Source: Verrucomicrobiota bacterium (lineage in GTDB: Bacteria; Verrucomicrobiota; Verrucomicrobiia; Limisphaerales; Palsa-1400). From it: a stretch of DNA of 64,000 nt. The notes beneath the pieces are model-generated. The model saw only the letters and a list, made by a program, of their open reading frames with translations. It searched no databases and had not been told where the DNA came from. Made by a program: the position numbers and the translations under genes. Positions 1 through 64,000 of the stretch are shown piece by piece. The stretch is from the NCBI GenBank assembly GCA_049510745.1, contig JBEKYR010000019.1:1-64000 (forward strand), in the 5' to 3' direction. Position 1 is the stretch's first letter; each line of letters starts with the position of its first letter.

Positions 1-290
1 ACAGTATTGACGGCTGCGTTGGAGGCCGCGCCACCGTCTCCGGAGTACGTCGGCGTGCCGTTGCCCGCAAGGGTCGTAATAACGCTATTGGCCAGGTTCG
101 TGCCGTCAAATTGCCATTGATACGTAAAAGGCGCGGTGCCGGACACCCCCACGCTAAAAGTCACATTGCCCCCTACCGCAACCGTCTGGTCTTGCGGCTG
201 GACGGTAATCGTGATATTCGTTCCGCCGCTCTGCCCGAAGGACGATATCGCCGCGGCTAACAACACGCAACAACAGAGGATTTTTTTCAT
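1..290 (-). CDS. Secreted Ig-like domain / NHL-repeat protein (5' part; runs off the window start)
   Basis: Manual translation from ATG at 290: MKKILCCCVLLAAAISSFGQ (signal peptide), then ITVQPQDQTVAVGGNVTFSVGVSGTAPFTYQWQFDG (Ig-like) and ITTLAGNGTPTYSGDGGAA (NHL-type). Not in the ORF track because it is truncated. Confidence 0.8.
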   Translation of the reverse strand, partial: MKKILCCCVLLAAAISSFGQSGGTNITITVQPQDQTVAVGGNVTFSVGVSGTAPFTYQWQFDGTNLANSVITTLAGNGTPTYSGDGGAASNAAVNT

Positions 291-665
291 AAGATTTGGA
301 CAATCGTGATAAACACCGGCAATTCTACGAGCGTGAGGCCGCCCCAATTCTTTGAGGCCGGGGCGGTGGTTCTAGTTGCGAACTGTCGCCCACCCACTTC
401 CTTTTCTGTACTCATCATGCCCGATAGAATACCTTTTCCCACAAGATATAGCGTAGTTTGACGGTCTGGGTTGTCAATCCACATTATTTGCTTGGCTGAG
501 GCCAAATTCGGCTCAGGGCCAAATCGTCACTGGTCAAGTCTCGGAGGCCAGTCTAACGGAAAGAATCTAAAGGGGTCGCCCAGCAGGGCGTTGTGTCAAC
601 ACCGCTTTCACGCAGCGCGCCTCATTCCCCGGCCCGCCCTGTTCACCTTGGGCCATCTCTTGCGT

Positions 666-748
666 TGTGACGGCATTGGATGACGGCTTGTGACGGCAGA
701 TGTGACGGTCTAAGTCCCTAATTATCAACGGTTGTGACGGTGTGACGG
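666..748. repeat. Cluster of TGTGACGG direct repeats
   Basis: TGTGACGG at 666, 689, 701, 733 and 741, plus TGACGG at 681, in an intergenic region. Confidence 0.8.
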
Positions 749-1022
749 CTGTTTCCGATCCCAAGGGTATGCAAGTGCATAATCGGCTTCCATCTGGTGA
801 AATTCAGCAAATCGCAAATGCGCCGAAATGGTGACATAAGAATGACTTGGCTGGCATGAGCGCGTGATGCCTTGCCGGGCAGCGGGACTCCGCCGGATGA
901 CCGGGACGCGCTGATTTGTGCTGCAATCGGCGTCCAACGGGAGCAGGTTGGTCTGGTGCGGGCGAACTGAAAAAGGTTCGACGACGTGCGTTGAGAGTAA
1001 CCGGCGGGCGATTTATCCGCAT

Positions 1023-3086
1023 ATGACTTCTTCAAGAACGACGTTCCGGGCGCGACTGGCCAGGGCGCTGCTGGCGTTTCTGGCGGCCGTTCTGGCGGAA
1101 GCCCTCGTTGGCGCTCAGAACTCCCCCGTGACGACTGCCCCGGCGCGTCTGCGGATCGAGCGAATCGCCCGAACGGACTGGCCGGCGAAGGTGGGCGTGG
1201 TGGACATTGCGCCTTGCCTGGGTTCGCCGGGCAAGTTCGGCCTCTTTACGGCCGACGGCAAACCGGTGGGGTTCCTCACCATTTGGTCCGCCCCAGGGGA
1301 AGCAACCCGGGTTTGTTTCGATACCTCCAGCGAGGACACGGCCTACGTTGTCTGCTTCGATACTGATCTGCCGGCGGCGGGCGGCGGCTGGAAACCGGAA
1401 GCGGGCGTCCTGCTGGAAACACGTCCCTGCCGCGCCGATCTGCCGATCGACACCGCGGCACAAGTGGTGCGGGTGCTGAGCACCGCCGGCCCGCCGTCGG
1501 GCTGCGACTATGTCCCGAACATTTTCCTGGGCGCCAACCCTTTTGGGCCGAGCATTTACTATATCGCGACCTTCGACGGGTGGTTCACGGCGCCGAACAC
1601 GGCCCGCTACACCTTTGCGACGGCTTCGGACGACGCCTCCTACCTCGAGGTGGACAACCACACTGTGGCGACGTGGTTCGGTGTGCATGGCGCGGGCGAC
1701 GGCACCCACGGCGAACACAACGGAACGGTTATGCTCTCCTCCGGCGTGCATCGCTTGAACTACGTTCAAATCCAGTTCGGCGGCGGCTCGGCCGCGGTCG
1801 CGGCTTGGAAACCGCCGGGGCAGGACCATATCGAACTGATGCCGCCGTCGGCCTTTGCGCCCGTCGCGCGTTTTCATGCGACCCGCTTCGAGTGCGCGGC
1901 GCGCGGCGGGGAGCGGCTTTACTTCGACTGGCGGCCGGTGGATCACTGCGCGTTGGGCGAAGCCATGTTCGTCCGCGTCCAATTCCGCGTTGTGGACAAC
2001 GGCCAGCGCCGGAGCTATCGCTGGCATTTCGACGATGGCACGGAGGAGGACGGCGCCAATCCCCGGCATTTCTTTCCGGAACCGGGCTTGCGGCAGGTCG
2101 GCGTCGAGGCCTTGCGGAACGGCGTAGTGGTGGCCACAAATTCGGTGCGGCTGCGGGTCAACCCGCAATGGCAACAGCGCGACTGGTGGCGCGACGACGT
2201 GTTTGATCAGGCCAAAAGCGATTTGCTGCGCCGCGACCCGGCTTCGATGCCGGCGCGCGACCTCATTGCGGTGTTGGAATTGGCGGACCGGGCGGACGAC
2301 CAGGAATTGCTCATGCGGTTCGGCGAAGCTCTGATTCAACGGCAGAACGACTTCAATGCGTCGGCGTATGCCTGGATGTTTTACAAGGTGGGCCTTGTCT
2401 TTGAGCACCAGGGCGACGCGGGCGACGCGCTGGCCGAGAAGGCTTTTCGGCTCGCGCTGGCGCCGCAACGGGTCGTGCCGGCGATAAGCGACCAGGCGAA
2501 ATTTCATCTGGCCGCGCTTCTCATTCACTGCTCCGGCGAACTCGACGAGGCGGGGAAGCTGCTCGGCGGCATGACTGGCGGCTTGCCGGGAGCCGATGAG
2601 CGGCGGCTCTGGCGATTGCTCCAGGGGGACCTGCTGCTGGCCCGCGGCAAGAACGAGGAGGCGCGCCAGCAGTATGCGGCCGTCGGCGAAAAGCAGGCCG
2701 GGGGACAATTCAACTTCGGGCGGGCCGCCCGCCTGGAGAGCGCCGCCAATTTGTTCGAGAACAACCACTGGCAGGACGCGCAGGAGGCGTTGGACCGGCT
2801 GCAAGTGGAGAGGCCGCTGGAGCGAATGTCACTTGACACCGGGTTGCTGGCCCTTACCCTCGAAGTGGGGCGCAAGGAATTCCGGCGCGCGTTCAGCGAC
2901 GGACAAATGTTGCTGGCGGTGGCCGGCGACGACCCGCGCCAGTCGGAAGTTCTCTACGCGGTGGTCGAGGCGGGCCTGGCGTTGGGCAAACCGGAAGAGG
3001 CGCAAAAGGCCCTGGGCCGTTTGCTCAAGGATTTCCCCTACAGCGAAGCCGCCGCCAAGGCCAAGGACAGATGGAGCAAAAAATGA
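1023..3086 (+). CDS. Exported PA14-like / PKD / TPR protein
   Basis: Signal peptide. PA14-like segment (FDGWFTAPNTARYTFATASDDASYLEVD), PKD-like segment (YRWHFDDGTE..P.HFF) and helical TPR C-terminus (LLKDFPYSEAA). ATG at 1023 preferred over 918. Confidence 0.7.
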   Translation: MTSSRTTFRARLARALLAFLAAVLAEALVGAQNSPVTTAPARLRIERIARTDWPAKVGVVDIAPCLGSPGKFGLFTADGKPVGFLTIWSAPGEATRVCFDTSSEDTAYVVCFDTDLPAAGGGWKPEAGVLLETRPCRADLPIDTAAQVVRVLSTAGPPSGCDYVPNIFLGANPFGPSIYYIATFDGWFTAPNTARYTFATASDDASYLEVDNHTVATWFGVHGAGDGTHGEHNGTVMLSSGVHRLNYVQIQFGGGSAAVAAWKPPGQDHIELMPPSAFAPVARFHATRFECAARGGERLYFDWRPVDHCALGEAMFVRVQFRVVDNGQRRSYRWHFDDGTEEDGANPRHFFPEPGLRQVGVEALRNGVVVATNSVRLRVNPQWQQRDWWRDDVFDQAKSDLLRRDPASMPARDLIAVLELADRADDQELLMRFGEALIQRQNDFNASAYAWMFYKVGLVFEHQGDAGDALAEKAFRLALAPQRVVPAISDQAKFHLAALLIHCSGELDEAGKLLGGMTGGLPGADERRLWRLLQGDLLLARGKNEEARQQYAAVGEKQAGGQFNFGRAARLESAANLFENNHWQDAQEALDRLQVERPLERMSLDTGLLALTLEVGRKEFRRAFSDGQMLLAVAGDDPRQSEVLYAVVEAGLALGKPEEAQKALGRLLKDFPYSEAAAKAKDRWSKK

Positions 3087-4639
3087 AAGCGCCAGACTGG
3101 GTTCAATTTCGTTTCCGCCGCGCCACGCGGGGGCGGTCCACTTGGGGCCTGGCCCTGCTCCTGGGCGGCACGCTCTTTTGCCGGGCGGACGAGAACGAGT
3201 GGTTTGTGCCGCTGGGGCCGCCGCCCGAGGCGGCAAAACGCCGGATTTCCGGCGGCGAATCCTTTCCCCCGCTGCCGCTGCCCGCCACGCCGTTGCGGCG
3301 CACCGAACGCAAGCGCGAGCCGAGCGCGCCCAAGCTGGCCGCCAAAATCGTCTGGGGTGAAGACGCCTCCTACACCTACGGCTCCGGCACGCAAACCCGG
3401 ATCGCGGATTGGAACCTTTGTCCGGGAGACCTCCAGCAACTGATGCGGGCCGCCAGCGACCGCCTGGGCGTCGCTTACGGGGCCGACAATTTCAGCCTGG
3501 CCGCTTTCGACGGCGATCCGGCCAAAACACCGATCCTTTTTTTCAGCGGTGTGCGCACCATCAAATTTTCCCCGTCCGAATTGGAATTGCTGCGGCGCTA
3601 CGTCTTGCGCGGCGGGATGATTGTGGCGGACAACATCGCAGGCGGCCCCTATTTTTACCAATCCTTCCGCCAGGCGATGGAAAAGGCTTTTCCCGAGTTG
3701 AGTTTTCGCGTCCTCCCGCCAGACCATCCGCTCTATCACATTATGGTGGACGTCAATGAAGTCAGTTACCCGAAGAACCAGAGATCGCATCAGCCTTTGC
3801 TGGAAGGCCTTTACGTCTATTCCCGCGTCGGCGTCCTGCTCTCGAAGTACGGCCTGGGCTGCGGCTGGGATGGCCATGAAGTGCCGCTGCTGAAACAGGC
3901 CGTTTACTACGACGTCCCTTCCGCCAACAAGATTGGCCTCAACATTGCCGCCTACGCCGTCGGCTACGCGCGCATTGGGCGGGCCGAGGCCAAGCCCGAA
4001 CTCTACGGCGCCCTGGACGAGAAGCATCCGACCGATGAGTTTGTCTTCGCGCAGATCAAACACGACGGAGCATGGAACGTCGCCTCGGGCGGGGCCAGCC
4101 GGCTGTTGCAGGAACTGCGCCGGAACACGTCGCTGCGGGTGAGCCTCAAGCGGGTGCCGGTGCAGCCCGGGCATGATGATTTGTCCTCGTTCACGTTTCT
4201 CTACATGTCCGGCCTGGACGATTTTCATTGGGACGCGACAGCGGTGGCCGCGCTGCGGCGGTTTTTGGATGCGGGCGGGACGCTGCTCATCAATAACGGG
4301 CTGGGATTGCAGACGTTCGACGCGGCCGTGCGGCGGGAGTTGAAGAAGTTGCTGCCGCAGGCCAATCTGGCTCCCCTGCCCCTGGGGCACCCGGTGTTCA
4401 ACTCGGTGTTCAAGCTGACCGGGGCCGCTTACACTCCGGCCGCCGCCGCCGCCCGGCCCGGCCTGACGGAGCCTTATCTGGAAGGCATTTCGCTCCACGG
4501 CGATGTCAAAGTGATTTACAGCCCGATTGATTTGGAAACGGGCTGGCAGGGCTTGAATCCACCCCTGGCGCGCGCCTACCAGACGGAGGGCGCCCTCAAA
4601 CTCGGAGTCAACATAATAATGTACGCCATGACCCACTGA
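3083..4639 (+). CDS. Tandem DUF4159-domain protein
   Basis: Two repeats of the pattern 'PILFFSG...LRRYVLRGGMIVAD...LPPDHPLY' / 'FLYMSG...LRRFLDAGGTLLI...HPVF'. ATGA overlap with the upstream gene. Confidence 0.75.
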   Translation: MKAPDWVQFRFRRATRGRSTWGLALLLGGTLFCRADENEWFVPLGPPPEAAKRRISGGESFPPLPLPATPLRRTERKREPSAPKLAAKIVWGEDASYTYGSGTQTRIADWNLCPGDLQQLMRAASDRLGVAYGADNFSLAAFDGDPAKTPILFFSGVRTIKFSPSELELLRRYVLRGGMIVADNIAGGPYFYQSFRQAMEKAFPELSFRVLPPDHPLYHIMVDVNEVSYPKNQRSHQPLLEGLYVYSRVGVLLSKYGLGCGWDGHEVPLLKQAVYYDVPSANKIGLNIAAYAVGYARIGRAEAKPELYGALDEKHPTDEFVFAQIKHDGAWNVASGGASRLLQELRRNTSLRVSLKRVPVQPGHDDLSSFTFLYMSGLDDFHWDATAVAALRRFLDAGGTLLINNGLGLQTFDAAVRRELKKLLPQANLAPLPLGHPVFNSVFKLTGAAYTPAAAAARPGLTEPYLEGISLHGDVKVIYSPIDLETGWQGLNPPLARAYQTEGALKLGVNIIMYAMTH

Positions 4640-4646
4640 CACTCCC

Positions 4647-5966
4647 ATGCCCACGCTCGTTTATAGATTCCAGGAACAGGAACAGCGCTTCCCGCTTCAA
4701 GACCGCACCGCCATTGGGCGCGACCGCGCCAACGACCTGTGCGTTCCGTGCGATTCCATCTCCGCGCGGCACGCGGTCATCACGCGGGACGGCAACGGCT
4801 ACCAGTTGGAAGACGCGGGGAGCAGCAATGGAATTGTGGTGGCCGGGCGGCGCGTTCTCTCCTGCCTGCTGCACAACGGGGACGTGTTCGCCCTGGGAGA
4901 TGTCGAGTTTGCCTTTATCCTGGATGTCCCGGAGACGGCCGGGGCGGAAGCTCCCGCGGCAACGCCGCCGCCCGCGCCCCCGGATGAAGTCATCGCCCGG
5001 TTCGAGAAAGCCCGCGACCGGGTGCTTGGGGAGATTGGCCGGGTGATCGTGGGTCAGCGCGAGGTGCTCAACCAGATACTGGTCGCCCTGTTCGCGCGCG
5101 GTCATTGCCTGCTGATCGGCGTGCCCGGCCTGGCCAAGACGCTCATGGTCAGAACGCTGGGCAGCGCGGTTGACCTCCAATCCTGCCGCATCCAATTCAC
5201 GCCCGACTTGATGCCGTCCGACATTACGGGCACCGACATTCTGGAGGAGGATTCCGTCACCGGCAAACGCGCCTTCCGGTTCCATCGCGGGCCGATCTTC
5301 TGCAACCTGCTGCTGGCCGACGAGATCAACCGGACGCCGCCCAAGACGCAGGCGGCGTTGCTGGAAGCCATGCAGGAGCAGCGCGTGACCATTTCCGGCA
5401 CGAGTTACGATCTGCCCAGTCCGTTCATGGTGCTGGCGACGCAGAATCCGATCGAGCAGGAGGGCACCTACCCGCTGCCGGAAGCGCAACTGGACCGCTT
5501 CATGTTTTGCGTTCACCTGGCCTACCCCAGCGCGCCGGAGGAGCAGCAAGTGATACTTGACACAACCCGCCAGGCGCCCGCCGCCGTCAGCCGCGTGCTC
5601 AACGCCGCCCAGGTGCTCGAACTCCAGCAACTGGTCCGCCAGGTGCCCGTCAGTCAGCACGTCGCCCTCTACGCCCTGAGCCTGGTTCGCGCCACGCGGC
5701 CCAACTGCGAAGGGTCCCTGGATTTTGTCAACCGCTGGGTGAACTGGGGTGCGGGCACGCGCGCGGGCCAGTATTTGCTCCTGGCCGCCAAGACGCACGT
5801 CCTCTTGCAGGGCCGCTTCAGTGTCTCGTGCGCCGACGTGCGGGAGTACGCCCTGCCCGTGTTGCGGCACCGCATTTTCCCCACCTTTACCGCCGCCAGC
5901 GAGGCGGTGAACACGGACCAGATTGTGAAAAAAATCGTGGCGGCGGTCAAAGAGCCGCAGTACTAG
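4647..5966 (+). CDS. moxR: MoxR-family AAA+ ATPase with N-terminal FHA domain
   Basis: FHA motifs (IGR...ISARHA...SSNG), Walker A GVPGLAKT, RIQFTPDLMPSD, LADEINR, ATQNPIEQEGTYPLPEAQLDRF. Confidence 0.92.
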   Translation: MPTLVYRFQEQEQRFPLQDRTAIGRDRANDLCVPCDSISARHAVITRDGNGYQLEDAGSSNGIVVAGRRVLSCLLHNGDVFALGDVEFAFILDVPETAGAEAPAATPPPAPPDEVIARFEKARDRVLGEIGRVIVGQREVLNQILVALFARGHCLLIGVPGLAKTLMVRTLGSAVDLQSCRIQFTPDLMPSDITGTDILEEDSVTGKRAFRFHRGPIFCNLLLADEINRTPPKTQAALLEAMQEQRVTISGTSYDLPSPFMVLATQNPIEQEGTYPLPEAQLDRFMFCVHLAYPSAPEEQQVILDTTRQAPAAVSRVLNAAQVLELQQLVRQVPVSQHVALYALSLVRATRPNCEGSLDFVNRWVNWGAGTRAGQYLLLAAKTHVLLQGRFSVSCADVREYALPVLRHRIFPTFTAASEAVNTDQIVKKIVAAVKEPQY

Positions 5967-5973
5967 CCGTTCG

Positions 5974-6861
5974 GTGAACGCGCCCGCCTACAAATTTCTC
6001 CCGCCCGAACTGGCCGGCCGTTTGCGCGGTCTGGGCCTGACGGTGCGGCGGCCGGTGGAGGGCACGGTGCAGGGGTTGCATCGCTCGCCGCACCACGGTT
6101 CATCGGTGGAGTTCGCCGATTACCGCGAATATACGCGGGGAGACCCGCCGAGCCTGATTGACTGGGCGATCTACGCCCGCAGCGACCGCTATGTCATCCG
6201 CCGCTACCAGGAAGAAACCAATCTGCGCGCCCACTTCCTGCTGGACATTTCCGAAAGCATGTTCTTCCGCGAGGCCGGGCTGCACTCGAAAATGGATTAC
6301 GCCTGCTATCTGGCCGCCGCGCTGATGATGGTGTTGCTCGGCCAGTCCGATTCGGCCGGGCTGACGCTTTTCAACGATGAAATCCGGCGGACCTTCCCGC
6401 CCGTGGGTTCGCTGGAGGGCCTGCGGCCCATGCTGCTGGCGCTCGAAGAAATCAAGCCGTCCGGCCGCAGCCAAATTGAACAGGCCCTCCACCAAACGGC
6501 GGAAAAAATCCGGCGGCGCAGCCTGGTGATTCTGATTTCCGACCTTTTGCAGGAGCCGGCTGGCATCATTCGCGGCATTCAGCATCTGCGCCACAACAAA
6601 CACGAAGTCCTGATTTTGCAGCCCCTCGACGCGGGGGAGTTGAGCCTCAACTTCGGCGGCCTGGCCGAATTGCGCGAACTGGAAACCGGCGCGCGCCTGC
6701 CGGTGGAAGCCGACCAACTCCGCGAGGCCTATGCCAATGAGGTGGGGAAGTATCTCGAGGAAATCCGGCGCGGCTGCGTGGGGAGCCTGGCGGATTATCA
6801 CCTCATCGACACGCGGACGCCGGTGGAGGTGACGTTGCACGCGAAATTCGGCCAGCTATGA
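5974..6861 (+). CDS. DUF58-domain (vWA-like) protein
   Basis: GLHRSPHHGSSVEFADYREY..GD....IDW and LDISESM; typical MoxR partner. Confidence 0.9.
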   Translation: MNAPAYKFLPPELAGRLRGLGLTVRRPVEGTVQGLHRSPHHGSSVEFADYREYTRGDPPSLIDWAIYARSDRYVIRRYQEETNLRAHFLLDISESMFFREAGLHSKMDYACYLAAALMMVLLGQSDSAGLTLFNDEIRRTFPPVGSLEGLRPMLLALEEIKPSGRSQIEQALHQTAEKIRRRSLVILISDLLQEPAGIIRGIQHLRHNKHEVLILQPLDAGELSLNFGGLAELRELETGARLPVEADQLREAYANEVGKYLEEIRRGCVGSLADYHLIDTRTPVEVTLHAKFGQL

Positions 6862-8930
6862 CCGGCCTCACCGCTTTAAATCCGTTCTTCCTTTCGTTGC
6901 TGCCGCTGGCCGCGCTGCCGATCGCGTTTCATTTCTTCTTTCGGCTGAAAAGGCAAGCGCGCCCGTTTCCGACCCTGATGTTTTTTCATCGCCTCGATCC
7001 CAAGCTCAACGCCCGCCGGCGCCTGCGCCAATGGCTGATCCTGCTCTTGCGCACCCTGCTCATTTTGTTCGTGTTGCTGGCGCTGGCGCGGCCGGTCTGG
7101 TTTGGCCACGGCCAGGAGGGGGACGTCGCCCTCGTGCTGCTGATTGACAATTCCGGTTCGATGAGCGGCCCCGGCGAAGGCGGACGCACCAAACTCAAGC
7201 AGGCGGTCGATGGCGCGCGCGACATCCTCGCCGAACTTCGCGCTTCCGACCGCGCCGCCATCGTGCTCCTGGTGCCGGACCCGGCGGCACCGTTGCCGGC
7301 CGGCCTGACGCAGGACAAGGCCGCCCTTAAACTTGCCCTCGACGGCATCGCCGAGACCGAAGCGAGCGGGAGCGTGGCCGGCGCCATCGACCGGGCGATG
7401 AGAAGTCTGGAGGCCGGCGCCGCCGCCCATCGGGAAATCCAGATATTCTCGGATTTGCAACAAGAGAAATGGGGCCAGCCTCCGGTCGGTCTGCTCGCGC
7501 CGCCACGCGGCCTCGGCCTGGCCGTTCACCGCGTCGCGTCGCCGTCTTCCGGGCTGCCCAACGTCTCGCTGACGCGCGTGGAGATGCCGGCCCGGCCTGT
7601 GGTCGCCGGCCGCCGCTTCCCAGTTCAAGTGCGGATGGCCAATTCCGGGCCGAGCCAGGCGCAGGTGCGATTGAACTGGCTCGACGACACTGGGAATCGC
7701 GGCGGCGTTGATGTCGCCGTTGCGCCGCAAGAGGAGAAGGAGACATCGGTCGCTCTGGTGGCGCCCAACCCCGGCCTTCGCTGGGTGCTGTTCTCGCTCG
7801 ACGGCGATGATTTTCCCGCCGACAACCGCGCGGCGACGGCCTTCGTCGGCGTTGAACAACAATCGGTGCTTTTTCTCGGGCGCCCGGCGGACTTCGGCTA
7901 CTTGCCGCTGGCGCTGTCGCCGAGCGGCAATGGCCGTTCGTCGGGATTGGCCACTTCATTTTCCAGTTTCGAGTCGTTTGCCGCCGACACACGCGCGGGC
8001 TTTGTTGTCCTGCCGTGGGACGCGGTTTTACAGACTGGCACGGATGCTTCCGCGCGGCTCGAGGCGTTGCGCCAATTCCTGATGAAGGGAGGAACAGCGT
8101 TGCTGGTGCCGTCTGCGGGAGGTTTGGCGGGCGGTGGAACAAAACCGGATTGGCTGGCCATTGCCCCTGAGAGCCTTCAAGGCTCGTCCAACGGCCTGGC
8201 GCTGACGGTCCTCGACAAAGCCAACGCCATCTTCGACGATCTGCGCGACGAAAAGGGCGAAATTGCGTTGCGCAACGTGAAGGTGTTTCGGTTTCTGCCG
8301 CTGCGCGTTCCGGCTCAAGGCGCGCCGCTTCTCGGATTGGAAGACGGCACGATCACGCTCGCGGCGCAGAAGGTGGGCCAGGGCCTGGTGCTGGCCAGCG
8401 GCCTGGCGTTTGATCCGGCCTGGAGCACCTTGCCGCTGAAGCCCGCCTTCGTCGCGCTCGCCCAAGGCATGGTCCTGAACCATGCGGGCGGGCCGGCCAG
8501 CATCACGTCGCTGGTGGCCGGCGATCAGTTGACCGGGATGCCCGGCGACGCTGATTTGCTGGTGGTGCAATCGCTCGGGGGCAGCCCGCTGGACTGGAAA
8601 GGCCCCGCCGGCCAATTCACCACATTCCCGCGCGTCGGCGTGTATGCCCTGCGCCTGGGCAAGGAAACCCGGTGGGTGGCTGTGCGGTCTTCGGAAAAGG
8701 AAGGCCGCCGGAAATTCATTGCCGGCGACACCCTGCCGGCGTTGGGCAACCTGCCCTATTCCGTGGACACTGTATCTGGAAGCGAGAGTGTGCGGTCGAG
8801 TTTTCGCCGGCAGGAACGGTCGTTGGATTTAAGTTTGCCCGCGCTGCTGCTGGCGTTTGCGTGCCTGGCGCTGGAAGGCTGGCTGGCCAATCCCCCGCCC
8901 CTGAAGCCCCGCCCGGCCGCAGTGCCCTGA
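6858..8930 (+). CDS. BatA-domain / vWA membrane protein
   Basis: N-terminal LPIAFH...FPTLMF...LLLRTL..LALARP (BatA), MIDAS DNSGSM and a C-terminal TM helix. Confidence 0.85.
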   Translation: MTGLTALNPFFLSLLPLAALPIAFHFFFRLKRQARPFPTLMFFHRLDPKLNARRRLRQWLILLLRTLLILFVLLALARPVWFGHGQEGDVALVLLIDNSGSMSGPGEGGRTKLKQAVDGARDILAELRASDRAAIVLLVPDPAAPLPAGLTQDKAALKLALDGIAETEASGSVAGAIDRAMRSLEAGAAAHREIQIFSDLQQEKWGQPPVGLLAPPRGLGLAVHRVASPSSGLPNVSLTRVEMPARPVVAGRRFPVQVRMANSGPSQAQVRLNWLDDTGNRGGVDVAVAPQEEKETSVALVAPNPGLRWVLFSLDGDDFPADNRAATAFVGVEQQSVLFLGRPADFGYLPLALSPSGNGRSSGLATSFSSFESFAADTRAGFVVLPWDAVLQTGTDASARLEALRQFLMKGGTALLVPSAGGLAGGGTKPDWLAIAPESLQGSSNGLALTVLDKANAIFDDLRDEKGEIALRNVKVFRFLPLRVPAQGAPLLGLEDGTITLAAQKVGQGLVLASGLAFDPAWSTLPLKPAFVALAQGMVLNHAGGPASITSLVAGDQLTGMPGDADLLVVQSLGGSPLDWKGPAGQFTTFPRVGVYALRLGKETRWVAVRSSEKEGRRKFIAGDTLPALGNLPYSVDTVSGSESVRSSFRRQERSLDLSLPALLLAFACLALEGWLANPPPLKPRPAAVP

Positions 8931-8958
8931 TTTGAAAATGCGCAGTGAGAAGGAGAAG

Positions 8959-9084
8959 GGGTCAACGCATAGTTTGGTTCATTTTGCTTGTGTTCGCCGG
9001 GGGAACCTGTAGAGTTACTGCCGTGCCGGCGGCGATAAATGATTAAGAAACCATGCCAAAACGAACCAAACTATGGGTTGACCC
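8959..9084. repeat. 126-bp element bounded by 28-bp inverted repeats (MITE/REP-like)
   Basis: GGGTCAACGCATAGTTTGGTTCATTTTG (8959-8986) matches the reverse complement of 9057-9084 at 26 of 28 positions. Confidence 0.75.
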
Positions 9085-9147
9085 GTTTTTTGACTTGAAC
9101 GTCAAGCCGGAAGTCGCTTTCCGCGAGTTTAATTAAAGAAAGAAAAT

Positions 9148-9813
9148 ATGAAAAAGACATTAAAATTCACAGCGGCATCGGCCTGCATGTTTGCAACATT
9201 ATCCGTCCAAGCCGACTTGGTCACCAATCCGGGCTTTGAAACGACACCGGCGGGCACACCATATACTGTTCCGGCCACTCAGTCTGACAGTGCTGTCGCG
9301 TGGTCTTGGCCGGGGTCCTCGCTAGAGGGCTCGCCTGCCTCATTGTGGAACAATGTTTCCATCATTTCCGCCGGCATTCCTGACGGTGCCTATGACGGGG
9401 AAAATGTTGCGGAACTGACGTCATCATGGATGTCCTCTTTCGGTGCCGAGATCTATCAGAATCTTACTGTCACACCCAATACAAAATGTGTCATTAGTTT
9501 TGAGGCAGAGGTTGAGGCTACACCGACCGTAGGGGTTCTATTTTTAGGACTCGGGGGCTCAGAGGTTTCTCTTGACATTGGAACCAGTGGGTGGACACAA
9601 TATAGGTACACGGTGACGCCAACAGACTCGACGGGGTTGTTCTTCAATTGGAATGACATTTACCCTCCGGCTAACTCTCAGACACTGTATCTCGATGATG
9701 TGAGCGTGACACCGGCCCCTGAGCCCACAACAATGCTCACTGACGCTTTTATGCTCCTTCCTTTAGGAGCGAGTGCCGTTCGGCAACTCCGCAAGAAATT
9801 GCAGGCGGCTTAA
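9148..9813 (+). CDS. PEP-CTERM sorted surface protein with carbohydrate-binding-like domain
   Basis: Signal peptide, LVTNPGFE...LYLDDVSVT, C-terminal PAPEPTTML...LLPLGASAVRQLRKK. Lower GC than its neighbours. Confidence 0.8.
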   Translation: MKKTLKFTAASACMFATLSVQADLVTNPGFETTPAGTPYTVPATQSDSAVAWSWPGSSLEGSPASLWNNVSIISAGIPDGAYDGENVAELTSSWMSSFGAEIYQNLTVTPNTKCVISFEAEVEATPTVGVLFLGLGGSEVSLDIGTSGWTQYRYTVTPTDSTGLFFNWNDIYPPANSQTLYLDDVSVTPAPEPTTMLTDAFMLLPLGASAVRQLRKKLQAA

Positions 9814-9950
9814 GCGATTCGATTTTTCTAATGGGTATTTCGCGGTTGACTCGGTTTTCTATATCGGCACGGTTTTTGGCCCTCCCGTTTTATGCGTCAC
9901 GAAAAAGTCTGTTTGTCTCGGGCGCATTTTTTGGGTGGCGGTTTCTGGTT

Positions 9951-10091
9951 CCTAATCTTAATCTTGCTCTTGATCTTAATCCGAATCGGTTTCGATGCTC
10001 GTGGGTTTAACCAGAGCCAATTCTGATTACCGGTTGCACGAGAGATTAGGATTAGGATTAAGATTAAGAAGGATTAAGATCAGGATTAAGA
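9951..10091. repeat. Inverted arrays of degenerate hexamers (TAATCT / AGATTA)
   Basis: CCTAATCTTAATCTTGCTCTTGATCTTAATCC on the left; GAGATTAGGATTAGGATTAAGATTAAG...GGATTAAGA on the right. Confidence 0.7.
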
Positions 10092-10107
10092 CCGGACACC
10101 CAAAAAA

Positions 10108-12306
10108 GTGATCCTACTTGCCGCCATCCAATGGCATCCGCGCCTGGCGCCGCTGTGGTGCGCCGGGTTGCTCCTGGCCGCTGCCGCGTGGGGATGGCTG
10201 CTCTGGCGGCGTATCCGCCGGCGGGCGCCCGTTGCCGCGCCTTGGATTGCGCTCCCAAAATGGCTCACGTTGCTGCTGCTGTTGCTGGCGCTCTTCGATC
10301 CCGTCTCCACGCTCCAAAAATCCGAGCCGGCCAAAGGCAGACTGCTCGCCCTAGTCGATTCGTCTTCTTCGATGGACGTGGCGGATGATTACCGCCAGTC
10401 GCGCGCGGCCCGTGCTCAAGCCATTGTCGAGAAGTGGAAGAAATCGCTCCCCGCCGGTGTCGCGCTCGACGAGTTGGCGTTCGACACCACGATTCACAAA
10501 CCCGGCGCGGCGCCGGCTGCCACCGTTCGCGGCACGGACCTGGGCGGTTGTTTGCTGGCGCTTTCCGAGCGCGGCGACGTGGCGTCCTATCTCGGTGTCG
10601 TCTTGCTCACCGACGGCGGAGATGAAGCCATCGAAGACCCGACGCTGCCCCCCATCCCTCTTTCGATCGTGGGCATCGGAACGGACCCGGCGACTTGGAA
10701 CGATTTGGCCATCACCGACGCGCAGGCGCCGGCGACCGCCGAGAAAGACACCGATTTTGAGATCAGCGCGGACCTCCAGGCGCGCGCCGGTCATGGCGCT
10801 GGTTTCAGCCAGGCCCTTGCGCGCGCTCGTGTTTCATTGGAGCACGCGGCGGGCGGCGGTTGGGAAAAAGTCAGCGACACCAGCGTGGATTTGTCCCATT
10901 TGAACGCCCGCGCGCGCCTTTCCGCCCGCAGCAGCCAACTGGGCTTGCAACGCTACCGGGTCACAGTCCAGCCGGCCAGCGGCGAGCTTTCCACGCTCAA
11001 CAATTCGCGCACCGTCACCGTGAACGTGCAAAAGAAGGCGCTGCGCGTGCTCTATTTCACGCTCGACTTGGGACAGGAGTTCAAGGTGTTGCGCAACGAG
11101 TTGGGGCGCGATCCGGGCCTCGCTTTCACTGCCTTGTTCCGCAGCGCCGGCGAGCGATTCACGCTGCAAGGCGACCGCGTGCCCGGCGATGACGCGCTGG
11201 CGGCGGGATTTCCGTCCACCAAAGCCGCGCTCCAGGGCTACGACGTGATCGTCATCGGTTCCTTTCCGGCCGAGGATTGCGCGCCGCGGCAGATGCAGGC
11301 GTTGATTCAATTTGTCGAAGAGGGCGGGACGTTGATTTTTCTCGGTGGCGACAAGTCGTTCGGCCGCGGCGGTTATGCCGGGAGCTTGCTGGACGTTCTC
11401 TTTCCCTGGCGACTTTCGCCGCAAGAACCGGCGCCGGCTCAAGGCTCGTTCACCGTGCGCGTCCCGCCCATGGCCTCCGGCCACCCCATGCTGGCGACCG
11501 TCGAAGACACGGTGACGCACGCGCCGGCCCGCCTCGACAGTCTCAACCAGGTGGGCGAACTGAAGCCCAACGCCACGGCCCTGTTGACGGCGCAGATGGG
11601 TGACCGCGCCGTCGCGGTGGTCGCGGTGCAGCCCTTTGGCAAAGGCAAAGTCATGGGAATTGCGACCGACACCTTCTGGAAATGGGCCTTGCAGCCCGAA
11701 CCCCTCCGCTCGGCCTACGGACTCTTCTGGCGGCAGGCGGTGCGGAATCTGACCGGCAAAACCGAAGGCGGCCAGAACCTCGCCGTGCGGTGGGACAAGG
11801 ACTTTTACCGGCCCGGCGATCAGGCAACGGGCGAGATTCGGGTGCTCGGCGCCGGCGCGGGTGTGCTGCGCTTTACCGCGTCCCTGTCAAGAAAGGACCA
11901 AAGCATGGCGCTGGAGGTGACGCCGCTGCCGGCGCAGCCGCAGACCTTCCAAGTCAAACCGCGCTTTCGCGACCGGGGTGATTATGGTTTTCGGCTGGTC
12001 GCTTATCAGGGAGATCGCGTTCTGGAGGCCTACGAGAAAACCTTTCCCATTGCGCCGCGGGTGGACGAGGGATCGCGGCTCGAGCTGGACGAGGTGTTTC
12101 TGAAACGGGTCGCCGGCCTGGGCGGAGGCGTCTATTACCGCGAAGACGAGGCGGGACAATTCCTGGAGCGCGTCGCCAGCCGCCCTCTGCGCAAGGTGGC
12201 GGTCGAGGAATCCTCGCTGGTCGAGGCCGGGCCTTGGTTTGTTCTGGTGTTCCTGGCAGTCCTGGTGTTGGAATGGACCCTGCGGCGCAAAGTCAACTTG
12301 TTCTGA
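10108..12306 (+). CDS. Membrane vWA protein with glutamine-amidotransferase-like domain
   Basis: N-terminal TM helices, DSSSSM and LLTDG MIDAS, YDVIVIG...FVEEGGTLIFLGG..SF, C-terminal EWTLRRK. Confidence 0.75.
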   Translation: MILLAAIQWHPRLAPLWCAGLLLAAAAWGWLLWRRIRRRAPVAAPWIALPKWLTLLLLLLALFDPVSTLQKSEPAKGRLLALVDSSSSMDVADDYRQSRAARAQAIVEKWKKSLPAGVALDELAFDTTIHKPGAAPAATVRGTDLGGCLLALSERGDVASYLGVVLLTDGGDEAIEDPTLPPIPLSIVGIGTDPATWNDLAITDAQAPATAEKDTDFEISADLQARAGHGAGFSQALARARVSLEHAAGGGWEKVSDTSVDLSHLNARARLSARSSQLGLQRYRVTVQPASGELSTLNNSRTVTVNVQKKALRVLYFTLDLGQEFKVLRNELGRDPGLAFTALFRSAGERFTLQGDRVPGDDALAAGFPSTKAALQGYDVIVIGSFPAEDCAPRQMQALIQFVEEGGTLIFLGGDKSFGRGGYAGSLLDVLFPWRLSPQEPAPAQGSFTVRVPPMASGHPMLATVEDTVTHAPARLDSLNQVGELKPNATALLTAQMGDRAVAVVAVQPFGKGKVMGIATDTFWKWALQPEPLRSAYGLFWRQAVRNLTGKTEGGQNLAVRWDKDFYRPGDQATGEIRVLGAGAGVLRFTASLSRKDQSMALEVTPLPAQPQTFQVKPRFRDRGDYGFRLVAYQGDRVLEAYEKTFPIAPRVDEGSRLELDEVFLKRVAGLGGGVYYREDEAGQFLERVASRPLRKVAVEESSLVEAGPWFVLVFLAVLVLEWTLRRKVNLF

Positions 12307-12308
12307 AA

Positions 12309-13412
12309 ATGGATTTGAAGCACACTTTCCCCGGATTCGCCCGGCAGCGCGGGCGCCGCGCCGCGGTGCTGGCCGTTGCCTTCCTCGCTTGGGCCGTTTT
12401 TCCCGCTCCGGGCGCGGAGGTGCCGCGCGACGGCCGGATCGAATTCTCCGACGGCCACCGGGTCGAAGGCAAAATCTCGTTGACGCCGGGCGGCGCGTTG
12501 AAGATTCAATCCGGCTCTCAAATCCGCGTCCTGGACCTGGACCGCGTGCGGGAAATCCGCCTTTCTCCCGAGAAGGAAGAGATGGATCGCAACTGGCGGT
12601 TCAAGGAGGCGGGGCAGACCGCCAAGGAATTTTTCGGAGAACCGTATCCGGTTCGCTTTTTGCAAGCGACCGTCCTCCTGGCCGGCGGTGAATCGTTCAC
12701 CGGCCATCTTTACTCGACCGTCCTCTACGTCGAGGGCGAAGAGAGCACGCAAAAAGTGCTTCTGCCGGCCAAACAACGCGGCGCGGAGGGCCAATCCTTG
12801 AAGTCCCTCGTCTATCCCACCCGCATTTCATTTGCGGGCGCGCCCGTGGCAGACACCGCGACGGCCACGTTGCGTCTGAAATGGCCGGGGTTGGGGCCGC
12901 GCTCCGAAATCGCCGCCCTCACCCGAGGCGACCTCGTGCGGCTGGCGCCGACGCCGACGGGTCCGGCGGGCGAATTCAAAATGCCCTCGCCTTCGGGCAA
13001 GGAATTGTTCCTGGCGATCAAGGCCGGCGGAAGAATTGTCGCCGGCTGGCCTGCGGAAAAGGATGGGAAAACCCTGGCGCAGGTGCAAAAGGCGCTGACC
13101 AATTCCGAGGATTTCTTCGATGAACGCCGCGTCCTGGGCGTGGTCCGGGATTCGGCGGCGGACGAAATCTATGCGCTGCTGCTGGCCGCGCGGAAAGGCC
13201 AGACGACCCTTGAGGAAACCCGAAGCCAGCCGTGGCGCCTGGAGATTTACCGGTGGAAAACGGAGGAAGGAAGCGACCGGCTGATGCTCGCCGGGCAAGG
13301 TTACTTGTTCCGCGGCATCGACGCGAAAAACGAAACTGTCCCAGTGGTGGAGTTGTCCGACAAGCTGTGGCATATTCGCCATGACGGAGCGACATGGACC
13401 GCAGGGGAATGA
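12309..13412 (+). CDS. Exported hypothetical protein
   Basis: Signal-like N-terminus from ATG 12309; tightly packed in the operon. Confidence 0.7.
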   Translation: MDLKHTFPGFARQRGRRAAVLAVAFLAWAVFPAPGAEVPRDGRIEFSDGHRVEGKISLTPGGALKIQSGSQIRVLDLDRVREIRLSPEKEEMDRNWRFKEAGQTAKEFFGEPYPVRFLQATVLLAGGESFTGHLYSTVLYVEGEESTQKVLLPAKQRGAEGQSLKSLVYPTRISFAGAPVADTATATLRLKWPGLGPRSEIAALTRGDLVRLAPTPTGPAGEFKMPSPSGKELFLAIKAGGRIVAGWPAEKDGKTLAQVQKALTNSEDFFDERRVLGVVRDSAADEIYALLLAARKGQTTLEETRSQPWRLEIYRWKTEEGSDRLMLAGQGYLFRGIDAKNETVPVVELSDKLWHIRHDGATWTAGE

Positions 13413-16400
13413 AACCGGTCGAATCGATGCGCCAGGAACAGACCAACTTGTCCAGCACGCTGCGCGCCGCCGGGGCGCGGCTGAAAGGGTCGCTGCTCCT
13501 GGCGGGCGCGTGCGGGTGGCTGGCGGTCTGTTTGGGGGCGGGGCTGGTGTTGTTTCTATTTGACGATTTGCTCAGTCTGCCCGCCGGGTTGCGTCTGCCG
13601 CTGGCGCTGGGCGGGGCTTTTTTCAGCGGCGTTTTTTTGTTTCAAAAGGTGCTGCGGGTGGCCTGGCGCAGGCAAACGCCCGAACGCACGGCCCTCATGC
13701 TCGAAGCGCGCTATGGCATCCGCGACAACCTCCTCATTAACGCGATCCAGTTCCAGCGCCAATCCATCAACGCGCAGGAGCTGCCTTTCGCCGCGCGCAC
13801 GGTGGCCGCCTCCGAGAATATCACCAGTGGCCTGCGCGTCAGCGAGCTTTGGGACTGGCCCAAGCTGCGGGTCTGGGGCGGCGCGGCGATGGCCGTCGTG
13901 CTGGTCTGGGCGGCTGTCATCGCGTTCTTTCCCCGCCAGTTCGCCGCCACGGCCGCGCGCTACGCCCTGCCTCTGAGCGATGTCCCGCCCCCGGGCGACT
14001 TGGTGCTCAGACTGACCCCTGGCAGCGATGTCACGGTCGCGGAAGGCGAGAACCTCGAAGTAGGCGTTGCAATCGAAAAAACCCCGCGCCCGACAGCGCC
14101 GGCGCCGCCCTTGATTGTCTGGCGGGAGAAATCCGATTTCATTCAGCCGGCGCAAAACGGCGGCGAACATTCCGCGATGGAGCCGCTGGCGCCGTCCGGG
14201 GGGCAACCGCCGTCGCCGGGCAAGTTTGTGCATGTCTTTGCCAACATCCAGACGCCTTTCGCGTTCCGCGTCTTCGCCGGCGACACCTTCACGCGCAGCG
14301 TCGCGGTGAAAGTGTGGCCCGCGCCGCGCCTCCAGGACGCGGCCTTCCGCGTGACGCCGCCCGCTTACTGCGGGCTGAAGCCGCAAAGCGTCTCCGGCCC
14401 GCCCGCTCCGCTGGCCGTGCTGGCGGGGTCACAGGTGGAAATCTCCTTTGCCATCCAGCCGCCGGTGCAGTCAGCGACCTGGAAGCTCGGCGGAAATTCG
14501 GTGGCCTTCGGCGGCAACAGTTCGCACTGGAAGGCGGTGGCCGCCGTCACCAACTCGGGCGCTTACGAAATTGAGGCGGCCTACCAACTCGGCGGCAAAC
14601 CCCTGGCCGTTGCGCGCGGCGACGTCCAGATCATTCCTGACAATCCGCCGGAAGTCGATTTTGTCACCGAAGACCGCAATCGGCTCGTGCAGTTCGGACA
14701 GACCCTCCAGCTCGAGATTCTGGCCCGCGATGATTTCGGCCTGGCCGAGATTGCGGTGGTCGCGCGGCCAACGGAAAAGGACGAGCCGGGCCGCGTGATC
14801 AAACGCTGGACCTATCTGGGTCCGCCGGGCAATCCGGGGCCTCTCCGCGAGTCGTTCTCGTGGGTCGTTGATCCGCGCCTGTTCGAGTCCGGCGCCTCTT
14901 ACTATCTGGAGGCCTTGGCCAATGATTTCCGCCCGGGCGGCCTTCCGTCCCGTTCGCGGCCGATTGTGTTGCGCCTGAAATCCTCGGATGACCTTGCCTT
15001 GCGCGACGACGATCCGCTGAAGCCCGCTTTCGACGCGCTCAAACGCGCCAGTGCCGCTCAGGAAAGAGCCACTCGCCTGACGGCGAACCTGCGCACGTAC
15101 CTTCACGACGTCCTCCAAAAGAACAGCCTGGCCAGCCAGGTCAATGCCGTGAGCGCGCCACAGAACGAAGCGCGCGGTCATGCTTCCGAAGCCCTGTCAC
15201 TCTTCAGCCAGCAAACCGACGGCAAGCCTTACGCCGAGACTTTGTCCGGGCTGGTCCATCACGACATGGCGGCGGCGCAGGACGACCTTCGTTCCCTCTA
15301 CGGGGCGGCTGAGAGTGGACTGCCCGGCCTGCTTGCCGGCCTTGAAACACGCCAGGGGCGGATTCTTACCGGTTTGCTCAGTTTGCTGGGCCAGATTGCC
15401 GACGCGCGAACCACCCCGCTCAACGCCGTCGCCGAAGGCAAGAACTCCAATCAAACCCCGGCCACGGACGAGGCCCGGGCGCGCGAATGGATGGAGGAGA
15501 TGAAGAATTTCGTGGCCGAGCAGGAGCGCCTTCTGGAGAAGAGCCGCACGCTGGCGGCCAAGGAGCCGGAGGATTTGACTCAGGCCGACGAGGCGGTTCT
15601 GGGCGAATTGTCGCGCGACGAGGACAAGTGGGCCAAGTTTCTGGAGGAGAAACTGACCGATTTCAGCAAACTGCCGCAGCAGGATTTCGCCGATGCGTCC
15701 CTGGCGCGGGAGGGCAACTCGGTCTTCCAGGAGGTGCAGGAGGCCGCCGAGGCGTTGACCCAAAAGAATATCGAATTGGCCGTGCCCCACGAACAATCGG
15801 GCCTCGAAAATGCCAAGGAGCTTGTCAACAATCTCGAACGCTGGCTGCCCGACACGCCGGACAATATCAAGTGGAGCATGGAGGAACCTCTCGCTCCGAC
15901 GGACATCGCCCTGGCCGAATTGCCGAAGGAGCTTGAAGATATTGTGGGCGAATTGCTCGATAAGGAGGAGCAAATGACGCCCGAGGTCGAAGACGTCACC
16001 AGTTCCTGGTTGGATTCCGCCGACAAAGAAGCCGGCTGGGACGCGATCGATGGGCCGATTTCCGACATGAGCACCAAAGGCGTCACCGGAAATCGCCTGC
16101 CCAATCAGAACGAAGTCGGCGGACGTTCCGGCGAAGGCCGCACCGGCCGCAGTCACGGCCAGATGGTTGGCGACACCGCCGAAGGCAAAGGCGGGCGCGA
16201 AACGCCGACACGTTTGGAGCCGGAGCCTTTCGAACAAGGCAGCGTCAAGGACTCCGCGAAAAACGATTCCGGCGGCGCGACCGGCGGCGGCAAATTGTCC
16301 GGCTTTGGAGGCGAGGGGCTGCGTGGTCCCGCCCCGCCGCCGTCGAGCCAAAAACTGCCGCGGCTGGCCGAGCAGCAGGCCAAAATCCGGCAGCAGGCCG

Positions 16401-16723
16401 AAGCCCTGGCGCTGCAATTGCGCCGCTATCACCTCTCCGGCGGCGAATTGGAAACGTCTGTCAACGCCATGAACCGGCTCGAACAAGCCGCGCACAAGGA
16501 GGACGGCCTGGGCGTGCGCCGGGCTTTCAGCCAGGCGGTGAACTCCCTCGGCGCCGCCAAAAATACCGTGCAAAGCCAGGCCGCCGTTCGGCGCGAGCAG
16601 GACAAGCTGCCGCCCTGGGTGCGCGAGCAAATGCGCGTCGGCGTCCAGGACGGCGTGCCTAAAGGCTATGAGGAAATGGTCGCCGAGTACTATCGCGCGC
16701 TGGCCGAAGGAAGAAGCCAATGA
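13409..16723 (+). CDS. DUF4175-like membrane-anchored coiled-coil protein
   Basis: Three N-terminal TM helices, DDFGL motif, long helical region, C-terminal VPKGYEEMVAEYYRALA. Confidence 0.7.
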   Translation: MKPVESMRQEQTNLSSTLRAAGARLKGSLLLAGACGWLAVCLGAGLVLFLFDDLLSLPAGLRLPLALGGAFFSGVFLFQKVLRVAWRRQTPERTALMLEARYGIRDNLLINAIQFQRQSINAQELPFAARTVAASENITSGLRVSELWDWPKLRVWGGAAMAVVLVWAAVIAFFPRQFAATAARYALPLSDVPPPGDLVLRLTPGSDVTVAEGENLEVGVAIEKTPRPTAPAPPLIVWREKSDFIQPAQNGGEHSAMEPLAPSGGQPPSPGKFVHVFANIQTPFAFRVFAGDTFTRSVAVKVWPAPRLQDAAFRVTPPAYCGLKPQSVSGPPAPLAVLAGSQVEISFAIQPPVQSATWKLGGNSVAFGGNSSHWKAVAAVTNSGAYEIEAAYQLGGKPLAVARGDVQIIPDNPPEVDFVTEDRNRLVQFGQTLQLEILARDDFGLAEIAVVARPTEKDEPGRVIKRWTYLGPPGNPGPLRESFSWVVDPRLFESGASYYLEALANDFRPGGLPSRSRPIVLRLKSSDDLALRDDDPLKPAFDALKRASAAQERATRLTANLRTYLHDVLQKNSLASQVNAVSAPQNEARGHASEALSLFSQQTDGKPYAETLSGLVHHDMAAAQDDLRSLYGAAESGLPGLLAGLETRQGRILTGLLSLLGQIADARTTPLNAVAEGKNSNQTPATDEARAREWMEEMKNFVAEQERLLEKSRTLAAKEPEDLTQADEAVLGELSRDEDKWAKFLEEKLTDFSKLPQQDFADASLAREGNSVFQEVQEAAEALTQKNIELAVPHEQSGLENAKELVNNLERWLPDTPDNIKWSMEEPLAPTDIALAELPKELEDIVGELLDKEEQMTPEVEDVTSSWLDSADKEAGWDAIDGPISDMSTKGVTGNRLPNQNEVGGRSGEGRTGRSHGQMVGDTAEGKGGRETPTRLEPEPFEQGSVKDSAKNDSGGATGGGKLSGFGGEGLRGPAPPPSSQKLPRLAEQQAKIRQQAEALALQLRRYHLSGGELETSVNAMNRLEQAAHKEDGLGVRRAFSQAVNSLGAAKNTVQSQAAVRREQDKLPPWVREQMRVGVQDGVPKGYEEMVAEYYRALAEGRSQ

Positions 16724-17370
16724 ACCCCGCCCTCGTTGCCGCTTTTCTAGTTCTATTGTTGACATCCGTCCCCTGCCCCGCCCAGGCGAATTCGGTTTTG
16801 CCTCACGGCGACTTCGAGCAGCCCGACCCGCGGGACCCCGCCAAGCCGGCCGGATGGGATCGCGTCGATGGCCTGGGCGTTCAGTGGATCGAGGCCCCCG
16901 ACGCCGCCCACGGAAAGGCCATCCGCATGGATACCCGCGTCAGTGAGCAGGCCATGCAGGCGCAATGGGTCAAGCGGGGTCTGACCAATTTGTGGAACAT
17001 CCCCAAGCCGGAGAAAAATGCGATTGCCGAAACCTACGGCCTCTCGCTCTATTCCGACCCGATCCCCGTCAAACCCGGCCAGGCCTATCGAATTACGTTT
17101 GATTACCAGGGTCCCGACCGCGGGGCCAAGGTCTGGGTGCGCGGCTGGGGCGTGTTCCAAGGCGAAAAACGGCGGCGCTGGGAAACCACCGTCACCTGCC
17201 ATTGTACGAATGGCACGTGGACGACCTGCACCCAGGTCTTCCATCCCACGCGGGCGCGCCCGGAAGTCACCGAAATGCGGGTGATGCTCTTTGCTTATTA
17301 TCCCGCGGGCGTCTCATGGTTCGACAACGTCCGCATCGCGCCAGTCAACGAGCCGGAGAAACCGAAATGA
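16720..17370 (+). CDS. Exported CBM-like (galactose-binding fold) protein
   Basis: Signal peptide, HGDFE, VKPGQAYRITF, WFDNVRI. Confidence 0.6.
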   Translation: MNPALVAAFLVLLLTSVPCPAQANSVLPHGDFEQPDPRDPAKPAGWDRVDGLGVQWIEAPDAAHGKAIRMDTRVSEQAMQAQWVKRGLTNLWNIPKPEKNAIAETYGLSLYSDPIPVKPGQAYRITFDYQGPDRGAKVWVRGWGVFQGEKRRRWETTVTCHCTNGTWTTCTQVFHPTRARPEVTEMRVMLFAYYPAGVSWFDNVRIAPVNEPEKPK

Positions 17371-18515
17371 CGCCCCCCGCGTTAGCTTGGTTCGCCGGCA
17401 TGATGGATCGTTGTCATGAATTGGCGGAAGCGGCCAAGGCGCAAGGCCGGCCCATCGTGGGCATGATGTGCGAATTTACGCCGCGCGAAATCATTCTGGC
17501 CGCCGGCGCCGTGCCGGTCTGCCTTTGCGGCGGCTCCGCCGCGACCATCCCGCCGGCGGAGCAATTCCTGCCGGCCAATCTCTGTCCGCTGATCAAGTCC
17601 ACCTTCGGTTATCACGTCACCGGAAAAAATCCGTTTCTGAATTGGGCGGATTTGGTCGTGGCCGAGACGGCCTGTGACGGGAAAAAGAAAATGTTCGAGT
17701 TGATGAGCGCCACCAAACCGATGTATGTGCTCGAACTGCCGCAAAAGGCCGATGACGCCGACGCCCTGGAACATTGGACGCAGGAGGTGCGCAAGTTCAA
17801 GGAGCATATCGAGCAACGGTTTCAAACGCGCGTCACGGACGAAAAACTTCGCGACGCCGCCCGGCTGATGAACCGCGAGCGTGGATTGCGCCGGCAACTG
17901 GCCGCCCTGCTGGCGCGCGAGCCGCCGCCGCTGACGGGACGGCAATTGATTGAGTTCAAAAGCATTATTTCCGGCATCGAAGCGGACCTTCAGCAGTATG
18001 AGCGGGCCGTCCAGTGGTTCGGCGACAACCCCGGTTCTCCCCCGCCCGGCGCCGGGAAAATTCGTGTTCTGCTGACGGGTGTGCCGATTGTCCGCGGCGC
18101 GGAGCGGGTTTTGGAACTGATCGAAGACGCCGGCGCGGTCGTGGTCGCCATGGAGAACTGTACCGGCCTCAAACCGATACTTGACGATGTGGAATTGGAC
18201 GGGCCGGAGCCTCTTCGCGCCATTGCCCGGAAATACTACCACCTCCCCTGCTCCGTTATGACGCCGAACACCCGGCGCTTCGACATGCTTCGCTCGCTGG
18301 CGGCGAAATTCCGTCCGCATTGCGTCATCGAGCTGATTTGGCAGGCGTGCCTCACCTACGACATTGAGTCGTTCCACGTCCGCAAACTGGCTGAGGAAGA
18401 ACTCCGGCTGCCTTACCTGAAAATCACGACGGATTATTCGCCGTCGGACTCGGCTCGAATTTCGGCGCGCGTCGAAGCCCTGTTTGAAACGATCCGCGCC
18501 AAAGAATCATTATGA
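17367..18515 (+). CDS. Double-cubane-cluster protein (DCCP / YjiM-like), 2-hydroxyacyl-CoA dehydratase family
   Basis: Motifs as I recall them from YjiM/DCCP: MCEFTPREI, LPANLCPLIKS, AETACDGKKKM, ENCTG, PCS...PN, QACLTY, TDYS.SD. ATGA overlap at 17367. Confidence 0.8.
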   Translation: MTPPALAWFAGMMDRCHELAEAAKAQGRPIVGMMCEFTPREIILAAGAVPVCLCGGSAATIPPAEQFLPANLCPLIKSTFGYHVTGKNPFLNWADLVVAETACDGKKKMFELMSATKPMYVLELPQKADDADALEHWTQEVRKFKEHIEQRFQTRVTDEKLRDAARLMNRERGLRRQLAALLAREPPPLTGRQLIEFKSIISGIEADLQQYERAVQWFGDNPGSPPPGAGKIRVLLTGVPIVRGAERVLELIEDAGAVVVAMENCTGLKPILDDVELDGPEPLRAIARKYYHLPCSVMTPNTRRFDMLRSLAAKFRPHCVIELIWQACLTYDIESFHVRKLAEEELRLPYLKITTDYSPSDSARISARVEALFETIRAKESL

Positions 18516-19318
18516 AATCAGCACCGCAAATTCATCTCTCCGATGTCCAGGCCGTTTATTCCGGGCCGGAAGGCCGGCTCTGGGAACTGCTCATGGGCGA
18601 ACAGATTCACCTCGGCGGTTTCCAGTCCTCGATGGACCTGGCGCAGCGCGCCGGCATCACCGCCGGCTGGGAGGGCGTTGACCTCTGCTGCTGCACCGGC
18701 GCCGGCATGAGGTTTTTGGCGCGCTTCCTCAACGTGGCGCGCATGACCGGCGTGGACGCCACGCCCGCCGTGCTGGCGCTGGGCCGCCGCCGCTGCGCCG
18801 AGGAAGGCCTGGCGGAAAAAATCTCGTTCGTCGAAGGCAACGCCTGCGCGACTGGCCTGCCTTCCGGCCAGTTCGATTTCGTGTGGGGCGAAGACGCCTG
18901 GTGCTACGTCGAGGACAAGGCGAAGTTAATCGCCGAAGCGGCCCGGCTGCTCAAACCGCGCGGCAAAATCGTTTTCACCGACTGGATGGAAGGCCCGGCC
19001 GGATTGACCGGGGCCGAAGCCGGCCGCTATCTCGGTTTCATGAAATTTCCCAACGTGCTCACTCTCGGCGAATACCAGTCGCTGCTCCAGGCCAACGGGT
19101 GCGCGGTGCATCTTGCGCAGGATACCGGCCGCTTTGCCGCCAGCGTGTCGCTTTACCTCGACATGATCGAAAAACAATTGACCTACGACGCGCTGAAGAT
19201 CATCGGCTTCGACCTCGCGCTGGCGCAAAGTCTCGCCGGTGAAATGCGTTTTATTCAATCGCTCGCCGAGGCTGGAAAAATCATCCAGGGCCTTATCGTC
19301 GCGGACGAACCCCGGTAA
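18512..19318 (+). CDS. Class I SAM-dependent methyltransferase
   Basis: GEQIHLG, VDLCCCTGAG (motif I), FDFVWGEDA, RLLKPRGKIVFTD. Confidence 0.85.
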   Translation: MKSAPQIHLSDVQAVYSGPEGRLWELLMGEQIHLGGFQSSMDLAQRAGITAGWEGVDLCCCTGAGMRFLARFLNVARMTGVDATPAVLALGRRRCAEEGLAEKISFVEGNACATGLPSGQFDFVWGEDAWCYVEDKAKLIAEAARLLKPRGKIVFTDWMEGPAGLTGAEAGRYLGFMKFPNVLTLGEYQSLLQANGCAVHLAQDTGRFAASVSLYLDMIEKQLTYDALKIIGFDLALAQSLAGEMRFIQSLAEAGKIIQGLIVADEPR

Positions 19319-19332
19319 AACCAGCGCGGAAA

Positions 19333-20301
19333 ATGGACGTGTTCCTCACCAGCCCGTGGATTCCCGCCGAATGGATCCGGGCGCACGGCTTGCAGCCGCG
19401 GGGCCTCTGGGCGGCGGAAAATCTCCAGGGCGGCGCGTGGCCGCTTTCCGCCGGCGACTGCGCGTTTGCGGAGGCCGTGGTGCGGTTTGCCGAGGCGCGC
19501 ACGGATTCCGCCGTGATTTTTTCGACGGCCTGCGACCAGCTCCGGCGCGGCTTTGACGCCGTCGTTCTCCACGGACAGGGCCGCGCGTTTTTGTTCAACC
19601 TGCCGGCCACGTGGCAGACGGCAGCGGCCGGGCAAATTTTCCGCTCGGAGCTGGAGCGGCTGGGACAATTTCTTTTGTCCATCGGCGGCCGCGCGCCGCC
19701 GGCGGAGGCGTTGCGGCAGGACATGTTGCGTTCCAGCCGGACACGCACGCGTTTGCTCGAATCAGCGCCGGCCAGTTCTCCGCGCGGGTTTGCCGAAGCC
19801 GTGGCGCGATTTCATGGCGACGGCTCTTTTTCGCCGCCGCCGCCGGACGCGCCGACAACTCAAATTCCGCTCGCCCTTGTCGGCGGCCCGTTTCCGGCGC
19901 CGCACTGGAAATTGCTGGACGAATTGGAAGCCGCCGGCGGACGCGTCGCGCTGAACGCCACCGAAACAGGCGAACGCAGCCTGTCGCCGGCGTTTGAATT
20001 TGAGGGCGGCGCAAACCATCCGTTCGACGCGCTGGTCCGCGGCTACTGCGACCACATTATTGACGTGTTCCAGCGGCCGAACACGCGGCTTTATTCCTGG
20101 CTGAAGCCGCGGCTGGCATCCCGCCGCGTGCGCGGCATCGTGCTCTGGCATTTCACCGGCTGCGATCTTTGGCGGGCGGAGGCGCAGACGTTGCGGGAGA
20201 CTTTTGGCCTGCCGGTCTTGCTGCTCGAAGCCGGCGGAGAACCGGGCGCCGCGCCGCGCGAAATCAACCGCCTCCAGGCTTTTGTGGAAACGCTCAAATG
20301 A
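19333..20301 (+). CDS. 2-hydroxyacyl-CoA dehydratase family subunit (HgdB/FldB-like, shortened)
   Basis: WIPAEWIRAHG, GDCAF, STACDQLRR, GCDLW, RLQAFVETL. Confidence 0.7.
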   Translation: MDVFLTSPWIPAEWIRAHGLQPRGLWAAENLQGGAWPLSAGDCAFAEAVVRFAEARTDSAVIFSTACDQLRRGFDAVVLHGQGRAFLFNLPATWQTAAAGQIFRSELERLGQFLLSIGGRAPPAEALRQDMLRSSRTRTRLLESAPASSPRGFAEAVARFHGDGSFSPPPPDAPTTQIPLALVGGPFPAPHWKLLDELEAAGGRVALNATETGERSLSPAFEFEGGANHPFDALVRGYCDHIIDVFQRPNTRLYSWLKPRLASRRVRGIVLWHFTGCDLWRAEAQTLRETFGLPVLLLEAGGEPGAAPREINRLQAFVETLK

Positions 20302-21683
20302 ACGCTCCGCCGCGCAAATTGAACCTGGACCAGTGGGACGACCGCTACGAGCAACTTCGGCGGGACGGCCTGCGCGAACCCGGCTACGGCGGCCCGTTGC
20401 GCCGTCATGTCGCCCGCGAGAAGGATTTCCGGCTGCAACATTTGCAGTTCGACAACTCGCCCGCCGCGCTGCGGCTCTGGAATTTTCTGCTGACGGAAAA
20501 CGAGCGGCTGCACCAGGCCCGCGCCAACGGCCACAAACTTGTCGGCACGATGAAAGACCTCGGCACCGTGCCGGTCATGGCGTACGCGCTGCCGGGCATG
20601 CGGGCGTTTTATCCGGACGGCGCGTGGTGGACGCCCTGCCTGATGGAATGCAGCGACATGCTGTTGCAACAGGCGGAAAAAATGGGCATTGACGCCTCGT
20701 TTTGTCCGGTGCGCGCGATGCTGCCGGCCTTGGTGAATGGCGGGCATTTCCCGCGGCCGGATTTGCTGGTTTGCAGCGCCGGCGCAATCTGCGATGATTT
20801 TTCCGCCATCGCGCAACGTCTGGAACATCTGGGCCATTCCATTCTTTGGTGGGAAATCCCGCGCCGCCGCCCCCCTGCTTTGGGCGAAACGGCCTGCGCG
20901 CTGCCGGGCGATCTCGCCGCGCCGAAAATTCAAGTGGACTGCGTGCGGACGGAATTGCAGCGCGTGGGCAAGGCGCTGGGTGAACTGGCCGGAAAAACCC
21001 TGGACAACGACTGTTTGGCAGCTGCGATTCGCGCGGCCAACCAAGTGCGCCGGCGGCTGGACTCGTTGCGCCGGACCGTTTATTCCGCCGCCGCCGCGCC
21101 GCTGCCCGCCCTGGAAATGCTCGTCGCGGAAATGCTCGCGCTTCATTTCTGCTCCGACCGCGAGGAAACCATCGCCGTGCTCGACGCCTTGCTGGCCGAG
21201 GTTGAAGGGCGCGCGCGGCGGAACCAGTTTGTGGTCAGCGCCAAGGCGGTACGGATTTTCTGGGTGAATCCGGTGGCGGATTTGCGCGCCATGAACTTGC
21301 TGGAAGAAATTGGCGGACGCATTTGCGGTTCGGATTACATGTTCACCCACGCCTTGGATTTGATTCCCGAGAATCTGCCGCCGCTGGAAGCGCTGGCCCG
21401 CACCGCGCTGGCCGATTTGATGGTCGGCCCGACAGCCGAGCGCGCGGCGCGCATCGTCCGCGAATGTCAGGCCAACCGCGCCGAGGCCGTGGTCGTGTCG
21501 CGCATTCCCGGCGCGAGCCACTGCGCGCGCGAGGGAAAAATCATCCTCGAAATTGTGCGGCGAAAGATCGGGATTCCCGCCCTCGAACTTGAAATTCCGC
21601 CGGTGTGCGATGCCCTGCGGCCGAGCCTCGCCTCGCGGTTGCAGGCCCTGGTTGAAACCGCCCAGGCCAGGAGGACAAAATGA
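20298..21683 (+). CDS. 2-hydroxyacyl-CoA dehydratase family subunit
   Basis: SFCPVRA, GAICDD, ASHC, RLQALVE. ATGA-coupled start at 20298. Confidence 0.7.
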   Translation: MNAPPRKLNLDQWDDRYEQLRRDGLREPGYGGPLRRHVAREKDFRLQHLQFDNSPAALRLWNFLLTENERLHQARANGHKLVGTMKDLGTVPVMAYALPGMRAFYPDGAWWTPCLMECSDMLLQQAEKMGIDASFCPVRAMLPALVNGGHFPRPDLLVCSAGAICDDFSAIAQRLEHLGHSILWWEIPRRRPPALGETACALPGDLAAPKIQVDCVRTELQRVGKALGELAGKTLDNDCLAAAIRAANQVRRRLDSLRRTVYSAAAAPLPALEMLVAEMLALHFCSDREETIAVLDALLAEVEGRARRNQFVVSAKAVRIFWVNPVADLRAMNLLEEIGGRICGSDYMFTHALDLIPENLPPLEALARTALADLMVGPTAERAARIVRECQANRAEAVVVSRIPGASHCAREGKIILEIVRRKIGIPALELEIPPVCDALRPSLASRLQALVETAQARRTK

Positions 21684-22471
21684 TTTGCGCCGGCATCGAC
21701 GCGGGTTCGCGCTCCATCAAGGCGCTGCTGTTCGACACCGACCGGGCGCAAGTTCTTGCCTCCGGCCTGGCCGACCAGGGCGTGGAACAAGAACGCCTGG
21801 CAGCGGAACTTTTCGCGGCGCTTTTGCGGGAGGCGGGACTGGAGCGGTCGCGCGTTTCCGGCGTGGTGGCCACCGGCTACGGACGCCATGCCATCCGTTT
21901 CGCCGACACCACCATCACCGAGATCACCTGCCACGCGCGCGGCGTCCACCGGCTGGCGCCGGACGCGCGCACGATTGTCGAGATCGGCGGACAGGACAGC
22001 AAGGTCATCTGCCTCGAAGACGGCGGGCGCGTGCGCGATTTTGCGATGAACGACCGCTGCGCGGCGGGCACGGGACGCTTCCTGGAGATGGTCGCGGCGC
22101 GGCTGGACATGAATTGGGAAAAGCTGTCGGAACTGGCGCGCCAGAGCAAAAAGCCCGCGCTCATCAGCAACATGTGCGTGGTCTTCGCCGAGACGGAAAT
22201 CATCGGCCTGCTGGCGGACGGCCAGCCGTTGGCGGACGTGGTGGCCGGCGTGCAAAACGCCATTGCCACCCGCGTGGGGGCGCTGGCCGGGCGGTTCGTT
22301 TCGCCGCCGGTTTATTTCACCGGCGGCGTCGCGTTGCTGGCCGGCATGGCCCGCGCGCTGGAGGAGGTTTTGGCTTGTCCGGTCCGGGTCGCGCCGCGGC
22401 CGCAATTCACCGGCGCGCTCGGCGCCGCGCTGTCCGCCCGCGCGGCCGAGCCGCCCGGCGGCGGCCTATGA
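21680..22471 (+). CDS. ATP-dependent [4Fe-4S] activase (HgdC/BadF/BcrA/D, YjiL-like)
   Basis: GIDAGSRSIK, ATGYGR, EITCHARG, IGGQDSK, MNDRCAAGTGRFLE, CVVFAETE, GALGAA. Confidence 0.92.
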   Translation: MICAGIDAGSRSIKALLFDTDRAQVLASGLADQGVEQERLAAELFAALLREAGLERSRVSGVVATGYGRHAIRFADTTITEITCHARGVHRLAPDARTIVEIGGQDSKVICLEDGGRVRDFAMNDRCAAGTGRFLEMVAARLDMNWEKLSELARQSKKPALISNMCVVFAETEIIGLLADGQPLADVVAGVQNAIATRVGALAGRFVSPPVYFTGGVALLAGMARALEEVLACPVRVAPRPQFTGALGAALSARAAEPPGGGL

Positions 22472-22543
22472 ACAAATTTTGTGAAATCGGCGAGGGTTTA
22501 GGTCTGGCGTTGCCGCTGGTGAAGCGGTACCCTGTCTTGGTTC

Positions 22544-23953
22544 ATGCCGGATCAAAAACAGGAATTGCTGCGAGCGCTGCCAGCCATCACTGACTTGCTG
22601 AAAAGCGAAACCGCCGCCGGCTGGCTCCGGCAACATCCGCAGCCGCTTGTGACCGAATGTCTGCGCCGCGCGCTGGCCGGATGGCGGCGGCAAATCCTCG
22701 ATGACGCCGCCAGCCCTGGCGGCACGGAGCACCTCAGCGTTGAGACGGTGCTGGCACAGGCGGAAAAATTTCTCCAGGACGCCACCGAACCGCGCCTGCG
22801 CGAAGCCATCAACGCCACCGGCATCATCCTGCACACCGGCCTGGGCCGGGCGGTTCTGTCGGCGGGCGTGGTGGATTCGATGATGGACGAGTTGAAGGGT
22901 TATTGCACGCTGGCCGTGGACCGCGCCTCCGGCGAACGCGCCGGGCGCGATGAATTGGTGGAATACATCTTGACGGAACTGACCGGCGCCGAGGCGGCCA
23001 CGGTCGTCAACAATAACGCCGCTGCCACCCTGCTGGCGCTGGCGGCGCTGGCGGCGCCCAAGGAAGTCATCGTGTCGCGCGGACAGCTCATTGAAATCGG
23101 CGGCTCCTTCCGCCTGCCGGAAGTGATGGCGCAAAGCGGCGCGCGGCTCGTCGAAGTGGGCGCGACCAACCGCACGCATCTCAAGGATTACCAAAGAGCC
23201 GTCACGGAAAATACGGCGGCAATCCTGCGGGCGCATCCCAGCAATTATCGCGTCGTCGGTTTCACCAGCGAAGTCGCGCTGCGCGATCTGGCCGAACTGG
23301 CCCACGGCCGCAATTTGATTCTGATGGATGATCTCGGCGCGGGCGCGTTGGTGGATTTGAAACGCTTCGGCCTGCCCCACGAGCCGACCGCGCGCGAATC
23401 CATCGAAGCCGGCGCGGACGTGGTCCTGTTCAGCGGGGACAAACTCATCGGCGCCGGCCAGTGCGGCGTGATCGTGGGGCGAAAGGCGTTGATTGAAAGA
23501 CTCCGCCAACATCCGCTCATGCGCGCCGTCCGCGTGGACAAAATCTGCCTGATGGTTCTGGAGCGGACGCTGCACCTGTTCCGCGACCCGGCGCGGCTGG
23601 CACGCGAGCATCCGATCTACCGCATGATCAGCACGCCGCCGGAAGAGTTGAAATCGCGCGCCCAGGAACTCGCGCGCCTGATTTCCGCCGAAGCTCCCAA
23701 GGCCGGAATTGAAATCGCCGAAAGCGAGGCCTTCCTCGGCAGCGGCTCGTTGCCGACGGAGGCGATTCCCAGTTTTGTCGTGACGGTTTCCCTGCCGGAA
23801 ATGAGCGCCGCCGAACTGGCGCGGAGGCTGCGGTTGGATCGCGCCTGCGTTTTTGGACGCATCGAAAACGACCGGGTCTGCCTGGATGTGCGCACGTTGA
23901 CCGGCGAACAAGTGCCGGCCGTCGCCGCGGCCTTTGGCCGTCTCGTCGCATGA
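22544..23953 (+). CDS. selA: L-seryl-tRNA(Sec) selenium transferase
   Basis: INATGIILHTGLGRA, VNNNAAA, SRGQLIEIGGSFRLP, EVGATNRTH, FSGDKL. Confidence 0.97.
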   Translation: MPDQKQELLRALPAITDLLKSETAAGWLRQHPQPLVTECLRRALAGWRRQILDDAASPGGTEHLSVETVLAQAEKFLQDATEPRLREAINATGIILHTGLGRAVLSAGVVDSMMDELKGYCTLAVDRASGERAGRDELVEYILTELTGAEAATVVNNNAAATLLALAALAAPKEVIVSRGQLIEIGGSFRLPEVMAQSGARLVEVGATNRTHLKDYQRAVTENTAAILRAHPSNYRVVGFTSEVALRDLAELAHGRNLILMDDLGAGALVDLKRFGLPHEPTARESIEAGADVVLFSGDKLIGAGQCGVIVGRKALIERLRQHPLMRAVRVDKICLMVLERTLHLFRDPARLAREHPIYRMISTPPEELKSRAQELARLISAEAPKAGIEIAESEAFLGSGSLPTEAIPSFVVTVSLPEMSAAELARRLRLDRACVFGRIENDRVCLDVRTLTGEQVPAVAAAFGRLVA

Positions 23954-25899
23954 CCGCGCTGCGCCGCCACATCATGCTCGGCACCGCCGGGCACGTGGAC
24001 CACGGCAAGAGCGCGCTGGTCAAGCTGCTCACCGGCTGCGAAACCGACACGCTGGCGGAGGAAAAACAGCGCGGCCTCACGATTGACCTCGGCTTCGCGC
24101 CCTGCCAGCTCGCGGACAAACGGGTGGTCGGGGTGGTGGACGTTCCCGGCCACGTGGATTTCATCCGCAACATGGTCGCCGGCGCGCACGGCATCGACGT
24201 GGTCATCTTTGTCGTCGCGGCGGACGATGGCATCATGCCGCAAACGCACGAGCACCTGCACATTCTCACGCTGATGGGGTTGCGCCACGGGCTGGTGGCG
24301 CTGACGAAAATTGATCTCGTGGACGCCGCCCGGCGGGATTTTGTGATCCAGGATTTGCGGCGGCTGCTGGCGGAAACCTTTTTGGCCGGCGCGCCCATTT
24401 GTCCGGTCTCCAACGTCACCGGCGAAGGCCTCGACGATTTTTTTGACGCGTTGAACCGGACCGTGGACGCGTGCGGCGACCGGCCTTGCGCCGGGCCGTT
24501 CCGGCTGTGGGTCGAGGATGCGTTCAGCATCCGCGGCACGGGCACAGTCGTCACCGGCATTCCCACCCATGGCCGGGTTCGCCCTGGCGACGAGCTTCAT
24601 CTCTTGCCCGCCGGTCTGGCCGGGCACGTCCGCCGGATGCAGGTTTATGGCGAGGACGCCGCGGAAGGAAGCGCCGGGGAATGTGTCGCGCTGAACATAC
24701 CGGAACTGGAGCACGAAGCCGTCCGGCGCGGCCTGGCTCTCTGCGCTTCAAATATGTTCGAGCCGAGCATGATGGCCGAGGCGGAATTGCAAATTTTGAA
24801 ATCCATCCAAACCAACATCGAGGACTACCTCGAAGTGCAACTTCATGTTGGAACCGCCTCGGTCCCGGCGCGCCTGGCGATGCTGGAAAACACCGCCATG
24901 ACCGGCGGTCAAAGACAATTCGTCCAGCTTCGCCTCGCCTCACCGCTGCCGCTCGTGCCCGGGGAGCGGTTTGTGGCGCGGGCCAATGTTGCCGGCGCGG
25001 GCCTCAGCGGGCTGACGACCATCGGCGGCGGACAAATTCTCGGCTTGAGCAACGCGCGGTTGCGCCGGAAAAAACCATGGACGCTCGACCTGCTCGCCAC
25101 CCGGCGCGAAGCCGTCCAGCTTCCGCTGCGCTGGTGCGAACAGATGGTGCGCGAAAGCGAATCGCCCGCCACCGTGGCCAGCCTCCAAAAAAAATGCTGG
25201 AACCGCCCGGAGGAAATCGCCGAAGCGCTCGAACGGTTGCACGCCGAAAACCGGGTGGTTCAGGCGCCTGGCGGCGGATGGATTCATCGCGCCGCGATGC
25301 AAAAGATGGCGGAGAACATTCTCGCCGCCGTCCAGACTTTTCACGCGGCCAACCCGCAACGCGCCGGCATCAGCCGCGAAGAACTGCAGGCGGCGCTCAA
25401 AGCCGATCCCGTTTTTCTGGAGGCGGCGGCGGAATCGCTGCTGGACTCGAAGCAGATCGAACGCAACGGCGCGCTCTTGGCGCGGGCCGGTTGGAACGCG
25501 CGGATTCCAGAGCGCGACCAGCGCTTGTGCGACCAGATCGCCGCGAAATTGCAGCAAGGCGGCTGCTCCCCTCCGGGCTTGGCCGAACTGGCCGCGTCGG
25601 CCAACGAGCCGCTCCCGCGCGTCCTCGCGCTGGCGCAACTGCTGGCGGAACGCGGCGTGGTGGTGCGGTTGGACGACCAGATTTGGATGCACCGCGACGC
25701 CGTGGCGGCCGGCCGGGAAACGGCCCTAAGACTTTTCACGCGCGCGCCGGCCTTTTCCACGATGGAATTCCGCGACGCCCTCGGCGTCAGCCGCAAATTC
25801 GCCGTGCCGCTGGCGGATTACCTGGACAAAATCCGCTTCACCGTCCGCTCCGGCAACAATCGCACGCCGGGAGCGGAAGCCAGAAAACTCTTTCCATGA
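23950..25899 (+). CDS. selB: Selenocysteine-specific elongation factor
   Basis: GTAGHVDHGKS, EEKQRGLTIDLGF, DVPGH, C-terminal SECIS-binding winged helix FRDALGVSRKFAVPL. Confidence 0.97.
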   Translation: MTALRRHIMLGTAGHVDHGKSALVKLLTGCETDTLAEEKQRGLTIDLGFAPCQLADKRVVGVVDVPGHVDFIRNMVAGAHGIDVVIFVVAADDGIMPQTHEHLHILTLMGLRHGLVALTKIDLVDAARRDFVIQDLRRLLAETFLAGAPICPVSNVTGEGLDDFFDALNRTVDACGDRPCAGPFRLWVEDAFSIRGTGTVVTGIPTHGRVRPGDELHLLPAGLAGHVRRMQVYGEDAAEGSAGECVALNIPELEHEAVRRGLALCASNMFEPSMMAEAELQILKSIQTNIEDYLEVQLHVGTASVPARLAMLENTAMTGGQRQFVQLRLASPLPLVPGERFVARANVAGAGLSGLTTIGGGQILGLSNARLRRKKPWTLDLLATRREAVQLPLRWCEQMVRESESPATVASLQKKCWNRPEEIAEALERLHAENRVVQAPGGGWIHRAAMQKMAENILAAVQTFHAANPQRAGISREELQAALKADPVFLEAAAESLLDSKQIERNGALLARAGWNARIPERDQRLCDQIAAKLQQGGCSPPGLAELAASANEPLPRVLALAQLLAERGVVVRLDDQIWMHRDAVAAGRETALRLFTRAPAFSTMEFRDALGVSRKFAVPLADYLDKIRFTVRSGNNRTPGAEARKLFP

Positions 25900-27518
25900 A
25901 AATTGATTTTGCCAAACGCCGCCGCGTGATGGAGCGGTCGCAGCTTCTGGGGCATTGCATCTGCGACGTGCAACGGCCCTGTCCGTGCGATGTGCTTCGT
26001 GAACAGAATCTTTGTCCCTGCGCCGGAGAGCGGCCTGACACGGTTGACATTTCGCAGGTGAAATTGACGCAACTGGCGCGCAATGCCGGGTGCGCCTCCA
26101 AGCTCGCACCCGCCGATTTGGACGCGCTGCTGGGCCGGCTGCCGGCGGTGGAGGACCCGGCGGTGATTTCCGGCCTGGCCGCCGCCGATGACGCGGCGAT
26201 TTACCGAATGGCGGAGAACCTTTGCCTGGTGCAGACGGTGGACGTGTTCACGCCTTGCGTGGACGACCCGCGGCTCTTCGGCAAAATCTGCGCGGCCAAT
26301 TGTCTCTCGGACATCTACGCCATGGGCGGCGAACCGCGCACGGCTTTGAGCGTGCTGGCGTTTCCTTCCGAAAAACTGCCGGGCGAAATTATTTTTCAAA
26401 TGCTCGACGGCGCAATGGAGGTTTTCAAGCAAGCCGGCGTCGCGCTCGTCGGCGGGCACAGCATCAAGGATGATGAAATCAAACTCGGCTTTGCCATCAC
26501 GGGCCTGATCGATCCCGCCGTGGCCGCCGCCCTGGATAAGCCCAATGCCGGCGACGCGCTGGTCCTGACCAAACCGCTCGGCACGGGTGTGCTGGCGTTT
26601 TGCCGCCAAATCGGGCGCGAGCATCCGGCAGGCATCGCGGCGGCCGAACTTTCCATGTCCGCGCTGAACCAGGCGGCAGCGGAGGCGATGAAAGAAGCGG
26701 GCGCGTCGGCCTGCACGGACGTCACGGGCTTCGGCCTCTTCGCCCATCTGCTGCGGATGCTGCGGCCGGGCGGACTGGGCGCGGAAATTTTCGCGGAGAC
26801 GCTGCCGGCCTTCGACGGCGCGATGGACGCCCTGCGGCAAGGCGTGATTCCGGGCGCGATTGAGCGCAACCGCGAGTATGCCGGCGACGCGCTTCACGTT
26901 GCGCCGGGCGTAAACGAGGCCGCGGTGAACCTGGGATTCGACGCGCAGACTTCCGGCGGCTTGCTGATCGCCGTTCCGCCGGAGCGGCTGGAACGGTTGC
27001 GGCAATCTCTGGCCCGGCGCGGCGCCGGCCATTTTGTCATCGGCAAAATCGTTGCTGAAGCCGGACAGATTTATCTTTCAGCGGCCGGCAACAACACGGC
27101 GGAAATTTCAAGATTGAATTCAACCCTTCAACCGCGGAACATTGATTCCATGACAACACCAAAGAAAAATTCCCCGCCCCGCCACGGCGATTGCTGCGCG
27201 GGCGCGGGCGAAACCGCAGCCGGTTCCGCCGCCGAATCAGAAAAGGCCTTTGACGCGCTGATCCGGTCGGTGCGATCGGCGGGCGCGCTGGATGAAAAGA
27301 CGAAGGAACTTATTCTGTTCAGCCTGGTCGTGGGCAGCCGTTGTCAACCATGTTTTGAGGCGCATCTGCGCAAGGCGCGCGAACTGGGCCTCTCGCAGGC
27401 GGAACTGGACGAGGCGGCGTGGTGCGCCATCGCCCTGGGCGGCGCGCCGGTCATGATGTTTTATCAGGAATGCCTGGAGCGGATTCAATCGGGCAAGGCG
27501 GACCGGGCGCGACCTTGA
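25896..27518 (+). CDS. selD: Selenide,water dikinase (Cys form) with N-terminal Cys-rich extension and C-terminal CMD/AhpD domain
   Basis: Start at ATG 25896 (ATGA overlap with selB). Core motifs AGCASKL, DDAA, TVDVFTP, LSDIYAMGG, GGHS, LTKPLG, TDVTGFGL, DAQTSGGLL. C-terminal EKTKELI..SLVVGSRCQPC..H. Confidence 0.93.
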   Translation: MKIDFAKRRRVMERSQLLGHCICDVQRPCPCDVLREQNLCPCAGERPDTVDISQVKLTQLARNAGCASKLAPADLDALLGRLPAVEDPAVISGLAAADDAAIYRMAENLCLVQTVDVFTPCVDDPRLFGKICAANCLSDIYAMGGEPRTALSVLAFPSEKLPGEIIFQMLDGAMEVFKQAGVALVGGHSIKDDEIKLGFAITGLIDPAVAAALDKPNAGDALVLTKPLGTGVLAFCRQIGREHPAGIAAAELSMSALNQAAAEAMKEAGASACTDVTGFGLFAHLLRMLRPGGLGAEIFAETLPAFDGAMDALRQGVIPGAIERNREYAGDALHVAPGVNEAAVNLGFDAQTSGGLLIAVPPERLERLRQSLARRGAGHFVIGKIVAEAGQIYLSAAGNNTAEISRLNSTLQPRNIDSMTTPKKNSPPRHGDCCAGAGETAAGSAAESEKAFDALIRSVRSAGALDEKTKELILFSLVVGSRCQPCFEAHLRKARELGLSQAELDEAAWCAIALGGAPVMMFYQECLERIQSGKADRARP

Positions 27519-27628
27519 GCGCAAATGCGGCGTTTTCCGCTGGAGATCTGCATAACTTGCCAAATCACCAATAAAAGCACGTCTTTCGACTCCAATCTTG
27601 GAATAACTTCATGCGAGAATACTTTTGT

Positions 27629-27683
27629 ATAAAGTTATATAAAATAAACGTTGACGTACTTCACTAAAATGGTATAACTTTAT
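27629..27683 (+). promoter_or_regulatory. Sigma70 promoter of vapBC framed by an 11-bp inverted repeat (probable operator)
   Basis: TTGACG (27651) - 16 nt - TATAAC (27673) with extended -10 TG. ATAAAGTTATA (27629) and TATAACTTTAT (27673) are perfect reverse complements. Confidence 0.7.
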
Positions 27684-27686
27684 GCC

Positions 27687-27932
27687 GTGATTACAACATT
27701 TAAAACCGACACGGTTAATTTTGGCGCCAAAGGCCAGGTGGTCATCCCCCGCCGTCTGCGCAGGGAATTTGAAATTGAGGAGGGGACGAAGGCGCAGGTG
27801 TATGTTGAGAACGGCCAGATTGTGCTCAAACCGATCACGTCGAAATTCATCAGAAGTTTGCGCGGCTCCTTGAAGGGCACCAAGGCGATGGAAACCTTCA
27901 TGGCGGAACGGAAGCGGGAAAGGGAATTATAA
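27687..27932 (+). CDS. vapB: AbrB/MazE-family antitoxin
   Basis: KGQVVIPRRLRREFEIEEG; overlaps the PIN gene by 1 nt. Confidence 0.85.
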   Translation: MITTFKTDTVNFGAKGQVVIPRRLRREFEIEEGTKAQVYVENGQIVLKPITSKFIRSLRGSLKGTKAMETFMAERKREREL

Positions 27933-28333
27933 TGGCCACCAAGGTTCTGGACAGTTGGGCACTCATGGCGCTCTTCAATGAAGAACCCGCCGCCAGCGCG
28001 GTGGAAAAACTTCTGGCCCAAGCCGCTGCTGACCGGCACAAACTTTTGATGAGTGTGGTGAACTGGGGTGAAATTTATTATTCCGTGGCACGCGGAGCTT
28101 CCCGCGAAATGGCGGAACAAAAAGCCAAAGAAATTGCCGCCATGCCCCTTGAGATTGTGCCTGCCGATCTTCACCAGACTCACCAGGCTGCGATTTACAA
28201 GGCCGCGTGCAGAATGTCCTACGCCGACTGCTTTGGCGCGGCCCTGGCCAAGATCAAAAACGCAGAGTTCGTCACCGGCGACCCGGAATTCAAAGAAGTT
28301 GAGAAGGAAATAAAAATCAACTGGCTGAAATAA
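27932..28333 (+). CDS. vapC: PIN-domain toxin
   Basis: VLDSWAL, SVVNWGE, SYADC, VTGD.EF. Confidence 0.9.
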   Translation: MATKVLDSWALMALFNEEPAASAVEKLLAQAAADRHKLLMSVVNWGEIYYSVARGASREMAEQKAKEIAAMPLEIVPADLHQTHQAAIYKAACRMSYADCFGAALAKIKNAEFVTGDPEFKEVEKEIKINWLK

Positions 28334-28351
28334 TCGCAGCCCGAGAAAACT

Positions 28352-30646
28352 ATGGCATACGAAGAACTGGTCATTGATCTACTGAAGGCGGAGCGTGAGG
28401 AAGACGTTACTGCCGCGCTCACAGTCTATGGCTTGGAGAAATTCACTGATTCGAATTGGATTCCATATGGGGGAACGCTTTTTGAAAATAATTACGGATT
28501 GATAGGGACGCAACAGGCTGATTCGCTTGGCGCTCTAGTCGAAAAGGTCGTGAATTCGATTGATGCAGTTCTGATGCGGGAATGTCTAGCGAGAAACCTC
28601 GATCCCAGAAGTAATCTTGTGCCGCGAACGATGAACGAAGCGGCTGAACAGTTCTTGAACATTCCAGAAGGCAATTTAGCCAAGCTGTCTCCAACACAAC
28701 GGACAGAACTGGCCGAAAAGAATATCAGCATCATCGTGACAGGGCAGAAGCCTGACGAAGGCAACCCATGCATCATAGTTGCTGACACCGGAGAGGGACA
28801 GAGGCCCGAAGACTTCAAAGACACCCTTGTTTCATTGCTTCGCAGCAACAAATGTTCTGTCCCGTTTGTTCAGGGCAAATTCAACATGGGCAGTACTGGC
28901 AGCCTAGTGTTTTGTAGCCCGAACAAGAATTACCAGTTGATCATTTCACGACGTAACGCGGCAATTCCTACAGCCCGAAATTCAAAATGGGGATTCACTT
29001 TAATCAGGAAGCGTCCTCCAATGAAGAATGAGAAGAATGAGCGTTATGAATATCTCGCGCCGAAAGGGAAGATCTGTGAACTCGATCTTGATGAAATCCC
29101 AATTTTTCCAGACGCCGAAAATGTGCCCTACAAACGCCCAATCAAATGCGGGACGATCGTAAAGCTTTACGAGTATGACCTTCCGAGAAGTATAAAGACG
29201 ATGGCGACCGCAGATTTCTACCGGGCTTTATCAACCAAGCTCTGGACGGTGGTCGTTCCGATGCGAATTTATGAGGCGCGGGGTTACAAAGGTCACACTC
29301 TTGAGAGCACGTTTTCTGGGATGAACATCCGGCTTGAAGATGACAAAGGTGACGTCCTGGAGGAAGGGTTTCCATGCAATTTTACTCTTAATATTCCGAA
29401 GGTCGGAATGGTTGATGGGCGCATTTGCCTATTCAAAAAGGACGCCGAAATCTCACGTTGGGTAAGTTCACGAGAGGCGATCATTTACACTATTAACGGC
29501 CAGTCTCACGGCGCGCTGCCGAATGATTTTTTCCGACGCCAGTCAGTCAATCTCCCGTGGATACAGAAACAACTCTTGATCAACATTGATTGTTCGCGCC
29601 TCGACCAGCAATTGATCAACAGAATGTTTATGACCAGTCGCGACAGGCAGCGCGATGTTCAGGAAAAAGACTTCCTAGAGTCTGCCCTGGCCGAATTTGT
29701 TCGCAAGCATCCGGGGCTTCGGGAGTGGAACGAGCGACGCCACAGAGAAACGGTCGAGGAACAGTTCGTGGAGGAATCAGAAACGATCGAACTATTTGAA
29801 AAATTAGTAGCGCAGAATCCAGCACTCGCTGAGATTCTCGGTGTTGGTCTCAAAATCAAAGTCCCAAAGCCCGGCGAACAGCCGACTTCAAAGTTCGAAG
29901 GCCAAAGATTCCCAACGTTTTTGAAACTCGAAGACGCCCATAACAACGACGATTTCGTCAAAAAGTGTCCCCAGAATTCCTATTGTCGCGTTACTTTATT
30001 AACCGATGCGGAAAACGATTATTTGGTCCGAGCGATTGAGCCGGGGAAACTTATCATCAGACCGGAAGCATTGGTCAAGAGTACTAGCCTCTACAATGGC
30101 CGGTTGGAACTGCAACTAGCCCCGGAAAAAATGTACGATGTTGGTCACCGTATTGAAGTAAAGGTAATGTTAACCAGCCCGAACTCGACCGAGGGCTACT
30201 TTTCAGTTCGGTTTTGGCTGGAGATCGATTCGCCAGTGCAGCCAAAGAAGAGTCCTCCCAGCCCGCCCAAGCCGCCAAAAGTAACGACCGTGGCCCTGCC
30301 TGAAATCAAAGAAATCAAAAAGGATCAATGGGCCGAGGCTATCGAAATTACTTCCGACGATGATGTCGTGAAGATAATGAAGGACAACCAAGGGACGACT
30401 TCTCTCGTGAACATGGATAATCGCCACTACCGCCGCTATGTTTACGCCAACCCCAAGCGAGAGCAGGAGATTAGAAACCTCTACAAGATCTCATCAACAA
30501 TCATGGGGCTTTGGCTGCTCGAACAGGTTGATAAAGGTGGTCTCCAGGAGGAAAACCGAAGATCGGTGAGTAACTCACTTGGCCGGCTTCTGCTTCCTTT
30601 GGTTGATTCACTAGGGAGCAAGTTGGCTGAATTAGAGCAAGGGTAG
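28352..30646 (+). CDS. GHKL-type ATPase-domain protein of unknown function
   Basis: EKVVNSIDA, DTGEG and GKFNMGSTG correspond to GHKL N/G1/G2 boxes. Markedly lower GC than the flanks. Confidence 0.7.
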   Translation: MAYEELVIDLLKAEREEDVTAALTVYGLEKFTDSNWIPYGGTLFENNYGLIGTQQADSLGALVEKVVNSIDAVLMRECLARNLDPRSNLVPRTMNEAAEQFLNIPEGNLAKLSPTQRTELAEKNISIIVTGQKPDEGNPCIIVADTGEGQRPEDFKDTLVSLLRSNKCSVPFVQGKFNMGSTGSLVFCSPNKNYQLIISRRNAAIPTARNSKWGFTLIRKRPPMKNEKNERYEYLAPKGKICELDLDEIPIFPDAENVPYKRPIKCGTIVKLYEYDLPRSIKTMATADFYRALSTKLWTVVVPMRIYEARGYKGHTLESTFSGMNIRLEDDKGDVLEEGFPCNFTLNIPKVGMVDGRICLFKKDAEISRWVSSREAIIYTINGQSHGALPNDFFRRQSVNLPWIQKQLLINIDCSRLDQQLINRMFMTSRDRQRDVQEKDFLESALAEFVRKHPGLREWNERRHRETVEEQFVEESETIELFEKLVAQNPALAEILGVGLKIKVPKPGEQPTSKFEGQRFPTFLKLEDAHNNDDFVKKCPQNSYCRVTLLTDAENDYLVRAIEPGKLIIRPEALVKSTSLYNGRLELQLAPEKMYDVGHRIEVKVMLTSPNSTEGYFSVRFWLEIDSPVQPKKSPPSPPKPPKVTTVALPEIKEIKKDQWAEAIEITSDDDVVKIMKDNQGTTSLVNMDNRHYRRYVYANPKREQEIRNLYKISSTIMGLWLLEQVDKGGLQEENRRSVSNSLGRLLLPLVDSLGSKLAELEQG

Positions 30647-30822
30647 TTCAAGTCCGCGTCTCCGCGCCTTACAGAAGCTGCGGAATTGAGAGACAGGCTG
30701 GAAGCGCTGTCCCACGTTGAGGGGCATTGGGAACATCGAACTAAACACAAGCCTGGGTTGTTAAACAATCTTCACCCACTTTCAACCTTCACCTTGAGTT
30801 TTAGCCACCCTAAAGCGGATCC

Positions 30823-31707
30823 TCACTTTTGACACTCCTCATTAGACGTGGTTTGCGGCAGGGCAAAGCACGGTTCAATGGCGCCGCAGGTGGCGCATTC
30901 CAGGCAGCGGATGCAGCCGGAAACGTTGACGGCCTGATCCACTTTCACACCCATCGGGCAGCGGCTGCGGCAGAGGTTGCATTCGACGCATTGCTGCGGA
31001 TTGAACCGGAGATGAAACAGGCTCAACCGGTTGAAGAGCGCGAGCAACCCGCCGAGCGGACAAAACACGCGGCACCACGGCCGGTGAATGAAAAGCGCGG
31101 CCGCAAGAAAGGAGAGCAAAATGCCGCTCTTCAACCCGCTCATCAGCCAACCGTTGCCGGCAAGCAGGCTTTGCACGGAGTAAGGCACGCCGGCTTCCAG
31201 CGCGCCGGCCGGACAAAGCCGGCAAATGGAAATGACCTGCCTTTCAAATGGAATGCCGTTGAAACCCAGAATCAGCGGCAGAAGAATCACCAATCCTACC
31301 AGAACGAAGTAACGGCCGTAACCGGTCCAGGACGGCAGGATGATTTTCCGGGTGGTGATTTTGCCGAGCAAGTCCTGGAGAAAACCGAACGGACAAGCCC
31401 AGCCGCAAACGATGGAACCGCCGGCCGCGCCGACGAGCACGAGCACGCCGATCAATAAATACGGCACTTCCCCCGCCACTGGCAGCAGCGCCGCGTAGTT
31501 GGCCATCACACCCACCGGGCAGGCGAAGGCCGAGAGCGGGCACGAGTAACAGTGGAACACGCAGCCGGGAATGCCGTGCAGCCACCGGCCCAGCGGCGCG
31601 AGCCACAGGCCGAGAAAACCGGTTTGCACCCAGGGACGCCAGCGCGAGAGTTTTCGTCCGAGCGCCGCCGGCTTCCATTCAGGGCAATTGGGAACGGGAC
31701 ATTCCAT
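30823..31707 (-). CDS. Membrane 4Fe-4S ferredoxin (NapH/MauN-like)
   Basis: HCYSCP...ACP, CGWACPFG, CRLCPAG, WCRVFCPLG, CVECNLCRSRCP, CIRCLEC, plus TM helices. Confidence 0.9.
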   Translation of the reverse strand: MECPVPNCPEWKPAALGRKLSRWRPWVQTGFLGLWLAPLGRWLHGIPGCVFHCYSCPLSAFACPVGVMANYAALLPVAGEVPYLLIGVLVLVGAAGGSIVCGWACPFGFLQDLLGKITTRKIILPSWTGYGRYFVLVGLVILLPLILGFNGIPFERQVISICRLCPAGALEAGVPYSVQSLLAGNGWLMSGLKSGILLSFLAAALFIHRPWCRVFCPLGGLLALFNRLSLFHLRFNPQQCVECNLCRSRCPMGVKVDQAVNVSGCIRCLECATCGAIEPCFALPQTTSNEECQK

Positions 31708-31717
31708 GGGAACAGGT

Positions 31718-31736
31718 CGGCCACGCCACGTGGCCG
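31718..31736 (-). promoter_or_regulatory. Putative SECIS element 1
   Basis: On the minus strand: TGA (31752-31750), then 14 nt, then GGCCAC-GTGGC-GTGGCC. Confidence 0.7.
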
Positions 31737-31740
31737 GAAT

Positions 31741-32115
31741 TCATCTTATTCAGGTGGGACAGGGCGTTTTTGCGCCGAGGTCCACGCGGATTTTCCACGC
31801 CGGCGGCTGGGTATGGGCCTGTTGTTTGGCCCAGCGGTCAAGCGCCTCGCCGGGATTGGCCACGGCATCGAGTTTCGGCGGCGGCGGCGGCGCGACTTGG
31901 TCCGGGTATTGCAAACCGCCGGAGGAGAAGGCTTTGACCAACTGCGTTTCCCACGCCGTGTTTCCGTCCGTGGTGTCCACGTTGGTCAGATGCCGCGCGC
32001 CGCTAAACAGCAGCGCCGCGCCGGTCAGCGCGACAACCAAGCCGGACCAGAAATCGTGGTCTTCCCGCGCGCGCGACGCGCGATTGACCGGTGGCTGGGG
32101 GACTCGCTTGAACAT
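31741..32115 (-). CDS. Putative small membrane selenoprotein with C-terminal CxxU (…KTPCPT-U-IR)
   Basis: ATG at 32115, 18 nt after the tRNA-Sec CCA end. One TM helix. CPT-TGA followed by a SECIS-like hairpin; next stop is TGA at 31743-31741. Confidence 0.7.
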
Positions 32116-32133
32116 GCTACGGATTGGGGAAAA

Positions 32134-32230
32134 TGGCGGAGGTGGATGGGAATCGAACCCACCTGGGACTTTGTTGAGTCCCACGCTGGTTTTGAAGACC
32201 AGGAGCGCCACCAGGTCGCCCCACACCTCC
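32134..32230 (-). tRNA. selC: tRNA-Sec (anticodon UCA)
   Basis: GGAGGTG...CTGGT-CTTCAAA-ACCAG, long variable arm TGGGACT/AGTCCCA, GTGGG-TTCGATT-CCCAT, CACCTCC-GCCA. Confidence 0.95.
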
Positions 32231-32390
32231 CCGGCGGACCGCCGCGCCGCTGGCCAATGGCAGGCGTGATTGATTTCCGGCGGGCCGCATCACACAGGTA
32301 TATTGACAGATTGGAGCGGATAACTCAATCCGAATTTAGTCGCCAGCCGCGCCATAAATGGCAGACTGTTTGCACGTCAGGAAAGAATTT

Positions 32391-33227
32391 ATGGACATTC
32401 GAAAAGCCGTCATCACCGCCGCCGGTCCGGGCCAGCGGACGCTGCCGCTGCAAACGCTGGTTGACCGCGACGGCAAAACCAAGACCGCGCTCGGCATCAT
32501 CGTGGAGGAGGCGCTCAATTGCGGCGCGGAGGAAACCTGCGTGGTGGTCCATCCGGGCGACGCCGAGGCCTACCGCGCCGCCGCCGGGCCGCACGGCAAG
32601 CGATTGCAGTTCGTGGAGCAGGAGAAGGCGCTGGGCTACGGCCACGCCGTCTGGTGCGCCCGCGCCTTCACCGGATCGGAGCCGTTTCTGCTCCTGGTCG
32701 GCGATCATCTTTATCTGAGCCGGGAGAAACGCAGTTGCGCGCGGCAATTGGTCGAGGTCGCCGCGGCCGAGGCCTGCGCCGTTTCCGCCGTGCAGGCCAC
32801 GCACGAAAGCAAACTGCCCTATTACGGCGTGGCGGGCGGGCGGCTGGCGGAGAACCGCAAAGGCCTTTACCTCATTTCCGAGGTGCTGGAGAAACCGACC
32901 CCGACCGTCGCCGAACAACGCCTCATCGTTCCCGGATTGCGCGCGGGCCATTATCTTTGTTTTTTCGGGATGCACGTTCTGACGCCGGCGGTGATGGATT
33001 TGCTGGGGGCGGAAATGGCCGCCGGCCAGGCGGCCAGCCTGAGTCAAACACTCGCCAAGCTGGCCAGCCGCGAGCGCTATCTGGCCTGCGAATTACAGGG
33101 ACGCCGGTTTGACATCGGTTTGAAATACGGCCTGCTGACCGCGCAACTGGCGCTGGCCCTGAGCAGCCCGGCCCGCTCCGAAGTGCTCGCCGGACTCGTC
33201 GAACTCCTCGCCCAGGAACCCCATTGA
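32391..33227 (+). CDS. Sugar-phosphate nucleotidyltransferase (GalU-like)
   Basis: [40 protein letters not shown]. Confidence 0.8.
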
Positions 33228-33235
33228 TCACGCGC

Positions 33236-36200
33236 ATGGCCAGCCCGCTCCTCGACATCATCACCTCGGCGGACGCGAGAATTCGCAACCAGCCGCTCGA
33301 CGCCTTTTGCGCCCGCGCCCCGGCAGATGAACTGCTGGCGGCCTGCGCGGAACTGGAGGGCTTCCGCCGCCGCAGCGACAATCTTTACGAGCGCGTCCGC
33401 GCGTTGTTCTTCCTTTACGCGATTCACCGTTTTCATCTGCCGGGGAAACTGCCCGCGGGCGCGGACGGCATGATTCCCTTCAAAGGATTCGAACATCTGC
33501 TGCACCGCCGGTTTGAAGAGGCGCTCGACCAGTTTCTTTCCGCGCAAAAAAGCGGCGGCCCCAGCGACGCCCTTTGCAGCGCGCTGGCCGCCGTGTATCA
33601 ACGCATCGGCTTTCAGACGCTGGCCGACCAGGTGCGGCGCAGCGTCCGTTCGGTGCGCGGCAACCAATGGATGTTCCGCATGGGCCATCCGGAGGATCAT
33701 CCGTTGCGCGTGCGCCCGGAACTGCTGCAACGCGGCGCGGACGGCGCCTTCCCCGTGCTGCGCGAACGCACCCCGGTGCGGATGGATTTGAGCCATTCGG
33801 GCTGGAGCGACATTTTCTTTCTCGGCATGGATTTTCCCGAAGGCGCCCGCGTGCTCAACGTCTCCATTGACCTGGGCGTTCACGGGCGCGACCAGGCGGC
33901 GCAGCCGCCGGTGGAGGCCTGCTTGCGGGTGATTGACGAACCGGTTTTGCGCCTGACCAGCGTGGACCTCGGCGCCACGGCGGAGATCAACAATCTGGCC
34001 GAGGTTTTTGATTTCGCCCGCGACTACCTCGGATTGCTCAAAGCGGCCGTCATCGCTGCCGGCATTGTGCCGCCGGGCATTGAAGGTTCGGGACTCAATC
34101 TGGCCGACTTGCTCGCGCGGGTCGCCGGGGCCGGGCGCGGCCTGGAATTGGTCAGCCACGTCAACGATATTCCGAAAGGCTCGCGCCTGGCGGTCTCGAC
34201 CAACCTGCTCGCCTCGCTGATTTCCGTCTGCATGAGGGCCACCGGCCAGGCCAAGTCGCTGACTGGCGCGCTGGCCGAGGAGGAACGGCGCCTGGTGCTG
34301 GCGCGCGCGTTGCTGGGCGAATGGCTCGGCGGCTCGGGCGGCGGCTGGCAGGATTCCGGCGGCGTGTGGCCGGGCATGAAACTCATTTGTGGCGTGACCG
34401 CGACGGAAGGCGATCCCGAATTTGGCATCAGCCGGGGCCGGCTCATGCCGGCGCACCGCATTCTGGATCGCCACGACGTTTCGTCCGAGACGCGCGAGCG
34501 TTTGCAGCAAAGCCTCGTGCTCGTCCACGGCGGCATGGCGCAAAACGTCGGGCCGATCCTCGAAATGGTGACGGAAAAGTATCTGCTCCGTTCCGCCGCC
34601 GAATGGGCCGGACGGCAGCAGGCCATCGGGTTGCTCGATGAAATCGTGTCGGCGCTGCGCGCCGGAGATGTGCGCGGGGTGGGCGCCCTGACCACGCGCA
34701 ATTTTTGCGAGCCGATCCAAACCATCATTCCGTGGGCCAGCAACGCCTTCACCGAATCGGTCATCGCGTCCGTGCGGGACGAGTTTGGCGCGGATTTCTG
34801 GGGGTTCTGGATGCTCGGCGGCATGTCCGGCGGCGGGATGGGTTTCATCTTTGAGCCGCAACGCAAGGCGCGGGCGCAGCAGCGGTTGCAGGAAATCATG
34901 TCGCAAACCAAGCGCGAACTGCAACACGCGCTGCCCTTTGCCATGGAGCCGGTGGTCTATGATTTCGCCATCAACGAGCGCGGCACCTGGGCGGACCTGC
35001 TGCGCGGCGACGAGGCGTTGCTGCCGCGCGGCTACTACGCGCTGCATGTTCCGCGCTGGCTGCGGGCCGATCCGCAGGCGCTGACCAGGGCGCAGCGCGC
35101 CGAACTGGACAAGTTCGGCGCCGCCTGCCGCACGCGAACGGAATTGTCCGGCATGATGCAGACGCTCTTCGACCGCCTGCTGCCCCGGCTCAAATCCGAG
35201 GGCGGCTCCCAGCAAAGCCTGGCGGAATTGCTCGAACAAAACGGCTTCGACCGCGTGCAGCATGAGCAGATTCGCGACGATTTGAAAGACGGCCGCATCG
35301 GCTTGGCCCAAAACCGCCTGCCCGCCAGCGCCGACATCAAGGACGTGCAGGATGCCGATGTGTTCAATGCCACCGGGCCGTTGGCGGAGGAATTGCGCCA
35401 GGCCGGCCTGGCCGCCCTCGCCCGCGGCGAACTGGCGGTGGTCACGCTGGCCGCCGGCGCGGGCAGCCGCTGGACGGAAGGCGCTGGTGTGGTCAAGGCG
35501 CTGCATCCGTTCTGCAAATTCAACGGCCTGCACCGGACGTTCATCGAAACGCACCTGGCCAAGAGCCGCCGTATCGGCCAACTGGCCGGCCAGACGCTGC
35601 CGCACTTCTTCACCACCAGCTACCTGACCCACGCGGCCACCGAGGAATTCCTGCGCCGGAAGAAAAATCATCATTATCCCGGACCGCTGCTCCTGTCGCC
35701 CGGCAGGTCCATCGGGCTGCGGATGATCCCGATGGTGCGCGACCTGCGCTTTCTCTGGGAGGAGATGCCGCAGCAACGGCTCGACGAGCAGCAGCAAAAA
35801 GTGCGCGACAGCCTGCGGGCCGCGCTCCTCAACTGGGCCCGTTCGGCGGGCGAGGGCGGCGATTACACCGACAATCTCCCGGCCCAATGCCTGCACCCGG
35901 TGGGACACTGGTTCGAGGTGCCGAACCTGCTGCGCAACGGCGTGCTGGCGCGCTTGCTCGCCGAACGTCCGCAGTTGCGGCACCTGATGTTGCACAACAT
36001 CGACACGCTCGGGGCGGACGCGGACCCGGCGCTCTTCGGTTTGCATCTGGCGCAGGAGGGCTGCCTGACGTTCGAGGTCATCACGCGCCGGCTGGAGGAC
36101 CGCGGCGGCGGCCTGGCCCGCGTTAATGGCCAGGTGCGGCTGGTGGAAGGACTGGCCATGCCGCGCGAGGAGGATGAGTTCCAACTCCGCTTCTACAATT

Positions 36201-36556
36201 CAAACACCTGCTGGATCGACATCGACAAACTGCTGGCGGTTTTCGGCTTGAGCCGGGCCGACCTTTCCAAGGCGGAACACGTCGCCGCCGCCGTGCGCGC
36301 GCTGGCCGCGCGCATGCCGACCTACATCACGATCAAGGATGTCAAGAAGCGCTGGGGCCACGGCCAGGAAGACGTGTTCCCGGTCAGCCAGTTTGAGAAA
36401 CTGTGGGTGAACATGACCGCGTTGCCGGAAGTGAAAACGCGCTTTGTCGTGGTGCCGCGCCTGCGGGGACAACAGCTCAAGGACCAGGCGCAACTGGACG
36501 GCTGGCTGCGCGATGGCTCGGCCGATTTCGTCAACCAGCTTTGTGCCTGGCCGTGA
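33236..36556 (+). CDS. GHMP-kinase-like / UDP-sugar pyrophosphorylase fusion
   Basis: [32 protein letters not shown], then [32 protein letters not shown]. Confidence 0.75.
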
Positions 36557-36606
36557 ATACGGATTGATATTGCAGTAAGCCCTTCGATTTGCTAATAGCC
36601 TGTCTA

Positions 36607-38706
36607 ATGGCAAAGCAAAAGACTGGTGGCTTATCATGGCGCTGGCTGGGAACCGCCGGGGTGGCTTGCTGGACGTGTGCGCTGTTGGTTGTGCTTTGCT
36701 CGGAAAACAGGCTTCGCGCGGCTGATTCTCTTCTTTCCGGTTCTCCGTCCTCAAACGCCGTCATGGCTGCGCTGGAGTATCAGGAAACAGACTCTGGCGT
36801 CATCAACTGGGGCGTTTCCCTGACGCCGCGGACCAGTCCTTTCAAAAAAGAGCCGGCGGCGGCTTCGGGCAAAATCATTCGCGGCGTTTTGAATTTCGGC
36901 GCCGATTCCAGCAACTCCATTCCCTTTCTCTGGCAGTGCCAGGCGGGAAAACTTTACCTCGACCTCAATCGCAACCAGGATTTGACCGACGATCCCTCCG
37001 GCCTGTTCTTGGCGCGCGCCGCGAAGCCGGATAATTACCAGACCTTTGCGAACGTCCACCTGCTTTTCAACACCGCTTCCGGCAGGTGCCGGGTGCTGGC
37101 GGACCTCTCCTTCTGGGACTACAGTGCGCCGCCAATTTGCAGCTTCGCGGTGCGCTCGTTCTGGCAAGGCAAACTGAGGTTGCAAGGGCGGGATTGGCAG
37201 GTGGGCATCGTCCCGAATATCCTGGACCGATCGGGCTTGTTCGAGAACAGCCGGTTGCTGCTGCGTCCCTGGGATAAACGAAGCCAGCCGTTCAACGCGG
37301 ATGATGGGTTGCTCGCCACTGTTCCCTTCTCGCGGAAACTTTTTGTGGATGGCCACGCCTATCAACTGGAGTGCGTCGCCCGTTCGCAAGACGGCGAAGC
37401 CAGGCCCGCGCTCCAATTCACGGAACAATCCGTCGCGCTGGGCGAAGTGAAAATCACCGGCCAATTCATCCGCCGCCTTGTTCTGCAGGGCGAGGCGTTC
37501 CTGGTGGTGCTCGATCAGCCGGCAGGCGTCGTGAAAATCCCGGCCGGCAGCTATCACCAGCCCGAGATCCTGCTCGAACAAGACGGCGTCGCGGCCTTCT
37601 CCCGCAATTCCGGCCAGTGGCAAATTGGCCGGCAGATTTCCGTGCGCGACAAGGCACAGGTGGCATTGAACGCGGGCGGGCCGTTGACCAATTCCGTCGC
37701 CACCGGCCGCCACGGTCAGGATTTGCGTCTGGATTATTGCCTGCTCGGCGTGGGCGGCGAAACTTACCAACTGGCCAGGCAAGATCGCTCCAAGCCGCCG
37801 GAGTTCGCGGTTTACAAGGGCGGAAAAAAAATCGCGTCCGGCAGATTTGAGTTTGGCTGAGGCAACACCTGCTCGCACTCATGGCGAGTGCCTCTCACCG
37901 CCGGCGGCAAACTGTCCCTTGTGGCTTCGTCCGACCTCGGAGCGCTCGGTGCGAAGGAAGGTCCGGCGGTCATCTACGACTGGGTGTTGCCCAGCCTGGC
38001 GCCGCTGTTGCTGCCGTGGCTGGTCATTCTGGGATTGCTCACCTTGAAACGGAATCGTTGCGCGGCCGCGTGGTGGATTTGGCTGCCGCTCGGATATGTG
38101 ATCGCGTTTACGTTGGCGCCGCTGGACATCATGCCCGCGGGAACAGATTTTTTCCTGGATGTCATCGCGGCGCTGGCGGCGGGGCTGGGCGCGGTCTGGC
38201 TCCTGACAGATTATCTCCGGCGGCCACATCGGTTCGTTACGTTTCTGTGCCTCCTGCTCGCCTTGGCCGGTTTCAGCGCGCTGGCCTTTGTGTCCGCACA
38301 AAGCTGGAGTTTCACGTCGGAAACATTTGTGGCCGGCATCGTTCTGGCCGTGGGCGTGGTGGTCAGTGCGGTGGCGTTGAGTCTGGCCGGGCTGATCTGC
38401 CGCGGCCGTTATCGTCGCGTCGGCCTTTATGGGTGGCTGCTCCTCTTGCTGGCCGTCATCTGGCTGGTGATCACCGGGCCTTTCTTTTTGTTCGCGCTCA
38501 TCGCTTCAGGCGGAAGAGTGTCTTGGGGCGGATTCTTTGTTCCCGTTTTTGCGTTGGTGACGCTCCATTTCGCCACCCTGCTGCCGTTCCTGATCCTGTC
38601 CTCGGCCAGCCCGTTTTACCGCCAACGGCTCAAGGCCCTGCTGCACGTCACACCGGAAGCGCCGCCCGTGCTGGCGCCTTTGCCGGATGCCGGTTTAAAA
38701 ACTTGA
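36607..38706 (+). CDS. Putative exported/membrane selenoprotein (FEFG-U-GNTC) with about 7 C-terminal TM helices; TGA 37858-37860 read as Sec
   Basis: The 36589..37860 and 37888..38706 ORFs are in the same frame, separated only by this TGA and 9 sense codons. A SECIS-like hairpin follows. Confidence 0.8.
37875..37891 (+). promoter_or_regulatory. Putative SECIS element 2
   Basis: TGA, then 14 nt, then GCACTC-ATGGC-GAGTGC. Confidence 0.8.
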
Positions 38707-38737
38707 ACTCGATGAACACCAAGCCAACCATGATGTT

Positions 38738-40009
38738 ATGAAACTTTCCAAACAACTGTTCCTGGCCGGAATGGTTCTCGCCGGCGCCGCCTTCGCGCAA
38801 TCCGAGCAATGGCTGGAATACCACACCGGCGCCGAGGGCCGCGCCTACCAGCAGGTGGAACTGACCACCAATCCGCCCCCCGGCGTCGCTCTGCCGAAGT
38901 TCAATGCGCCGCCCTATTTCGCCCGCTGGCTCACGCCGATGGACCCCGCCGGCGGGCGCTGGCTCTGCCTGGACCGCACGCGCAAGTCCGGACCCTATGA
39001 CCGGCTGTTCTTTGACAACAACGGCAATGGCCGGCTGGACGACAAATCGCCCCTCCCGGCGCGGCTGGATTCCTCCTTCGCCTATTTTCCGCCAGCCCGC
39101 GTTGTGTTCAAGGGCGAGGACGGGCCGATCACCTATCATCTTGTCTTCCGCTTCTATCAATACGAAAAGAATCCCCCGCAATTGCTGGCCTCCTCCGCCG
39201 GCTGGTATGAAGGTCTGGTCAATTTCGACGGCGCGAAAAAGCGCATTCAACTCATCGACGGCAACGTCAACGGCACGTTCAACGACGTCGCCCCGGACCC
39301 GTATGACTGCGACCGCGTCCAAGTCGAGGGCGACAAGACCAGCGAACGGTTTTTGGGCCGGATGCTGGAAGTGGACGGGAAGTTTTACCGGATCGAAGCC
39401 GCCCGCGACGGCGCGTTCGTCAAAGTGCAGAAGGCGGAGAACGTCACCCTCGGCCAGGTGCGTGTGCCGGAAAACATTTCCGAATTCGCCGCCTTCGGCC
39501 CGAACGGCCATTTCGTGCGCACACCGGCGGACGGCCAATTCACCTTGCCGGCGGGCCATTACCGGATTTTCCACTGGACGATCAGCCGCAAGGATGAAAA
39601 GGGCGCGCCGTGGACGCTCTCAGGCTATAATTTTCCCAAAACCGCCACCTTCGAGGTCGCCGCCGATAAGACCGCCTTGGTGCAAATCGGTGAGCCGGTG
39701 CAAGCCGTGCTCAAGGCGGCGGAGGGCGCCAAGCGTCAAGTCGATTTCAGCCTCAGCTTCGTGGGCCGGCAAAAGGAATCCATCGAGATGCTGTGCGACG
39801 GCCAGCGCCCGCGCGGGCCGAAATTGACGTTGGCCAACAGCGACGGGACGCTGTGTTATACGAACACTTTCGAGTTTGGATGAGGCGGCGTTTGCTCGCT
39901 CTCATGGCGGGAGCCTAAAAATGTGCGGCGTCCGTTGGTTGGCGGCGTCAAAATTTTCAGCCCGTTCCAGGTGCTGACGAGTCCGTTGACGCTCGCGCCA
40001 AAAAAATAA
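38738..40009 (+). CDS. Putative exported selenoprotein (FEFG-U-GGVC), paralogue of the preceding gene; TGA 39881-39883 read as Sec
   Basis: Signal peptide. Read-through adds UGGVCSLSWREPK...LAPKK up to TAA at 40007-40009, 12 nt before the next ATG. Confidence 0.78.
39898..39914 (+). promoter_or_regulatory. Putative SECIS element 3
   Basis: TGA, then 14 nt, then GCTCTC-ATGGC-GGGAGC. Confidence 0.8.
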
Positions 40010-40021
40010 ACTGATCATCGC

Positions 40022-43000
40022 ATGAAAACGACACGGCAATTCCTTCTGGTCTCTGCCGCTTGGGCGCTCCTGGGCGTCAGCACGCACGCCCAGACGCTGG
40101 AGCGGGTGGGGGTTCAAAAAGTGGCGGACACAGCCACGAACGCTGGCGCGCAAAAACTTACCGGAACGGTCACCGACGCCGCCGGCCATCCCCTGGCCGG
40201 CGCGACGGTGGAGTATTGGCGTTACGAGGGAAATCGGCTCCTGGCGAGTCCCTTGGAATTGATCGGGCAAATCACTACGGAAACGAACGGCGCTTTTGAA
40301 TTCCAACTCTCGCGGGCGGCCGGATTCCTCCTGGCACGAAAGCCGGGCCTGGCCCCGGCCTGGATACAATTGGGCCAGCCGTATCCTTCCGTCGGTGACA
40401 GGGGAGAGAATTTGATGCTGACTCCGCCCGCGGCGCTGGCGGGCGTGGTGGTGGACGAAGCGGACAAACCTGTTCCAAACGCCCGGGTTTCCGTGGCCAT
40501 TGCCATCTCCGAAATGTCGCAGGAGGAGGGAGCGCGAAGTCTTAATTATTTCACTGGCAAACCCGCGCGCGATTGTTTTGCCGCCCGCACGGATGCCGCC
40601 GGCCGTTTCCGCATCGAGAATTTTCCGACCAATGGCACGGCCGCCCTGACCGTTCAGGCGCCGGGAAAAGCTCTGCGCCAATCACCGCAGGAAGCCGGCG
40701 GCATGGACTCGCTGCCTTGGCGCGCGGGCCAGCAAGACATCAAATTGGTCGTGGAACCGGCCGGCAGCGTCGAAGGAAGGATTATCGTCGAGGGCAGCAA
40801 TCAACCGCCGCCCGTCGCGCGGCTGACGTTGCAGCCCGATGGGCCGGGCTTTGCCGCGCTTGACGAGCGCGAGCCGGCGCCATCCGGCGCGGACGGCGCG
40901 TTCCAACTCAGCGACGTGCCCGCCGGTTCTTATCACATTCATGCCGTCTTTGGAACCAATGCCGTTCCGGAATGGGTCGCAGACATGGTTCCAGTTTCGG
41001 TTGAGTCCGGCCAACCCACGCGCGGCGTGCAGGTGACTGCGGTGCGCGGCGGCGTGCTGGAAGTGGCCGTGCTGGGTCAAAATGATCGCAAACCACTGGC
41101 GCAAATTATGGTCAATGCCGTCAAGGAGAATTTTCAATCCGCCGCCAGTTCGGACAGCAACGGCATCGCTCTCCTGCGGCTGCCGCCTGGAGATTATCAG
41201 GTGGCGGCGTTTCGTGAATCCATGCCCGCGAGCCAGACTCCCGCCAGCGTGGAAGCCGGCAAAACCAACCGCGTGGAGATTGAAATCGCCCCGCCGAGAA
41301 AAATCACCGGCATCGTCCGCCAACCGGACGGCCAGCTGGCGGCGGGGTTGCGGGTGAGATTGGTGGGTGGGTTTGGCCCCGGGGCGGGCGAAGTCAAGAC
41401 CGATCCCGGCGGCCAGTTTAGTTTGGAATGGAATCAGCGCCGATTCGGACAGAACGACACGACTGCCTGCGTTCTCGTGCGGGACGCGGAACACAATCTG
41501 GCCGTGGCGCAGGACATTGACGAAGACACCGGCCCGCTCGACCTGAAACTCGCGCCGGGGCTGACGCTGGCGGGCCGGGCGGAATCCGACGGCAAACCCC
41601 TCACGAACGCGGCCGCCGCGCTGATTTTCTTTACCGGCAGAAGGGGCATGCACCTCGCCGGATTGAGCCGCGAAACCAACACGCCGGGCCGGTTTGAAAT
41701 TCCCGCCATTCCGCCCGGACGAAAATACGGCGTCCTGGTCTCCGCTCCGGGTTACGGACAGAAGGCGAATTACGATGTGAATGCCGCCGCCGAAGGTGGC
41801 CGCATGGAACTGGATCCCTTTGAGCTTAAACCTGCCAACCTCAAACTCGCCGGCCAGTTGCTCGACGCGGACGACAAGCCGGTCGCAGGCGCCTATGTGA
41901 ATCTTTACGGAGAGGGCCAGCCCAGTGCAAACGCGCGCACGGACCGCGAGGGTCGCTTCCGCTTCGAGCATGTCTGCGAAGGCCCGGCTCGAATCTCGGC
42001 CAACAAGCAGAATTCATTCGGCAATATGTCGGCGGAAGGCGGCGACACCAACGTCGTTCTGCGGCTCGGTCAAACCCTCAACAACTCCCCGGGTTCCACC
42101 GCCCATAAACTCAAAGGCACTGTGACCGACCCCGACGGCAAACCCGCCGCCGGCGCGCAGTTGGCGGTGTTTCCGTCCTTTGATGTGAGTTGGACAAAGA
42201 CCGCGACCAACGGCGCCTTCAGCCTCACTTGGTCGCTCCAGCCCTGGCAAATGCAGCAGTCAGGCGGCGCCGCGCTGCTGGTGGCCCGCGACCCGGCCCG
42301 CAATCTGGCCGCCACCGAAGAGTTGCCGGAGGAAACCACCAACCTCGACGTGAAATTGAAACCGGCCCTGACCGTCACCGGACTGGTTGAAAAAGATGAC
42401 GACTCTCCACTCGCGGGCGCGCAGGTCGGTGTCTGGCTCAAGGCGGGCAACATGTACGACCAGTTGAACCAACAAATGGCTGGGACCGACGCCCAAGGCC
42501 GCTACGAAATCAAGTGCCTGCCGCCGGATGCGTCATACATTGTTTTCGCCACCGCCAGCGGCCACGGTCGAAGCCAGCAGCAAGTTCAGAACGATTCCGA
42601 AACAAACCGCGTGGAACTATCGCCCTTCGTCCTCAAGCTGGCCGACCGTTTTTTGGCCGGCCAGGTGCTCAACGAAAATGACAAGCCCGTTTCCGGCGCG
42701 AACGTGTCGTTGAATGGCGAAGACCAGCCCCAAGCCAGCATGACCACCGACAGCAAGGGCCGCTTTCACTTCCAGGTTTGCGAAGGGCAGGTCCGCCTCT
42801 TCGCCAATTCCCCCCAAGGCGGTGAATTCGCGCAAGCCACCGCCGAAGCGGGCGACACCAACGTCGTGATGACTTTGAGTTCCCAGGCGGGGAATATCCG
42901 CGAGACACCGCACCGCGCCTCGCTCAAAGGCAGTCCGCTGCCGGACTTGGCGGCCGTCAATCTCGCCGGCGACGCCGCCCCCGCCGGCCAGCCGGTGTTG

Positions 43001-43327
43001 TTATGCCTGTTCGACGCGGGCCAGCGTTCGTCGCGACACGTCGTCCACCAGTTGGATGGACAGGCCCCCGCGCTGCGGCAGCAAGGCGTCACGGTGCTGG
43101 GCGTTCAAGCCGCGGTCACCAGCGATGACATACTCAACGAATGGAAAAGCGCCAGTCCGGTTTCATTCCCGCTCGGACGCGTGGCGGAGAAATCCGAAAA
43201 ATCAAAATGGGCCTTGGCCGTTCCGGCCTTGCCGTGGCTGATCCTGGCCGACGCCCATCATCGCATCATCGCCGAAGGCTTCCCGCTCGACGACCTGGAC
43301 GCGCAGATCAAAACCCTGGCCAAGTGA
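40022..43327 (+). CDS. Exported protein with repeated carboxypeptidase-regulatory-like domains and a C-terminal thioredoxin-like domain lacking CxxC
   Basis: Signal peptide and repeated G.V.D..GKP.AGA.V...TD..GRF units. C-terminal GSPLPDL...GQPVLLCLFDAGQRSSR...ALPWLILAD..II. Confidence 0.75.
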   Translation: MKTTRQFLLVSAAWALLGVSTHAQTLERVGVQKVADTATNAGAQKLTGTVTDAAGHPLAGATVEYWRYEGNRLLASPLELIGQITTETNGAFEFQLSRAAGFLLARKPGLAPAWIQLGQPYPSVGDRGENLMLTPPAALAGVVVDEADKPVPNARVSVAIAISEMSQEEGARSLNYFTGKPARDCFAARTDAAGRFRIENFPTNGTAALTVQAPGKALRQSPQEAGGMDSLPWRAGQQDIKLVVEPAGSVEGRIIVEGSNQPPPVARLTLQPDGPGFAALDEREPAPSGADGAFQLSDVPAGSYHIHAVFGTNAVPEWVADMVPVSVESGQPTRGVQVTAVRGGVLEVAVLGQNDRKPLAQIMVNAVKENFQSAASSDSNGIALLRLPPGDYQVAAFRESMPASQTPASVEAGKTNRVEIEIAPPRKITGIVRQPDGQLAAGLRVRLVGGFGPGAGEVKTDPGGQFSLEWNQRRFGQNDTTACVLVRDAEHNLAVAQDIDEDTGPLDLKLAPGLTLAGRAESDGKPLTNAAAALIFFTGRRGMHLAGLSRETNTPGRFEIPAIPPGRKYGVLVSAPGYGQKANYDVNAAAEGGRMELDPFELKPANLKLAGQLLDADDKPVAGAYVNLYGEGQPSANARTDREGRFRFEHVCEGPARISANKQNSFGNMSAEGGDTNVVLRLGQTLNNSPGSTAHKLKGTVTDPDGKPAAGAQLAVFPSFDVSWTKTATNGAFSLTWSLQPWQMQQSGGAALLVARDPARNLAATEELPEETTNLDVKLKPALTVTGLVEKDDDSPLAGAQVGVWLKAGNMYDQLNQQMAGTDAQGRYEIKCLPPDASYIVFATASGHGRSQQQVQNDSETNRVELSPFVLKLADRFLAGQVLNENDKPVSGANVSLNGEDQPQASMTTDSKGRFHFQVCEGQVRLFANSPQGGEFAQATAEAGDTNVVMTLSSQAGNIRETPHRASLKGSPLPDLAAVNLAGDAAPAGQPVLLCLFDAGQRSSRHVVHQLDGQAPALRQQGVTVLGVQAAVTSDDILNEWKSASPVSFPLGRVAEKSEKSKWALAVPALPWLILADAHHRIIAEGFPLDDLDAQIKTLAK

Positions 43328-43412
43328 TCGCCCCAACTTGGCGACGTCTTGGGAGCGCGACCGTCCCGTTCGCCTCCGCCGCCGTCTCGCCGGCGGAAAA
43401 CTCCCGACGCTA

Positions 43413-43754
43413 TCACGGAACTTTGACCGTCAAATCCGCGTAATCCGCCTCATGTATCCGAAGACTCTCGCCGGAAACAAACTGCCATCCCTGTGCCCAG
43501 CCAAACTCCCTCATCTTCTTCGCCCCGATGACGAATTCCGCCTTCTTGGCTTCCCCGGTCGTCGGGCTTCTCGCCTCGACAAGGACCTTTATGGTTGCGT
43601 CGGAGTTGTTGTGAATCTGCGCGACTATGCTGCTGCCAACCGCCGCTTTGCGGAATGACACGGAGACGGGCAAATCCTGCTTTGGCTTGCAACCGCCGGC
43701 CAGAGCGGCCAGTGCAATGACGAAGACAATTCCGGCAATGATGGCTTTCTTCAT
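43413..43754 (-). CDS. Small lipoprotein
   Basis: MKKAIIAGIVFVIALAALAGGC, a lipobox-like signal starting at ATG 43754. Confidence 0.65.
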   Translation of the reverse strand: MKKAIIAGIVFVIALAALAGGCKPKQDLPVSVSFRKAAVGSSIVAQIHNNSDATIKVLVEARSPTTGEAKKAEFVIGAKKMREFGWAQGWQFVSGESLRIHEADYADLTVKVP

Positions 43755-43962
43755 GCCCTCCATTACGGCAGAACAGCGGAAATCTTGCAAGCCGTCCTTA
43801 CGCGCCGTCTGTTTTGACGCATTTCGCTTGTGTTCCTTCGGAAAAACGGCCAAAAGGGTGGCCGGGAATGAAGGTCCATTTTGTTGCCGCGGACAGGCGT
43901 CCAGTCCCGGTTGGTTTTTAGGCTTGCCGGGGTGAAGAGGGACACGTTGCCTTCCCGACGAA

Positions 43963-45801
43963 ATGAAAACGTCTATGAAAACAACAAAAGCATTATTTGG
44001 AATTTTCGCCATTATGGCGGCTCTCGCGATTCAGACCCAGGCCCAAACTTTTCTCACCAACGGTCTGGTGGCGTATTACCCTTTCAACGGGAATGCGAAT
44101 GATGCGAGCGGCAATGGCAATAACCTTGCCAACCATGGCGCAACGCTATGCGCGGACCGATTCGGCAACCCAAATCAAGCATACAGTTTCAATGGGAGCA
44201 GTTATCTTGGGTCTTCAACTGTGCCGTTAAGCCAAATTGACAACTGGACTGTGGTTGCATGGATAAATCTGGCATCGCTCAATCAAGTGGAAGCGTATGT
44301 TGTCTGTATGGGTTATGATGATGGCGGTAGTGGCAATGGATATGCTTTGGGTGTCGCGGGAGGAAACCAGTTGGGCGCGTTTTTTGGCGGCGTAGGCGGT
44401 TTTCCCGGCGGATATGTGTTTCCCTCCACCAACCAATGGTATCAGGTTGTGATGTTGCGAAGTTCTGGATCAACAATGTTCTATGTAAATGGAGTTTTGA
44501 CAACAAACGGCATTCTAAATACGCCGGGAACGCCAACTTCCTTTGAAATCGGTTCAGCCACTGGCATTCGGTTTTTTAACGGAGCAATTGACGACGTTCG
44601 CATTTACAACCGTGCCCTCTCGGCTTCAGAAGTTCAGGAACTTTACCAATACGAGTCGGTGCTCAAATCTTATCAGGCCACTGCCACCGCAGAGGTAATC
44701 AACGGGTTTGTGACGGGTGTAACCATTACCTATCCCGGTTATGGCTACACGAACACGCCGACCGTGACAATCACCGGTGGTGGCGGCAGTGGGGCGCAGG
44801 CCGTGGCCGTGGTCAGCAACGGGTTCGTCGTGGCCATCGACGTTTTGGATGCGGGCGCCGGCTACACCAACACGCCACTAATCGTCATCGACCCGCCTTT
44901 GTATCCTTATCCAGCCACAGCCGCCGCCAACGTTGTCAACGGGTTTGTGGTCGGCGCCACCATTCTCTATGGCGGTTCTCGCTACACGAACACGCCCACC
45001 GTGAAAATCATCGGTGGCGGCGGCAGTGGGGCGCAGGGCGTGGCCGTGGTCAGCAATGGGTGCGTCGTGGCCATCGACGTTTTGGATGCGGGTTCCGACT
45101 ACACCAACACACCACTGGTCGTCATCGACCCGCCTTTTATTCCCAATCCAGTTTTGGGCGTCGTTGAACGCATGTCGTCCCTTGCGTTTTCCAACCTGAC
45201 CCTTGGAGGTGTTTATCAATTGCAGCAGTTCGCCGGGGGGTATTATTGGACAAACCAGCCGGTCAACTTCACGGCTACAAACTCTGTCTATACGCAAGTG
45301 GTTTCTGGCACGATGGACAGCGGAGAATACCGCCTGGTGCTCAGTCCAGTTCCGGCCCAGGCATTCGCTGTGCCGGAGGTGGTCAATGGCTTTGTCGTCG
45401 GCGCAACCGTGACGAGCGGCGGCTCCGGCTATGTCACCAACCCGACGGTCAGCTTTGTTGGTGGCGGGGGCATCAATGCCGGGGCGGTTTCCCAAATCTC
45501 CGGTGGCGTGGTGACGAGCATCACCATCACCAACGCAGGCATCGGTTACACCAACACGCCGATAGTTGAAATCGACCCGCCGCCCGCCATCGTCGTGTCA
45601 CCCACCATCCAAATGGTGATGCGGATGGATTCCGCCGATCTGGCTCCGTATGACAATTATCAGATTCAATTCACACCTGCCCTCGGCGGAGCTTGGCGGA
45701 ATTGGGATGGCGGATTATTCAGCCCGACGGACGTGACGAATTCACAATACCTTTTAGTCACGAATACGACAGCGTTTTTCCGCCTGCAATATGTGCCGTG
45801 A
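43963..45801 (+). CDS. Secreted LamG-like domain protein with three G-Y-T-N-x-P repeat modules
   Basis: GLVAYYPFNGNANDASG...FNGAIDDVRIYNRALS, then repeats of VNGFV.G.T....GYTNTP. Confidence 0.85.
   Translation: MKTSMKTTKALFGIFAIMAALAIQTQAQTFLTNGLVAYYPFNGNANDASGNGNNLANHGATLCADRFGNPNQAYSFNGSSYLGSSTVPLSQIDNWTVVAWINLASLNQVEAYVVCMGYDDGGSGNGYALGVAGGNQLGAFFGGVGGFPGGYVFPSTNQWYQVVMLRSSGSTMFYVNGVLTTNGILNTPGTPTSFEIGSATGIRFFNGAIDDVRIYNRALSASEVQELYQYESVLKSYQATATAEVINGFVTGVTITYPGYGYTNTPTVTITGGGGSGAQAVAVVSNGFVVAIDVLDAGAGYTNTPLIVIDPPLYPYPATAAANVVNGFVVGATILYGGSRYTNTPTVKIIGGGGSGAQGVAVVSNGCVVAIDVLDAGSDYTNTPLVVIDPPFIPNPVLGVVERMSSLAFSNLTLGGVYQLQQFAGGYYWTNQPVNFTATNSVYTQVVSGTMDSGEYRLVLSPVPAQAFAVPEVVNGFVVGATVTSGGSGYVTNPTVSFVGGGGINAGAVSQISGGVVTSITITNAGIGYTNTPIVEIDPPPAIVVSPTIQMVMRMDSADLAPYDNYQIQFTPALGGAWRNWDGGLFSPTDVTNSQYLLVTNTTAFFRLQYVP
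44695..45137 (+). repeat. Intragenic tandem duplication, 237-nt period
   Basis: AACGGGTTTGTG at 44701 and 44938; the following sequence is near-identical through GTCATCGACCCGCCTTT. Confidence 0.85.
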
Positions 45802-45827
45802 GCGGCACCGTTACGGGCGGGACGGCC

Positions 45828-46535
45828 TCATTTGCCCTGCAGTTTCTTGAGTGCCTCCGCCGGAGCGTCGAGTTTGGTTGACCCAATGTCCTTGATCTCA
45901 AATGTGCGGGTCATATCAAAGTCCTGCTCTTCCTGGTCGGGGCCCATAGTGATCTTGCCCTGGAGGTGCGATTCGAACTTGGTCAGCACCCCATCCTTGA
46001 CCCAATACTTGACGGAACCCTTGGCGTTTTTGGGGGGCGGCGGCCCATTGGTGCCTTGGCTTGGGCCAAACGTCAGCGAATCCTTGGCTCCCTGGTCGGT
46101 CAGGTCGGCGCTGAAGGCTCCGGCTTCGCCCGCTTTGAGTTCTTTCGCCTTCAGCCGCGTGCTTTCGGCTTCATCGGCGGCCGTGCCGTAACGGGTGATC
46201 CACCCGGCCATCATCATGGACATGCCATCGGATGCGTCGGGCACGCGCCATTCGCCCTCGATCTTGAGGGCGACTTTGTTGCCTTTGAACACGGCGTCCA
46301 GGGTGTTGTCGCCCATTTCCTGGGAAATCACCGCATAGCCGTCTTTTTCGGTTCGCCCTTTGAGCGGCCCCGGCTCGAAGGGCGCGCCGGGCATCTTCAG
46401 GGTCATGGTCCAACTGTAATTGGTCGAGCTTTTGAGTTTGGCGATGGCGTCCTTGACGGCGTCGCCGGCGGAAGGATCAGCGGCCAGGACGGTTCCGGCG
46501 CTCAACGCCGCCACTAAGAAGAGGGCATTTTTCAT
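45828..46535 (-). CDS. Exported hypothetical protein
   Basis: MKNALFLVAALSAGTVLAA signal peptide from ATG 46535. Confidence 0.75.
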   Translation of the reverse strand: MKNALFLVAALSAGTVLAADPSAGDAVKDAIAKLKSSTNYSWTMTLKMPGAPFEPGPLKGRTEKDGYAVISQEMGDNTLDAVFKGNKVALKIEGEWRVPDASDGMSMMMAGWITRYGTAADEAESTRLKAKELKAGEAGAFSADLTDQGAKDSLTFGPSQGTNGPPPPKNAKGSVKYWVKDGVLTKFESHLQGKITMGPDQEEQDFDMTRTFEIKDIGSTKLDAPAEALKKLQGK

Positions 46536-46740
46536 AAGTTTGATACGGTTGTTCATCGGGCAACAGATACCGCCGATGGTGTTTTGTTGCAAACTATTTT
46601 GAAAAATCTGTTTTGAATAATCATCGCGGGTGGGCCGGAGCCGGGATTTTTTCCGTTCCAGAAAACCGGGATGCGCCCCGGGTTCGCCGATCTGTTCCTC
46701 CCGGCTTGCCACAGCGGGAGAATGCGGTAATCTTTCCGCG

Positions 46741-47115
46741 ATGAGCATGTTCAAAGTGAGCGTCGTCGCGCGCAACACCAAAGACGAAAGTTTGATCGCT
46801 CCGCCCGTCGAGGTGCCGGTGGACACCGGCTCCGAATTGACCTGGCTGCCCAAGGACCTGCTGTCTGGCATCAAGGTGTCGCCGGTGCGCAAACGCGGTT
46901 TTACCACCGCCACGAAACAACAGGTGACGCGCGAGACCGGCTACGCCATTGTCAGCGCCGAGGGTTTTGAAACGGTGGACGAAGTGGTTTTCGCGGAGTC
47001 GGGCGACATGACCCTGCTCGGCGTGAGAACTTTGGAGGGCTTTGGCGTCATGGTGGACAACATCGCCCATCGGTTTGTTGCCACCACGACGATCGTAGCC
47101 GTTGCCGGCCAGTGA
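46741..47115 (+). CDS. Clan AA aspartic-protease-like protein
   Basis: VDTGSELTWLP and LLGVRTLEGFG.VD. Confidence 0.75.
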   Translation: MSMFKVSVVARNTKDESLIAPPVEVPVDTGSELTWLPKDLLSGIKVSPVRKRGFTTATKQQVTRETGYAIVSAEGFETVDEVVFAESGDMTLLGVRTLEGFGVMVDNIAHRFVATTTIVAVAGQ

Positions 47116-49970
47116 AACCCTGCCCCGCTTTGGCTGCCGCGTTTTTGGCGGCGGTGGCCGCCTCGGTAACCGCGGCTCCGGCCCAAAGTTCGCTGGAAGA
47201 TTGCTGGAATAATCCCCCCGTCGAAGCGCGCCTCCGGGCTTATTGGTGGTGGCTCAACGGCAATGTGACCAGGGAATCCATCACCCATGATCTGGAGGAG
47301 ATGAAGGCCAAGGGGTTCGGCGGCGCCGTCATCTTTGACGCCAATGGCGCGAGCCAGGAAGGCAACGGCCCCGTGCCGCATGGCCCGACTTTTTTTACCC
47401 CGGACTGGCGCGAACTTTACAAGCATACCCTGCGCGAGGCCGATCGGCTTGGCCTGGAAATCAGCCTCAATATCCAAAGCGGCTGGAATCTTGGGGGTCC
47501 CATCGTCAAGCGCGAGGATGCCGCCAAGGAATATGTCTGGTCCGAAACGAAGCTCACGGGCGGCGCGCGGATCGAGCAGCCTCTGCCTTCGCCCAGGGCG
47601 CGGCAACATTTTTACCGGGACACTTTTGTCGTCGCTTATTCCCTCAAGGCCGGCGCGATTGCGGCCAAGCCGTTGCAGAATTGGAAGCAGAAGGCGTTGC
47701 AGGCGCCGCTCCAGCCGTTTTCGACGCCGGATTCGTCGCCGTTGTTTGCCGAAATCGCGGCCACGCCGGGCGAGGAAGACGCGCGCACGGTGGGTGTGGT
47801 TGATTTGACCGGAAAGCTCGGCGCCGATGGCGTGTTGCGCTGGGACGCGCCGCCGGGCCAATGGCAGGTCTTGCGTTTCGGCTACACGATAGGCGCCCAT
47901 GCTGAGGTTTCGACTTCCAGCGAGGGGTGGAATGGCTACGCCCTCGATGTCTATGACGCGGGCGCGTTTGAGCGTTACTGGGAGGCGATTGTCGAGCCGC
48001 TCATTGCCGATGCCGGGCCGCTGGCGGGCCGCACTTTGAAGTATCTGCACACGGACAGTTGGGAAATCGAACTGGCCAACTGGACGCCGGCGTTGCGCGG
48101 GGAATTTCAGAAGCGGCGCGGTTATGACCTGGCGCCGTGGCTGCCGGCGCTGGCGGGGCGGATTGTCAACAGCCGCGATGAGAGCGACCGTTTCCTGGCC
48201 GATTACCGCAAGACGCTGGGCGACCTGGCCATCGACAATCATTACCGTTTGTTCTGCGACAAGGCCCACCAGCACGGCCTGCTGATTCATCCCGAATCCG
48301 GCGGGCCGCACGCGGTGCCCATCGACGCGCAACGATGCCTGGGCTGGGACGACGCGCCGATGAGCGAATTCTGGGCGTGGTCGTGGGAGCACCGCATTGG
48401 CGACGAGAACCGCTTTTTCATCAAGCAACCGGCCAGCGCGGCGCACACTTACGGGCACAGGCTGGTCTTCGCCGAGGGATTCACCGACATCGGGCCGCAC
48501 TGGCAGGAATCGATCTGGTCCAATCTCAAGCCGTCGTTTGACAAGGCGTTGTGCGAAGGTTTGAACGTGCTGGTGTGGCACGCCTTTGTTTGTTCGCCGG
48601 ACGACACCGGCATCCCCGGCCAGCAGTATTTTGCCGGCACGCACCTCAATCCCAAGGTGACGTGGTGGGGGAAGTCGCAGGCCTTTTTCAGCTACATCAA
48701 CCGCTGCCAGGCCCTGTTGCAACAGGGCCTGCCCTTCGCCGACGTGCTTTATTATTATGGCGACCACGTCCCGAATTTCGCCCAGTTGAAAAAATCCGAT
48801 CCTGCGAAAATTCTGCCCGGCTACGACTACGACGTGATCACCGAGGAGGCGCTGCTGACGCGCGCCGGCGCGCGCGACGGACAAATCGTCCTGCCCGACG
48901 GCATGAGCTACCGCATTCTGGCGCTGCCAAACAGGAACTCGCTCTCGCTGCCGGTGCTGCGGAAGTTGAAGGAACTGGTGGCGGCGGGGGCCACGGTCAT
49001 CGGCCCGCTGCCCGCCGAAGCCAGCGGACTGCAGAATTATCCAAAGAGCGATGAAACGTTGAAGGGGCTGGCGGGCGAGTTGTATGGCGGCAGCGGCATC
49101 ATCACCAATCAAACCGCGCGGCAGGTCCTGCTGGCCAAGGGCCTGGCGCCGGATTTTGAATGGACGGCCAGCAGCGAGACCGGCGCGAAGCCGGAAATCG
49201 ATTTCATCCATCGCACGGCCGCCGGGGCGGAGATTTATTTTGTGGCCAATCGTTCCAGCAACGCGGTGGCGCTGGACTGCTCCTTCCGCCTGCATGGCCT
49301 GGCGCCGGAATTGTGGGACGCAGTCAGCGGCGAACACCATTTCGCGGCGGCTTACGCCGAAAAGGCCGGACGCACGACGCTGCCGCTCCATTTGGATCCG
49401 TGCGGCTCGATGTTCGTCGTTTTCCGCCAAGCGGCGGCGCAGGCCCCGCCCGCGGCGTCCGGCAACTGGCCCGAACTGGCGGTGATGAGCGAGCTTTCCG
49501 GCCCGTGGACGGTCCACTTTGACGCGCATTGGGGCGGGCCGGAGTCGGCGCAATTTGACAAACTGGAGAGTTGGACGGCGCGCGCCGAACCCGGCATCAA
49601 GTATTATTCCGGCACGGCGGTTTATGTGAAAACTTTCAATCTGCCTGATTCAAAACTCAAAACTCAAAACTCAAAATTGTTTTTGGACTTGGGCGACGTG
49701 CGCGAACTGGCCGGGGTCAAAGTCAACGGCCGCTCCTGCGGCATCGTCTGGACGCCGCCGTTCCGGGTGGACATCACCGGCGCGGTCAAGCCGGGGGAGA
49801 ACGCGCTGGAAATCGAGGCGGTGAACTTTTGGCCCAACCGGATCATTGGCGATCAATCCCTGCCGCCAAACGCGCGGTTCACCCGGACGAACATCCGGCG
49901 ATTAAGGAAAACCACGCCCCTGATGGAGTCCGGCCTGCTCGGCCCCGTCCGGCTGCTCTCGGAAAAGTAG
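47112..49970 (+). CDS. GH106 alpha-L-rhamnosidase-like glycoside hydrolase
   Basis: WWWLNGNVT..IT.DLE.MK..GFGG, SGWNLGG, HTDSWE, PMSEFW, SAAHTYG, FAEGFT, SGLLGPV. Confidence 0.85.
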   Translation: MKPCPALAAAFLAAVAASVTAAPAQSSLEDCWNNPPVEARLRAYWWWLNGNVTRESITHDLEEMKAKGFGGAVIFDANGASQEGNGPVPHGPTFFTPDWRELYKHTLREADRLGLEISLNIQSGWNLGGPIVKREDAAKEYVWSETKLTGGARIEQPLPSPRARQHFYRDTFVVAYSLKAGAIAAKPLQNWKQKALQAPLQPFSTPDSSPLFAEIAATPGEEDARTVGVVDLTGKLGADGVLRWDAPPGQWQVLRFGYTIGAHAEVSTSSEGWNGYALDVYDAGAFERYWEAIVEPLIADAGPLAGRTLKYLHTDSWEIELANWTPALRGEFQKRRGYDLAPWLPALAGRIVNSRDESDRFLADYRKTLGDLAIDNHYRLFCDKAHQHGLLIHPESGGPHAVPIDAQRCLGWDDAPMSEFWAWSWEHRIGDENRFFIKQPASAAHTYGHRLVFAEGFTDIGPHWQESIWSNLKPSFDKALCEGLNVLVWHAFVCSPDDTGIPGQQYFAGTHLNPKVTWWGKSQAFFSYINRCQALLQQGLPFADVLYYYGDHVPNFAQLKKSDPAKILPGYDYDVITEEALLTRAGARDGQIVLPDGMSYRILALPNRNSLSLPVLRKLKELVAAGATVIGPLPAEASGLQNYPKSDETLKGLAGELYGGSGIITNQTARQVLLAKGLAPDFEWTASSETGAKPEIDFIHRTAAGAEIYFVANRSSNAVALDCSFRLHGLAPELWDAVSGEHHFAAAYAEKAGRTTLPLHLDPCGSMFVVFRQAAAQAPPAASGNWPELAVMSELSGPWTVHFDAHWGGPESAQFDKLESWTARAEPGIKYYSGTAVYVKTFNLPDSKLKTQNSKLFLDLGDVRELAGVKVNGRSCGIVWTPPFRVDITGAVKPGENALEIEAVNFWPNRIIGDQSLPPNARFTRTNIRRLRKTTPLMESGLLGPVRLLSEK
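49650..49677 (+). repeat. Intragenic heptamer tandem repeat (TCAAAAC)3 + TCAAAAT
   Basis: Read directly; it encodes SKLKTQNSKL in frame. Confidence 0.85.
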
Positions 49971-50185
49971 AAGGAGCGAAGCCGGCTTCACACCGGCGTC
50001 ATTGAGAACTCGACCAATCTCACCAGTTGGAGCATCCTCGCGCCGCTGTCGGTGACAAATGTTTCCGACCCGGGCAATGCCTGGTTGCTCCAGGCGAATT
50101 CTCCGGCGCAGTCCGCACCGGAGTATTTTCGGATTCACTAGATGTGGCCCGGCCTTTGAAATCCGGGATCAAGAAGCAGTCAAAT

Positions 50186-51661
50186 ATGAAAAACTCCGTT
50201 CGACGCAAAGTTGGCGCCGACCTGCACCGGAGCGTCACGCCCGCGGTGCGAGTCGGCCTTTTCGGTATTGGGCTGGACGCTTACTGGCCGCAGTTCCCCG
50301 GGTTAAAGCGGCGGCTGGAGAGCTATCTGGCCGTGGTGGAGAATCAATTAAAGCGGCCCGGCGTCAAGCTGATCAATCTCGGTCTGATCGATACGCCGGC
50401 CAAAGCCCTGGAGGCCGGGCACCGGTTCCGGCGGGAGGACGTGGATTTGATTTTCCTGCACGTGACCACTTACGCGCTTTCGGCCACAGTGCTGCCGGTG
50501 GTGCAACGGGCCAAAGTGCCCGTGATTGTTCTCAATTTGCAGCCGGCGGCGGCCATTGACTACGCCGCGTTCAACAAAATGGGCGACCGCGCGGCCATGA
50601 CCGCCGAATGGCTGGCCCACTGCGCCGCCTGCCCCGTGCCGGAAATCGCCAACGTCTTCCAACGCTGCGGCATCCGTTTTCACCAGGTGACCGGAATGTT
50701 GCGCGACGACCCGGCCTGCTGGAACGAAATCGCAAGCTGGATCGACGCCGCGCAGACGGCCCGCGTCATGGCCCACAATCGCCTGGGGGTGATGGGGCAC
50801 TACTACGGCGGCATGCTCGATCTTTATTCCGACTTGACTCAGCAATGCGCCGTTTTTGGCGGGCACATCGAAATGATCGAGGTGGACGAATTGGCGGCCT
50901 TGCGGCGCAAGGTCAGCGGAAGCCAGATCGCGGCGCGGGTGGCGAAGTTTCACCGGCTGTTTGACGTTCAACCGGATTGTCCGGCCGAGGAATTGCGGCG
51001 GGCAGCCCGCACGTCGGTCGCATTGGATCGGCTGGTGCAGGCGCATGATCTGGGTTCCCTGGCCTACTACTACATGGGCGAGGGCAACGCGGAGAACGAG
51101 GATGCGATCAGCTCCATCATCCTCGGCAACTCGCTCCTGACGGCGCGCGGCATCCCGGTGGCCGGCGAGTACGAAATCAAAAACGCGCAGGCGATGAAGA
51201 TCATGGACAGCTTTGGCGCGGGCGGGTCCTTCACCGAATACTACGCCCTGGATTTCACCGACGACGTGGTTTTGATGGGGCACGACGGACCCGGCCACAT
51301 CGCCATCGCCGAGGGCAAGACCAAAGTGCGCCCCCTGGGGATTTTCCATGGCAAAGTGGGCCGGGGACTGTCCGTGGAAATGTCGGTCAAACACGGGCCG
51401 GTCACGCTCCTTTCGGTGGTGCAAAGCGGGGATGGGCGGCTGAAACTCTTGTCCGCCCACGCCGAATCGGTGCCGGGTCCGATCCTGGAAATCGGCAACA
51501 CCAACAGCCGTTATCGCTTTCCGCCGGGGGCGCGGGAATTTGTCAATCGCTGGAACTCGCACGGCCCGGCCCATCATTGCGCGGTGGGAGTCGGGCACAT
51601 TGGGGACAAGATCGACAAACTCGCCTCGCTCCTGGGCATTGAATCGGTGCGCGTGTGTTGA
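50186..51661 (+). CDS. L-arabinose/L-fucose isomerase family protein
   Basis: GLFGIGLDAYWPQF, AGEYEIK, SFTE, GHDGPGH, GPAHH. Confidence 0.8.
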   Translation: MKNSVRRKVGADLHRSVTPAVRVGLFGIGLDAYWPQFPGLKRRLESYLAVVENQLKRPGVKLINLGLIDTPAKALEAGHRFRREDVDLIFLHVTTYALSATVLPVVQRAKVPVIVLNLQPAAAIDYAAFNKMGDRAAMTAEWLAHCAACPVPEIANVFQRCGIRFHQVTGMLRDDPACWNEIASWIDAAQTARVMAHNRLGVMGHYYGGMLDLYSDLTQQCAVFGGHIEMIEVDELAALRRKVSGSQIAARVAKFHRLFDVQPDCPAEELRRAARTSVALDRLVQAHDLGSLAYYYMGEGNAENEDAISSIILGNSLLTARGIPVAGEYEIKNAQAMKIMDSFGAGGSFTEYYALDFTDDVVLMGHDGPGHIAIAEGKTKVRPLGIFHGKVGRGLSVEMSVKHGPVTLLSVVQSGDGRLKLLSAHAESVPGPILEIGNTNSRYRFPPGAREFVNRWNSHGPAHHCAVGVGHIGDKIDKLASLLGIESVRVC

Positions 51662-51772
51662 ATTAAAGTCCCGGCTGTGTTTCCTAAAGTTTTTCCGCCG
51701 CCCGTCCGATGCCAAAGCGGGACGGTGATGCTCTCGCGCCGTCCGGCATGACACGAAGCGGGGGTTTACCGA

Positions 51773-53398
51773 ATGAAGAAACAGATTTGTTTCGCCGGCT
51801 TTGCCGAGGCGGAAGTGGCCGCGTTGCAGCCTGCGCTCGCGGCGCTGGGGGGCGCGTGGGAGTGCGTGTTTTCACCCGACGCGGCCTCGGCGCTGGCGGC
51901 GCTGGCGGCGGCTCACTTCGACGCGGCGGTGGCCAACTTGAGCCAGGGCGGAATCAACGATGCGGAACTCCTGCAGCAGGCCGCCGTCCGGCATCCGCGC
52001 ACGTTGCGGTTTGTGCTGGGAAACGTTGCGGATCGGGAACTCATTGTCAATTGCATGGGCGCCGCCCATCAGTTCATTTCCAGGCCCTGGAAGCCCGCGG
52101 AGCTGGTTTCCATCATTGAGCGCAGCCTGGCCCTGGATGCCTGGCTCTCCAACGACAAATTGCGTTCGTTTGTGCCGCGGCTGGGAAAGCTTCCCGGCCT
52201 GCCGGCCACCTACTTTGAGGTCCTCAAACGAGCCGAGTCCCCCCATTCCAGCGTCGAGAGCATCGCCGAAGTCATCGCCCGCGATCCGGCCCTGACGGCG
52301 CGGCTGCTGCAAATGGTCAACTCCCCCGCTTGCGGCTTGACCGAAATCATCACCAGTCCGGCCGAGGCGGTTTCCATGTTGGGATTGGAAACGGTCAAAT
52401 CCCTTGTCCTCTGTTTGCAGTTGTTCGCCTACTCCGCTCCGGCGCAGGGGGCGAGCCTTTCGCTGGACCAACTTTGGCGCCACAGTTTCCGCGTGGCCAA
52501 ACTCGCCTCCAAGATCGTCCTGCGCTGCATCGCCAGCGAGCGCATGGCCAGCGACGCCTACACGGCCGGTCTGCTCCACAACATCGGGCAAATCGTTCTG
52601 GCCACGAATCTTTCCCGCGAATACTCCGCCGTGGTCGAAGCCGCCCGCAACCGACAGTGCCCGTTGCAGGAAGCGGAATTGGAACAACTGGGCGTGACCA
52701 GCAATCAGGTCGGAGCCTATCTGCTGGGTTTGTGGGGCATGCCTCTGCCGCTGGTGGAAGCCACGGCCCTCCATCATGCCCCCGCTTCGGCACTGTCAAT
52801 TGAATTCTCGATGGTCACCGTCGTCCATGTCGCCAATGTCCTGGCCCACGAGGAAAACGGGCGCGTCAACGGACTGCCCCTTCCGAAACTGGACGCCGAT
52901 TACCTGGCCACGCTGGAATTGCCAAAAAAGACCGACGCCTGGCGCAAACTCCTCGCCGCCGCCCCGCCGCTCAACGAGTCCGGTGGGGAGACTCGCGCCG
53001 CGCGCCGCGCGCCCGCAGCGGCGCCCGCGCAAAAAGAGGGCGCGCGCCCGGCCGGCAAGCTCCTCGTGGTTGCGGGGATCGCCGCGATCCTTGTGGCTGG
53101 CGTGGCGCTAAGGCGGAATGTCGTTCCCGTCCCGCAGCCAGCCGCTCCCGCGGTCGCGGCGGAACTTTCGGCATCGCCGGGAGGAACCGAACCGACCAAA
53201 CCGTCCACGGACGCGTCACCGTTTAATTCGATCACCGTCCAAAGTATTCTTTATAGTGCCGGGCACCCGGTCGCGCTGATCAACGGCCAGGCCCTCGATG
53301 TCGGAGAGCGCATCAACGGCGTGCAAGTCATCTCGATAGAACCCTCCAACGTGGTCCTGGCCTGCAACGGCGAACAGAAAACGTTCAGGCTAAAGTGA
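51773..53398 (+). CDS. Receiver-like / HDOD-domain protein with C-terminal TM helix and extracytoplasmic domain
   Basis: LPGLP, IARDPALTARLLQMVNS, LWRHS, AGLLHNIG, GAYLLGLWGMP, HH; then a TM helix and ALINGQ.L.VG. Confidence 0.85.
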   Translation: MKKQICFAGFAEAEVAALQPALAALGGAWECVFSPDAASALAALAAAHFDAAVANLSQGGINDAELLQQAAVRHPRTLRFVLGNVADRELIVNCMGAAHQFISRPWKPAELVSIIERSLALDAWLSNDKLRSFVPRLGKLPGLPATYFEVLKRAESPHSSVESIAEVIARDPALTARLLQMVNSPACGLTEIITSPAEAVSMLGLETVKSLVLCLQLFAYSAPAQGASLSLDQLWRHSFRVAKLASKIVLRCIASERMASDAYTAGLLHNIGQIVLATNLSREYSAVVEAARNRQCPLQEAELEQLGVTSNQVGAYLLGLWGMPLPLVEATALHHAPASALSIEFSMVTVVHVANVLAHEENGRVNGLPLPKLDADYLATLELPKKTDAWRKLLAAAPPLNESGGETRAARRAPAAAPAQKEGARPAGKLLVVAGIAAILVAGVALRRNVVPVPQPAAPAVAAELSASPGGTEPTKPSTDASPFNSITVQSILYSAGHPVALINGQALDVGERINGVQVISIEPSNVVLACNGEQKTFRLK

Positions 53399-53643
53399 TT
53401 TAGCCACCTTGGGCGCAATGAACACATAGACAAGCAGTTGCAGAATTTGTGGGCCAGCAAATTGTCTGATCTTTCGGCACGATCATCCCTGTCGGTTAAT
53501 TCTTCGGTAGGGCGGAGTTGCTGCTCGGGAGCACGACAAAAAACTTCGCTTGGCCGAATTCATTGGGGATTTGGCAGAATAGTGTATGCGGTCCAAATAT
53601 ACTCCCCCTTGGACGGCCAACCTAATAGAGGAAACCAGCCTTT

Positions 53644-53880
53644 TCGCGCAGAGGCGCAGAGCGCGCAGAGAAAAACTGTTTTCTTACTCCCTCTCTGCGC
53701 CCTTTGCAGTGCTATGTCGGGGAGTTTTGCTTTTTTAACAAAATTTTCCGACAGGATGAACAAGATGAACAGGATGAAGATGGAAATTCTCTTTTCTGAA
53801 TCTGTTCTCAATCCTGTTCATCCTGTTCATCCTGTCCGTCTTTTTTTGGTTGCGGCTGCCGCGCTGGGCCTCTGTGCGAG
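53644..53880. repeat. Nested inverted arrays of 9-mer repeats (GCGCAGAG and CAGGATGAA types)
   Basis: CGCAGAGGCGCAGAG..CTCTCTGCGC; inner GACAGGATGAACAAGATGAACAGGAT / ATCCTGTTCATCCTGTTCATCCTGTC; outer partner GGCCTCTGTGCGA. Confidence 0.7.
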
Positions 53881-54143
53881 TATTCCCACTCGGAGCGTTG
53901 TCACGCACCGGGGACGCTTCATTCCCTGGTCGGCACAACACGAAGAAATTTGTCCTGCTGTTGCGCCCATTCTCTCTTTCTTTGCGCTCCTTGATCTTTG
54001 CGGTAATCCTCACTTGCCTCCGAGTTCAATTTCGTGACCCAAGCAATGGCCAGCCGGGCAGCAAAACATGCCGAGCTGGACAAGGTGCTCGTCGGTAAGG
54101 CACTTTCCAAATGGATCAAAACTCAAACCACGAATATAAATAA

Positions 54144-54479
54144 ATGAATATGAACAGCACCGAAAAACTCGCTGAACTCCGGGCACTCCAAGCCAAAGCT
54201 GACGTCATCCGCCAAGAACTCGGAATCAGTCCGCGGGGCCAATTGCTATTTCTGGCAACTCCAGATGCCATCTCCGCCGACGTGGTTGTCGTTGAACCCG
54301 ACGGATTTGGTGGCGCAACAACAAGCGTTGTTGAGGGCAACTACCCAGTGGATTACGTTACGAAGTTTGAGAGGACTTTCCCGACTGAGGAAGAAGCTGT
54401 CGCGACCGCCGAAGCTCTGGCCTTCCAAGGCGCCAGCGCAAGCCAGGTCCTCGGCGCTCTTGCAGAGTCCGTTATTTGA
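54144..54479 (+). CDS. Hypothetical protein
   Basis: 111-aa ORF after an AT-rich leader, converging on the nuclease gene. Confidence 0.5.
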   Translation: MNMNSTEKLAELRALQAKADVIRQELGISPRGQLLFLATPDAISADVVVVEPDGFGGATTSVVEGNYPVDYVTKFERTFPTEEEAVATAEALAFQGASASQVLGALAESVI

Positions 54480-55404
54480 GGACGCTCGCATACTCTCGCC
54501 GAAACTCATCATATACTATGCGCAGCACCTTTTCGCGGTCTTCTTCGTCGTCAAATTGCTGGCCGAGCTTCATCAATTCAGCTTTCGAAATCGACTGAAT
54601 CTTCATGTTGATGAGGAATTCCTTGAACTCTTGCCTGATGTCATCAATGACGAGAATGACGTTTCCATCCTCAAGTCGCTGCCGGTCGAAATTGGCCTGA
54701 AGTTCTGACACGATGGCATTGCACGTCTTCTGGCTTTCGACACGCAATTTCTTGATTTGATAAACCACCCCAAAATTGGTGGAAATGTCCACTCCCTTGT
54801 CATGGGCCGCGGCTCGTGAATCTCGATAAATTTTGCAGGCAAACTTTTCAAGGTGAACGCGTAAGACTGCGAAACAGATGTACTCGAAGTTAGCGGGATT
54901 GATCTCAATATTCTGCTCCAAAAGCTTCAGGAACGCATCCCGGTCTGCGGCAAGTTGCGCGCGGAACTTCTTGTCCTCAAGCTTCGGAATCTCTCCGAGA
55001 CGGCCGGCGATGTATTTTTGGATGTTTGATTCCATCCAGGGAATCAATTCACGGGCAAATAGTGTGTAAGGAGCGAGCAACTCGTAGCCTTCGTCGAGAG
55101 GCTTGAGAACTCGATACTTTGGAAGGGTGCGCCTTGAATACGCATCCTCCCATTTCGCGCCGAAATGGAGCGAATGTCCCATGAAGTTCTTCAAGTAGCG
55201 GACTGCATCCGCGTAAGCTGACTGCGTCTCCGCTTCTGAGAACTTGGTCTTTCCCGTAGCTTGATGAACTTGGAGGAGGCCGAGAGTCAGTGTTGGCGCG
55301 ATGACCTTTGTCTTTGAGCGTTTTAACATTAACGAGAACTCGCGCTGACAATCAGCGAGACCTGTCACTTCCGACCTCTTTTTGGCCTTTATCTGGTTCG
55401 CCAT
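54472..55404 (-). CDS. HaeII-like PD-(D/E)xK endonuclease
   Basis: FEYICFA...KIYRDSRAAAHDKGVDISTNFGVVYQIKKL resembles the HaeII catalytic segment as I recall it. Low GC. Confidence 0.6.
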   Translation of the reverse strand: MANQIKAKKRSEVTGLADCQREFSLMLKRSKTKVIAPTLTLGLLQVHQATGKTKFSEAETQSAYADAVRYLKNFMGHSLHFGAKWEDAYSRRTLPKYRVLKPLDEGYELLAPYTLFARELIPWMESNIQKYIAGRLGEIPKLEDKKFRAQLAADRDAFLKLLEQNIEINPANFEYICFAVLRVHLEKFACKIYRDSRAAAHDKGVDISTNFGVVYQIKKLRVESQKTCNAIVSELQANFDRQRLEDGNVILVIDDIRQEFKEFLINMKIQSISKAELMKLGQQFDDEEDREKVLRIVYDEFRREYASVLK

Positions 55405-55794
55405 ATGAAACAAGCTTACGCAGCAATTCTCCGTTCTGCGAGCAAATTGCCATTGCCGAAAATGGCTCGAGGTGCGAATCTCAGCCTCCCGAATCGTTCA
55501 AGCGACATTGGGGTAGCTTTTTCATCATCAGCCGGGCCTGCAGCAGTCCTTTTTCGCCGCAATTTCATTACGACCCCGCCAAATCTCACGCCAAAAAAAC
55601 ATCGCGCTTTTCCTTCCGTAGGTTTTGCGACTTGACTGAACTGTGCTGAAATCGGGCCATGATACGTTCAATGTCCAAAGGAACGGAGGGTGCCGGTGTG
55701 ATGCGCTGGCGCCCCGCCGACCGGCATTCAGCCGAACCGCGAAGCGGCAAAAATTGCCGGTTCGGATCGCGTCCGACCAAGCCTCGGTCAAGGA

Positions 55795-55859
55795 AAATCA
55801 AACCAAATCAGACTAAATCAGACTAAATCAAACCCCAGAACAACAGGGGGAGGGGGGGG
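55795..55859. repeat. AAATCAGACT-type 10-mer tandem repeat followed by a G-rich tract
   Basis: AAATCAAACC AAATCAGACT AAATCAGACT AAATCAAACC ... GGGGGAGGGGGGG. Confidence 0.65.
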
Positions 55860-55996
55860 CCAAACCCAGCGGTCAAGCCTGGTCAAATCAAGCCACAGGG
55901 GTGGTCCAATCCGTGCCCGTCCATCCAGTCCATTCATTTGCTCATTCCCAAACTTGTAACTTTGGCCCGTTCACGGCATCCTTTCCCCGAAACGCA

Positions 55997-57070
55997 ATGC
56001 ACCGTGCTTCGCTAAAAAATGCCACTCGCATCGTGGTCAAACTCGGCACCGGCGTCCTGACCGACAGCCGGAAGCAGCCGGATTTGAACCAATTGACCCA
56101 GTTGGTCGCGCAGATCGCCGGCGTTCGCGCCCAGGGGAAACAGGTGGTCATCGTCAGCTCGGGCGCTGTGGGCGCGGGAATGGGGGTCCTGGGCTTTGAG
56201 AAACGGCCGGCGGACCTTTCCGCCTTGCAGGCCTGCGCGGCGGTCGGACAGCCGCGGTTGATGGGGATGTACGAAAAGCTCTTTGGCGAGGCGGGGTGCG
56301 GGGTGGCGCAGGTTTTGTTGACGCATAACGATCTCGAGCATCACGAGTGCCATCTCAACGCCCGCAACACCCTGGTCACGCTCCTGCGTCACGGAGTCGT
56401 GCCGATCATCAATGAAAATGACGCGATCTCATTTACGGAATTGAAATTCGGCGACAATGACAAACTGTCCGCGTTGGTCGCGTGCCTTTTGCCCGCTGAC
56501 GCGCTGATTATTTTGACGACCGTCGATGGGTTGATCGAGAATTTCGGGAAAGCCAATCCCCGCACCATCAGCGTCGTCCAAAACCTGGACGCGACAGTGG
56601 AAAAGATGGCCCGGGGAACCGACAGCGCGACGGCGGTGGGCGGGATGGCGTCGAAATTGCAGGCGGCCAAGATGGTGGTGCGCGCCGGGATTCCGCTGAT
56701 CATCGCTTCGGGCAAAAAGAAGAGCGTGCTGGCGCGGATTTTGGAGGGCCAGGATGAGGGGACGATGTTTGTCGCCCACCCGGCGAAGTTGGCGGGGCGC
56801 AAGCGCTGGATTGCTTTTTTCCATCATACCAAAGGCGCGCTGTTTGTGGATGACGGCGCGAAAAAGGCGTTGCGCGAGAACGGCAGGAGCCTGCTGCCGC
56901 CGGGCGTGGCGCGGTGCGAGGGGGATTTCGCCGCCGGCGAGGTGGTGCGCATCTGCGATCTCGACGGCACCGAGTTTGCGCGGGGCATTTGCGATTTTGA
57001 TTCCGGTGTCGTCAGCGCGCGCCAGACCCGGGAAGTTTTGGTGCATCGGGACAACCTCGTCATCTTGTGA
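55997..57070 (+). CDS. proB: Glutamate 5-kinase
   Basis: RIVVKLGT, VSSGAV, AAVGQ, PIINEND, FGDND, GGMASK, PUA domain. Confidence 0.95.
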   Translation: MHRASLKNATRIVVKLGTGVLTDSRKQPDLNQLTQLVAQIAGVRAQGKQVVIVSSGAVGAGMGVLGFEKRPADLSALQACAAVGQPRLMGMYEKLFGEAGCGVAQVLLTHNDLEHHECHLNARNTLVTLLRHGVVPIINENDAISFTELKFGDNDKLSALVACLLPADALIILTTVDGLIENFGKANPRTISVVQNLDATVEKMARGTDSATAVGGMASKLQAAKMVVRAGIPLIIASGKKKSVLARILEGQDEGTMFVAHPAKLAGRKRWIAFFHHTKGALFVDDGAKKALRENGRSLLPPGVARCEGDFAAGEVVRICDLDGTEFARGICDFDSGVVSARQTREVLVHRDNLVIL

Positions 57071-57726
57071 TGAAAGAGAATTCCGCCATCGGCGATTTGC
57101 TGAAGGTCATGGCCAGATTGCGCTCGCCGCGAGGCTGTCCCTGGGACCGCGAACAAAACCATGAAACCTTGCGCTACCACGCGGTCGAGGAGGTCTATGA
57201 ACTGCTCGACGCCATCGAGGCGGGGGACGATCACGAGATGGCGGAGGAATTGGGCGATTTGCTTTTGCAGGTGGTGTTCCACTGCCAGTTGGCCCGCGAA
57301 CGGGGGGCGTTTGACTTCGAGCAGGTGGCGCGGCGCATCACCGACAAACTTTTGCGGCGGCATCCGCACGTTTTTGGCGCAGTCAAAGTCAAGAATGTGG
57401 ATGAGGTCTGGGCCAACTGGGAAAAGATCAAGGCGGCGGAGAAGCACGGCACGCGGCACGCGCGGGCGTCGGCGCTGGACGGAATTCCCAAACATCTGCC
57501 GGCCTTGATGCGCGCGGAAAAACTGCTGAAAAAGGCGCGGAAGGCGAAGCTGCTCGAACCCGCCAAAGGCCCGCGGCCGGCCAAAGGCGCGCTGGCCCGG
57601 CGCCTCTTTGAACTGGCGCGCCAGGCCCAGGCCCGCGGCTGGTCCGCGGAGGATTTGTTGCGCCGCGAAGTCGGGAAACAGGAACGGGCGTTGCGGAGGC
57701 GCGAGCGCAGACAAGTTTCAACCTGA
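57070..57726 (+). CDS. mazG: MazG nucleoside triphosphate pyrophosphohydrolase
   Basis: LRSPRGCPWDREQ, EEVYE, EELGDLLLQVVFH, RRHPHVF. Confidence 0.92.
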   Translation: MKENSAIGDLLKVMARLRSPRGCPWDREQNHETLRYHAVEEVYELLDAIEAGDDHEMAEELGDLLLQVVFHCQLARERGAFDFEQVARRITDKLLRRHPHVFGAVKVKNVDEVWANWEKIKAAEKHGTRHARASALDGIPKHLPALMRAEKLLKKARKAKLLEPAKGPRPAKGALARRLFELARQAQARGWSAEDLLRREVGKQERALRRRERRQVST

Positions 57727-57774
57727 GAAATTCCTTGTCGGCGGGGCGGGCCGGGGTTAGTTAAGCTCCAGTCT

Positions 57775-58884
57775 ATGACGGATCCTCGCTACGCCAAGTT
57801 GTCCGATTTGCTGGTCAAGTATTCCCTTGGCCTGAAGAAAAACGAACGCATTCTGCTGGAGATGACCGACGTGCCGGATGAGTTCACCGTCCAGTTGATG
57901 CGCGCGGCGCGGCGGGCCGGCGCCATCCCGCTGGTGGAAACCCGCCATACCCGCGTCACCCGCGAAGTCCTCCGCGGCGCCACCGGCCCGCACGCCGCCC
58001 TGGTGCGGGAGGTGGAACTGTTCCGCATGAAACGCGTGCAGGCCTACATCGCGGTGCGCGGGGCCGGCAACGCGAGCGAATCGGCCGATGTCCCGAGCGA
58101 CCTGATGGCGCTCTATTCCAAGGCCACCCGGCCGGTGCATGATTACCGTGTCAATAAAACGCGCTGGTGCGTCCTGCGCTGGCCGAGCGCGAGCATGGCC
58201 CAGGCGGCGAACATGAGCACCGAGGCCTTCGAGGATTTTTATTTCGACGTTTGCACCATGAATTACCCCAAAATGGCGCGGGCCATGATCCCTTTGCAGA
58301 AGCGCATGAACCGCGCCGACCGCGTCCACATAAAAGCCCCCGGCACGGACCTGCGCTTCAGCATCAAGGGCATCGGCGCGCTGCTGGCGGAGGGCAAACG
58401 CAACATCCCCGACGGCGAGGTGTTCTCGTGCCCGGTGAAGGACTCGGTGGAGGGCGTCATTCAATACAACACGCCGACGCTTTATGCGGGGACGAAGTTT
58501 GAGAATGTCCGGCTGGAGTTCAAGGAGGGGCGGATCATCCAGGCGACGGCGAACAACACCAAGCGCCTGAACGAAATCCTGGACACCGACGCCGGCGCGC
58601 GTTACGTGGGGGAGTTTTCCCTCGGCTTCAATCCCTACATTCTCAACCCGATGTGCGATATTTTGTTTGACGAAAAGATCGCCGGCTCGCTCCACTTCAC
58701 CCCCGGCCAGGCCTACCAGCAGGCGGACAACGGCAACCGCTCGGCCGTGCATTGGGACATGGTGCTGATCCAGCGCCGGGAGTGGGGCGGCGGGGAAGTC
58801 TGGTTCGACGGCGAACTGATCCGCCGGGACGGCCTGTTCGTGCCGCGGGATTTGCAGCCGCTGAATCCGAAGAATCTGAAATAA
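57775..58884 (+). CDS. M29-family aminopeptidase
   Basis: NIPDGEVF, GEFSLG, FDEKIAGSLH..PG..Y, SAVHWD. Confidence 0.9.
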   Translation: MTDPRYAKLSDLLVKYSLGLKKNERILLEMTDVPDEFTVQLMRAARRAGAIPLVETRHTRVTREVLRGATGPHAALVREVELFRMKRVQAYIAVRGAGNASESADVPSDLMALYSKATRPVHDYRVNKTRWCVLRWPSASMAQAANMSTEAFEDFYFDVCTMNYPKMARAMIPLQKRMNRADRVHIKAPGTDLRFSIKGIGALLAEGKRNIPDGEVFSCPVKDSVEGVIQYNTPTLYAGTKFENVRLEFKEGRIIQATANNTKRLNEILDTDAGARYVGEFSLGFNPYILNPMCDILFDEKIAGSLHFTPGQAYQQADNGNRSAVHWDMVLIQRREWGGGEVWFDGELIRRDGLFVPRDLQPLNPKNLK

Positions 58885-58889
58885 GCCGT

Positions 58890-59765
58890 TCAGCCCTTGA
58901 GGATGACCAGGAACTGCTTCATGGCCGGGGAGAGCACCTTGTTCTTTTTGTAAATCGCCGCCAGCGGCCGCACCAAGTCCACCCCCTCGATCCTCGCTTC
59001 CGCCAGGGTTTGTTTGGCGATTTCCTGCGTGATCGTCCCCTGCGGCACAAGCGAGATGCCGGCATCGATCTCCACCGCGCGTTTGACCGTCTCAATGTTG
59101 TCGAACTCCATCACCGTCTCCACTTGCACATTGTGGTCCCGGAGCACCCGGTCGATCGCTTTGCGCGTCGGAATGTCCGGCTCGAAACTGATGAATTTTT
59201 GCCCGGCCAATTGCGAGAGCTTGATCGACTTTGCCTTGGCCAGCGGATGGGTGGGATGGCAGATGAGCACCAGCGTGTCCTTGCGCAAGGGGACCAACTC
59301 GATCTTGGGGTCGCGCGTCGGATACGCCACCAAGCCCACATCGACCACGTTGCCCAGCACGTCCTCATAGACCTGGTTGGCCCGGCGGTATTCGATGTGG
59401 ACGTTGACAGTGGGATAGGTCTTGAGAAACTTTTTCAAATAGGGCGGCAGCTCGTGCAGGCCGATGCTGTAAATGGTGGCCACGCGAATGGTGCCCGAAA
59501 TGATGTCCTTGATCTCCTGCAGGCGGTTTTCGAGCGAGTCGTAGATTTGGATGATCTGCTTGCTGTAGGTGTAGAGCACCTGGCCCTCGCGCGTGAGGCG
59601 GAATTTCTTCTTGCTCCGCTCGATGAGGAGCGACTTGAACTGGCGTTCCAGCGAGCTGATCTGCTGGCTGACGGCCGATTGGGTGACGTTATTGATCTGG
59701 GCCGCCTTGGTGAAGCTCTCCGTGTCGGCCAGATCACAATAAACTTTTAAGCTCTCGATCTGCAT
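58890..59765 (-). CDS. LysR-family transcriptional regulator
   Basis: SFTKAA..NVTQSAVSQQISSLE helix-turn-helix plus a substrate-binding domain. Confidence 0.95.
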   Translation of the reverse strand: MQIESLKVYCDLADTESFTKAAQINNVTQSAVSQQISSLERQFKSLLIERSKKKFRLTREGQVLYTYSKQIIQIYDSLENRLQEIKDIISGTIRVATIYSIGLHELPPYLKKFLKTYPTVNVHIEYRRANQVYEDVLGNVVDVGLVAYPTRDPKIELVPLRKDTLVLICHPTHPLAKAKSIKLSQLAGQKFISFEPDIPTRKAIDRVLRDHNVQVETVMEFDNIETVKRAVEIDAGISLVPQGTITQEIAKQTLAEARIEGVDLVRPLAAIYKKNKVLSPAMKQFLVILKG

Positions 59766-59906
59766 GCGTTAATTCAACATCCGCGCCAGGATAATGTCAA
59801 CTTATGATATGGCACAAGTGTTTTTTTGCAAAAACCGGCCTCTGAAGACCTCACCGCCCCCCACTGGACGCGCCTCCGCGGCGCCCGGTCCAGGGAGCGG
59901 GGAGGC

Positions 59907-62204
59907 TTATTCCGAAAGGACCTGTTTGACCTTGCGCAAGAGGTCCTGGCTGGTGAAGGGCTTTTGCAGATACCCCTCCTGCTCCGGAGAGTCGGCGGAA
60001 CGCACGTAGCCGCTGGACCAGAGAATGCGCGTCCCCGGCTTCAGGCGCAGGATATGCTCAGTCAGTTCCCGTCCGCTCATGCTCGGCATGACCAGGTCGG
60101 TGATCACCAGGTCGATCTTTTTCTTCGAGCCGGAGAATATTTCCAGCGCCTTCTGCCCGCTGTTCGCGGTCAGGACGGTGTAACCGTAGGAGGAGAGGAC
60201 CATCTGCCCCATCGTCAACAAGAGGTCTTCGTCATCGACAAAGAGCACCGTCTGGGTGCCGGTCAGGTCGGTGGGCGAAACGGGGGCCTCGCGCACGATC
60301 CGCCTGCTGGCCGGCAGATAGAGGCGCACGGTGGTGCCGACCTCCGGCTGGCTGGAGACCGCCACGCCGCCGCCGTGATTGGTGACGATGCCATAGACCC
60401 AGGCCAGGCCCAGCCCGCGATGGCGCGAGCCTTTGGTGGTAAAGAACGGCTCGAAAATGCGCGGCATCACCTCCGGCGCGATGCCTGCGCCCGTGTCGGA
60501 GAGTTCCACGCAGACGTAGTTGCCCGCGTTCAATTTCGCGGTGTGATCCTGGGTCGGCTCGGACAATTGGAGATTGCGCGTCTGGACGTTGATTTTTCCC
60601 TCGGCTTTGATCGCTTCGACGGCGTTTTCCAAGAGCTTGACGATGGCCTGCTGCATTTTGGCTTCGTCAAAACTGGCGGTAAAAAGTTTCCGCTCCAACT
60701 GGCGCGAGAGGGTGATCGGTTTTTGCAGCGAACCCTGGAAGGCCTCGATGGTCCGTTCCAGCAGATTGTTCAGGTTGCCGGCCACCTGCACCCGCGCGTC
60801 TTTTTCCTGGCGGCTGAACGCGGCCAGGTCGTTGGCGATCTCGGCCGCTTTGGCGGCGGATTTCTCGATCTCCACCAGTGAATTGCGCCAGGGATGGCTG
60901 CTTTCGGTCTTGCTCAACAAAAGCGAAGCATGCCCCAGAATGCTGGTCAGGGCGTTGTTGAAATCCAGCGCCACCGAGCGCGCCAGTTGCAGGGCGCAAT
61001 CGAGTTTTTGCTTGTGCGCCAGGCTGGCTTCCACGGCGGCCGAACCGCCGGCGGCCGCGGCGGGTGGAGCTTCCAGTTTGGGCGGCGGGGCCGCGGGCGC
61101 GGCGGGCGCCGGCTCCTTGAGCAATTGGAGCAAACAAACATCCTCGCGCGCCGTCCCGCACAACTGCGCCACAAACACCGCCGGCAACCCGCTCTTGAGT
61201 CCGAACTTCAAGGCGGGCGGCTCCTCGCGCGGGGGCAGGCTGAGAAACTGCTGGGGCGAGTCCTGGTTTTGGAACGACCAAATCATGGCCAGATTTCCAT
61301 CCTCCTTTTCGATCCCGGCTCCGAAGGCGCGCACGGCCGCGCGATTGGCGCGCAACACCTTCCCGGTCTTCGTCACCAGCACCGCAGGCCAATCCGCATT
61401 TTGCAGGACAAACTCATCCTCGCCGTTCCCGGTCGCAACGGGCGGAGGGGATGCCGGCGCCGGCGCCTCACTCCGAACCTCGGCGGGGAACATCTGTAAC
61501 AGCGCGCCGCCCGCGCCGGCGGCGGGACATAATTGCAGCCGGAAAGGCGCCATCGTCCCCTGCTCCACCCGGAATTTCAGAGAAGCCGTGGATTCCTTCC
61601 GCGGCTCGGACAACAACTTCTCCAGGGATTCCGCGTCTTCGCAAGCACACAGCGCCGTCAAAGCGGCGCCTGCGGCCGTCGCCTTTGCGCCAAAGAGACG
61701 CTCCGCCGCCTGGTTGGCGCGGACAATGCCGGCGCGCGCGTCCACCAGCAAGACCGCCCAGCTTGCGTTAGCCAGGCCAAACGGCAGGCTGCCCTTCTCC
61801 GCGGCGGCGGATGGGACAGGCGGCGGAAGAGCCTCTTTGGGCGGCGGCGCATACGACAATTCCGGAAAAGCCGCGCCGGAATCCTTGAACAATTGCAAAA
61901 CCAAATATGGATGACCCTCCCGCACCACCTTGACCAGATGAGCGACGAACTCCGCCGTGCCGCCGCCCGCGACGCGCAGTTTGACCCGGGTTGTTCCGCC
62001 ATTGGACGGATCGCGCAGCAGACTGTCCAGCGGCGTCTGGTTTGCCTGGTCCCAGATCGAAGCCAGGTCGGGGCGGTCCGGGCGGCTGGAGAAGTCAAAG
62101 ACGCGGCGCGCCGCCTGATTGATCCGGCGAATGCTGCCGTTTTCCTCCAGGAGCATGGCCGGCCAGGCCGCTTGTTCGAGAACGAAATCCGTTTCGCGCT
62201 TCAT
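59907..62204 (-). CDS. PAS-containing hybrid histidine-kinase-like protein with receiver domain (H-box His replaced by Leu)
   Basis: Three PAS-like repeats, VALDFNN, ENA, DTGAG, FEPFFTTK, GLGL, receiver VDDE/TDLVMP/KPF. Confidence 0.88.
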   Translation of the reverse strand: MKRETDFVLEQAAWPAMLLEENGSIRRINQAARRVFDFSSRPDRPDLASIWDQANQTPLDSLLRDPSNGGTTRVKLRVAGGGTAEFVAHLVKVVREGHPYLVLQLFKDSGAAFPELSYAPPPKEALPPPVPSAAAEKGSLPFGLANASWAVLLVDARAGIVRANQAAERLFGAKATAAGAALTALCACEDAESLEKLLSEPRKESTASLKFRVEQGTMAPFRLQLCPAAGAGGALLQMFPAEVRSEAPAPASPPPVATGNGEDEFVLQNADWPAVLVTKTGKVLRANRAAVRAFGAGIEKEDGNLAMIWSFQNQDSPQQFLSLPPREEPPALKFGLKSGLPAVFVAQLCGTAREDVCLLQLLKEPAPAAPAAPPPKLEAPPAAAAGGSAAVEASLAHKQKLDCALQLARSVALDFNNALTSILGHASLLLSKTESSHPWRNSLVEIEKSAAKAAEIANDLAAFSRQEKDARVQVAGNLNNLLERTIEAFQGSLQKPITLSRQLERKLFTASFDEAKMQQAIVKLLENAVEAIKAEGKINVQTRNLQLSEPTQDHTAKLNAGNYVCVELSDTGAGIAPEVMPRIFEPFFTTKGSRHRGLGLAWVYGIVTNHGGGVAVSSQPEVGTTVRLYLPASRRIVREAPVSPTDLTGTQTVLFVDDEDLLLTMGQMVLSSYGYTVLTANSGQKALEIFSGSKKKIDLVITDLVMPSMSGRELTEHILRLKPGTRILWSSGYVRSADSPEQEGYLQKPFTSQDLLRKVKQVLSE

Positions 62205-62276
62205 CCTGCGAGGGGAAGACTACCCTTTTTTGCGGAGGGCACCAAACAAAATTGGCGGGAAGTTGACCAAGCCCTC

Positions 62277-62759
62277 TCAAGGCAATGGGCCGAGCCGCGG
62301 ATCAGCCTTGAACACCCGGTGCTTGCCGATGCTGATCTTTTTAAAGTCCGGATGCGCGGGATTCAGGATATAGTTGAACTCTTCCGGCACGACCGCACTG
62401 GGCAGTTTCAGCACGGCGGATCTCCCGGAGCGCACCCAATTGTCGCCAACAGCCGCGTTGGTTTTCGGGTAAGGCCACCGCTTCCAGCCCGCGGGCAGTT
62501 TCGGGGGTGACCAGACCAGGGCGGCATCGAACTCGATTTCAATAATGACCGACCGAGGCGCCGGCCACTGGGTCAAATTAGCCCTCCATTCGAGGATCGC
62601 CAATGAGATCGCACTGGATGTGTAAACAACAGCGACTCCCGTGGAATTCCAACGGCCGCTATACTGCCAAGCCCCGTCGCCTGAAAACGCGGCGCCAACG
62701 AATTGACGTTTCAGGATGCGGTAAGCTTGAATTCGCACCCCTGAGGCAACGCGGTTCAT
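62277..62759 (-). CDS. RES-domain toxin
   Basis: SGDGA..SGRWNS, YTS...LAILE, PSAVVP.E.N.ILNP.H. Confidence 0.9.
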   Translation of the reverse strand: MNRVASGVRIQAYRILKRQFVGAAFSGDGAWQYSGRWNSTGVAVVYTSSAISLAILEWRANLTQWPAPRSVIIEIEFDAALVWSPPKLPAGWKRWPYPKTNAAVGDNWVRSGRSAVLKLPSAVVPEEFNYILNPAHPDFKKISIGKHRVFKADPRLGPLP

Positions 62760-63181
62760 GAATAGACGCCGTGCTCGATTCGACCCAAAATGTTATCCAA
62801 CTCCCGCAGGCCGACCGCCGTTCGCGCGTACGCCAGCGGGGTTGCCCAACCCAGAGCCTGAATGGGATTCTTAAACCAGTGAATGGCGGCGGGTTCGCTT
62901 TCGAGCACATTCACCGCGCGATAAAACAGCCGGGAAAGCTCCCAAAGCCGCTCAGACTCGTTCAAGTTGAGCAATCCCTCATCCAGACGGCGCTGAAAGG
63001 TCCGCGGATTCAGACGCAGCAATCCGGCCATATCCTCCAGAGTGACTTCAAATTTGTGGGCCAACTCGCGCGCCAGCGATGCCGGCAAGCCGTTGGTAAT
63101 GGCCTCAATGAGTTGCGCTTGGGGGAGTTCTTCAAGCTCCGTGAGCGTCTCCACGCTTTTGTCTGCAATTTCGTTTGCCAT
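62756..63181 (-). CDS. Xre/MbcA/ParS-family antitoxin
   Basis: RTFQRR...ESERL...WF..P..ALG..TP...LGRIEHGVYS. Confidence 0.88.
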   Translation of the reverse strand: MANEIADKSVETLTELEELPQAQLIEAITNGLPASLARELAHKFEVTLEDMAGLLRLNPRTFQRRLDEGLLNLNESERLWELSRLFYRAVNVLESEPAAIHWFKNPIQALGWATPLAYARTAVGLRELDNILGRIEHGVYS

Positions 63182-63191
63182 TCTGTCAGTC

Positions 63192-63219
63192 AGGATACGC
63201 CAAATTGTCCATCTGTCAA
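63192..63219 (-). promoter_or_regulatory. Sigma70 promoter of the xre-res operon
   Basis: TTGACA - 16 nt - TATCCT, 10 nt before the ATG; TGACAGA occurs twice. Confidence 0.6.
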
Positions 63220-63313
63220 GGGCAGACAACCGCTTGAGACCTGGGTGGGCGCATCTCAGCAACTCAGTCACCCGTCAGGACTTCGGGAGCCAGCGCCTCG
63301 ATCCACCCTGGAA

Positions 63314-63443
63314 AATGACGAATGACGAAACCCGAATGTCTAAAGAATGCTCAAATGACTCAATGACGAAAAGTCGGCCCGCCTGAATTTCGTCATTGGG
63401 GCTTCGTCATTCCTTCGTCATTAGAGCTTAGACATTCGTCATT
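63314..63443. repeat. Inverted arrays of AATGACG-type heptamers
   Basis: AATGACGAATGACGAA..CGAATGTCTAA on the left; TTCGTCATT x3 and TTAGACATTCGTCATT on the right. Confidence 0.75.
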
Positions 63444-63708
63444 CTTGCGGGCCTGTCGGCGGCCAGTCATAAACACTCATTGCCAATAGGGTTGCTAAAA
63501 ATCGGGATGCGCCCGTTGTCGGTCGAAGATTGGGGTTTCATGGGCGGCGTTGTCAGAGGAGTGTGAAGCTGTGCCCACAGAGAAGCAATTTGACCGGCGC
63601 GCGTTCGGGTTATGGATGAATTTTTTTGATTTTCCTTGCGTTTGCCGTGGAATTCCTTTAAGGTGCTTTTGGGAATCGGGTTTTGAAGTGCGAAAGGCAC
63701 ATGACAGT

Positions 63709-64000
63709 ATGGCGGGTTTAACTTCAGCGCGTCCGACCGGGTCCGGGGATTCGAACGCGGCAGGGCGGCGTTTGCTTCACATTCCGGTCATTCACAGCCA
63801 GGCGGAGATGGGCAGCCTCAGTCCCACAATCCAGGCAATCACGGTGCGGAAGCTGGGCGCCAAAGGATGGGAGCGCAACGTGAGCTTGATTGATGGCATC
63901 TGGACGCAAATCGAGCAAACGATTGACCGCTGGTCGCTGCCCTACGAGAAAGTGCGCCTCTACCAGGATGGGTTGCCGGTATGCGGGCGGGAACTGGAGA
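63709..64000 (+). CDS. Hypothetical cytoplasmic protein (5' part; runs off the window end)
   Basis: Open from ATG 63709: ...LLHIPVIHSQAEMG...VRLYQDGLPVCGRELE. Confidence 0.65.
   Translation, partial: MAGLTSARPTGSGDSNAAGRRLLHIPVIHSQAEMGSLSPTIQAITVRKLGAKGWERNVSLIDGIWTQIEQTIDRWSLPYEKVRLYQDGLPVCGRELE

Follow-up and report, generated by a model that had tools for sequence, protein, structure and literature searches.

The window, by which we mean the whole stretch of 64,000 nucleotides, carries three features in close succession on its minus strand: selC, encoding a tRNA-Sec with anticodon TCA (32134-32230; ARAGORN and Rfam RF01852, scoring 70.7 bits where the gathering threshold is 47); a gene for a small protein with a single transmembrane (TM) segment (31741-32115); and a gene for a membrane polyferredoxin of the NapH/MauN/YccM type (294 aa, 30823-31707). 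The ATG of the small gene, at 32115, lies 18 nt past the end of the tRNA-Sec, and ARAGORN, RF01852 and the ORF coordinates confirm the gene order given in the preliminary description. The small gene comprises 121 codons up to KTPCPT, followed by TGA ATA AGA TGA, the final TGA being at 31741-31743. If the first TGA (31750-31752) is read as selenocysteine 122, the product is a protein of 124 aa that ends in C119-P-T-U122-I-R. A 158-aa ORF with a GTG start, which runs through selC and is present in some database entries, was dismissed as a gene-caller artefact; conservation begins at the Met at 32115. No sigma-70 promoter match was found on the minus strand between 30600 and 32500, a result that is uninformative.

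Behind the TGA lies a bacterial SECIS-like hairpin with GG in the loop (31718-31736, minus strand; -15.2 kcal/mol, z = -2.95, with 1 of 200 shuffles as good), the 6-bp core of which begins 17 nt past the first base of the TGA. A SECIS stem-loop just 3' of the UGA is given as a trait of bacterial selenoproteins in PMC9312934. Conservation was assessed in a GTDB scan, which yielded 48 small-gene loci, one of which runs off its contig, leaving 47 complete ones. In all 47, CPT-TGA is followed by exactly two residues and a stop. The second stop varies (TAA in 28, TGA in 16 and TAG in 3), and the two codons in between are represented by 8 and 7 different triplets, which always encode [IVLM] and then [KHR]. 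The hairpin is found 16-20 nt after the TGA in 47/47 loci (offset 17 in 31), and its 6-bp stem, closed by a 5-nt loop that contains GG, is fully paired in 45. All 7 stem pairs show two-sided compensatory changes and none of 500 shuffles reached any of the five covariation measures, scores that are inflated by kinship; in slid-window controls the pairing dropped from 95% to 21-54%. Homologues ending in CPT with TAA or TAG and lacking the hairpin numbered 0 of 47. The 124-aa selenoprotein with a near-terminal CPTU, as proposed in the preliminary description, is strongly supported by the invariant TGA, the variable second stop and the covarying hairpin.

The same tail was recovered from metagenomes with a blind pattern, in which CPT-TGA and the hairpin were fixed and the 14 bases between them were left open. 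Among the 119 matches listed, 107 had two residues and a stop, and 105 of these matched the family profile, the other two being 9-residue stubs at contig ends; the remaining 12 were unrelated and had different tails. Within the genome itself, TGA ends 2036 coding-like frames. A further stop follows three codons on in 46 of them, and the small gene is the only one of those 46 with [IVLM][KHR] between the TGA and the stop; the strict hairpin occurs in 6 of the 2036. The various locus sets overlap and are kin, and their counts are neither additive nor independent.

Could the TGA be an ordinary stop, with the next stop as a back-up and a hairpin that protects the mRNA or couples translation to that of the ferredoxin? 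TGA is the commonest stop in this genome (1189 of 1997 training ORFs), no Cys/TGA pair was found among the homologues, and 18/46 loci have the ferredoxin starting right past the hairpin, at 43-46 nt from the TGA. However, the first stop is TGA in 47/47 loci although the second varies, the intervening codons vary synonymously and conservatively, and the hairpin keeps a spacing of 16-20 nt to the TGA, against 43 to 575 nt for the ferredoxin start. Moreover, the same hairpin stands behind TGAs inside two long reading frames (see below), selA, selB, selC and selD are all present in the window, and selA was found in 9/11, 9/10 and 5/5 of the carrier genomes tested. Judged from these patterns, an ordinary stop is very improbable, and TGA122 is almost certainly read as selenocysteine. 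Two other roles were rejected. A double read-through yielding a fusion of small protein and ferredoxin, whose frames agree in the window, would be in frame with a TGA second stop in only 5/46 loci and is out of frame in 30/46. The hairpin does not qualify as a terminator on the coding strand; it is not followed by a T run, and the terminator scan lists it on the opposite strand only.

The small protein has one hydrophobic segment by hydropathy (residues 22-40), which coincides with a helix (22-40) in the AlphaFold2 model. It further contains an N-terminal PQPP..R..E motif, a helix with E56-x-Q-L-V-K-A-F-x-x-G-G and, preceding CPT, a variable Pro-rich linker whose length runs from almost zero to some 60 residues. 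Homologues as distant as 26% identity still share C119 and T121 without exception. The relatives belong to Verrucomicrobiota, several of them to Limisphaerales. No Pfam or NCBIfam model fits the protein with or without the tail, and the extended protein plus 59 members gave no recurring match in NCBIfam release 20.0 at E up to 1. Comparison with PDB structures gave a best E of 4.1 (Foldseek) and a best Z of 2.8 (VIA-align), mostly reflecting the TM helix, and a search of the ESM Atlas yielded no usable match. The best 120 of 336 database homologues all end at CPT; none of these 120 is a Cys-form relative, and 0/90 profile matches continue with Cys. Given that the selenocysteine stands so near the end, at three residues, and that a homologue with Cys was not found, every database copy seen appears to be truncated. 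A profile search of 300 genomes of the phylum returned no small gene, whereas a ferredoxin-first search with an equal sample size did find distant members; the counts of absence are therefore lower bounds, because the profile is too narrow and misses members reached via the ferredoxin. Table 1 of PMC13188914, a review from 2026, lists 119 families and does not include this one, and no account of it was found in the literature searched; it may still be listed in Haft and Tolstoy 2025, Marckmann 2019, supplements or the BSepDB online tables. The small gene very probably represents a real selenoprotein family, previously uncatalogued as far as tested.

The ferredoxin matches Pfam Fer4_5 (E 2.8e-13) and has two CxxxCP sites (C101/C105 and C212/C216), two 4Fe-4S motifs (C240-C250 and C265-C274) and a set of extra residues: C49, H52, C53, C56, C63, C162 and C165. 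The motif cysteines and the extra Cys/His residues are all invariant (32/32 in the alignment). Two CxxxCP sites, two C-terminal 4Fe-4S motifs and about four TM helices are shared with NapH, MauN, RdxA, CcoG and YccM; Escherichia coli YccM is a match at 27% identity, and related Atlas clusters carry the names YccM or 4Fe-4S binding. The present ferredoxin differs from these proteins by its extra Cys motifs and its dedicated selenoprotein partner. The preliminary description had called it a NapH-like multi-4Fe-4S membrane protein, and this holds for the architecture but not for an identity as NapH: the scores are below the NapH cut-offs (44.5 versus 213 for TIGR02163; 33.4 versus 234 for PRK09477), and neither napG nor napA is a neighbour among the conserved families around the gene. 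The single-chain model of the ferredoxin (pLDDT 43) was too poor for a fold search.

Small gene and ferredoxin are strictly coupled. The small gene and close ferredoxins (at least 81% identical) share the same 11 of 61 related genomes, and the ferredoxin is the next gene in 46/48 small-gene loci. Conversely, a CPT-TGA gene lies upstream in 19/21 ferredoxin loci, one of the remaining two having none within 1.5 kb and the other no room for one. For distant ferredoxins from other classes (31-40% identical), 5/7 loci have a TM gene that ends in CPT-TGA-x-stop and carries a GG-loop hairpin; of the other two, one carries another kind of gene with a TGA and the second lacks any. All five genomes of this distant type that were tested have selA.

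Complex prediction for the two proteins gave an ipSAE of 0.79, the best of three controls reaching 0.00. The ipSAE mark is reached by 116/157 solved complexes and 2/215 mismatched pairs, figures that apply roughly, own alignments having been supplied here. The runs agree in at least 88% of the contacts, and the partner pLDDT is at least 72. In the model, the TM helix of the small protein packs on ferredoxin helix 82-95, the best-defined contacts being those of residues 25-36 with ferredoxin residues 83-95 and 230. The modelled interface includes residues 7-26, 56-70 and 118-121 of the small protein and residues 44-80, 153-176 and 225-285 (the Fe-S region) of the ferredoxin; its confident part takes in residues 7-26 and 118-121 of the small protein and, in the ferredoxin, region 225-285 along with residues 54-55, 62 and 162-163 of the extra Cys motifs. 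The modelled chain excludes U122-I-R, and no direct contact of C119 with a ferredoxin cysteine is listed. The ferredoxin has no solved sequence relative at E 0.01, which makes recall of a close solved complex less likely. The strict gene coupling and the complex prediction together support a physical partnership, and the small protein is likely to form a complex with the ferredoxin as its second subunit.

The association with selC is looser. In 37/47 loci the small gene is preceded, at a distance of 13-456 nt, by a full tRNA-Sec; in 2/47 its 3' end alone is found, and in 8/47, one of them without room, there is none nearby. selA is still present in 9/10 genomes without a full selC near the small gene. 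Thus, selC is a frequent but dispensable neighbour, since a full tRNA-Sec is missing nearby in 10/47 loci and selA is kept in 9/10. Co-transcription of selC and the small gene is plausible. Metatranscriptome contigs of relatives span selC/small gene and small gene/ferredoxin, although such contigs do not prove a single transcript and are not counted here as evidence of one, and three peat metatranscriptome runs contained 5-6% of the words. In the two loci with the partial tRNA (L013 and L035), what precedes the small gene is no more than the last 31-32 nt (3' end) of tRNA-Sec, as at an integration site. In the genome of L013, selA is also split into two pieces, which suggests that this island is decaying.

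Genes for the selenocysteine machinery lie 3-8 kb downstream on the opposite strand, converging on the small gene/ferredoxin unit: selA (22544-23953), selB (23950-25899) and selD (25896-27518), all on the plus strand and over the NCBIfam cut-offs. At least one of the three is found downstream in 19/38 loci with 5 kb of room. SelD is of the Cys form and has a C-terminal AhpD/CMD domain and an N-terminal extension, rich in Cys and about 50 aa long, without a Pfam match; the same three-part layout occurs in another genome (G036). Directly before selA-selB-selD, three HGD-D (double-cubane-like) genes, a SAM methyltransferase gene and an ATP-dependent activator gene occupy 17370-22471 (plus), and an HGD-D block adjoins sel genes in several relatives and in other classes. 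This block is itself preceded by DUF4159, FHA-MoxR AAA, DUF58, BatA/vWA and GATase1-like genes (918-17370, plus). The gap between selD and the ferredoxin gene holds an AbrB/VapC-like antitoxin-toxin pair and a lower-GC gene for a 764-aa GHKL-ATPase-like protein (27687-30646, plus), and in relatives variable cargo.

No formate dehydrogenase over cut-off was found in the genome, the best Fdh-like match having no internal stop, and selU and yqeB were not found in the 94%-complete assembly. On contig C4 near 181700 (minus strand), an ORF of 1513 aa is followed by one that, from its motifs, we take to be MvhD-like. Cys stands at the usual selenocysteine positions there, despite the presence of the Sec machinery.

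The small protein is not the sole selenoprotein of the genome; this option was ruled out by two further Sec genes in the window, both on the plus strand and detected in relaxed window scans. These had escaped the preliminary description. The first (36589-38706) encodes a predicted exported selenoprotein of about 705 aa with a C-terminal membrane domain and FEFG-U-GNTC (TGA 37858-37860). The second (38738-40009) encodes one of 423 aa with a signal-peptide-like N-terminus and FEFG-U-GGVC (TGA 39881-39883). Both TGAs lie in FEFG-TGA-GxxC-SxSWR and are followed by a hairpin with an ATGGC loop at offset 17, a combination of offset and loop type that no coding-like frame of the genome shows apart from these two genes and the small gene. 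All 118 database homologues of the 423-aa protein stop at FEFG. Neither exported protein has a Pfam or NCBIfam match, and no PDB sequence matched a G-U-GxxC domain profile at E 1. Heuristic genome scans, which can miss small or atypical genes, gave no further selenoprotein candidates. The next gene (40022-43327, plus) encodes an exported protein of 1101 aa that carries CarboxypepD_reg repeats and, at the C-terminus, a weak AhpC-TSA-like domain in which no CxxC was seen; this protein accompanies the cluster in 22/48 loci.

The exported Sec motif is found in 10/11 small-gene genomes; the remaining one (G021) has the small gene/ferredoxin pair but no motif match. It also occurs in G036, whose small gene is short and distant, and there are chance matches in 2 other genomes. 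Usually, the exported genes and the CarboxypepD_reg gene precede selC on the same strand (21/37 loci with 7 kb of room), and 16/37 loci are without exported genes in the upstream DNA examined. In two loci of another class (L257 and L258) the exported genes directly follow the ferredoxin in the same direction. In the present genome a distance of 4.4 kb separates selC from the exported block, which occupies the opposite strand; between them are a GalU-like gene and a gene for a 1110-aa sugar-kinase/UDPGP fusion (32358-36556, plus), a pair found in 0/48 related loci. From its reading frames and hairpins, the conserved cluster is one of three predicted, uncatalogued selenoprotein genes together with sel genes.

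Two more sets of genes were seen at related loci. A third paralogue of the exported selenoproteins (family F13) occurs at 11641-13077 (minus) of locus L023 and at 8 other loci; the one copy inspected lies between the ferredoxin and selD and has a PFG-TGA-DGTC..SWRIP end and an ATGGC loop. A further candidate selenoprotein family, with MCP[ST]-TGA-GGxGG and a strong hairpin, is found near the ferredoxin in two genomes of other classes (at 8372, plus strand, in L259; 280 nt before the ferredoxin gene in L255).

A comparable pair is encoded on the Peptoclostridium acidaminophilum plasmid NZ_CP007453.1, where RefSeq annotates WP_168023683.1 as a CD1871A family CXXC motif-containing protein and WP_025437090.1 as '4Fe-4S binding protein'. 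As in the present case, the ferredoxin gene directly follows one for a small protein with one TM segment, which here has a CxxC near its end with Ile as the next residue. The ferredoxin is 37.6% identical to the present one and keeps C53/C56/C63, C162/C165, both CxxxCP sites and the Fe-S cysteines. A gene for a TlpA disulfide reductase lies two genes upstream. The CD1871A protein differs in that it has 45 aa, is Cys-only and lacks the linker. Against one CD1871A sequence the small protein gave an hhalign probability of 5%, over the TM segment only, and it has no NCBIfam match; remote homology is possible. The literature searched contained no paper using the term CD1871A. Because the ferredoxins are alike and homology of the small proteins was not detected, the small protein looks like a selenium counterpart of CD1871A in role and position, and is not shown to be a member of that family.

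The ending of the small protein also resembles the UXX-star motif, which Haft and Tolstoy (2025) reportedly defined as a U-x-x-stop ending. The likeness lies in the order of selenocysteine, two residues and stop, with a SECIS past the stop codon. Table 1 of PMC13188914 includes the UXX-star families NF041114, NF041211, NF041212 and NF047649. In contrast to the UXX-star families, the motif is CxxU rather than GxGU or UxPK, the protein is membrane-anchored, and distant members end in U-x-stop. The curated UXX-star HMMs (NCBIfam release 20.0) did not match the extended protein or 59 members at E up to 1. The tso three-selenoprotein operons (TsoA/B/C/X/Y in Table 1 of PMC13188914) likewise have several unrelated selenoprotein genes per conserved cluster, but their motifs are different and none of the three proteins described here has an NCBIfam match.

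With respect to topology, 108/120 homologues of the small protein have more K/R before than after the TM segment. Because the positive charge precedes it, the CxxU is probably outside, and the protein probably has an N-in/C-out orientation, in which C119-x-x-U122, carried by a flexible linker, would be exposed at the outer face. The Fe-S domain of NapH lies on the inner side. By analogy, C162/C165 of the ferredoxin would be outside if its Fe-S domain is inside as well. Hydropathy marks residues 60-78 but not 25-45 and is thus ambiguous for the first helices of the ferredoxin, which makes an outer position of C49-C63 uncertain; for these residues to be outside, 25-45 would have to span the membrane as a helix and 60-78 would not.

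On balance, sequence and model lead us to favour slightly a two-subunit membrane redox module that exposes the CxxU outside the cell and serves the exported selenoproteins. A cytoplasmic donor would feed electrons into the two 4Fe-4S clusters of the ferredoxin, from which they would pass via the CxxxCP sites and the outer Cys pair(s) of the ferredoxin to the CxxU; this in turn would reduce exported partners, the likeliest being the co-clustered G-U-GxxC selenoproteins. We give such an outward relay to the exported selenoproteins an even chance, and the clustering with sel genes may merely reflect a shared island. DsbD/CcdA relays work with Cys pairs and thioredoxin and are not known to employ Fe-S clusters. 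The present pair would do the DsbD/CcdA job by an Fe-S route; the likeness is functional and lies in the proposed job alone, the supply of reducing power to exported redox proteins, and no sequence relation to DsbD/CcdA was found.

The same complex might instead act on a metal or metalloid, as a CcoG-like reductase or a binding site, for example for selenium destined for the adjacent SelD, or for Cu, Hg or As. CcoG has the plan of CxxxCP and two 4Fe-4S motifs too. It is described as a Cu2+ reductase in PMC8456105, and the review PMC13188914 allows that selenocysteine in UXX-star families may serve as a metal ligand. The pair also adjoins selD-selB-selA, the three HGD-D genes, their activator and the methyltransferase. 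However, the HGD-D block is found in only 4-7/48 loci (a distance-limited count) versus 18-22 for the exported selenoproteins, the ferredoxin has only 294 aa and matched no CcoG/FixG family model, and a Sec-dependent supply of the selenium donor would be circular, although SelD is of the Cys form here. We regard a metal or metalloid substrate as rather unlikely. A static role is conceivable as well, with the CxxU serving as a fixed pair of ligands and filling out a metal or Fe-S site together with the extra Cys/His of the ferredoxin, as is an inward flow of electrons (sensor or oxidase). That residues 118-121 of the small protein lie in the confident modelled interface speaks for a fixed ligand, as do the seven invariant extra residues of the ferredoxin, which exceed the needs of one disulfide relay. 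The Pro-rich linker, with its wide range of lengths, fits a tether better than a rigid site, and we consider a fixed ligand pair or inward flow quite unlikely.

Returning to the outward relay, a broader reading, which we put forward tentatively and with some doubt, is that a YccM-type polyferredoxin with a small CxxC/CxxU subunit constitutes an undescribed Fe-S reducing route across the membrane, parallel to DsbD/CcdA. In these Verrucomicrobiota the route would be all-selenium, with a Sec-tipped arm that reduces exported G-U-GxxC selenoproteins, and the whole Sec machinery would perhaps be kept for three uncatalogued proteins.

Overall, the analysis adds a selenoprotein family that standard methods have missed, and the uncatalogued selenoproteins would account for the Sec machinery in a genome where no Sec-type formate dehydrogenase was found. 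It also offers a testable partner and job for widespread uncharacterised membrane polyferredoxins and the adjacent CD1871A-type small proteins. If the outward relay is true, it would be a further way of keeping exported proteins reduced.

Follow-up and report, generated by a model that had tools for sequence, protein, structure and literature searches.

Background

The bacterial SECIS (bSECIS) has been condensed, in the cited portion of a recent review, into a consensus with a 3-9 nt apical loop, a 4-16 bp stem, a UGA-to-loop distance of 16-37 nt and an energy of -7.5 kcal/mol or lower, together with the loop rule N(0-1)G[G|U], under which one of the first two loop bases is a G (Zhang et al. 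2026, PMC13188914, in excerpt). The same excerpt acknowledges that SECIS classes outside the present models exist. SaoC carries its Sec at or near the C-terminus with the SECIS past the stop codon, and double-cubane proteins have been tied to SelD (Haft & Gwadz, bioRxiv 10.1101/2022.07.06.499078, in excerpt).

Here we describe three hairpins in a window of 64,000 nucleotides, the whole stretch of verrucomicrobial DNA analysed (Table 1). On comparative sequence grounds, they are very probably bacterial SECIS, and the three genes that carry them selenoprotein genes whose UGA would be recoded. As in bSECIS, the stem-loop stands just 3' of the UGA and holds a conserved G followed by G or U (PMC13188914, in excerpt). 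The 5-nt loop, the 6-7 bp stem and the UGA-to-loop distance (20 nt at sites 1, 2 and 3, and 20-23 nt in homologues of family 2) fall within the consensus, as do the energies of the 23-nt local folds (-9.1, -8.4 and -15.2 kcal/mol at sites 1, 2 and 3). Unlike bSECIS, the conserved G takes the third position of the predicted loop, and AUGGC and ACGGC lie outside N(0-1)G[G|U]; a G is found in the first two positions at site 3 (GUGGC) but not in the predicted structure of sites 1 and 2 (AUGGC). The A-first loops depart from the published consensus because their conserved G sits 3 nt further out than in E. coli, at loop position 3.

In common with the SECIS of E. coli fdhF and of verrucomicrobial FdhA, the element is a short apical hairpin beyond the ribosome footprint, and its predicted reader SelB has homologous winged helices (PMC8659212, in excerpt). 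The features of the fdhF type (11-nt spacer, bulged U17, G23-U24) are absent here, the spacer being 14 nt and the conserved G being G26 (PMC8659212, in excerpt). The verrucomicrobial FdhA elements differ in having GGUCU at 18 nt where ours have RYGKY.

Neither the loop nor the two protein families are described in the literature searched; supplements and BSepDB could include them. Against the catalogued selenoprotein families (NCBIfam 20.0, Pfam), neither family gave an HMM match above cut-off.

The three hairpins and their genes

Inspection of the sequence confirmed the sequence-only reading in that a hairpin begins 14 nt after a TGA at all three sites. TGA 37858-60 of site 1 is followed, after the spacer, by GCACTC (37875-80), ATGGC (37881-85) and GAGTGC (37886-91), and TGA 39881-83 of site 2 by GCTCTC (39898-903), ATGGC and GGGAGC (39909-14). 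At site 3, TGA 31752-50 precedes GGCCAC (31735-30), GTGGC and GTGGCC (31724-19), with the stem growing to 7 bp as (C)GGCCAC-GTGGC-GTGGCC(G). The changes between the stems of sites 1 and 2, from A-T to T-A and from T-A to T-G, are as claimed. While the gene of site 3 is indeed unrelated, sites 1 and 2 are paralogous, so there are two independent gene families and not three. Site 1 scores 45 bits with our hairpin model R1, by construction. At sites 1 and 2, the whole-region folding energy is ordinary (z -1.3 and -0.4) and the 48-nt minimum-energy folds are unlike the local hairpin.

Table 1. Features of the selenium island and its surroundings in the window
Feature	Position	Strand	Basis or remark
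Double-cubane reductase, methyltransferase, two HGD-D-like proteins, ATP-dependent activator	17202..22471	+	NF040772, TIGR00241 above cut-off
selA	22544..23953	+	TIGR00474 above cut-off
selB	23950..25899	+	TIGR00475 above cut-off
selD, catalytic-site Cys	25896..27518	+	TIGR00476 finds Cys-type orthologues
NapH/MauN-like membrane ferredoxin, directly after site 3	30823..31707	-	PF12801; weak TIGR02163
Site 3: predicted Sec UGA, Ile-Arg, stop UGA, hairpin	31718..31752	-	sequence, homologues
Family 2, 124-aa predicted selenoprotein	31741..32115	-	ends CPT-U-IR-stop
tRNA-Sec (selC), anticodon UCA	32134..32230	-	RF01852, 70.7 bits
Family-1 paralogue a, predicted exported selenoprotein	36607..38708	+	FEFG-U-GNTC
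Site 1: predicted Sec UGA and hairpin, coding region	37858..37891	+	sequence
Family-1 paralogue b, 423-aa predicted exported selenoprotein	38738..40009	+	FEFG-U-GGVC
Site 2: predicted Sec UGA and hairpin, coding region	39881..39914	+	sequence, homologues
Carboxypeptidase-regulatory-like repeat protein, exported	40022..43327	+	conserved family-1 neighbour

Paralogue a, whose start codon is uncertain (36589 or 36607), has after its motif a hydrophobic membrane region some 280 aa long. The structure model of paralogue b is all-beta; it puts U and C in a turn of the Ig-like sandwich at the C-terminus, and the residues after U are needed to complete the last domain. Pfam and NCBIfam searches of both paralogues gave no match, and fold searches returned generic Ig-like matches only (best Z 6.9; Foldseek TM ~0.17), from which no function is inferred. 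A thioredoxin-fold UxxC selenoprotein was rejected on account of the all-beta model and the U-x3-C motif. A G-U-x-G or GxxU-like local motif is shared with hypothetical selenoprotein DG (NF049953, GUxG) and TsoC (NF045708); membership of either was likewise rejected, as the window has no match to these models and family 1 is exported and all-beta with U-x3-C. Towards its C-terminus, the neighbouring repeat protein has a stretch that weakly resembles redoxins (AhpC-TSA E 0.028, below cut-off).

Conservation and covariation in family 1

All six pairs are standard in each of 53 distinct homologous contexts of family 1. In 30 of these, picked for diversity, 180/180 cells are paired, compensatory changes occur in 5/6 pairs and covariation reaches 0.579, against 0.196 in shuffled and 0.02-0.19 in slid controls; the homologues being related, such counts exaggerate independence, and the shuffle control is blind to phylogeny. 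The stem also appears in the choice of codons: G15 falls at a codon third position in 53/53 contexts, spread over five codons, while Ser7 is TCA in 36/48 TCN codons, Arg9 is CGA in 34/49 CGN codons and Ile10 is ATA in 7/7, although genome usage of these codons is only about 5-9%. Synonymous codon choice is skewed so as to keep the hairpin.

The UGA is kept in 17/18 class matches and 14/14 phylum matches. Cys replaces U in three database homologues (P0137, P0247, P0259), all with Lys at a position that has Lys in 0/53 Sec contexts, so that the loop-closing pair would be broken in them; one Cys version seen at the DNA level (L083, n=1) has no hairpin. The loop G is also fixed by a Trp or Gly codon, and the Trp persists in 2/3 Cys homologues.

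These observations bear on whether the UGAs are true stops, with the hairpins serving as terminators or stability elements or arising as by-products of a conserved overlapping-frame peptide. We consider this highly improbable. All 120 matches listed per family are indeed annotated as ending at UGA, and the bare pattern is near chance genome-wide; however, neither TAA nor TAG stands at the U position in 31/32 family-1 matches whereas the second stop of family 2 varies freely, Cys and other homologues run on through the same motif, the predicted fold requires the residues after U, and no U-run lies 3' of the stems at sites 1-3.

As to the loop, RUGGC had been put forward as the consensus and proved too narrow: homologues show ACGGC, ATGGT, GCGTC, GTGTC, CGGGC and GGGTC, and in untranslated copies the spacing shifts to 20-23 nt. 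The loop consensus is N-Y/G-G-K-N, or R-Y-G-K-Y in the untranslated copies.

A conserved selenium island

The selA, selB, selC and selD genes all lie within the window, with selC directly upstream of the family-2 gene. SelD is extended at its N-terminus by a Cys-rich segment and carries a CMD domain at its C-terminus. The double-cubane block is linked to the island also in genomes G029, G039 and G059. SelB is found in 19/20 carrier genomes, against about 20/201 genomes of the class; in one genome (G150), the gene, its TGA and the hairpin persist although selA is present in fragments only and neither SelB nor tRNA-Sec gives a match above cut-off. The element travels with a conserved PVC selenium island (selABCD, double-cubane reductase and two orphan selenoprotein families) and not with a taxon.

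It is also hardly credible that UGA is read here as Trp, Gly or Cys, whether by a reassigned code or through a suppressor tRNA, the hairpin being a generic stimulator of read-through. UGA-to-Trp reassignment has been reported in Verrucomicrobiota (PMC13462651, in excerpt), and Gly stands at the U position in 4/13 read-through database homologues, which are indistinguishable from code-25 gene calls. Yet TGA is the main stop of this genome (648/1145 long ORFs), tRNA-Sec(UCA), selA, selB and selD flank the genes, nearly all carriers are SelB-positive, and Cys is the aligned residue in three homologues. The earlier description of the element as the organism's SECIS stands in the form that it is very likely the SECIS of this genome's detectable selenoprotein genes, given the conserved UGA, the covariation, the Sec machinery in the window, the Cys homologues and the conservation at site 3 free of coding constraint.

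Family 2 and the two UGAs of site 3

The family-2 protein has one hydrophobic segment and a CxxU close to its C-terminus, and no meaningful Pfam or NCBIfam match. It resembles SaoC, UXX-star and KCU-star in having Sec at or near the C-terminus (PMC13188914, in excerpt), but matches none of their NCBIfam models and has UGA as its next stop in 6/20 contexts. The UGA is conserved, but no Cys form occurs among the 120 database matches listed, all of which (120/120) end at CPT. The NapH/MauN-like ferredoxin gene follows family 2 in relatives too.

A second in-frame TGA (31743-41) lies between the first TGA of site 3 and the stem. From its pattern in homologues it is read as a real stop, giving a predicted CPT-U-x-x-stop: in 20 homologous contexts this stop is TAA in 13, TGA in 6 and TAG in 1. 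A double-Sec CxxUxxU protein ('CPTUIRU') fused to the ferredoxin was rejected, since TAA or TAG takes the place of the second UGA in 14/20 and the reading frame into the next gene is not conserved. The hairpin starts 5 nt past the stop, within the untranslated stretch that precedes the next ATG (31707), and is conserved without coding constraint: 19/20 contexts retain a stem of at least 6 bp and, 20-23 nt from the UGA, an R-Y-G-K-Y loop, against a background of 12 of 4623 long-ORF stops. The copy of genome G123 lacks the standard hairpin. The 'WR' dipeptide, thought to be shared by all three sites, is so at sites 1 and 2 only; at site 3 it is untranslated because 31743-41 is a stop.

We propose that the island SelB would bind the G-containing five-base loop and bring Sec-tRNA to the UGA, which precedes the stem by 14 bases. 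When the A site holds the Sec UGA, the stem would begin at +15, outside the ~11 nt under the ribosome, and since it would clear the ribosome the hairpin should stay folded for SelB. With the second UGA of site 3 in place, the stem would begin at +6, inside the tunnel, where it should come apart and leave RF2 to terminate. One hairpin may thereby distinguish a Sec UGA from a stop UGA that lies 9 nt further on.

Range of the element and its use as a search key

The label 'lineage-specific' did not survive comparison: genomes of the same order (G111, G183) and class (G020, G076) have a Sec-FdhA with the canonical GGTCT loop 18 nt after UGA, and an R1 search of five Sec-FdhA genomes gave no match better than E 0.13. 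Nor did the pattern serve as a key for FdhA, Prx and HesB, none of which has an in-frame stop in this genome; no canonical selenoprotein was found here, and R1 recovers only its two training families (five carriers). The weak R1 matches inspected in 11 genomes added no new coding Sec context (150 candidates scored per genome). A looser motif scan gave 22 TGA, 16 TAG and 12 TAA candidates, recovering sites 1 and 3, missing site 2 and yielding nothing else convincing, while a self-trained coding-potential scan, at the thresholds used, detected none of the three known sites. A Sec/Cys BLAST within the genome returned 92 matches, which were read as shadow frames or broken genes.

Of 165 RTGGC hairpins with a stem of at least 6 bp in the genome, 7 have TGA at the key offset, against 0 with TAA and 0 with TAG; but TGA triplets are 3-5-fold more numerous than TAA and TAG, 4 of the 7 look chance-like, and other offsets of the same hairpins give 0-6 TGA. 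The bare pattern is weak within one genome, and the case beyond chance rests on the homologues.

Variant or ordinary SECIS

The predicted structure marks the element as a variant of standard SECIS, with the conserved G at loop position 3 and at position 26 where E. coli has 23. There is about an even chance that it is instead an ordinary SECIS, in which the two outermost loop bases pair (G-C or non-canonical A-C) to leave a UGG triloop with G second that any bacterial SelB reads; this contests the variant and not the SECIS itself. The G-first loops do fold with a triloop (site 3), and spacing, stem and energy lie within the consensus. The last winged helix of the island SelB shares the RK[YF] motif with crystallised SelB (SRKFAVP aligns with SRKYVLP of PDB 1lva/1wsu), and the SelB that accompanies the island in genomes G024 and G071 belongs to the FdhA clade. 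However, A-first loops make up 39/53 family-1 contexts, and A-C, the commonest first-last combination (37/53), does not count as a standard pair; the CGGGC loop of G024 and G071 has G second; in 9/9 genomes with A-first loops, SelB has [RK]K[YF] and falls on the island side of the tree; and the conserved G lies 3-6 nt further from UGA than in same-class FdhA elements. A SelB winged-helix motif unique to this loop was rejected, as RK[YF] accompanies CGGGC and GGGTC loops too and is present in crystallised SelB.

A wider proposal, tentative and in our judgement rather doubtful, is that the island has its own SelB lineage and its own SECIS class, with G at loop position 3 and one codon further out, the two forming a pair at least partly orthogonal to the FdhA/E. 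coli type and sustaining Sec in genomes that lack classical selenoproteins, solely for two uncatalogued envelope families linked to the double-cubane reductase. One of the two families is very large (2861 representatives at 50% identity).

Implications

Canonical SECIS are found in 87.4% of bacterial selenoprotein entries, and wider models are called for (BSepDB, PMC13326102, in excerpt); the element would be a concrete, covariation-backed departure from the canonical form. It marks two predicted selenoprotein families that are cut at UGA in databases (120/120 matches listed for each) and have no NCBIfam or Pfam model. Site 3 offers a natural test, with a predicted Sec UGA and a stop UGA set apart by one hairpin. 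Should this loop be the one that the island SelB prefers, the two would constitute a second SelB-SECIS pair, with a stem tolerant of several peptides, that could be useful in selenoprotein engineering. Finally, the element suggests a reason for the upkeep of selABCD in a genome without Sec-FdhA.

Three hairpins in the window

The hairpin that follows a UGA at three sites in the window is very likely a real SECIS, which works like the bacterial element as a variant of it and is not of the E. coli fdhF type. All three sites are present as first described, each a TGA followed after 14 nt by a stem of 6 bp with RTGGC in the loop, and selA, selB, a Cys-type selD and tRNA-Sec are also found in the window. 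Close homologues are in records labelled Verrucomicrobiae or Limisphaerales. A genome scan with this key recovered the three sites, but the bare TGA-N14-stem-RTGGC pattern is weak within one genome: 7 of the 165 RTGGC hairpins genome-wide have a TGA at the 14-nt offset against 0-6 at other offsets, and 4 of the 7 lack any coding or Cys context. Support for the reality of the element comes from comparison with homologues and not from the single-genome pattern.

Positions of the elements and of genes discussed with them (L, fetched loci; G, genomes; no prefix, the window)
Feature	Position	Strand	Basis
Site 1, TGA/stem start	37858/37875	+	window sequence
Site 2, TGA/stem start	39881/39898	+	window sequence
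Site 3, TGA/stem start	31752/31735	minus	window sequence
Site 3, hairpin before NapH-like gene	31707-31752	minus	
MPFG-U-DGTC paralogue	L035:11859-11903, L037:11881-11925, L043:11923-11967	minus	family-1 sequence and hairpin
Large unannotated genes	918-17370		
SelD	25896-27518		
Island-interrupting genes	27682-30646, 32358-36556		
selA pieces, selB-like fragment	G150:C35:21957-23644 (L182)		
FdhA-like match	G053:C98:3243-3983		
WCKC-TGA-GVP-stop ORF	G000:C30:8773	minus	

Conservation and covariation in family 1

Sites 1 and 2 lie in paralogues of one family (family 1) with the motif F-x-[FY]-G-U-G-G-x-C-x-x-S-W-R-x-P. The 201 genomes of the class hold 18 matches, 17 with one in-frame TGA and a marginal one (E 3.8e-4) carrying TAG and TAA. 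In 301 phylum genomes, 14 of 14 matches to a profile have TGA. Peptide-pattern extraction from all loci fetched yielded 53 distinct contexts, many of them close kin; all six stem pairs are standard in every one, and the flanking positions have no consistent pairing. One carrier of the family, G320, falls outside the pattern, yet has the same hairpin. Thirty of the 53 were picked for diversity. In them 180 of 180 cells are paired, both partners vary in five of the six pairs, and covariation scores 0.579, compared with 0.196 for shuffled and 0.02-0.19 for slid partners, which bears out the stem covariation claimed in the sequence-only reading.

In 53 of 53 contexts the stem opens with a G in third codon position, over five different codons, the Ser7 codon is never AGY, and the rare codons TCA, CGA, ATA and GTA (5-9% usage in the genome's own long ORFs) are heavily used; the synonymous sites are adjusted to the hairpin. 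RUGGC, proposed as the consensus loop, proved too narrow, given that the 53 loops comprise ATGGC (37), GTGGC (6), GGGTC (4), CGGGC (3), ATGGA (2) and CGGCG (1), with the third base G alone invariant. Three relatives have a further paralogue, MPFG-U-DGTC, with the same hairpin; it lies on the other strand, upstream of the pair, and no copy was found in the genome studied.

Protein databases stop at the UGA: all 120 close homologues listed end FEFG or FEYG, and among the best 150 of 2861 representatives at 50% identity (full HMM search) 135 end at the Gly before U and 13 read on. Of these 13, three carry Cys in place of U (P0137, P0247 and P0259, as does a second repeat of P0196), Gly stands there in four, and the remainder have other residues. 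At one position all three Cys forms carry Lys, a residue found there in 0 of 53 Sec contexts, and its codon would break the loop-closing pair because the C or G of Ser would then face an A; the one Cys version seen in DNA (L083, E 1e-4) has lost the hairpin. The Gly forms retain W-R; their Gly may be a TGA codon translated in gene calls made with code 25.

A hairpin past the stop codon in family 2

The gene at site 3 is from a second family, which ends C-P-T-U-x-x-stop and is unrelated to the first; 120 of 120 listed homologues end at CPT. In 20 genomic contexts, extracted with a pattern that demanded TGA as first codon, the stop three codons past it is TAA (13), TGA (6) or TAG (1), and the hairpin therefore lies past the stop, under no coding constraint. 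A stem of at least 6 bp and an R-Y-G-K-Y loop are kept in 19 of the 20 (the exception being G123), the distance from the first UGA to the loop being 20 nt in 10 cases, 21 in 4, 22 in 4 and 23 in 1. In the genome studied, matches to this relaxed key follow long-ORF stops in only 12 of 4623 cases; sites 1 and 2 account for two, and the others are spread evenly across TGA, TAA and TAG. Such retention is the cleanest evidence of RNA-level selection on the loop. The translated W-R dipeptide first taken to be shared by all sites holds for the S-W-R of family 1, but at site 3 it is untranslated because the hairpin is beyond the stop codon.

In the window, this hairpin ends 11-12 nt 5' of the ATG of a NapH-like membrane ferredoxin gene, with which both UGAs are in frame, a frame kept in only some relatives. 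SelB binding here could affect translation of the downstream gene, and rare double read-through would yield a fusion with its product.

An island-specific element

The SECIS had been considered lineage-specific and a key to canonical selenoproteins, and neither view held. FdhA (TIGR01553 at E 1e-40) occurs in 7 of 201 class genomes, six with TGA, and in 0 of 12 carriers; in the four FdhA elements examined, including those of G111 and G183 from the same order, a GGTCT loop follows the UGA at 18 nt, in the E. coli register G23-U24. The SECIS is specific to the island, with a wider loop consensus. In the genome studied, no in-frame stop was found in 14 AhpC/TSA, 14 thioredoxin and 2 HesB-like matches or in one listed of two molybdopterin Fe4S4 matches, and SelD has Cys, not Sec. 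A covariance model built from both families, which by construction ranks the three sites first here (next match 18.8 bits), recovers no families other than 1 and 2 in five carrier genomes, and in five genomes of the FdhA type no match surpasses E 0.13. Beyond the three genes, no selenoprotein candidate was found among the families tested, a subset of those known, in this 94%-complete genome.

Locus L147 (G183:C27), from an FdhA-type genome, encodes a Sec-type SelD with a different downstream hairpin, in the CAGGTCCTG region and further from the UGA. G053 (89% complete) has an FdhA-like match with an in-frame TGA and no SelB at E 1e-60. An ORF of G000 ending WCKC-TGA-GVP-stop is without a hairpin, and its TGA is probably a plain stop.

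At E 1e-60 or better, SelB is present in 18 of 201 class genomes; G024 and G071 fall below this threshold, yet have selA, selB and tRNA-Sec. Of the carriers, 11 of 12 in the class and 8 of 8 more in the phylum have SelB. In SelB trees, a 100/100 branch separates nine island SelBs from the others, and 17 of 19 carriers lie on the island side after eight genomes were added (FastTree 1.0, midpoint root only). The SelBs of G024 and G071 group with the FdhA type, and the loop there is CGGGC. In the bin G077 (completeness 74%, contamination 4%) the two SelBs (C88 and C195, loci L172 and L171) fall on opposite sides, with no client of the second in the 16 kb examined. The last helix reads [RK]K[YF] in all nine A-first-loop genomes, which can only suggest specificity for such loops, since the motif also occurs with CGGGC and GGGTC loops and in crystallised SelB.

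Gene order and island variants

Of 14 close loci, 11 have family 1a, family 1b, a repeat protein, selC and family 2 in this order on one strand; the NapH-like ferredoxin comes next in 10 loci. Family 1 lies beside a double-cubane reductase, an HGD-D-like pair and an activator in G029, G039 and G059, and also with selD and selAB in the first two. Given this shared order and linkage, the three genes constitute one conserved island, of which the window holds a rearranged version.

Compared with L032-L045, the block of selC, family 2 and ferredoxin has the opposite orientation here, and the island is interrupted by genes absent at that position in relatives: a small ORF followed by a 133-aa protein (presumably toxin-antitoxin-like), a 764-aa protein without Pfam match, and a nucleotidyltransferase plus sugar-kinase/UDPGP fusion. 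Directly upstream of the double-cubane gene runs a series of large unannotated genes, for which motifs or weak matches point to FHA-like, DUF58-like and GATase1-like products. The Cys-type SelD is a fusion: its N-terminal extension is rich in Cys (CICDVQRPCPC...CPC), and its C-terminus is a CMD/AhpD-like domain carrying CxxC. Long SelDs of this Cys type, in frames of 529-568 aa, are also found in G165, G059 and G029. Records titled Candidatus Acidoferrum and Bifidobacteriaceae (L042, L044) carry nearly identical cassettes, through either transfer or mislabelled bins. G150 has selA fragments only beside its family-1 gene, in pieces with TGA stops and followed by a selB-like fragment, and no tRNA-Sec over the cut-off; its family-1 gene retains the TGA and a perfect hairpin despite the broken selA, and the locus is possibly an island in decay.

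Proposed mechanism and roles

The last winged helices of SelB bind the SECIS at the mRNA entrance. With the Sec UGA in the A site, the hairpin would stay intact during decoding, because its stem starts at +15 and its G lies at +23; with the stop UGA of site 3 there, the stem at +6 would melt inside the tunnel, and RF2 would terminate. One published model has a codon-loop link of ~13 nt and a conserved G ~20 nt downstream (PMC4605307), and the ribosome covers ~11 nt (PMC4513850). Local 23-nt folds give the expected hairpin, and longer folds of sites 1 and 2 give alternative structures involving the spacer, which the ribosome would mask. SaoC, with a SECIS beyond the stop codon, is a precedent for the layout of site 3, and the link between the double-cubane protein and SelD is already known (bioRxiv 10.1101/2022.07.06.499078).

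The structure of family 1b, modelled with confidence, is all-beta; U362 and C366 sit on a turn of its Ig-like C-terminal sandwich. In two homologues, AhpC/TSA domains are part of a fusion. From the neighbourhood, the leading though tentative proposal is an envelope redox relay, in which the ferredoxin and its CxxU partner would pass electrons to exported U-x3-C proteins serving the double-cubane system; the main alternative is a metal- or selenium-binding role. Neither family matches Pfam or NCBIfam 20.0 or was recognised among the 119 families tabulated in a review (PMC13188914). The hairpin is a key to two orphan families, not to the canonical selenoproteins.

Follow-up and report, generated by a model that had tools for sequence, protein, structure and literature searches.

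Tandem exported proteins of a Verrucomicrobiota bacterium as predicted selenoproteins with a Gly-Sec-Gly-x-x-Cys motif on an Ig-like domain

Two tandem genes in a Verrucomicrobiota genome both appear to end at the residues FEFG followed by TGA. The question raised is whether this codon terminates translation or encodes selenocysteine (Sec, U), as was proposed in a first-pass annotation of the window (the whole 64,000-nucleotide stretch analysed). On the sequence evidence, both TGAs are almost certainly Sec codons and both genes, here A and B, selenoprotein genes (Table 1).

Table 1. Features of the selenoprotein locus and its surroundings (window positions)
Feature	Position	Strand	Details
Double-cubane reductase, methyltransferase, two further ORFs, ATP-dependent activator	17202..22471	+	directly upstream of selA
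selA	22544-23953	+	passes NCBIfam cut-off
selB	23950-25899	+	passes NCBIfam cut-off
selD, Cys-form, fused to AhpD/CMD domain	25896-27518	+	passes NCBIfam cut-off
Membrane polyferredoxin (Fer4_5, NapH/MauN-like)	30823..31707	-	
SECIS of CPT-U gene	31719..31735	-	same geometry as A/B; beyond the gene's stop codon
CPT-U gene, second new selenoprotein candidate, 124 aa, ends C-P-T-U-I-R	31741..32115	-	Sec codon 31750-31752
selC, tRNA-Sec (UCA)	32134..32230	-	
Gene A, 699-aa exported selenoprotein (predicted)	36607..38706	+	signal peptide, beta-rich ectodomain ending in Sec domain, seven membrane helices
Gene A Sec-bearing Ig-like domain	37666..37983	+	domain profile match, E 3.4e-29
Gene A Sec codon (Sec418)	37858..37860	+	partner Cys422 at 37870-37872
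Gene A SECIS hairpin	37875..37891	+	6 bp, AUGGC loop, -8.0 kcal/mol
Gene A seven-helix membrane domain	37984..38607	+	without conserved Cys pair or His
Gene B, 423-aa soluble exported selenoprotein (predicted)	38738..40009	+	all-beta
Gene B Sec-bearing FN3/macroglobulin-type domain, residues 318-423	39689..40006	+	predicted structure, fold search
Gene B Sec codon (Sec382)	39881..39883	+	partner Cys386 at 39893-39895
Gene B SECIS hairpin	39898..39914	+	6 bp, AUGGC loop, -7.3 kcal/mol
Conserved partner gene, exported CarboxypepD_reg repeat protein	40022..43327	+	

The TGA of gene A directly follows FEFG, and read-through from its ATG joins the adjacent 272-aa membrane ORF in frame, ending at TGA 38704-38706. 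The downstream part has a possible GTG start of its own. Gene B continues from its TGA for 41 more codons to a TAA at 40007-40009, 12 nt before the next ATG. The coordinates thus bear out the read-through products of 699 and 423 aa first proposed. The two proteins are paralogous, sharing 24% identity over 327 residues (E 2e-8) in an alignment that crosses the TGA and includes the motif LYLDLNRN/LFFDNNGN. Codon periodicity persists 3′ of each TGA, with a GC3 of 0.75 in A and 0.68 in B. Both products are predicted to be exported, one membrane-anchored and one soluble as suggested; the seven hydrophobic helices of A are all C-terminal to the Sec domain.

TGA occupies 204/204 motif sites, although the search pattern also accepted TGC and TGT, and neither TAA nor TAG was found at the Sec position among them. 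Exactly one TGA is present in 59/60 order-level and 14/16 phylum-level matches, the three exceptions having the site uncovered or the motif lost. In another comparison it was found in 24 of 25 relatives, the last not covering the site. Protein conservation carries on strongly past the UGA in three family alignments, and the predicted folded domain spans it. Database entries end at the Gly preceding Sec in 146 of the best 150 cluster representatives and 120 of the best 120 close relatives. Such entries, together with the possible GTG start in gene A, favour a real stop or a pseudogenising mutation. The alternative of a Trp or Gly codon in a changed genetic code has a precedent in the UGA-to-Trp reassignment reported for some Verrucomicrobiota (PMC13462651). 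These explanations are nevertheless strongly disfavoured, to the point of being very improbable. Long frames in the genome end in TGA more often than in any other stop (1,590/2,818), and tRNA-Sec is the only UCA tRNA among 76 tRNAs, which speaks against genome-wide reassignment to Trp or Gly. Further counter-evidence is the absence of TAA and TAG, a covarying hairpin, a strict link to Sec genes and a read-through database relative, P0323, with Cys at the site.

The family hairpin consists of six pairs starting 15 nt after the UGA, with a 5-nt loop starting at +21. Pairing is kept in 611/612 cells (99.8%) with 58 double-sided changes, a level reached by 0/500 shuffles and compared with 20-67% in slid controls; RNAalifold, unprompted, recovers the same helix. 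His-CAC always occurs with Val-GTG (37/37) and Leu-CTC with Glu-GAG (53/53); 203/204 sites retain the G at +15 across nine amino acids. Compensatory hairpin changes dictate the choice of amino acid, and the Trp and Arg after the motif are partly dictated by the SECIS. Single-sequence folding of both 3′ regions was no better than shuffles (z -0.4 to -1.4), so the case for a SECIS rests on this covariation. A genome-wide scan for SECIS elements with loose criteria gave too much noise; a strict full-hairpin scan worked. Among 159,270 TGA triplets on both strands, six have the full six-pair hairpin and loop at this spacing, three of them within the island around the sel genes, while six control triplets gave 0-3 matches each. 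Four true TGA stops in the island form 1-2 of the 6 pairs.

The consensus bSECIS model specifies a spacing of 16-37 nt, a stem of 4-16 bp and a loop of 3-9 nt, and further expects G as the first or second loop nucleotide and an energy <= -7.5 kcal/mol (PMC13188914). Spacing, stem and loop sizes of the family hairpin all fall within this model, and the stem covaries. Unlike the consensus, the loop G is third unless a G21-C25 pair closes the loop (88/204 sites), where it is second. The energies fall on either side of the limit, at -8.0 kcal/mol for A and -7.3 kcal/mol for B.

The locus resembles other SelB/SECIS-decoded selenoproteins in its in-frame UGA, its hairpin within the coding region and the presence of selA, selB, selC and selD, all located upstream as first reported; it differs in that the A/B family, its G-U-G-x-x-C motif and its fold are not among the 119 families listed in 2026. 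The expected co-occurrence with Sec genes was also found, there being no TGA form in a genome without them. Carriers have selA in 9/9 genomes of a phylum sample and 26/27 of an order sample, and the lone selA-less carrier has selB, selC and selD. Genomes G019 and G029 (78% and 64% complete) carry tRNA-Sec. In the phylum sample, 9/17 of the Verrucomicrobiota that use Sec are carriers, or about half. The family marks one of two selA lineages, with which it appears to be co-inherited across host families. It comprises 4,391 clusters at 50% identity and is modular and paralog-rich, with LamG and F5/8 (lectin-type) fusions and tandem paralogs.

Beyond the first-pass annotation, the CPT-U gene is a candidate third selenoprotein gene of the island, its product having one N-terminal hydrophobic segment. 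This gene and the polyferredoxin are present at 17/26 genome loci, and the partner repeat-protein gene at 26/26. The C-terminal domain of the repeat protein is thioredoxin-like (fold by eye, no HMM match), with QR(S/P)S at the CxxC position. The double-cubane reductase scores above the cut-off of NF040772, and one of the two further ORFs is HGD-D by Pfam. The island often includes a double-cubane cluster: in 10 and 8 of 78 metagenome loci, the double-cubane reductase, activator and methyltransferase genes adjoin family genes. No Sec form was found in the source genome for the common selenoprotein families tested. A promoter and terminator scan gave chance level.

Structure prediction refines the original description by identifying the Sec domain as an all-beta Ig-like sandwich (pLDDT 97.0 and 90.8). 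In the model, Sec is located on a Gly-rich (Gly-U-Gly-Gly) turn of an FN3/macroglobulin-type sandwich, and a stop at the UGA would remove the last three strands. VIA gave Z 8-9.2 to MG/FN3 domains, with an rmsd of 2.2-3.2 A over 75-98 residues. The seven-stranded FN3-like sandwich is shared with MG domains at Z 8.1-9.1, a likeness of fold only. The fold matches are generic sandwiches and functionally uninformative. Weak Pfam MG2 matches accompany the likeness to alpha-2-macroglobulin, but family proteins of 400-700 aa have no macroglobulin architecture and MG domains have no Sec.

The family was described as unrecognised, and it remained so in the searches made: neither protein matches any Pfam or NCBIfam family, the NCBIfam selenoprotein models gave no match for the family, PDB sequence searches returned nothing below E 0.07, Foldseek gave no clear match with either the whole chain or the Sec domain as query, and literature searches found no description. 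Weak matches among alignment members are GEVED (11/101), MG2 (3/101) and OS_HP2 (3/129). A thioredoxin-fold UxxC/CxxU selenoprotein was rejected, as the models are all-beta and the spacing is U-x3-C, in agreement with the spacing first noted. Hypothetical protein DG (NF049953, GUxG) has no match at the locus at E <= 1. DUF1573 has an Ig-like fold, and DUF1573/OS_HP2 (NF041425) likewise comprises an exported small beta-sandwich with Sec adjoining Gly and a Cys nearby. However, its motif is U-G-C rather than U-x3-C, its best score is 17 bits against a cut-off of 100, and its UGC motif is out of register. Profile alignment gave a probability of 43.7% with the motifs not aligned, and in the source genome the NF041425 model matches other, Cys-form genes and not the A/B locus.

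From the comparisons it is almost certain that SelB reads the six-pair SECIS, tRNA-Sec inserts Sec and translation completes the sandwich, with the seven-helix anchor in A. The predicted exported proteins display Sec on the Gly-U-Gly-Gly turn, with Cys four residues on. It is plausible, at a little under even confidence, that Sec makes the nucleophilic attack in a thiol/selenol (Sec/Cys) redox relay outside the cytoplasm. Sec would reduce or exchange disulfides, or other electrophiles, on envelope substrates, and the Cys at +4 would be the resolving residue. Electrons from the polyferredoxin would pass via the CPT-U peptide for re-reduction, while the extra beta domains, lectin-like fusions and repeat protein would position Sec on substrates.

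The relay is consistent with the conservation of the Cys, kept in 26/26, 6/6 and 10/11 matches found without requiring it, and with the joint loss of U and C in three separate degenerate paralogs. The association with the CPT-U gene and polyferredoxin also argues for it. A precedent is nDsbD, a periplasmic Ig-fold redox domain with a Cys103-Cys109 pair (PMC3137068). The Sec domain would act like nDsbD; both are Ig-type sandwiches outside the cytoplasm carrying a redox-capable pair. The A/B family differs in having Sec in place of Cys, another spacing and no PDB sequence match. nDsbD is absent among the best 50 VIA matches listed, which are generic sandwiches only, and it is considered an analogue of the Sec domain only, not a demonstrated relative. 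Several observations count against the relay. In the DSSP register of the model, the Cys lies opposite position -3 relative to Sec and not opposite Sec itself; Se and S could then bond internally only if the Gly-rich tip folded back. One family member (L119) keeps U with Leu in place of Cys. Unlike in DsbD/ScsB, a 24-row alignment shows no conserved Cys pair in the gene A membrane domain, which is not a DsbD-type conduit. The thioredoxin-like neighbour lacks CxxC, the fold matches are generic, and roles in binding or at the surface would also suit the many paralogs per genome and the lectin-type fusions.

Cys forms of the family appear to be very rare. The full-length gene A relative P0323 (716 aa), met by chance in a cluster listing rather than by an aimed search, has Cys at the Sec position (1/412 stored database proteins), which is either a genuine TGY or a stored C standing for U. 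No DNA for this protein turned up in 401 class genomes. Aimed searches gave three candidates with region 370-423, none matching, and 29 matches with the domain profile on longer proteins, none with Cys.

This near-absence of Cys forms, with an exposed Sec, suits strict selenolate chemistry and so favours a further explanation, in which exported capture proteins would bind soft metals or metalloids (Hg, Cu, As, Se species) through U-x3-C. These proteins would feed the membrane-anchored paralog and the cytoplasmic double-cubane and methyltransferase enzymes, as proposed for SAO. The double-cubane reductase, activator and methyltransferase genes directly upstream of selA, and their recurrence in the metagenome loci, add to this. 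The SAO locus of Haft and Gwadz is marked by the same double-cubane link, and SaoL is nearly Sec-only (44/45; bioRxiv 2022.07.06.499078). Both are conserved multi-selenoprotein loci with database-truncated proteins, a nearly Sec-only member and adjacent double-cubane genes. Unlike in SAO, which belongs to other phyla, no Sao family was found among the NCBIfam matches of the family and island genes scanned, and no ABC transporter, MerB-like or efflux gene is among the recurring neighbour clusters. Around the site, the family alignment conserves neither His nor Met nor any additional Cys, and the double-cubane link to selenium is general in the same preprint (955/970 with SelD). A metal-binding role is rather unlikely.

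A structural role, in which an Se-S bond, or an Se-Se bond between subunits, would lock or cross-link adhesins or S-layer-like proteins at the cell surface in anoxic habitats, is improbable. Adhesin, S-layer and macroglobulin fold neighbours, the LamG and F5/8 fusions and the tandem paralogs fit this, but Cys would usually be tolerated in such a bond, and such a role would not account for a dedicated Sec island that includes a membrane redox module. Equally doubtful, or slightly more so, is a UGA/SECIS acting chiefly as a selenium-dependent switch or sink, giving a truncated form without selenium and a completed domain and anchor with it. The whole membrane domain of gene A is 3′ of the UGA, the genes adjoin the Sec machinery, and common selenoprotein families tested have no Sec form in this genome. 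Conversely, a stop would remove three strands of the sandwich, and the Cys at +4, outside the SECIS stem, is lost together with U.

Returning to the Sec/Cys relay, a wider and more tentative proposal is that anaerobic Verrucomicrobiota and Planctomycetota carry a self-contained, mobile selenium island, with a selA lineage and a SECIS dialect of its own that would serve mainly exported Ig-fold selenoproteins and the CPT-U membrane peptide. Together with the polyferredoxin, these may conduct electrons to the cell surface by a Sec-obligate route independent of DsbD, perhaps linked to double-cubane chemistry that acts on selenium or organometal compounds.

The findings would add a large family and a second small one to the approximately 119 listed prokaryotic selenoprotein families, in two phyla unmentioned in the 2026 review, and imply thousands of mis-truncated database entries. 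The near-lack of Cys forms may explain why methods based on Cys/Sec pairs missed the family; deep-Sep, by its own statement, filters out such almost Cys-free proteins. The family is also a clean example, found in nature, of amino-acid covariation imposed by an RNA hairpin. It would place Sec on an FN3/macroglobulin-type extracellular domain, a setting other than the usual thioredoxin folds and metal cofactors. That it marks one of two selA lineages is relevant to how the Sec trait is maintained in genomes lacking a Sec formate dehydrogenase.

Genes A and B are tandem paralogs, each with an internal TGA after FEFG, and on sequence grounds both are almost certainly recoded, the TGA being read as selenocysteine (Sec, U). 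The coordinates of the two read-through genes in the first-pass annotation hold on re-reading of the sequence. Its view of one membrane-anchored and one soluble product also stands, as A has seven hydrophobic helices downstream of the Sec domain (the Ig-like sandwich bearing G-U-G-x-x-C) and B has none. The Sec machinery it placed upstream is present, with selA, selB and selD above curated cut-offs and tRNA-Sec, all at most 14.1 kb away. Both N-termini resemble signal peptides, judged by eye. A and B share 24% identity across 327 residues in an alignment spanning the TGA, and are the sole family members in their genome (G000). The nearest named relatives are Verrucomicrobiota of the Limisphaerales type, with a Planctomycetes label on one distant relative.

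Features of the selenium island in the window
Feature	Position	Strand	Remarks
Double-cubane reductase, methyltransferase, HGD-D-like ORFs, activator	17202-22471	+	directly upstream of selA
SelD	25896-27518	+	Cys form; Cys-rich N-terminal extension; C-terminal AhpD/CMD domain with CxxC
AbrB-like/PIN-like gene pair (presumed)	within 27687-30646	+	between selD and ferredoxin
GHKL-type ATPase (weak Pfam match)	within 27687-30646	+	inserted between selD and ferredoxin
CPT-U gene, second uncatalogued selenoprotein candidate	31741-32115	-	ends C-P-T-U-I-R in window
Nucleotidyltransferase and large UDPGP-domain gene	32358-36556	+	between selC and gene A
Gene A	36607-38706	+	in-frame TGA at 37858; 699 aa, Sec418, Cys422
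Gene B	38738-40009	+	in-frame TGA at 39881; 423 aa, Sec382, Cys386
Thioredoxin-like end of repeat protein	42899-43327	+	QR(S/P)S at CxxC position in 26 of 26 rows listed

The family comprises 4,391 clusters at 50% identity (profile built on both paralog types, E up to 0.001). Among close relatives, the stored proteins of the best 120 terminate without exception at [FY]G, and 146 of the best 150 of the 4,391 clusters end at the Gly preceding the Sec site. A pattern open to TGA, TGC or TGT returned TGA at 140 of 140 distinct sites on at least 135 metagenome stretches and at 64 of 64 sites in genome loci; since the pattern demanded Cys, Trp, Arg and Pro, the result is independent for the Sec codon but circular for those four residues. 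Whole-genome profile searches that did not demand the motif found a single TGA in 24/25, 14/16 and 59/60 matches, and in the four without TGA either the Sec site lies outside the match or the motif is lost. The homologue comparison proposed earlier, with Cys or TGA at U, gives TGA at every motif site and conservation across the TGA.

Cys forms appear to be rare, with none in two dedicated searches or among the selA-negative genomes (284 in a phylum sample, 188 in an order sample). The stored protein P0323 (716 aa), one of 412, some of which are fragments and a few unrelated peptides, reads G-C-G-S-T-C, runs on into the membrane domain and shares 422 of 427 positions with a truncated cluster-mate. 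At the sequence level this protein bears out the fusion of the frames and places a Cys-like residue at the site, either encoded by TGY or being a U stored as C. Another stored protein, P0233, has lost the Sec motif, and it and P0147 carry an N-terminal fusion region that we take to resemble BlaR1/M56 peptidase. The copies L029, L038, P0249 and L201 are broken or carry frameshifts, which may be assembly errors. Near-Sec-only use has a precedent in SaoL (bioRxiv 2022.07.06.499078, available part). The available part of the deep-Sep paper (PMC12013277) states that Cys homologues exist for every known selenoprotein and that its filter discards proteins lacking them.

In the putative SECIS hairpin, positions 15-20 after the TGA pair with positions 26-31 to form a stem of six pairs that closes an (A/G)UGG(C/A) loop, and every stem pair is kept in 203 or 204 of 204 sites. 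Of the 612 cells in 102 rows chosen for diversity, 611 are paired, with 58 double-sided changes; this covariation was reached by 0 of 500 shuffles, slid controls were 20-67% paired, and RNAalifold predicts the same helix. Codon and amino-acid choice after the TGA is evidently dictated by the RNA, because CAC (His) occurs with GTG in 37/37 cases and CTC (Leu) with GAG (Glu) in 53/53, and a third-position G is retained beneath nine amino acids. TAC (Tyr) pairs with GTA or GTG. In distant members Trp becomes Gly and the loop is altered, with the stem kept. The full geometry occurs at 6 of 159,270 TGAs in the genome, three in the island and three without coding context; control triplets gave 0-3 each. 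Counting against a SECIS, single-sequence folding of the A and B 3′ regions is no better than shuffles, the gene B hairpin is -7.3 kcal/mol, and strict agreement of the loop G with the published rule requires the G21-C25 pair (model in the available part of PMC13188914). That the TGA is a plain stop or belongs to another genetic code is highly improbable. Reassignment of UGA is ruled out, since TGA is the commonest ordinary stop in this genome and tRNA-Sec its sole UCA tRNA.

Recoding also accords with the co-occurrence of family and Sec machinery, a test proposed in the first-pass annotation. Within 61 relatives, selA is found in 8 of 11 carriers (genomes with a family member); the other three all have tRNA-Sec, two have selD and one selB. 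In the phylum sample (301 genomes), 9/9 Sec-domain carriers fall within the 17 selA genomes, a tenth match being the N-terminal part alone in a selA-negative genome. In the order sample (301 genomes), 26/27 carriers fall within the 113 selA genomes. Nominal p-values are about 1e-11, related genomes not being independent. The top 27 selA genes by score in the order list belong to 26 carriers and one non-carrier. A midpoint-rooted FastTree of 60 SelA proteins (30 carriers, 30 non-carriers, hand-picked from lists, no outgroup) has one branch (support 95) that unites 29 carriers with a single non-carrier and a second (support 99) with 24 non-carriers; there are three carrier-label changes against 20 for shuffles. 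Members of one host family stand on both sides, which points to co-inheritance as an island rather than descent with the host.

All 26 genome loci have the CarboxypepD_reg repeat protein, whose thioredoxin-like end is Cys-less; 22 have a gene of A type, 17 the CPT-U gene, 17 a polyferredoxin, 13 selD, 8 selB and 6 selA within 10 kb. The 78 mostly short metagenome loci show, beside family genes, polyferredoxin (10), a double-cubane gene (10), methyltransferase (8) and selA (7). Compared with relatives, where A-B-repeat protein-CPT-U-ferredoxin faces selD-selB-selA, the A-B block of the window is rearranged. At L057, L111 and L127, three family paralogs lie in tandem within 8 kb, adjoining selA/selB or methyltransferase/double-cubane genes. 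The thioredoxin-like domain of the repeat protein has a second copy at C75:3117-3545 of the G000 genome.

The window's CPT-U product and 17/17 other copies listed end C-P-T-U-[ILM]-[KR]-stop, and no informative Pfam or NCBIfam match was found for it. Its SECIS is located past the stop codon, free of protein constraint, with loop variants ACGGC, AUGGA and GUGGC in relatives. The molybdopterin, AhpC-TSA and FlpD matches of the genome, the families examined, contain no internal TGA, so A, B and CPT-U may form much of its selenoproteome. A formate-dehydrogenase-like molybdopterin protein at C33:31929-33188 is one such match.

Structure prediction with U changed to C, as proposed at first pass, gives an all-beta mature B (pLDDT 97.0, pTM 0.90); the Sec domain modelled alone reaches 90.8. 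Residues 318-423 of B form an FN3/macroglobulin-type sandwich in the model (Z 8-9.2, many matches tied). Short members (about 200-250 aa) hold the last two domains only, and others add LamG, F5/8 or membrane domains; in the family alignment, no conserved Cys pair or His was found in the membrane domain.

The favoured reading of function, at somewhat less than even odds, is an exported Sec/Cys redox relay, to which the CPT-U peptide and polyferredoxin would feed electrons; it would be analogous to nDsbD, an Ig-fold redox domain (PMC3137068, available part). Metal or metalloid capture, in the manner proposed for SAO, is unlikely. In the model a short Gly-rich hairpin carries the Sec at its tip and, by DSSP register, the Cys is opposite the residue three before Sec, so a Se-S bond would require the tip to bend. 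U and C are lost jointly in three separate paralog groups, and U is retained without C in one. A structural cross-link is improbable and a selenium switch slightly more so.

No model in NCBIfam release 20.0, the search suggested for novelty, fits the family. OS_HP2/DUF1573 fails on model comparison, and protein DG (GUxG) also fails when tested. In the available parts of PMC13188914, the motif is absent from Table 1 (119 families) and neither Verrucomicrobia nor Planctomycetes is mentioned; BSepDB gathers known families only (PMC13326102, available part). No description turned up in the literature searched, where unvalidated groundwater-study candidates could include the family. This is a real and large selenoprotein family, apparently uncatalogued, whose motif and setting are new and whose decoding follows a known mechanism.
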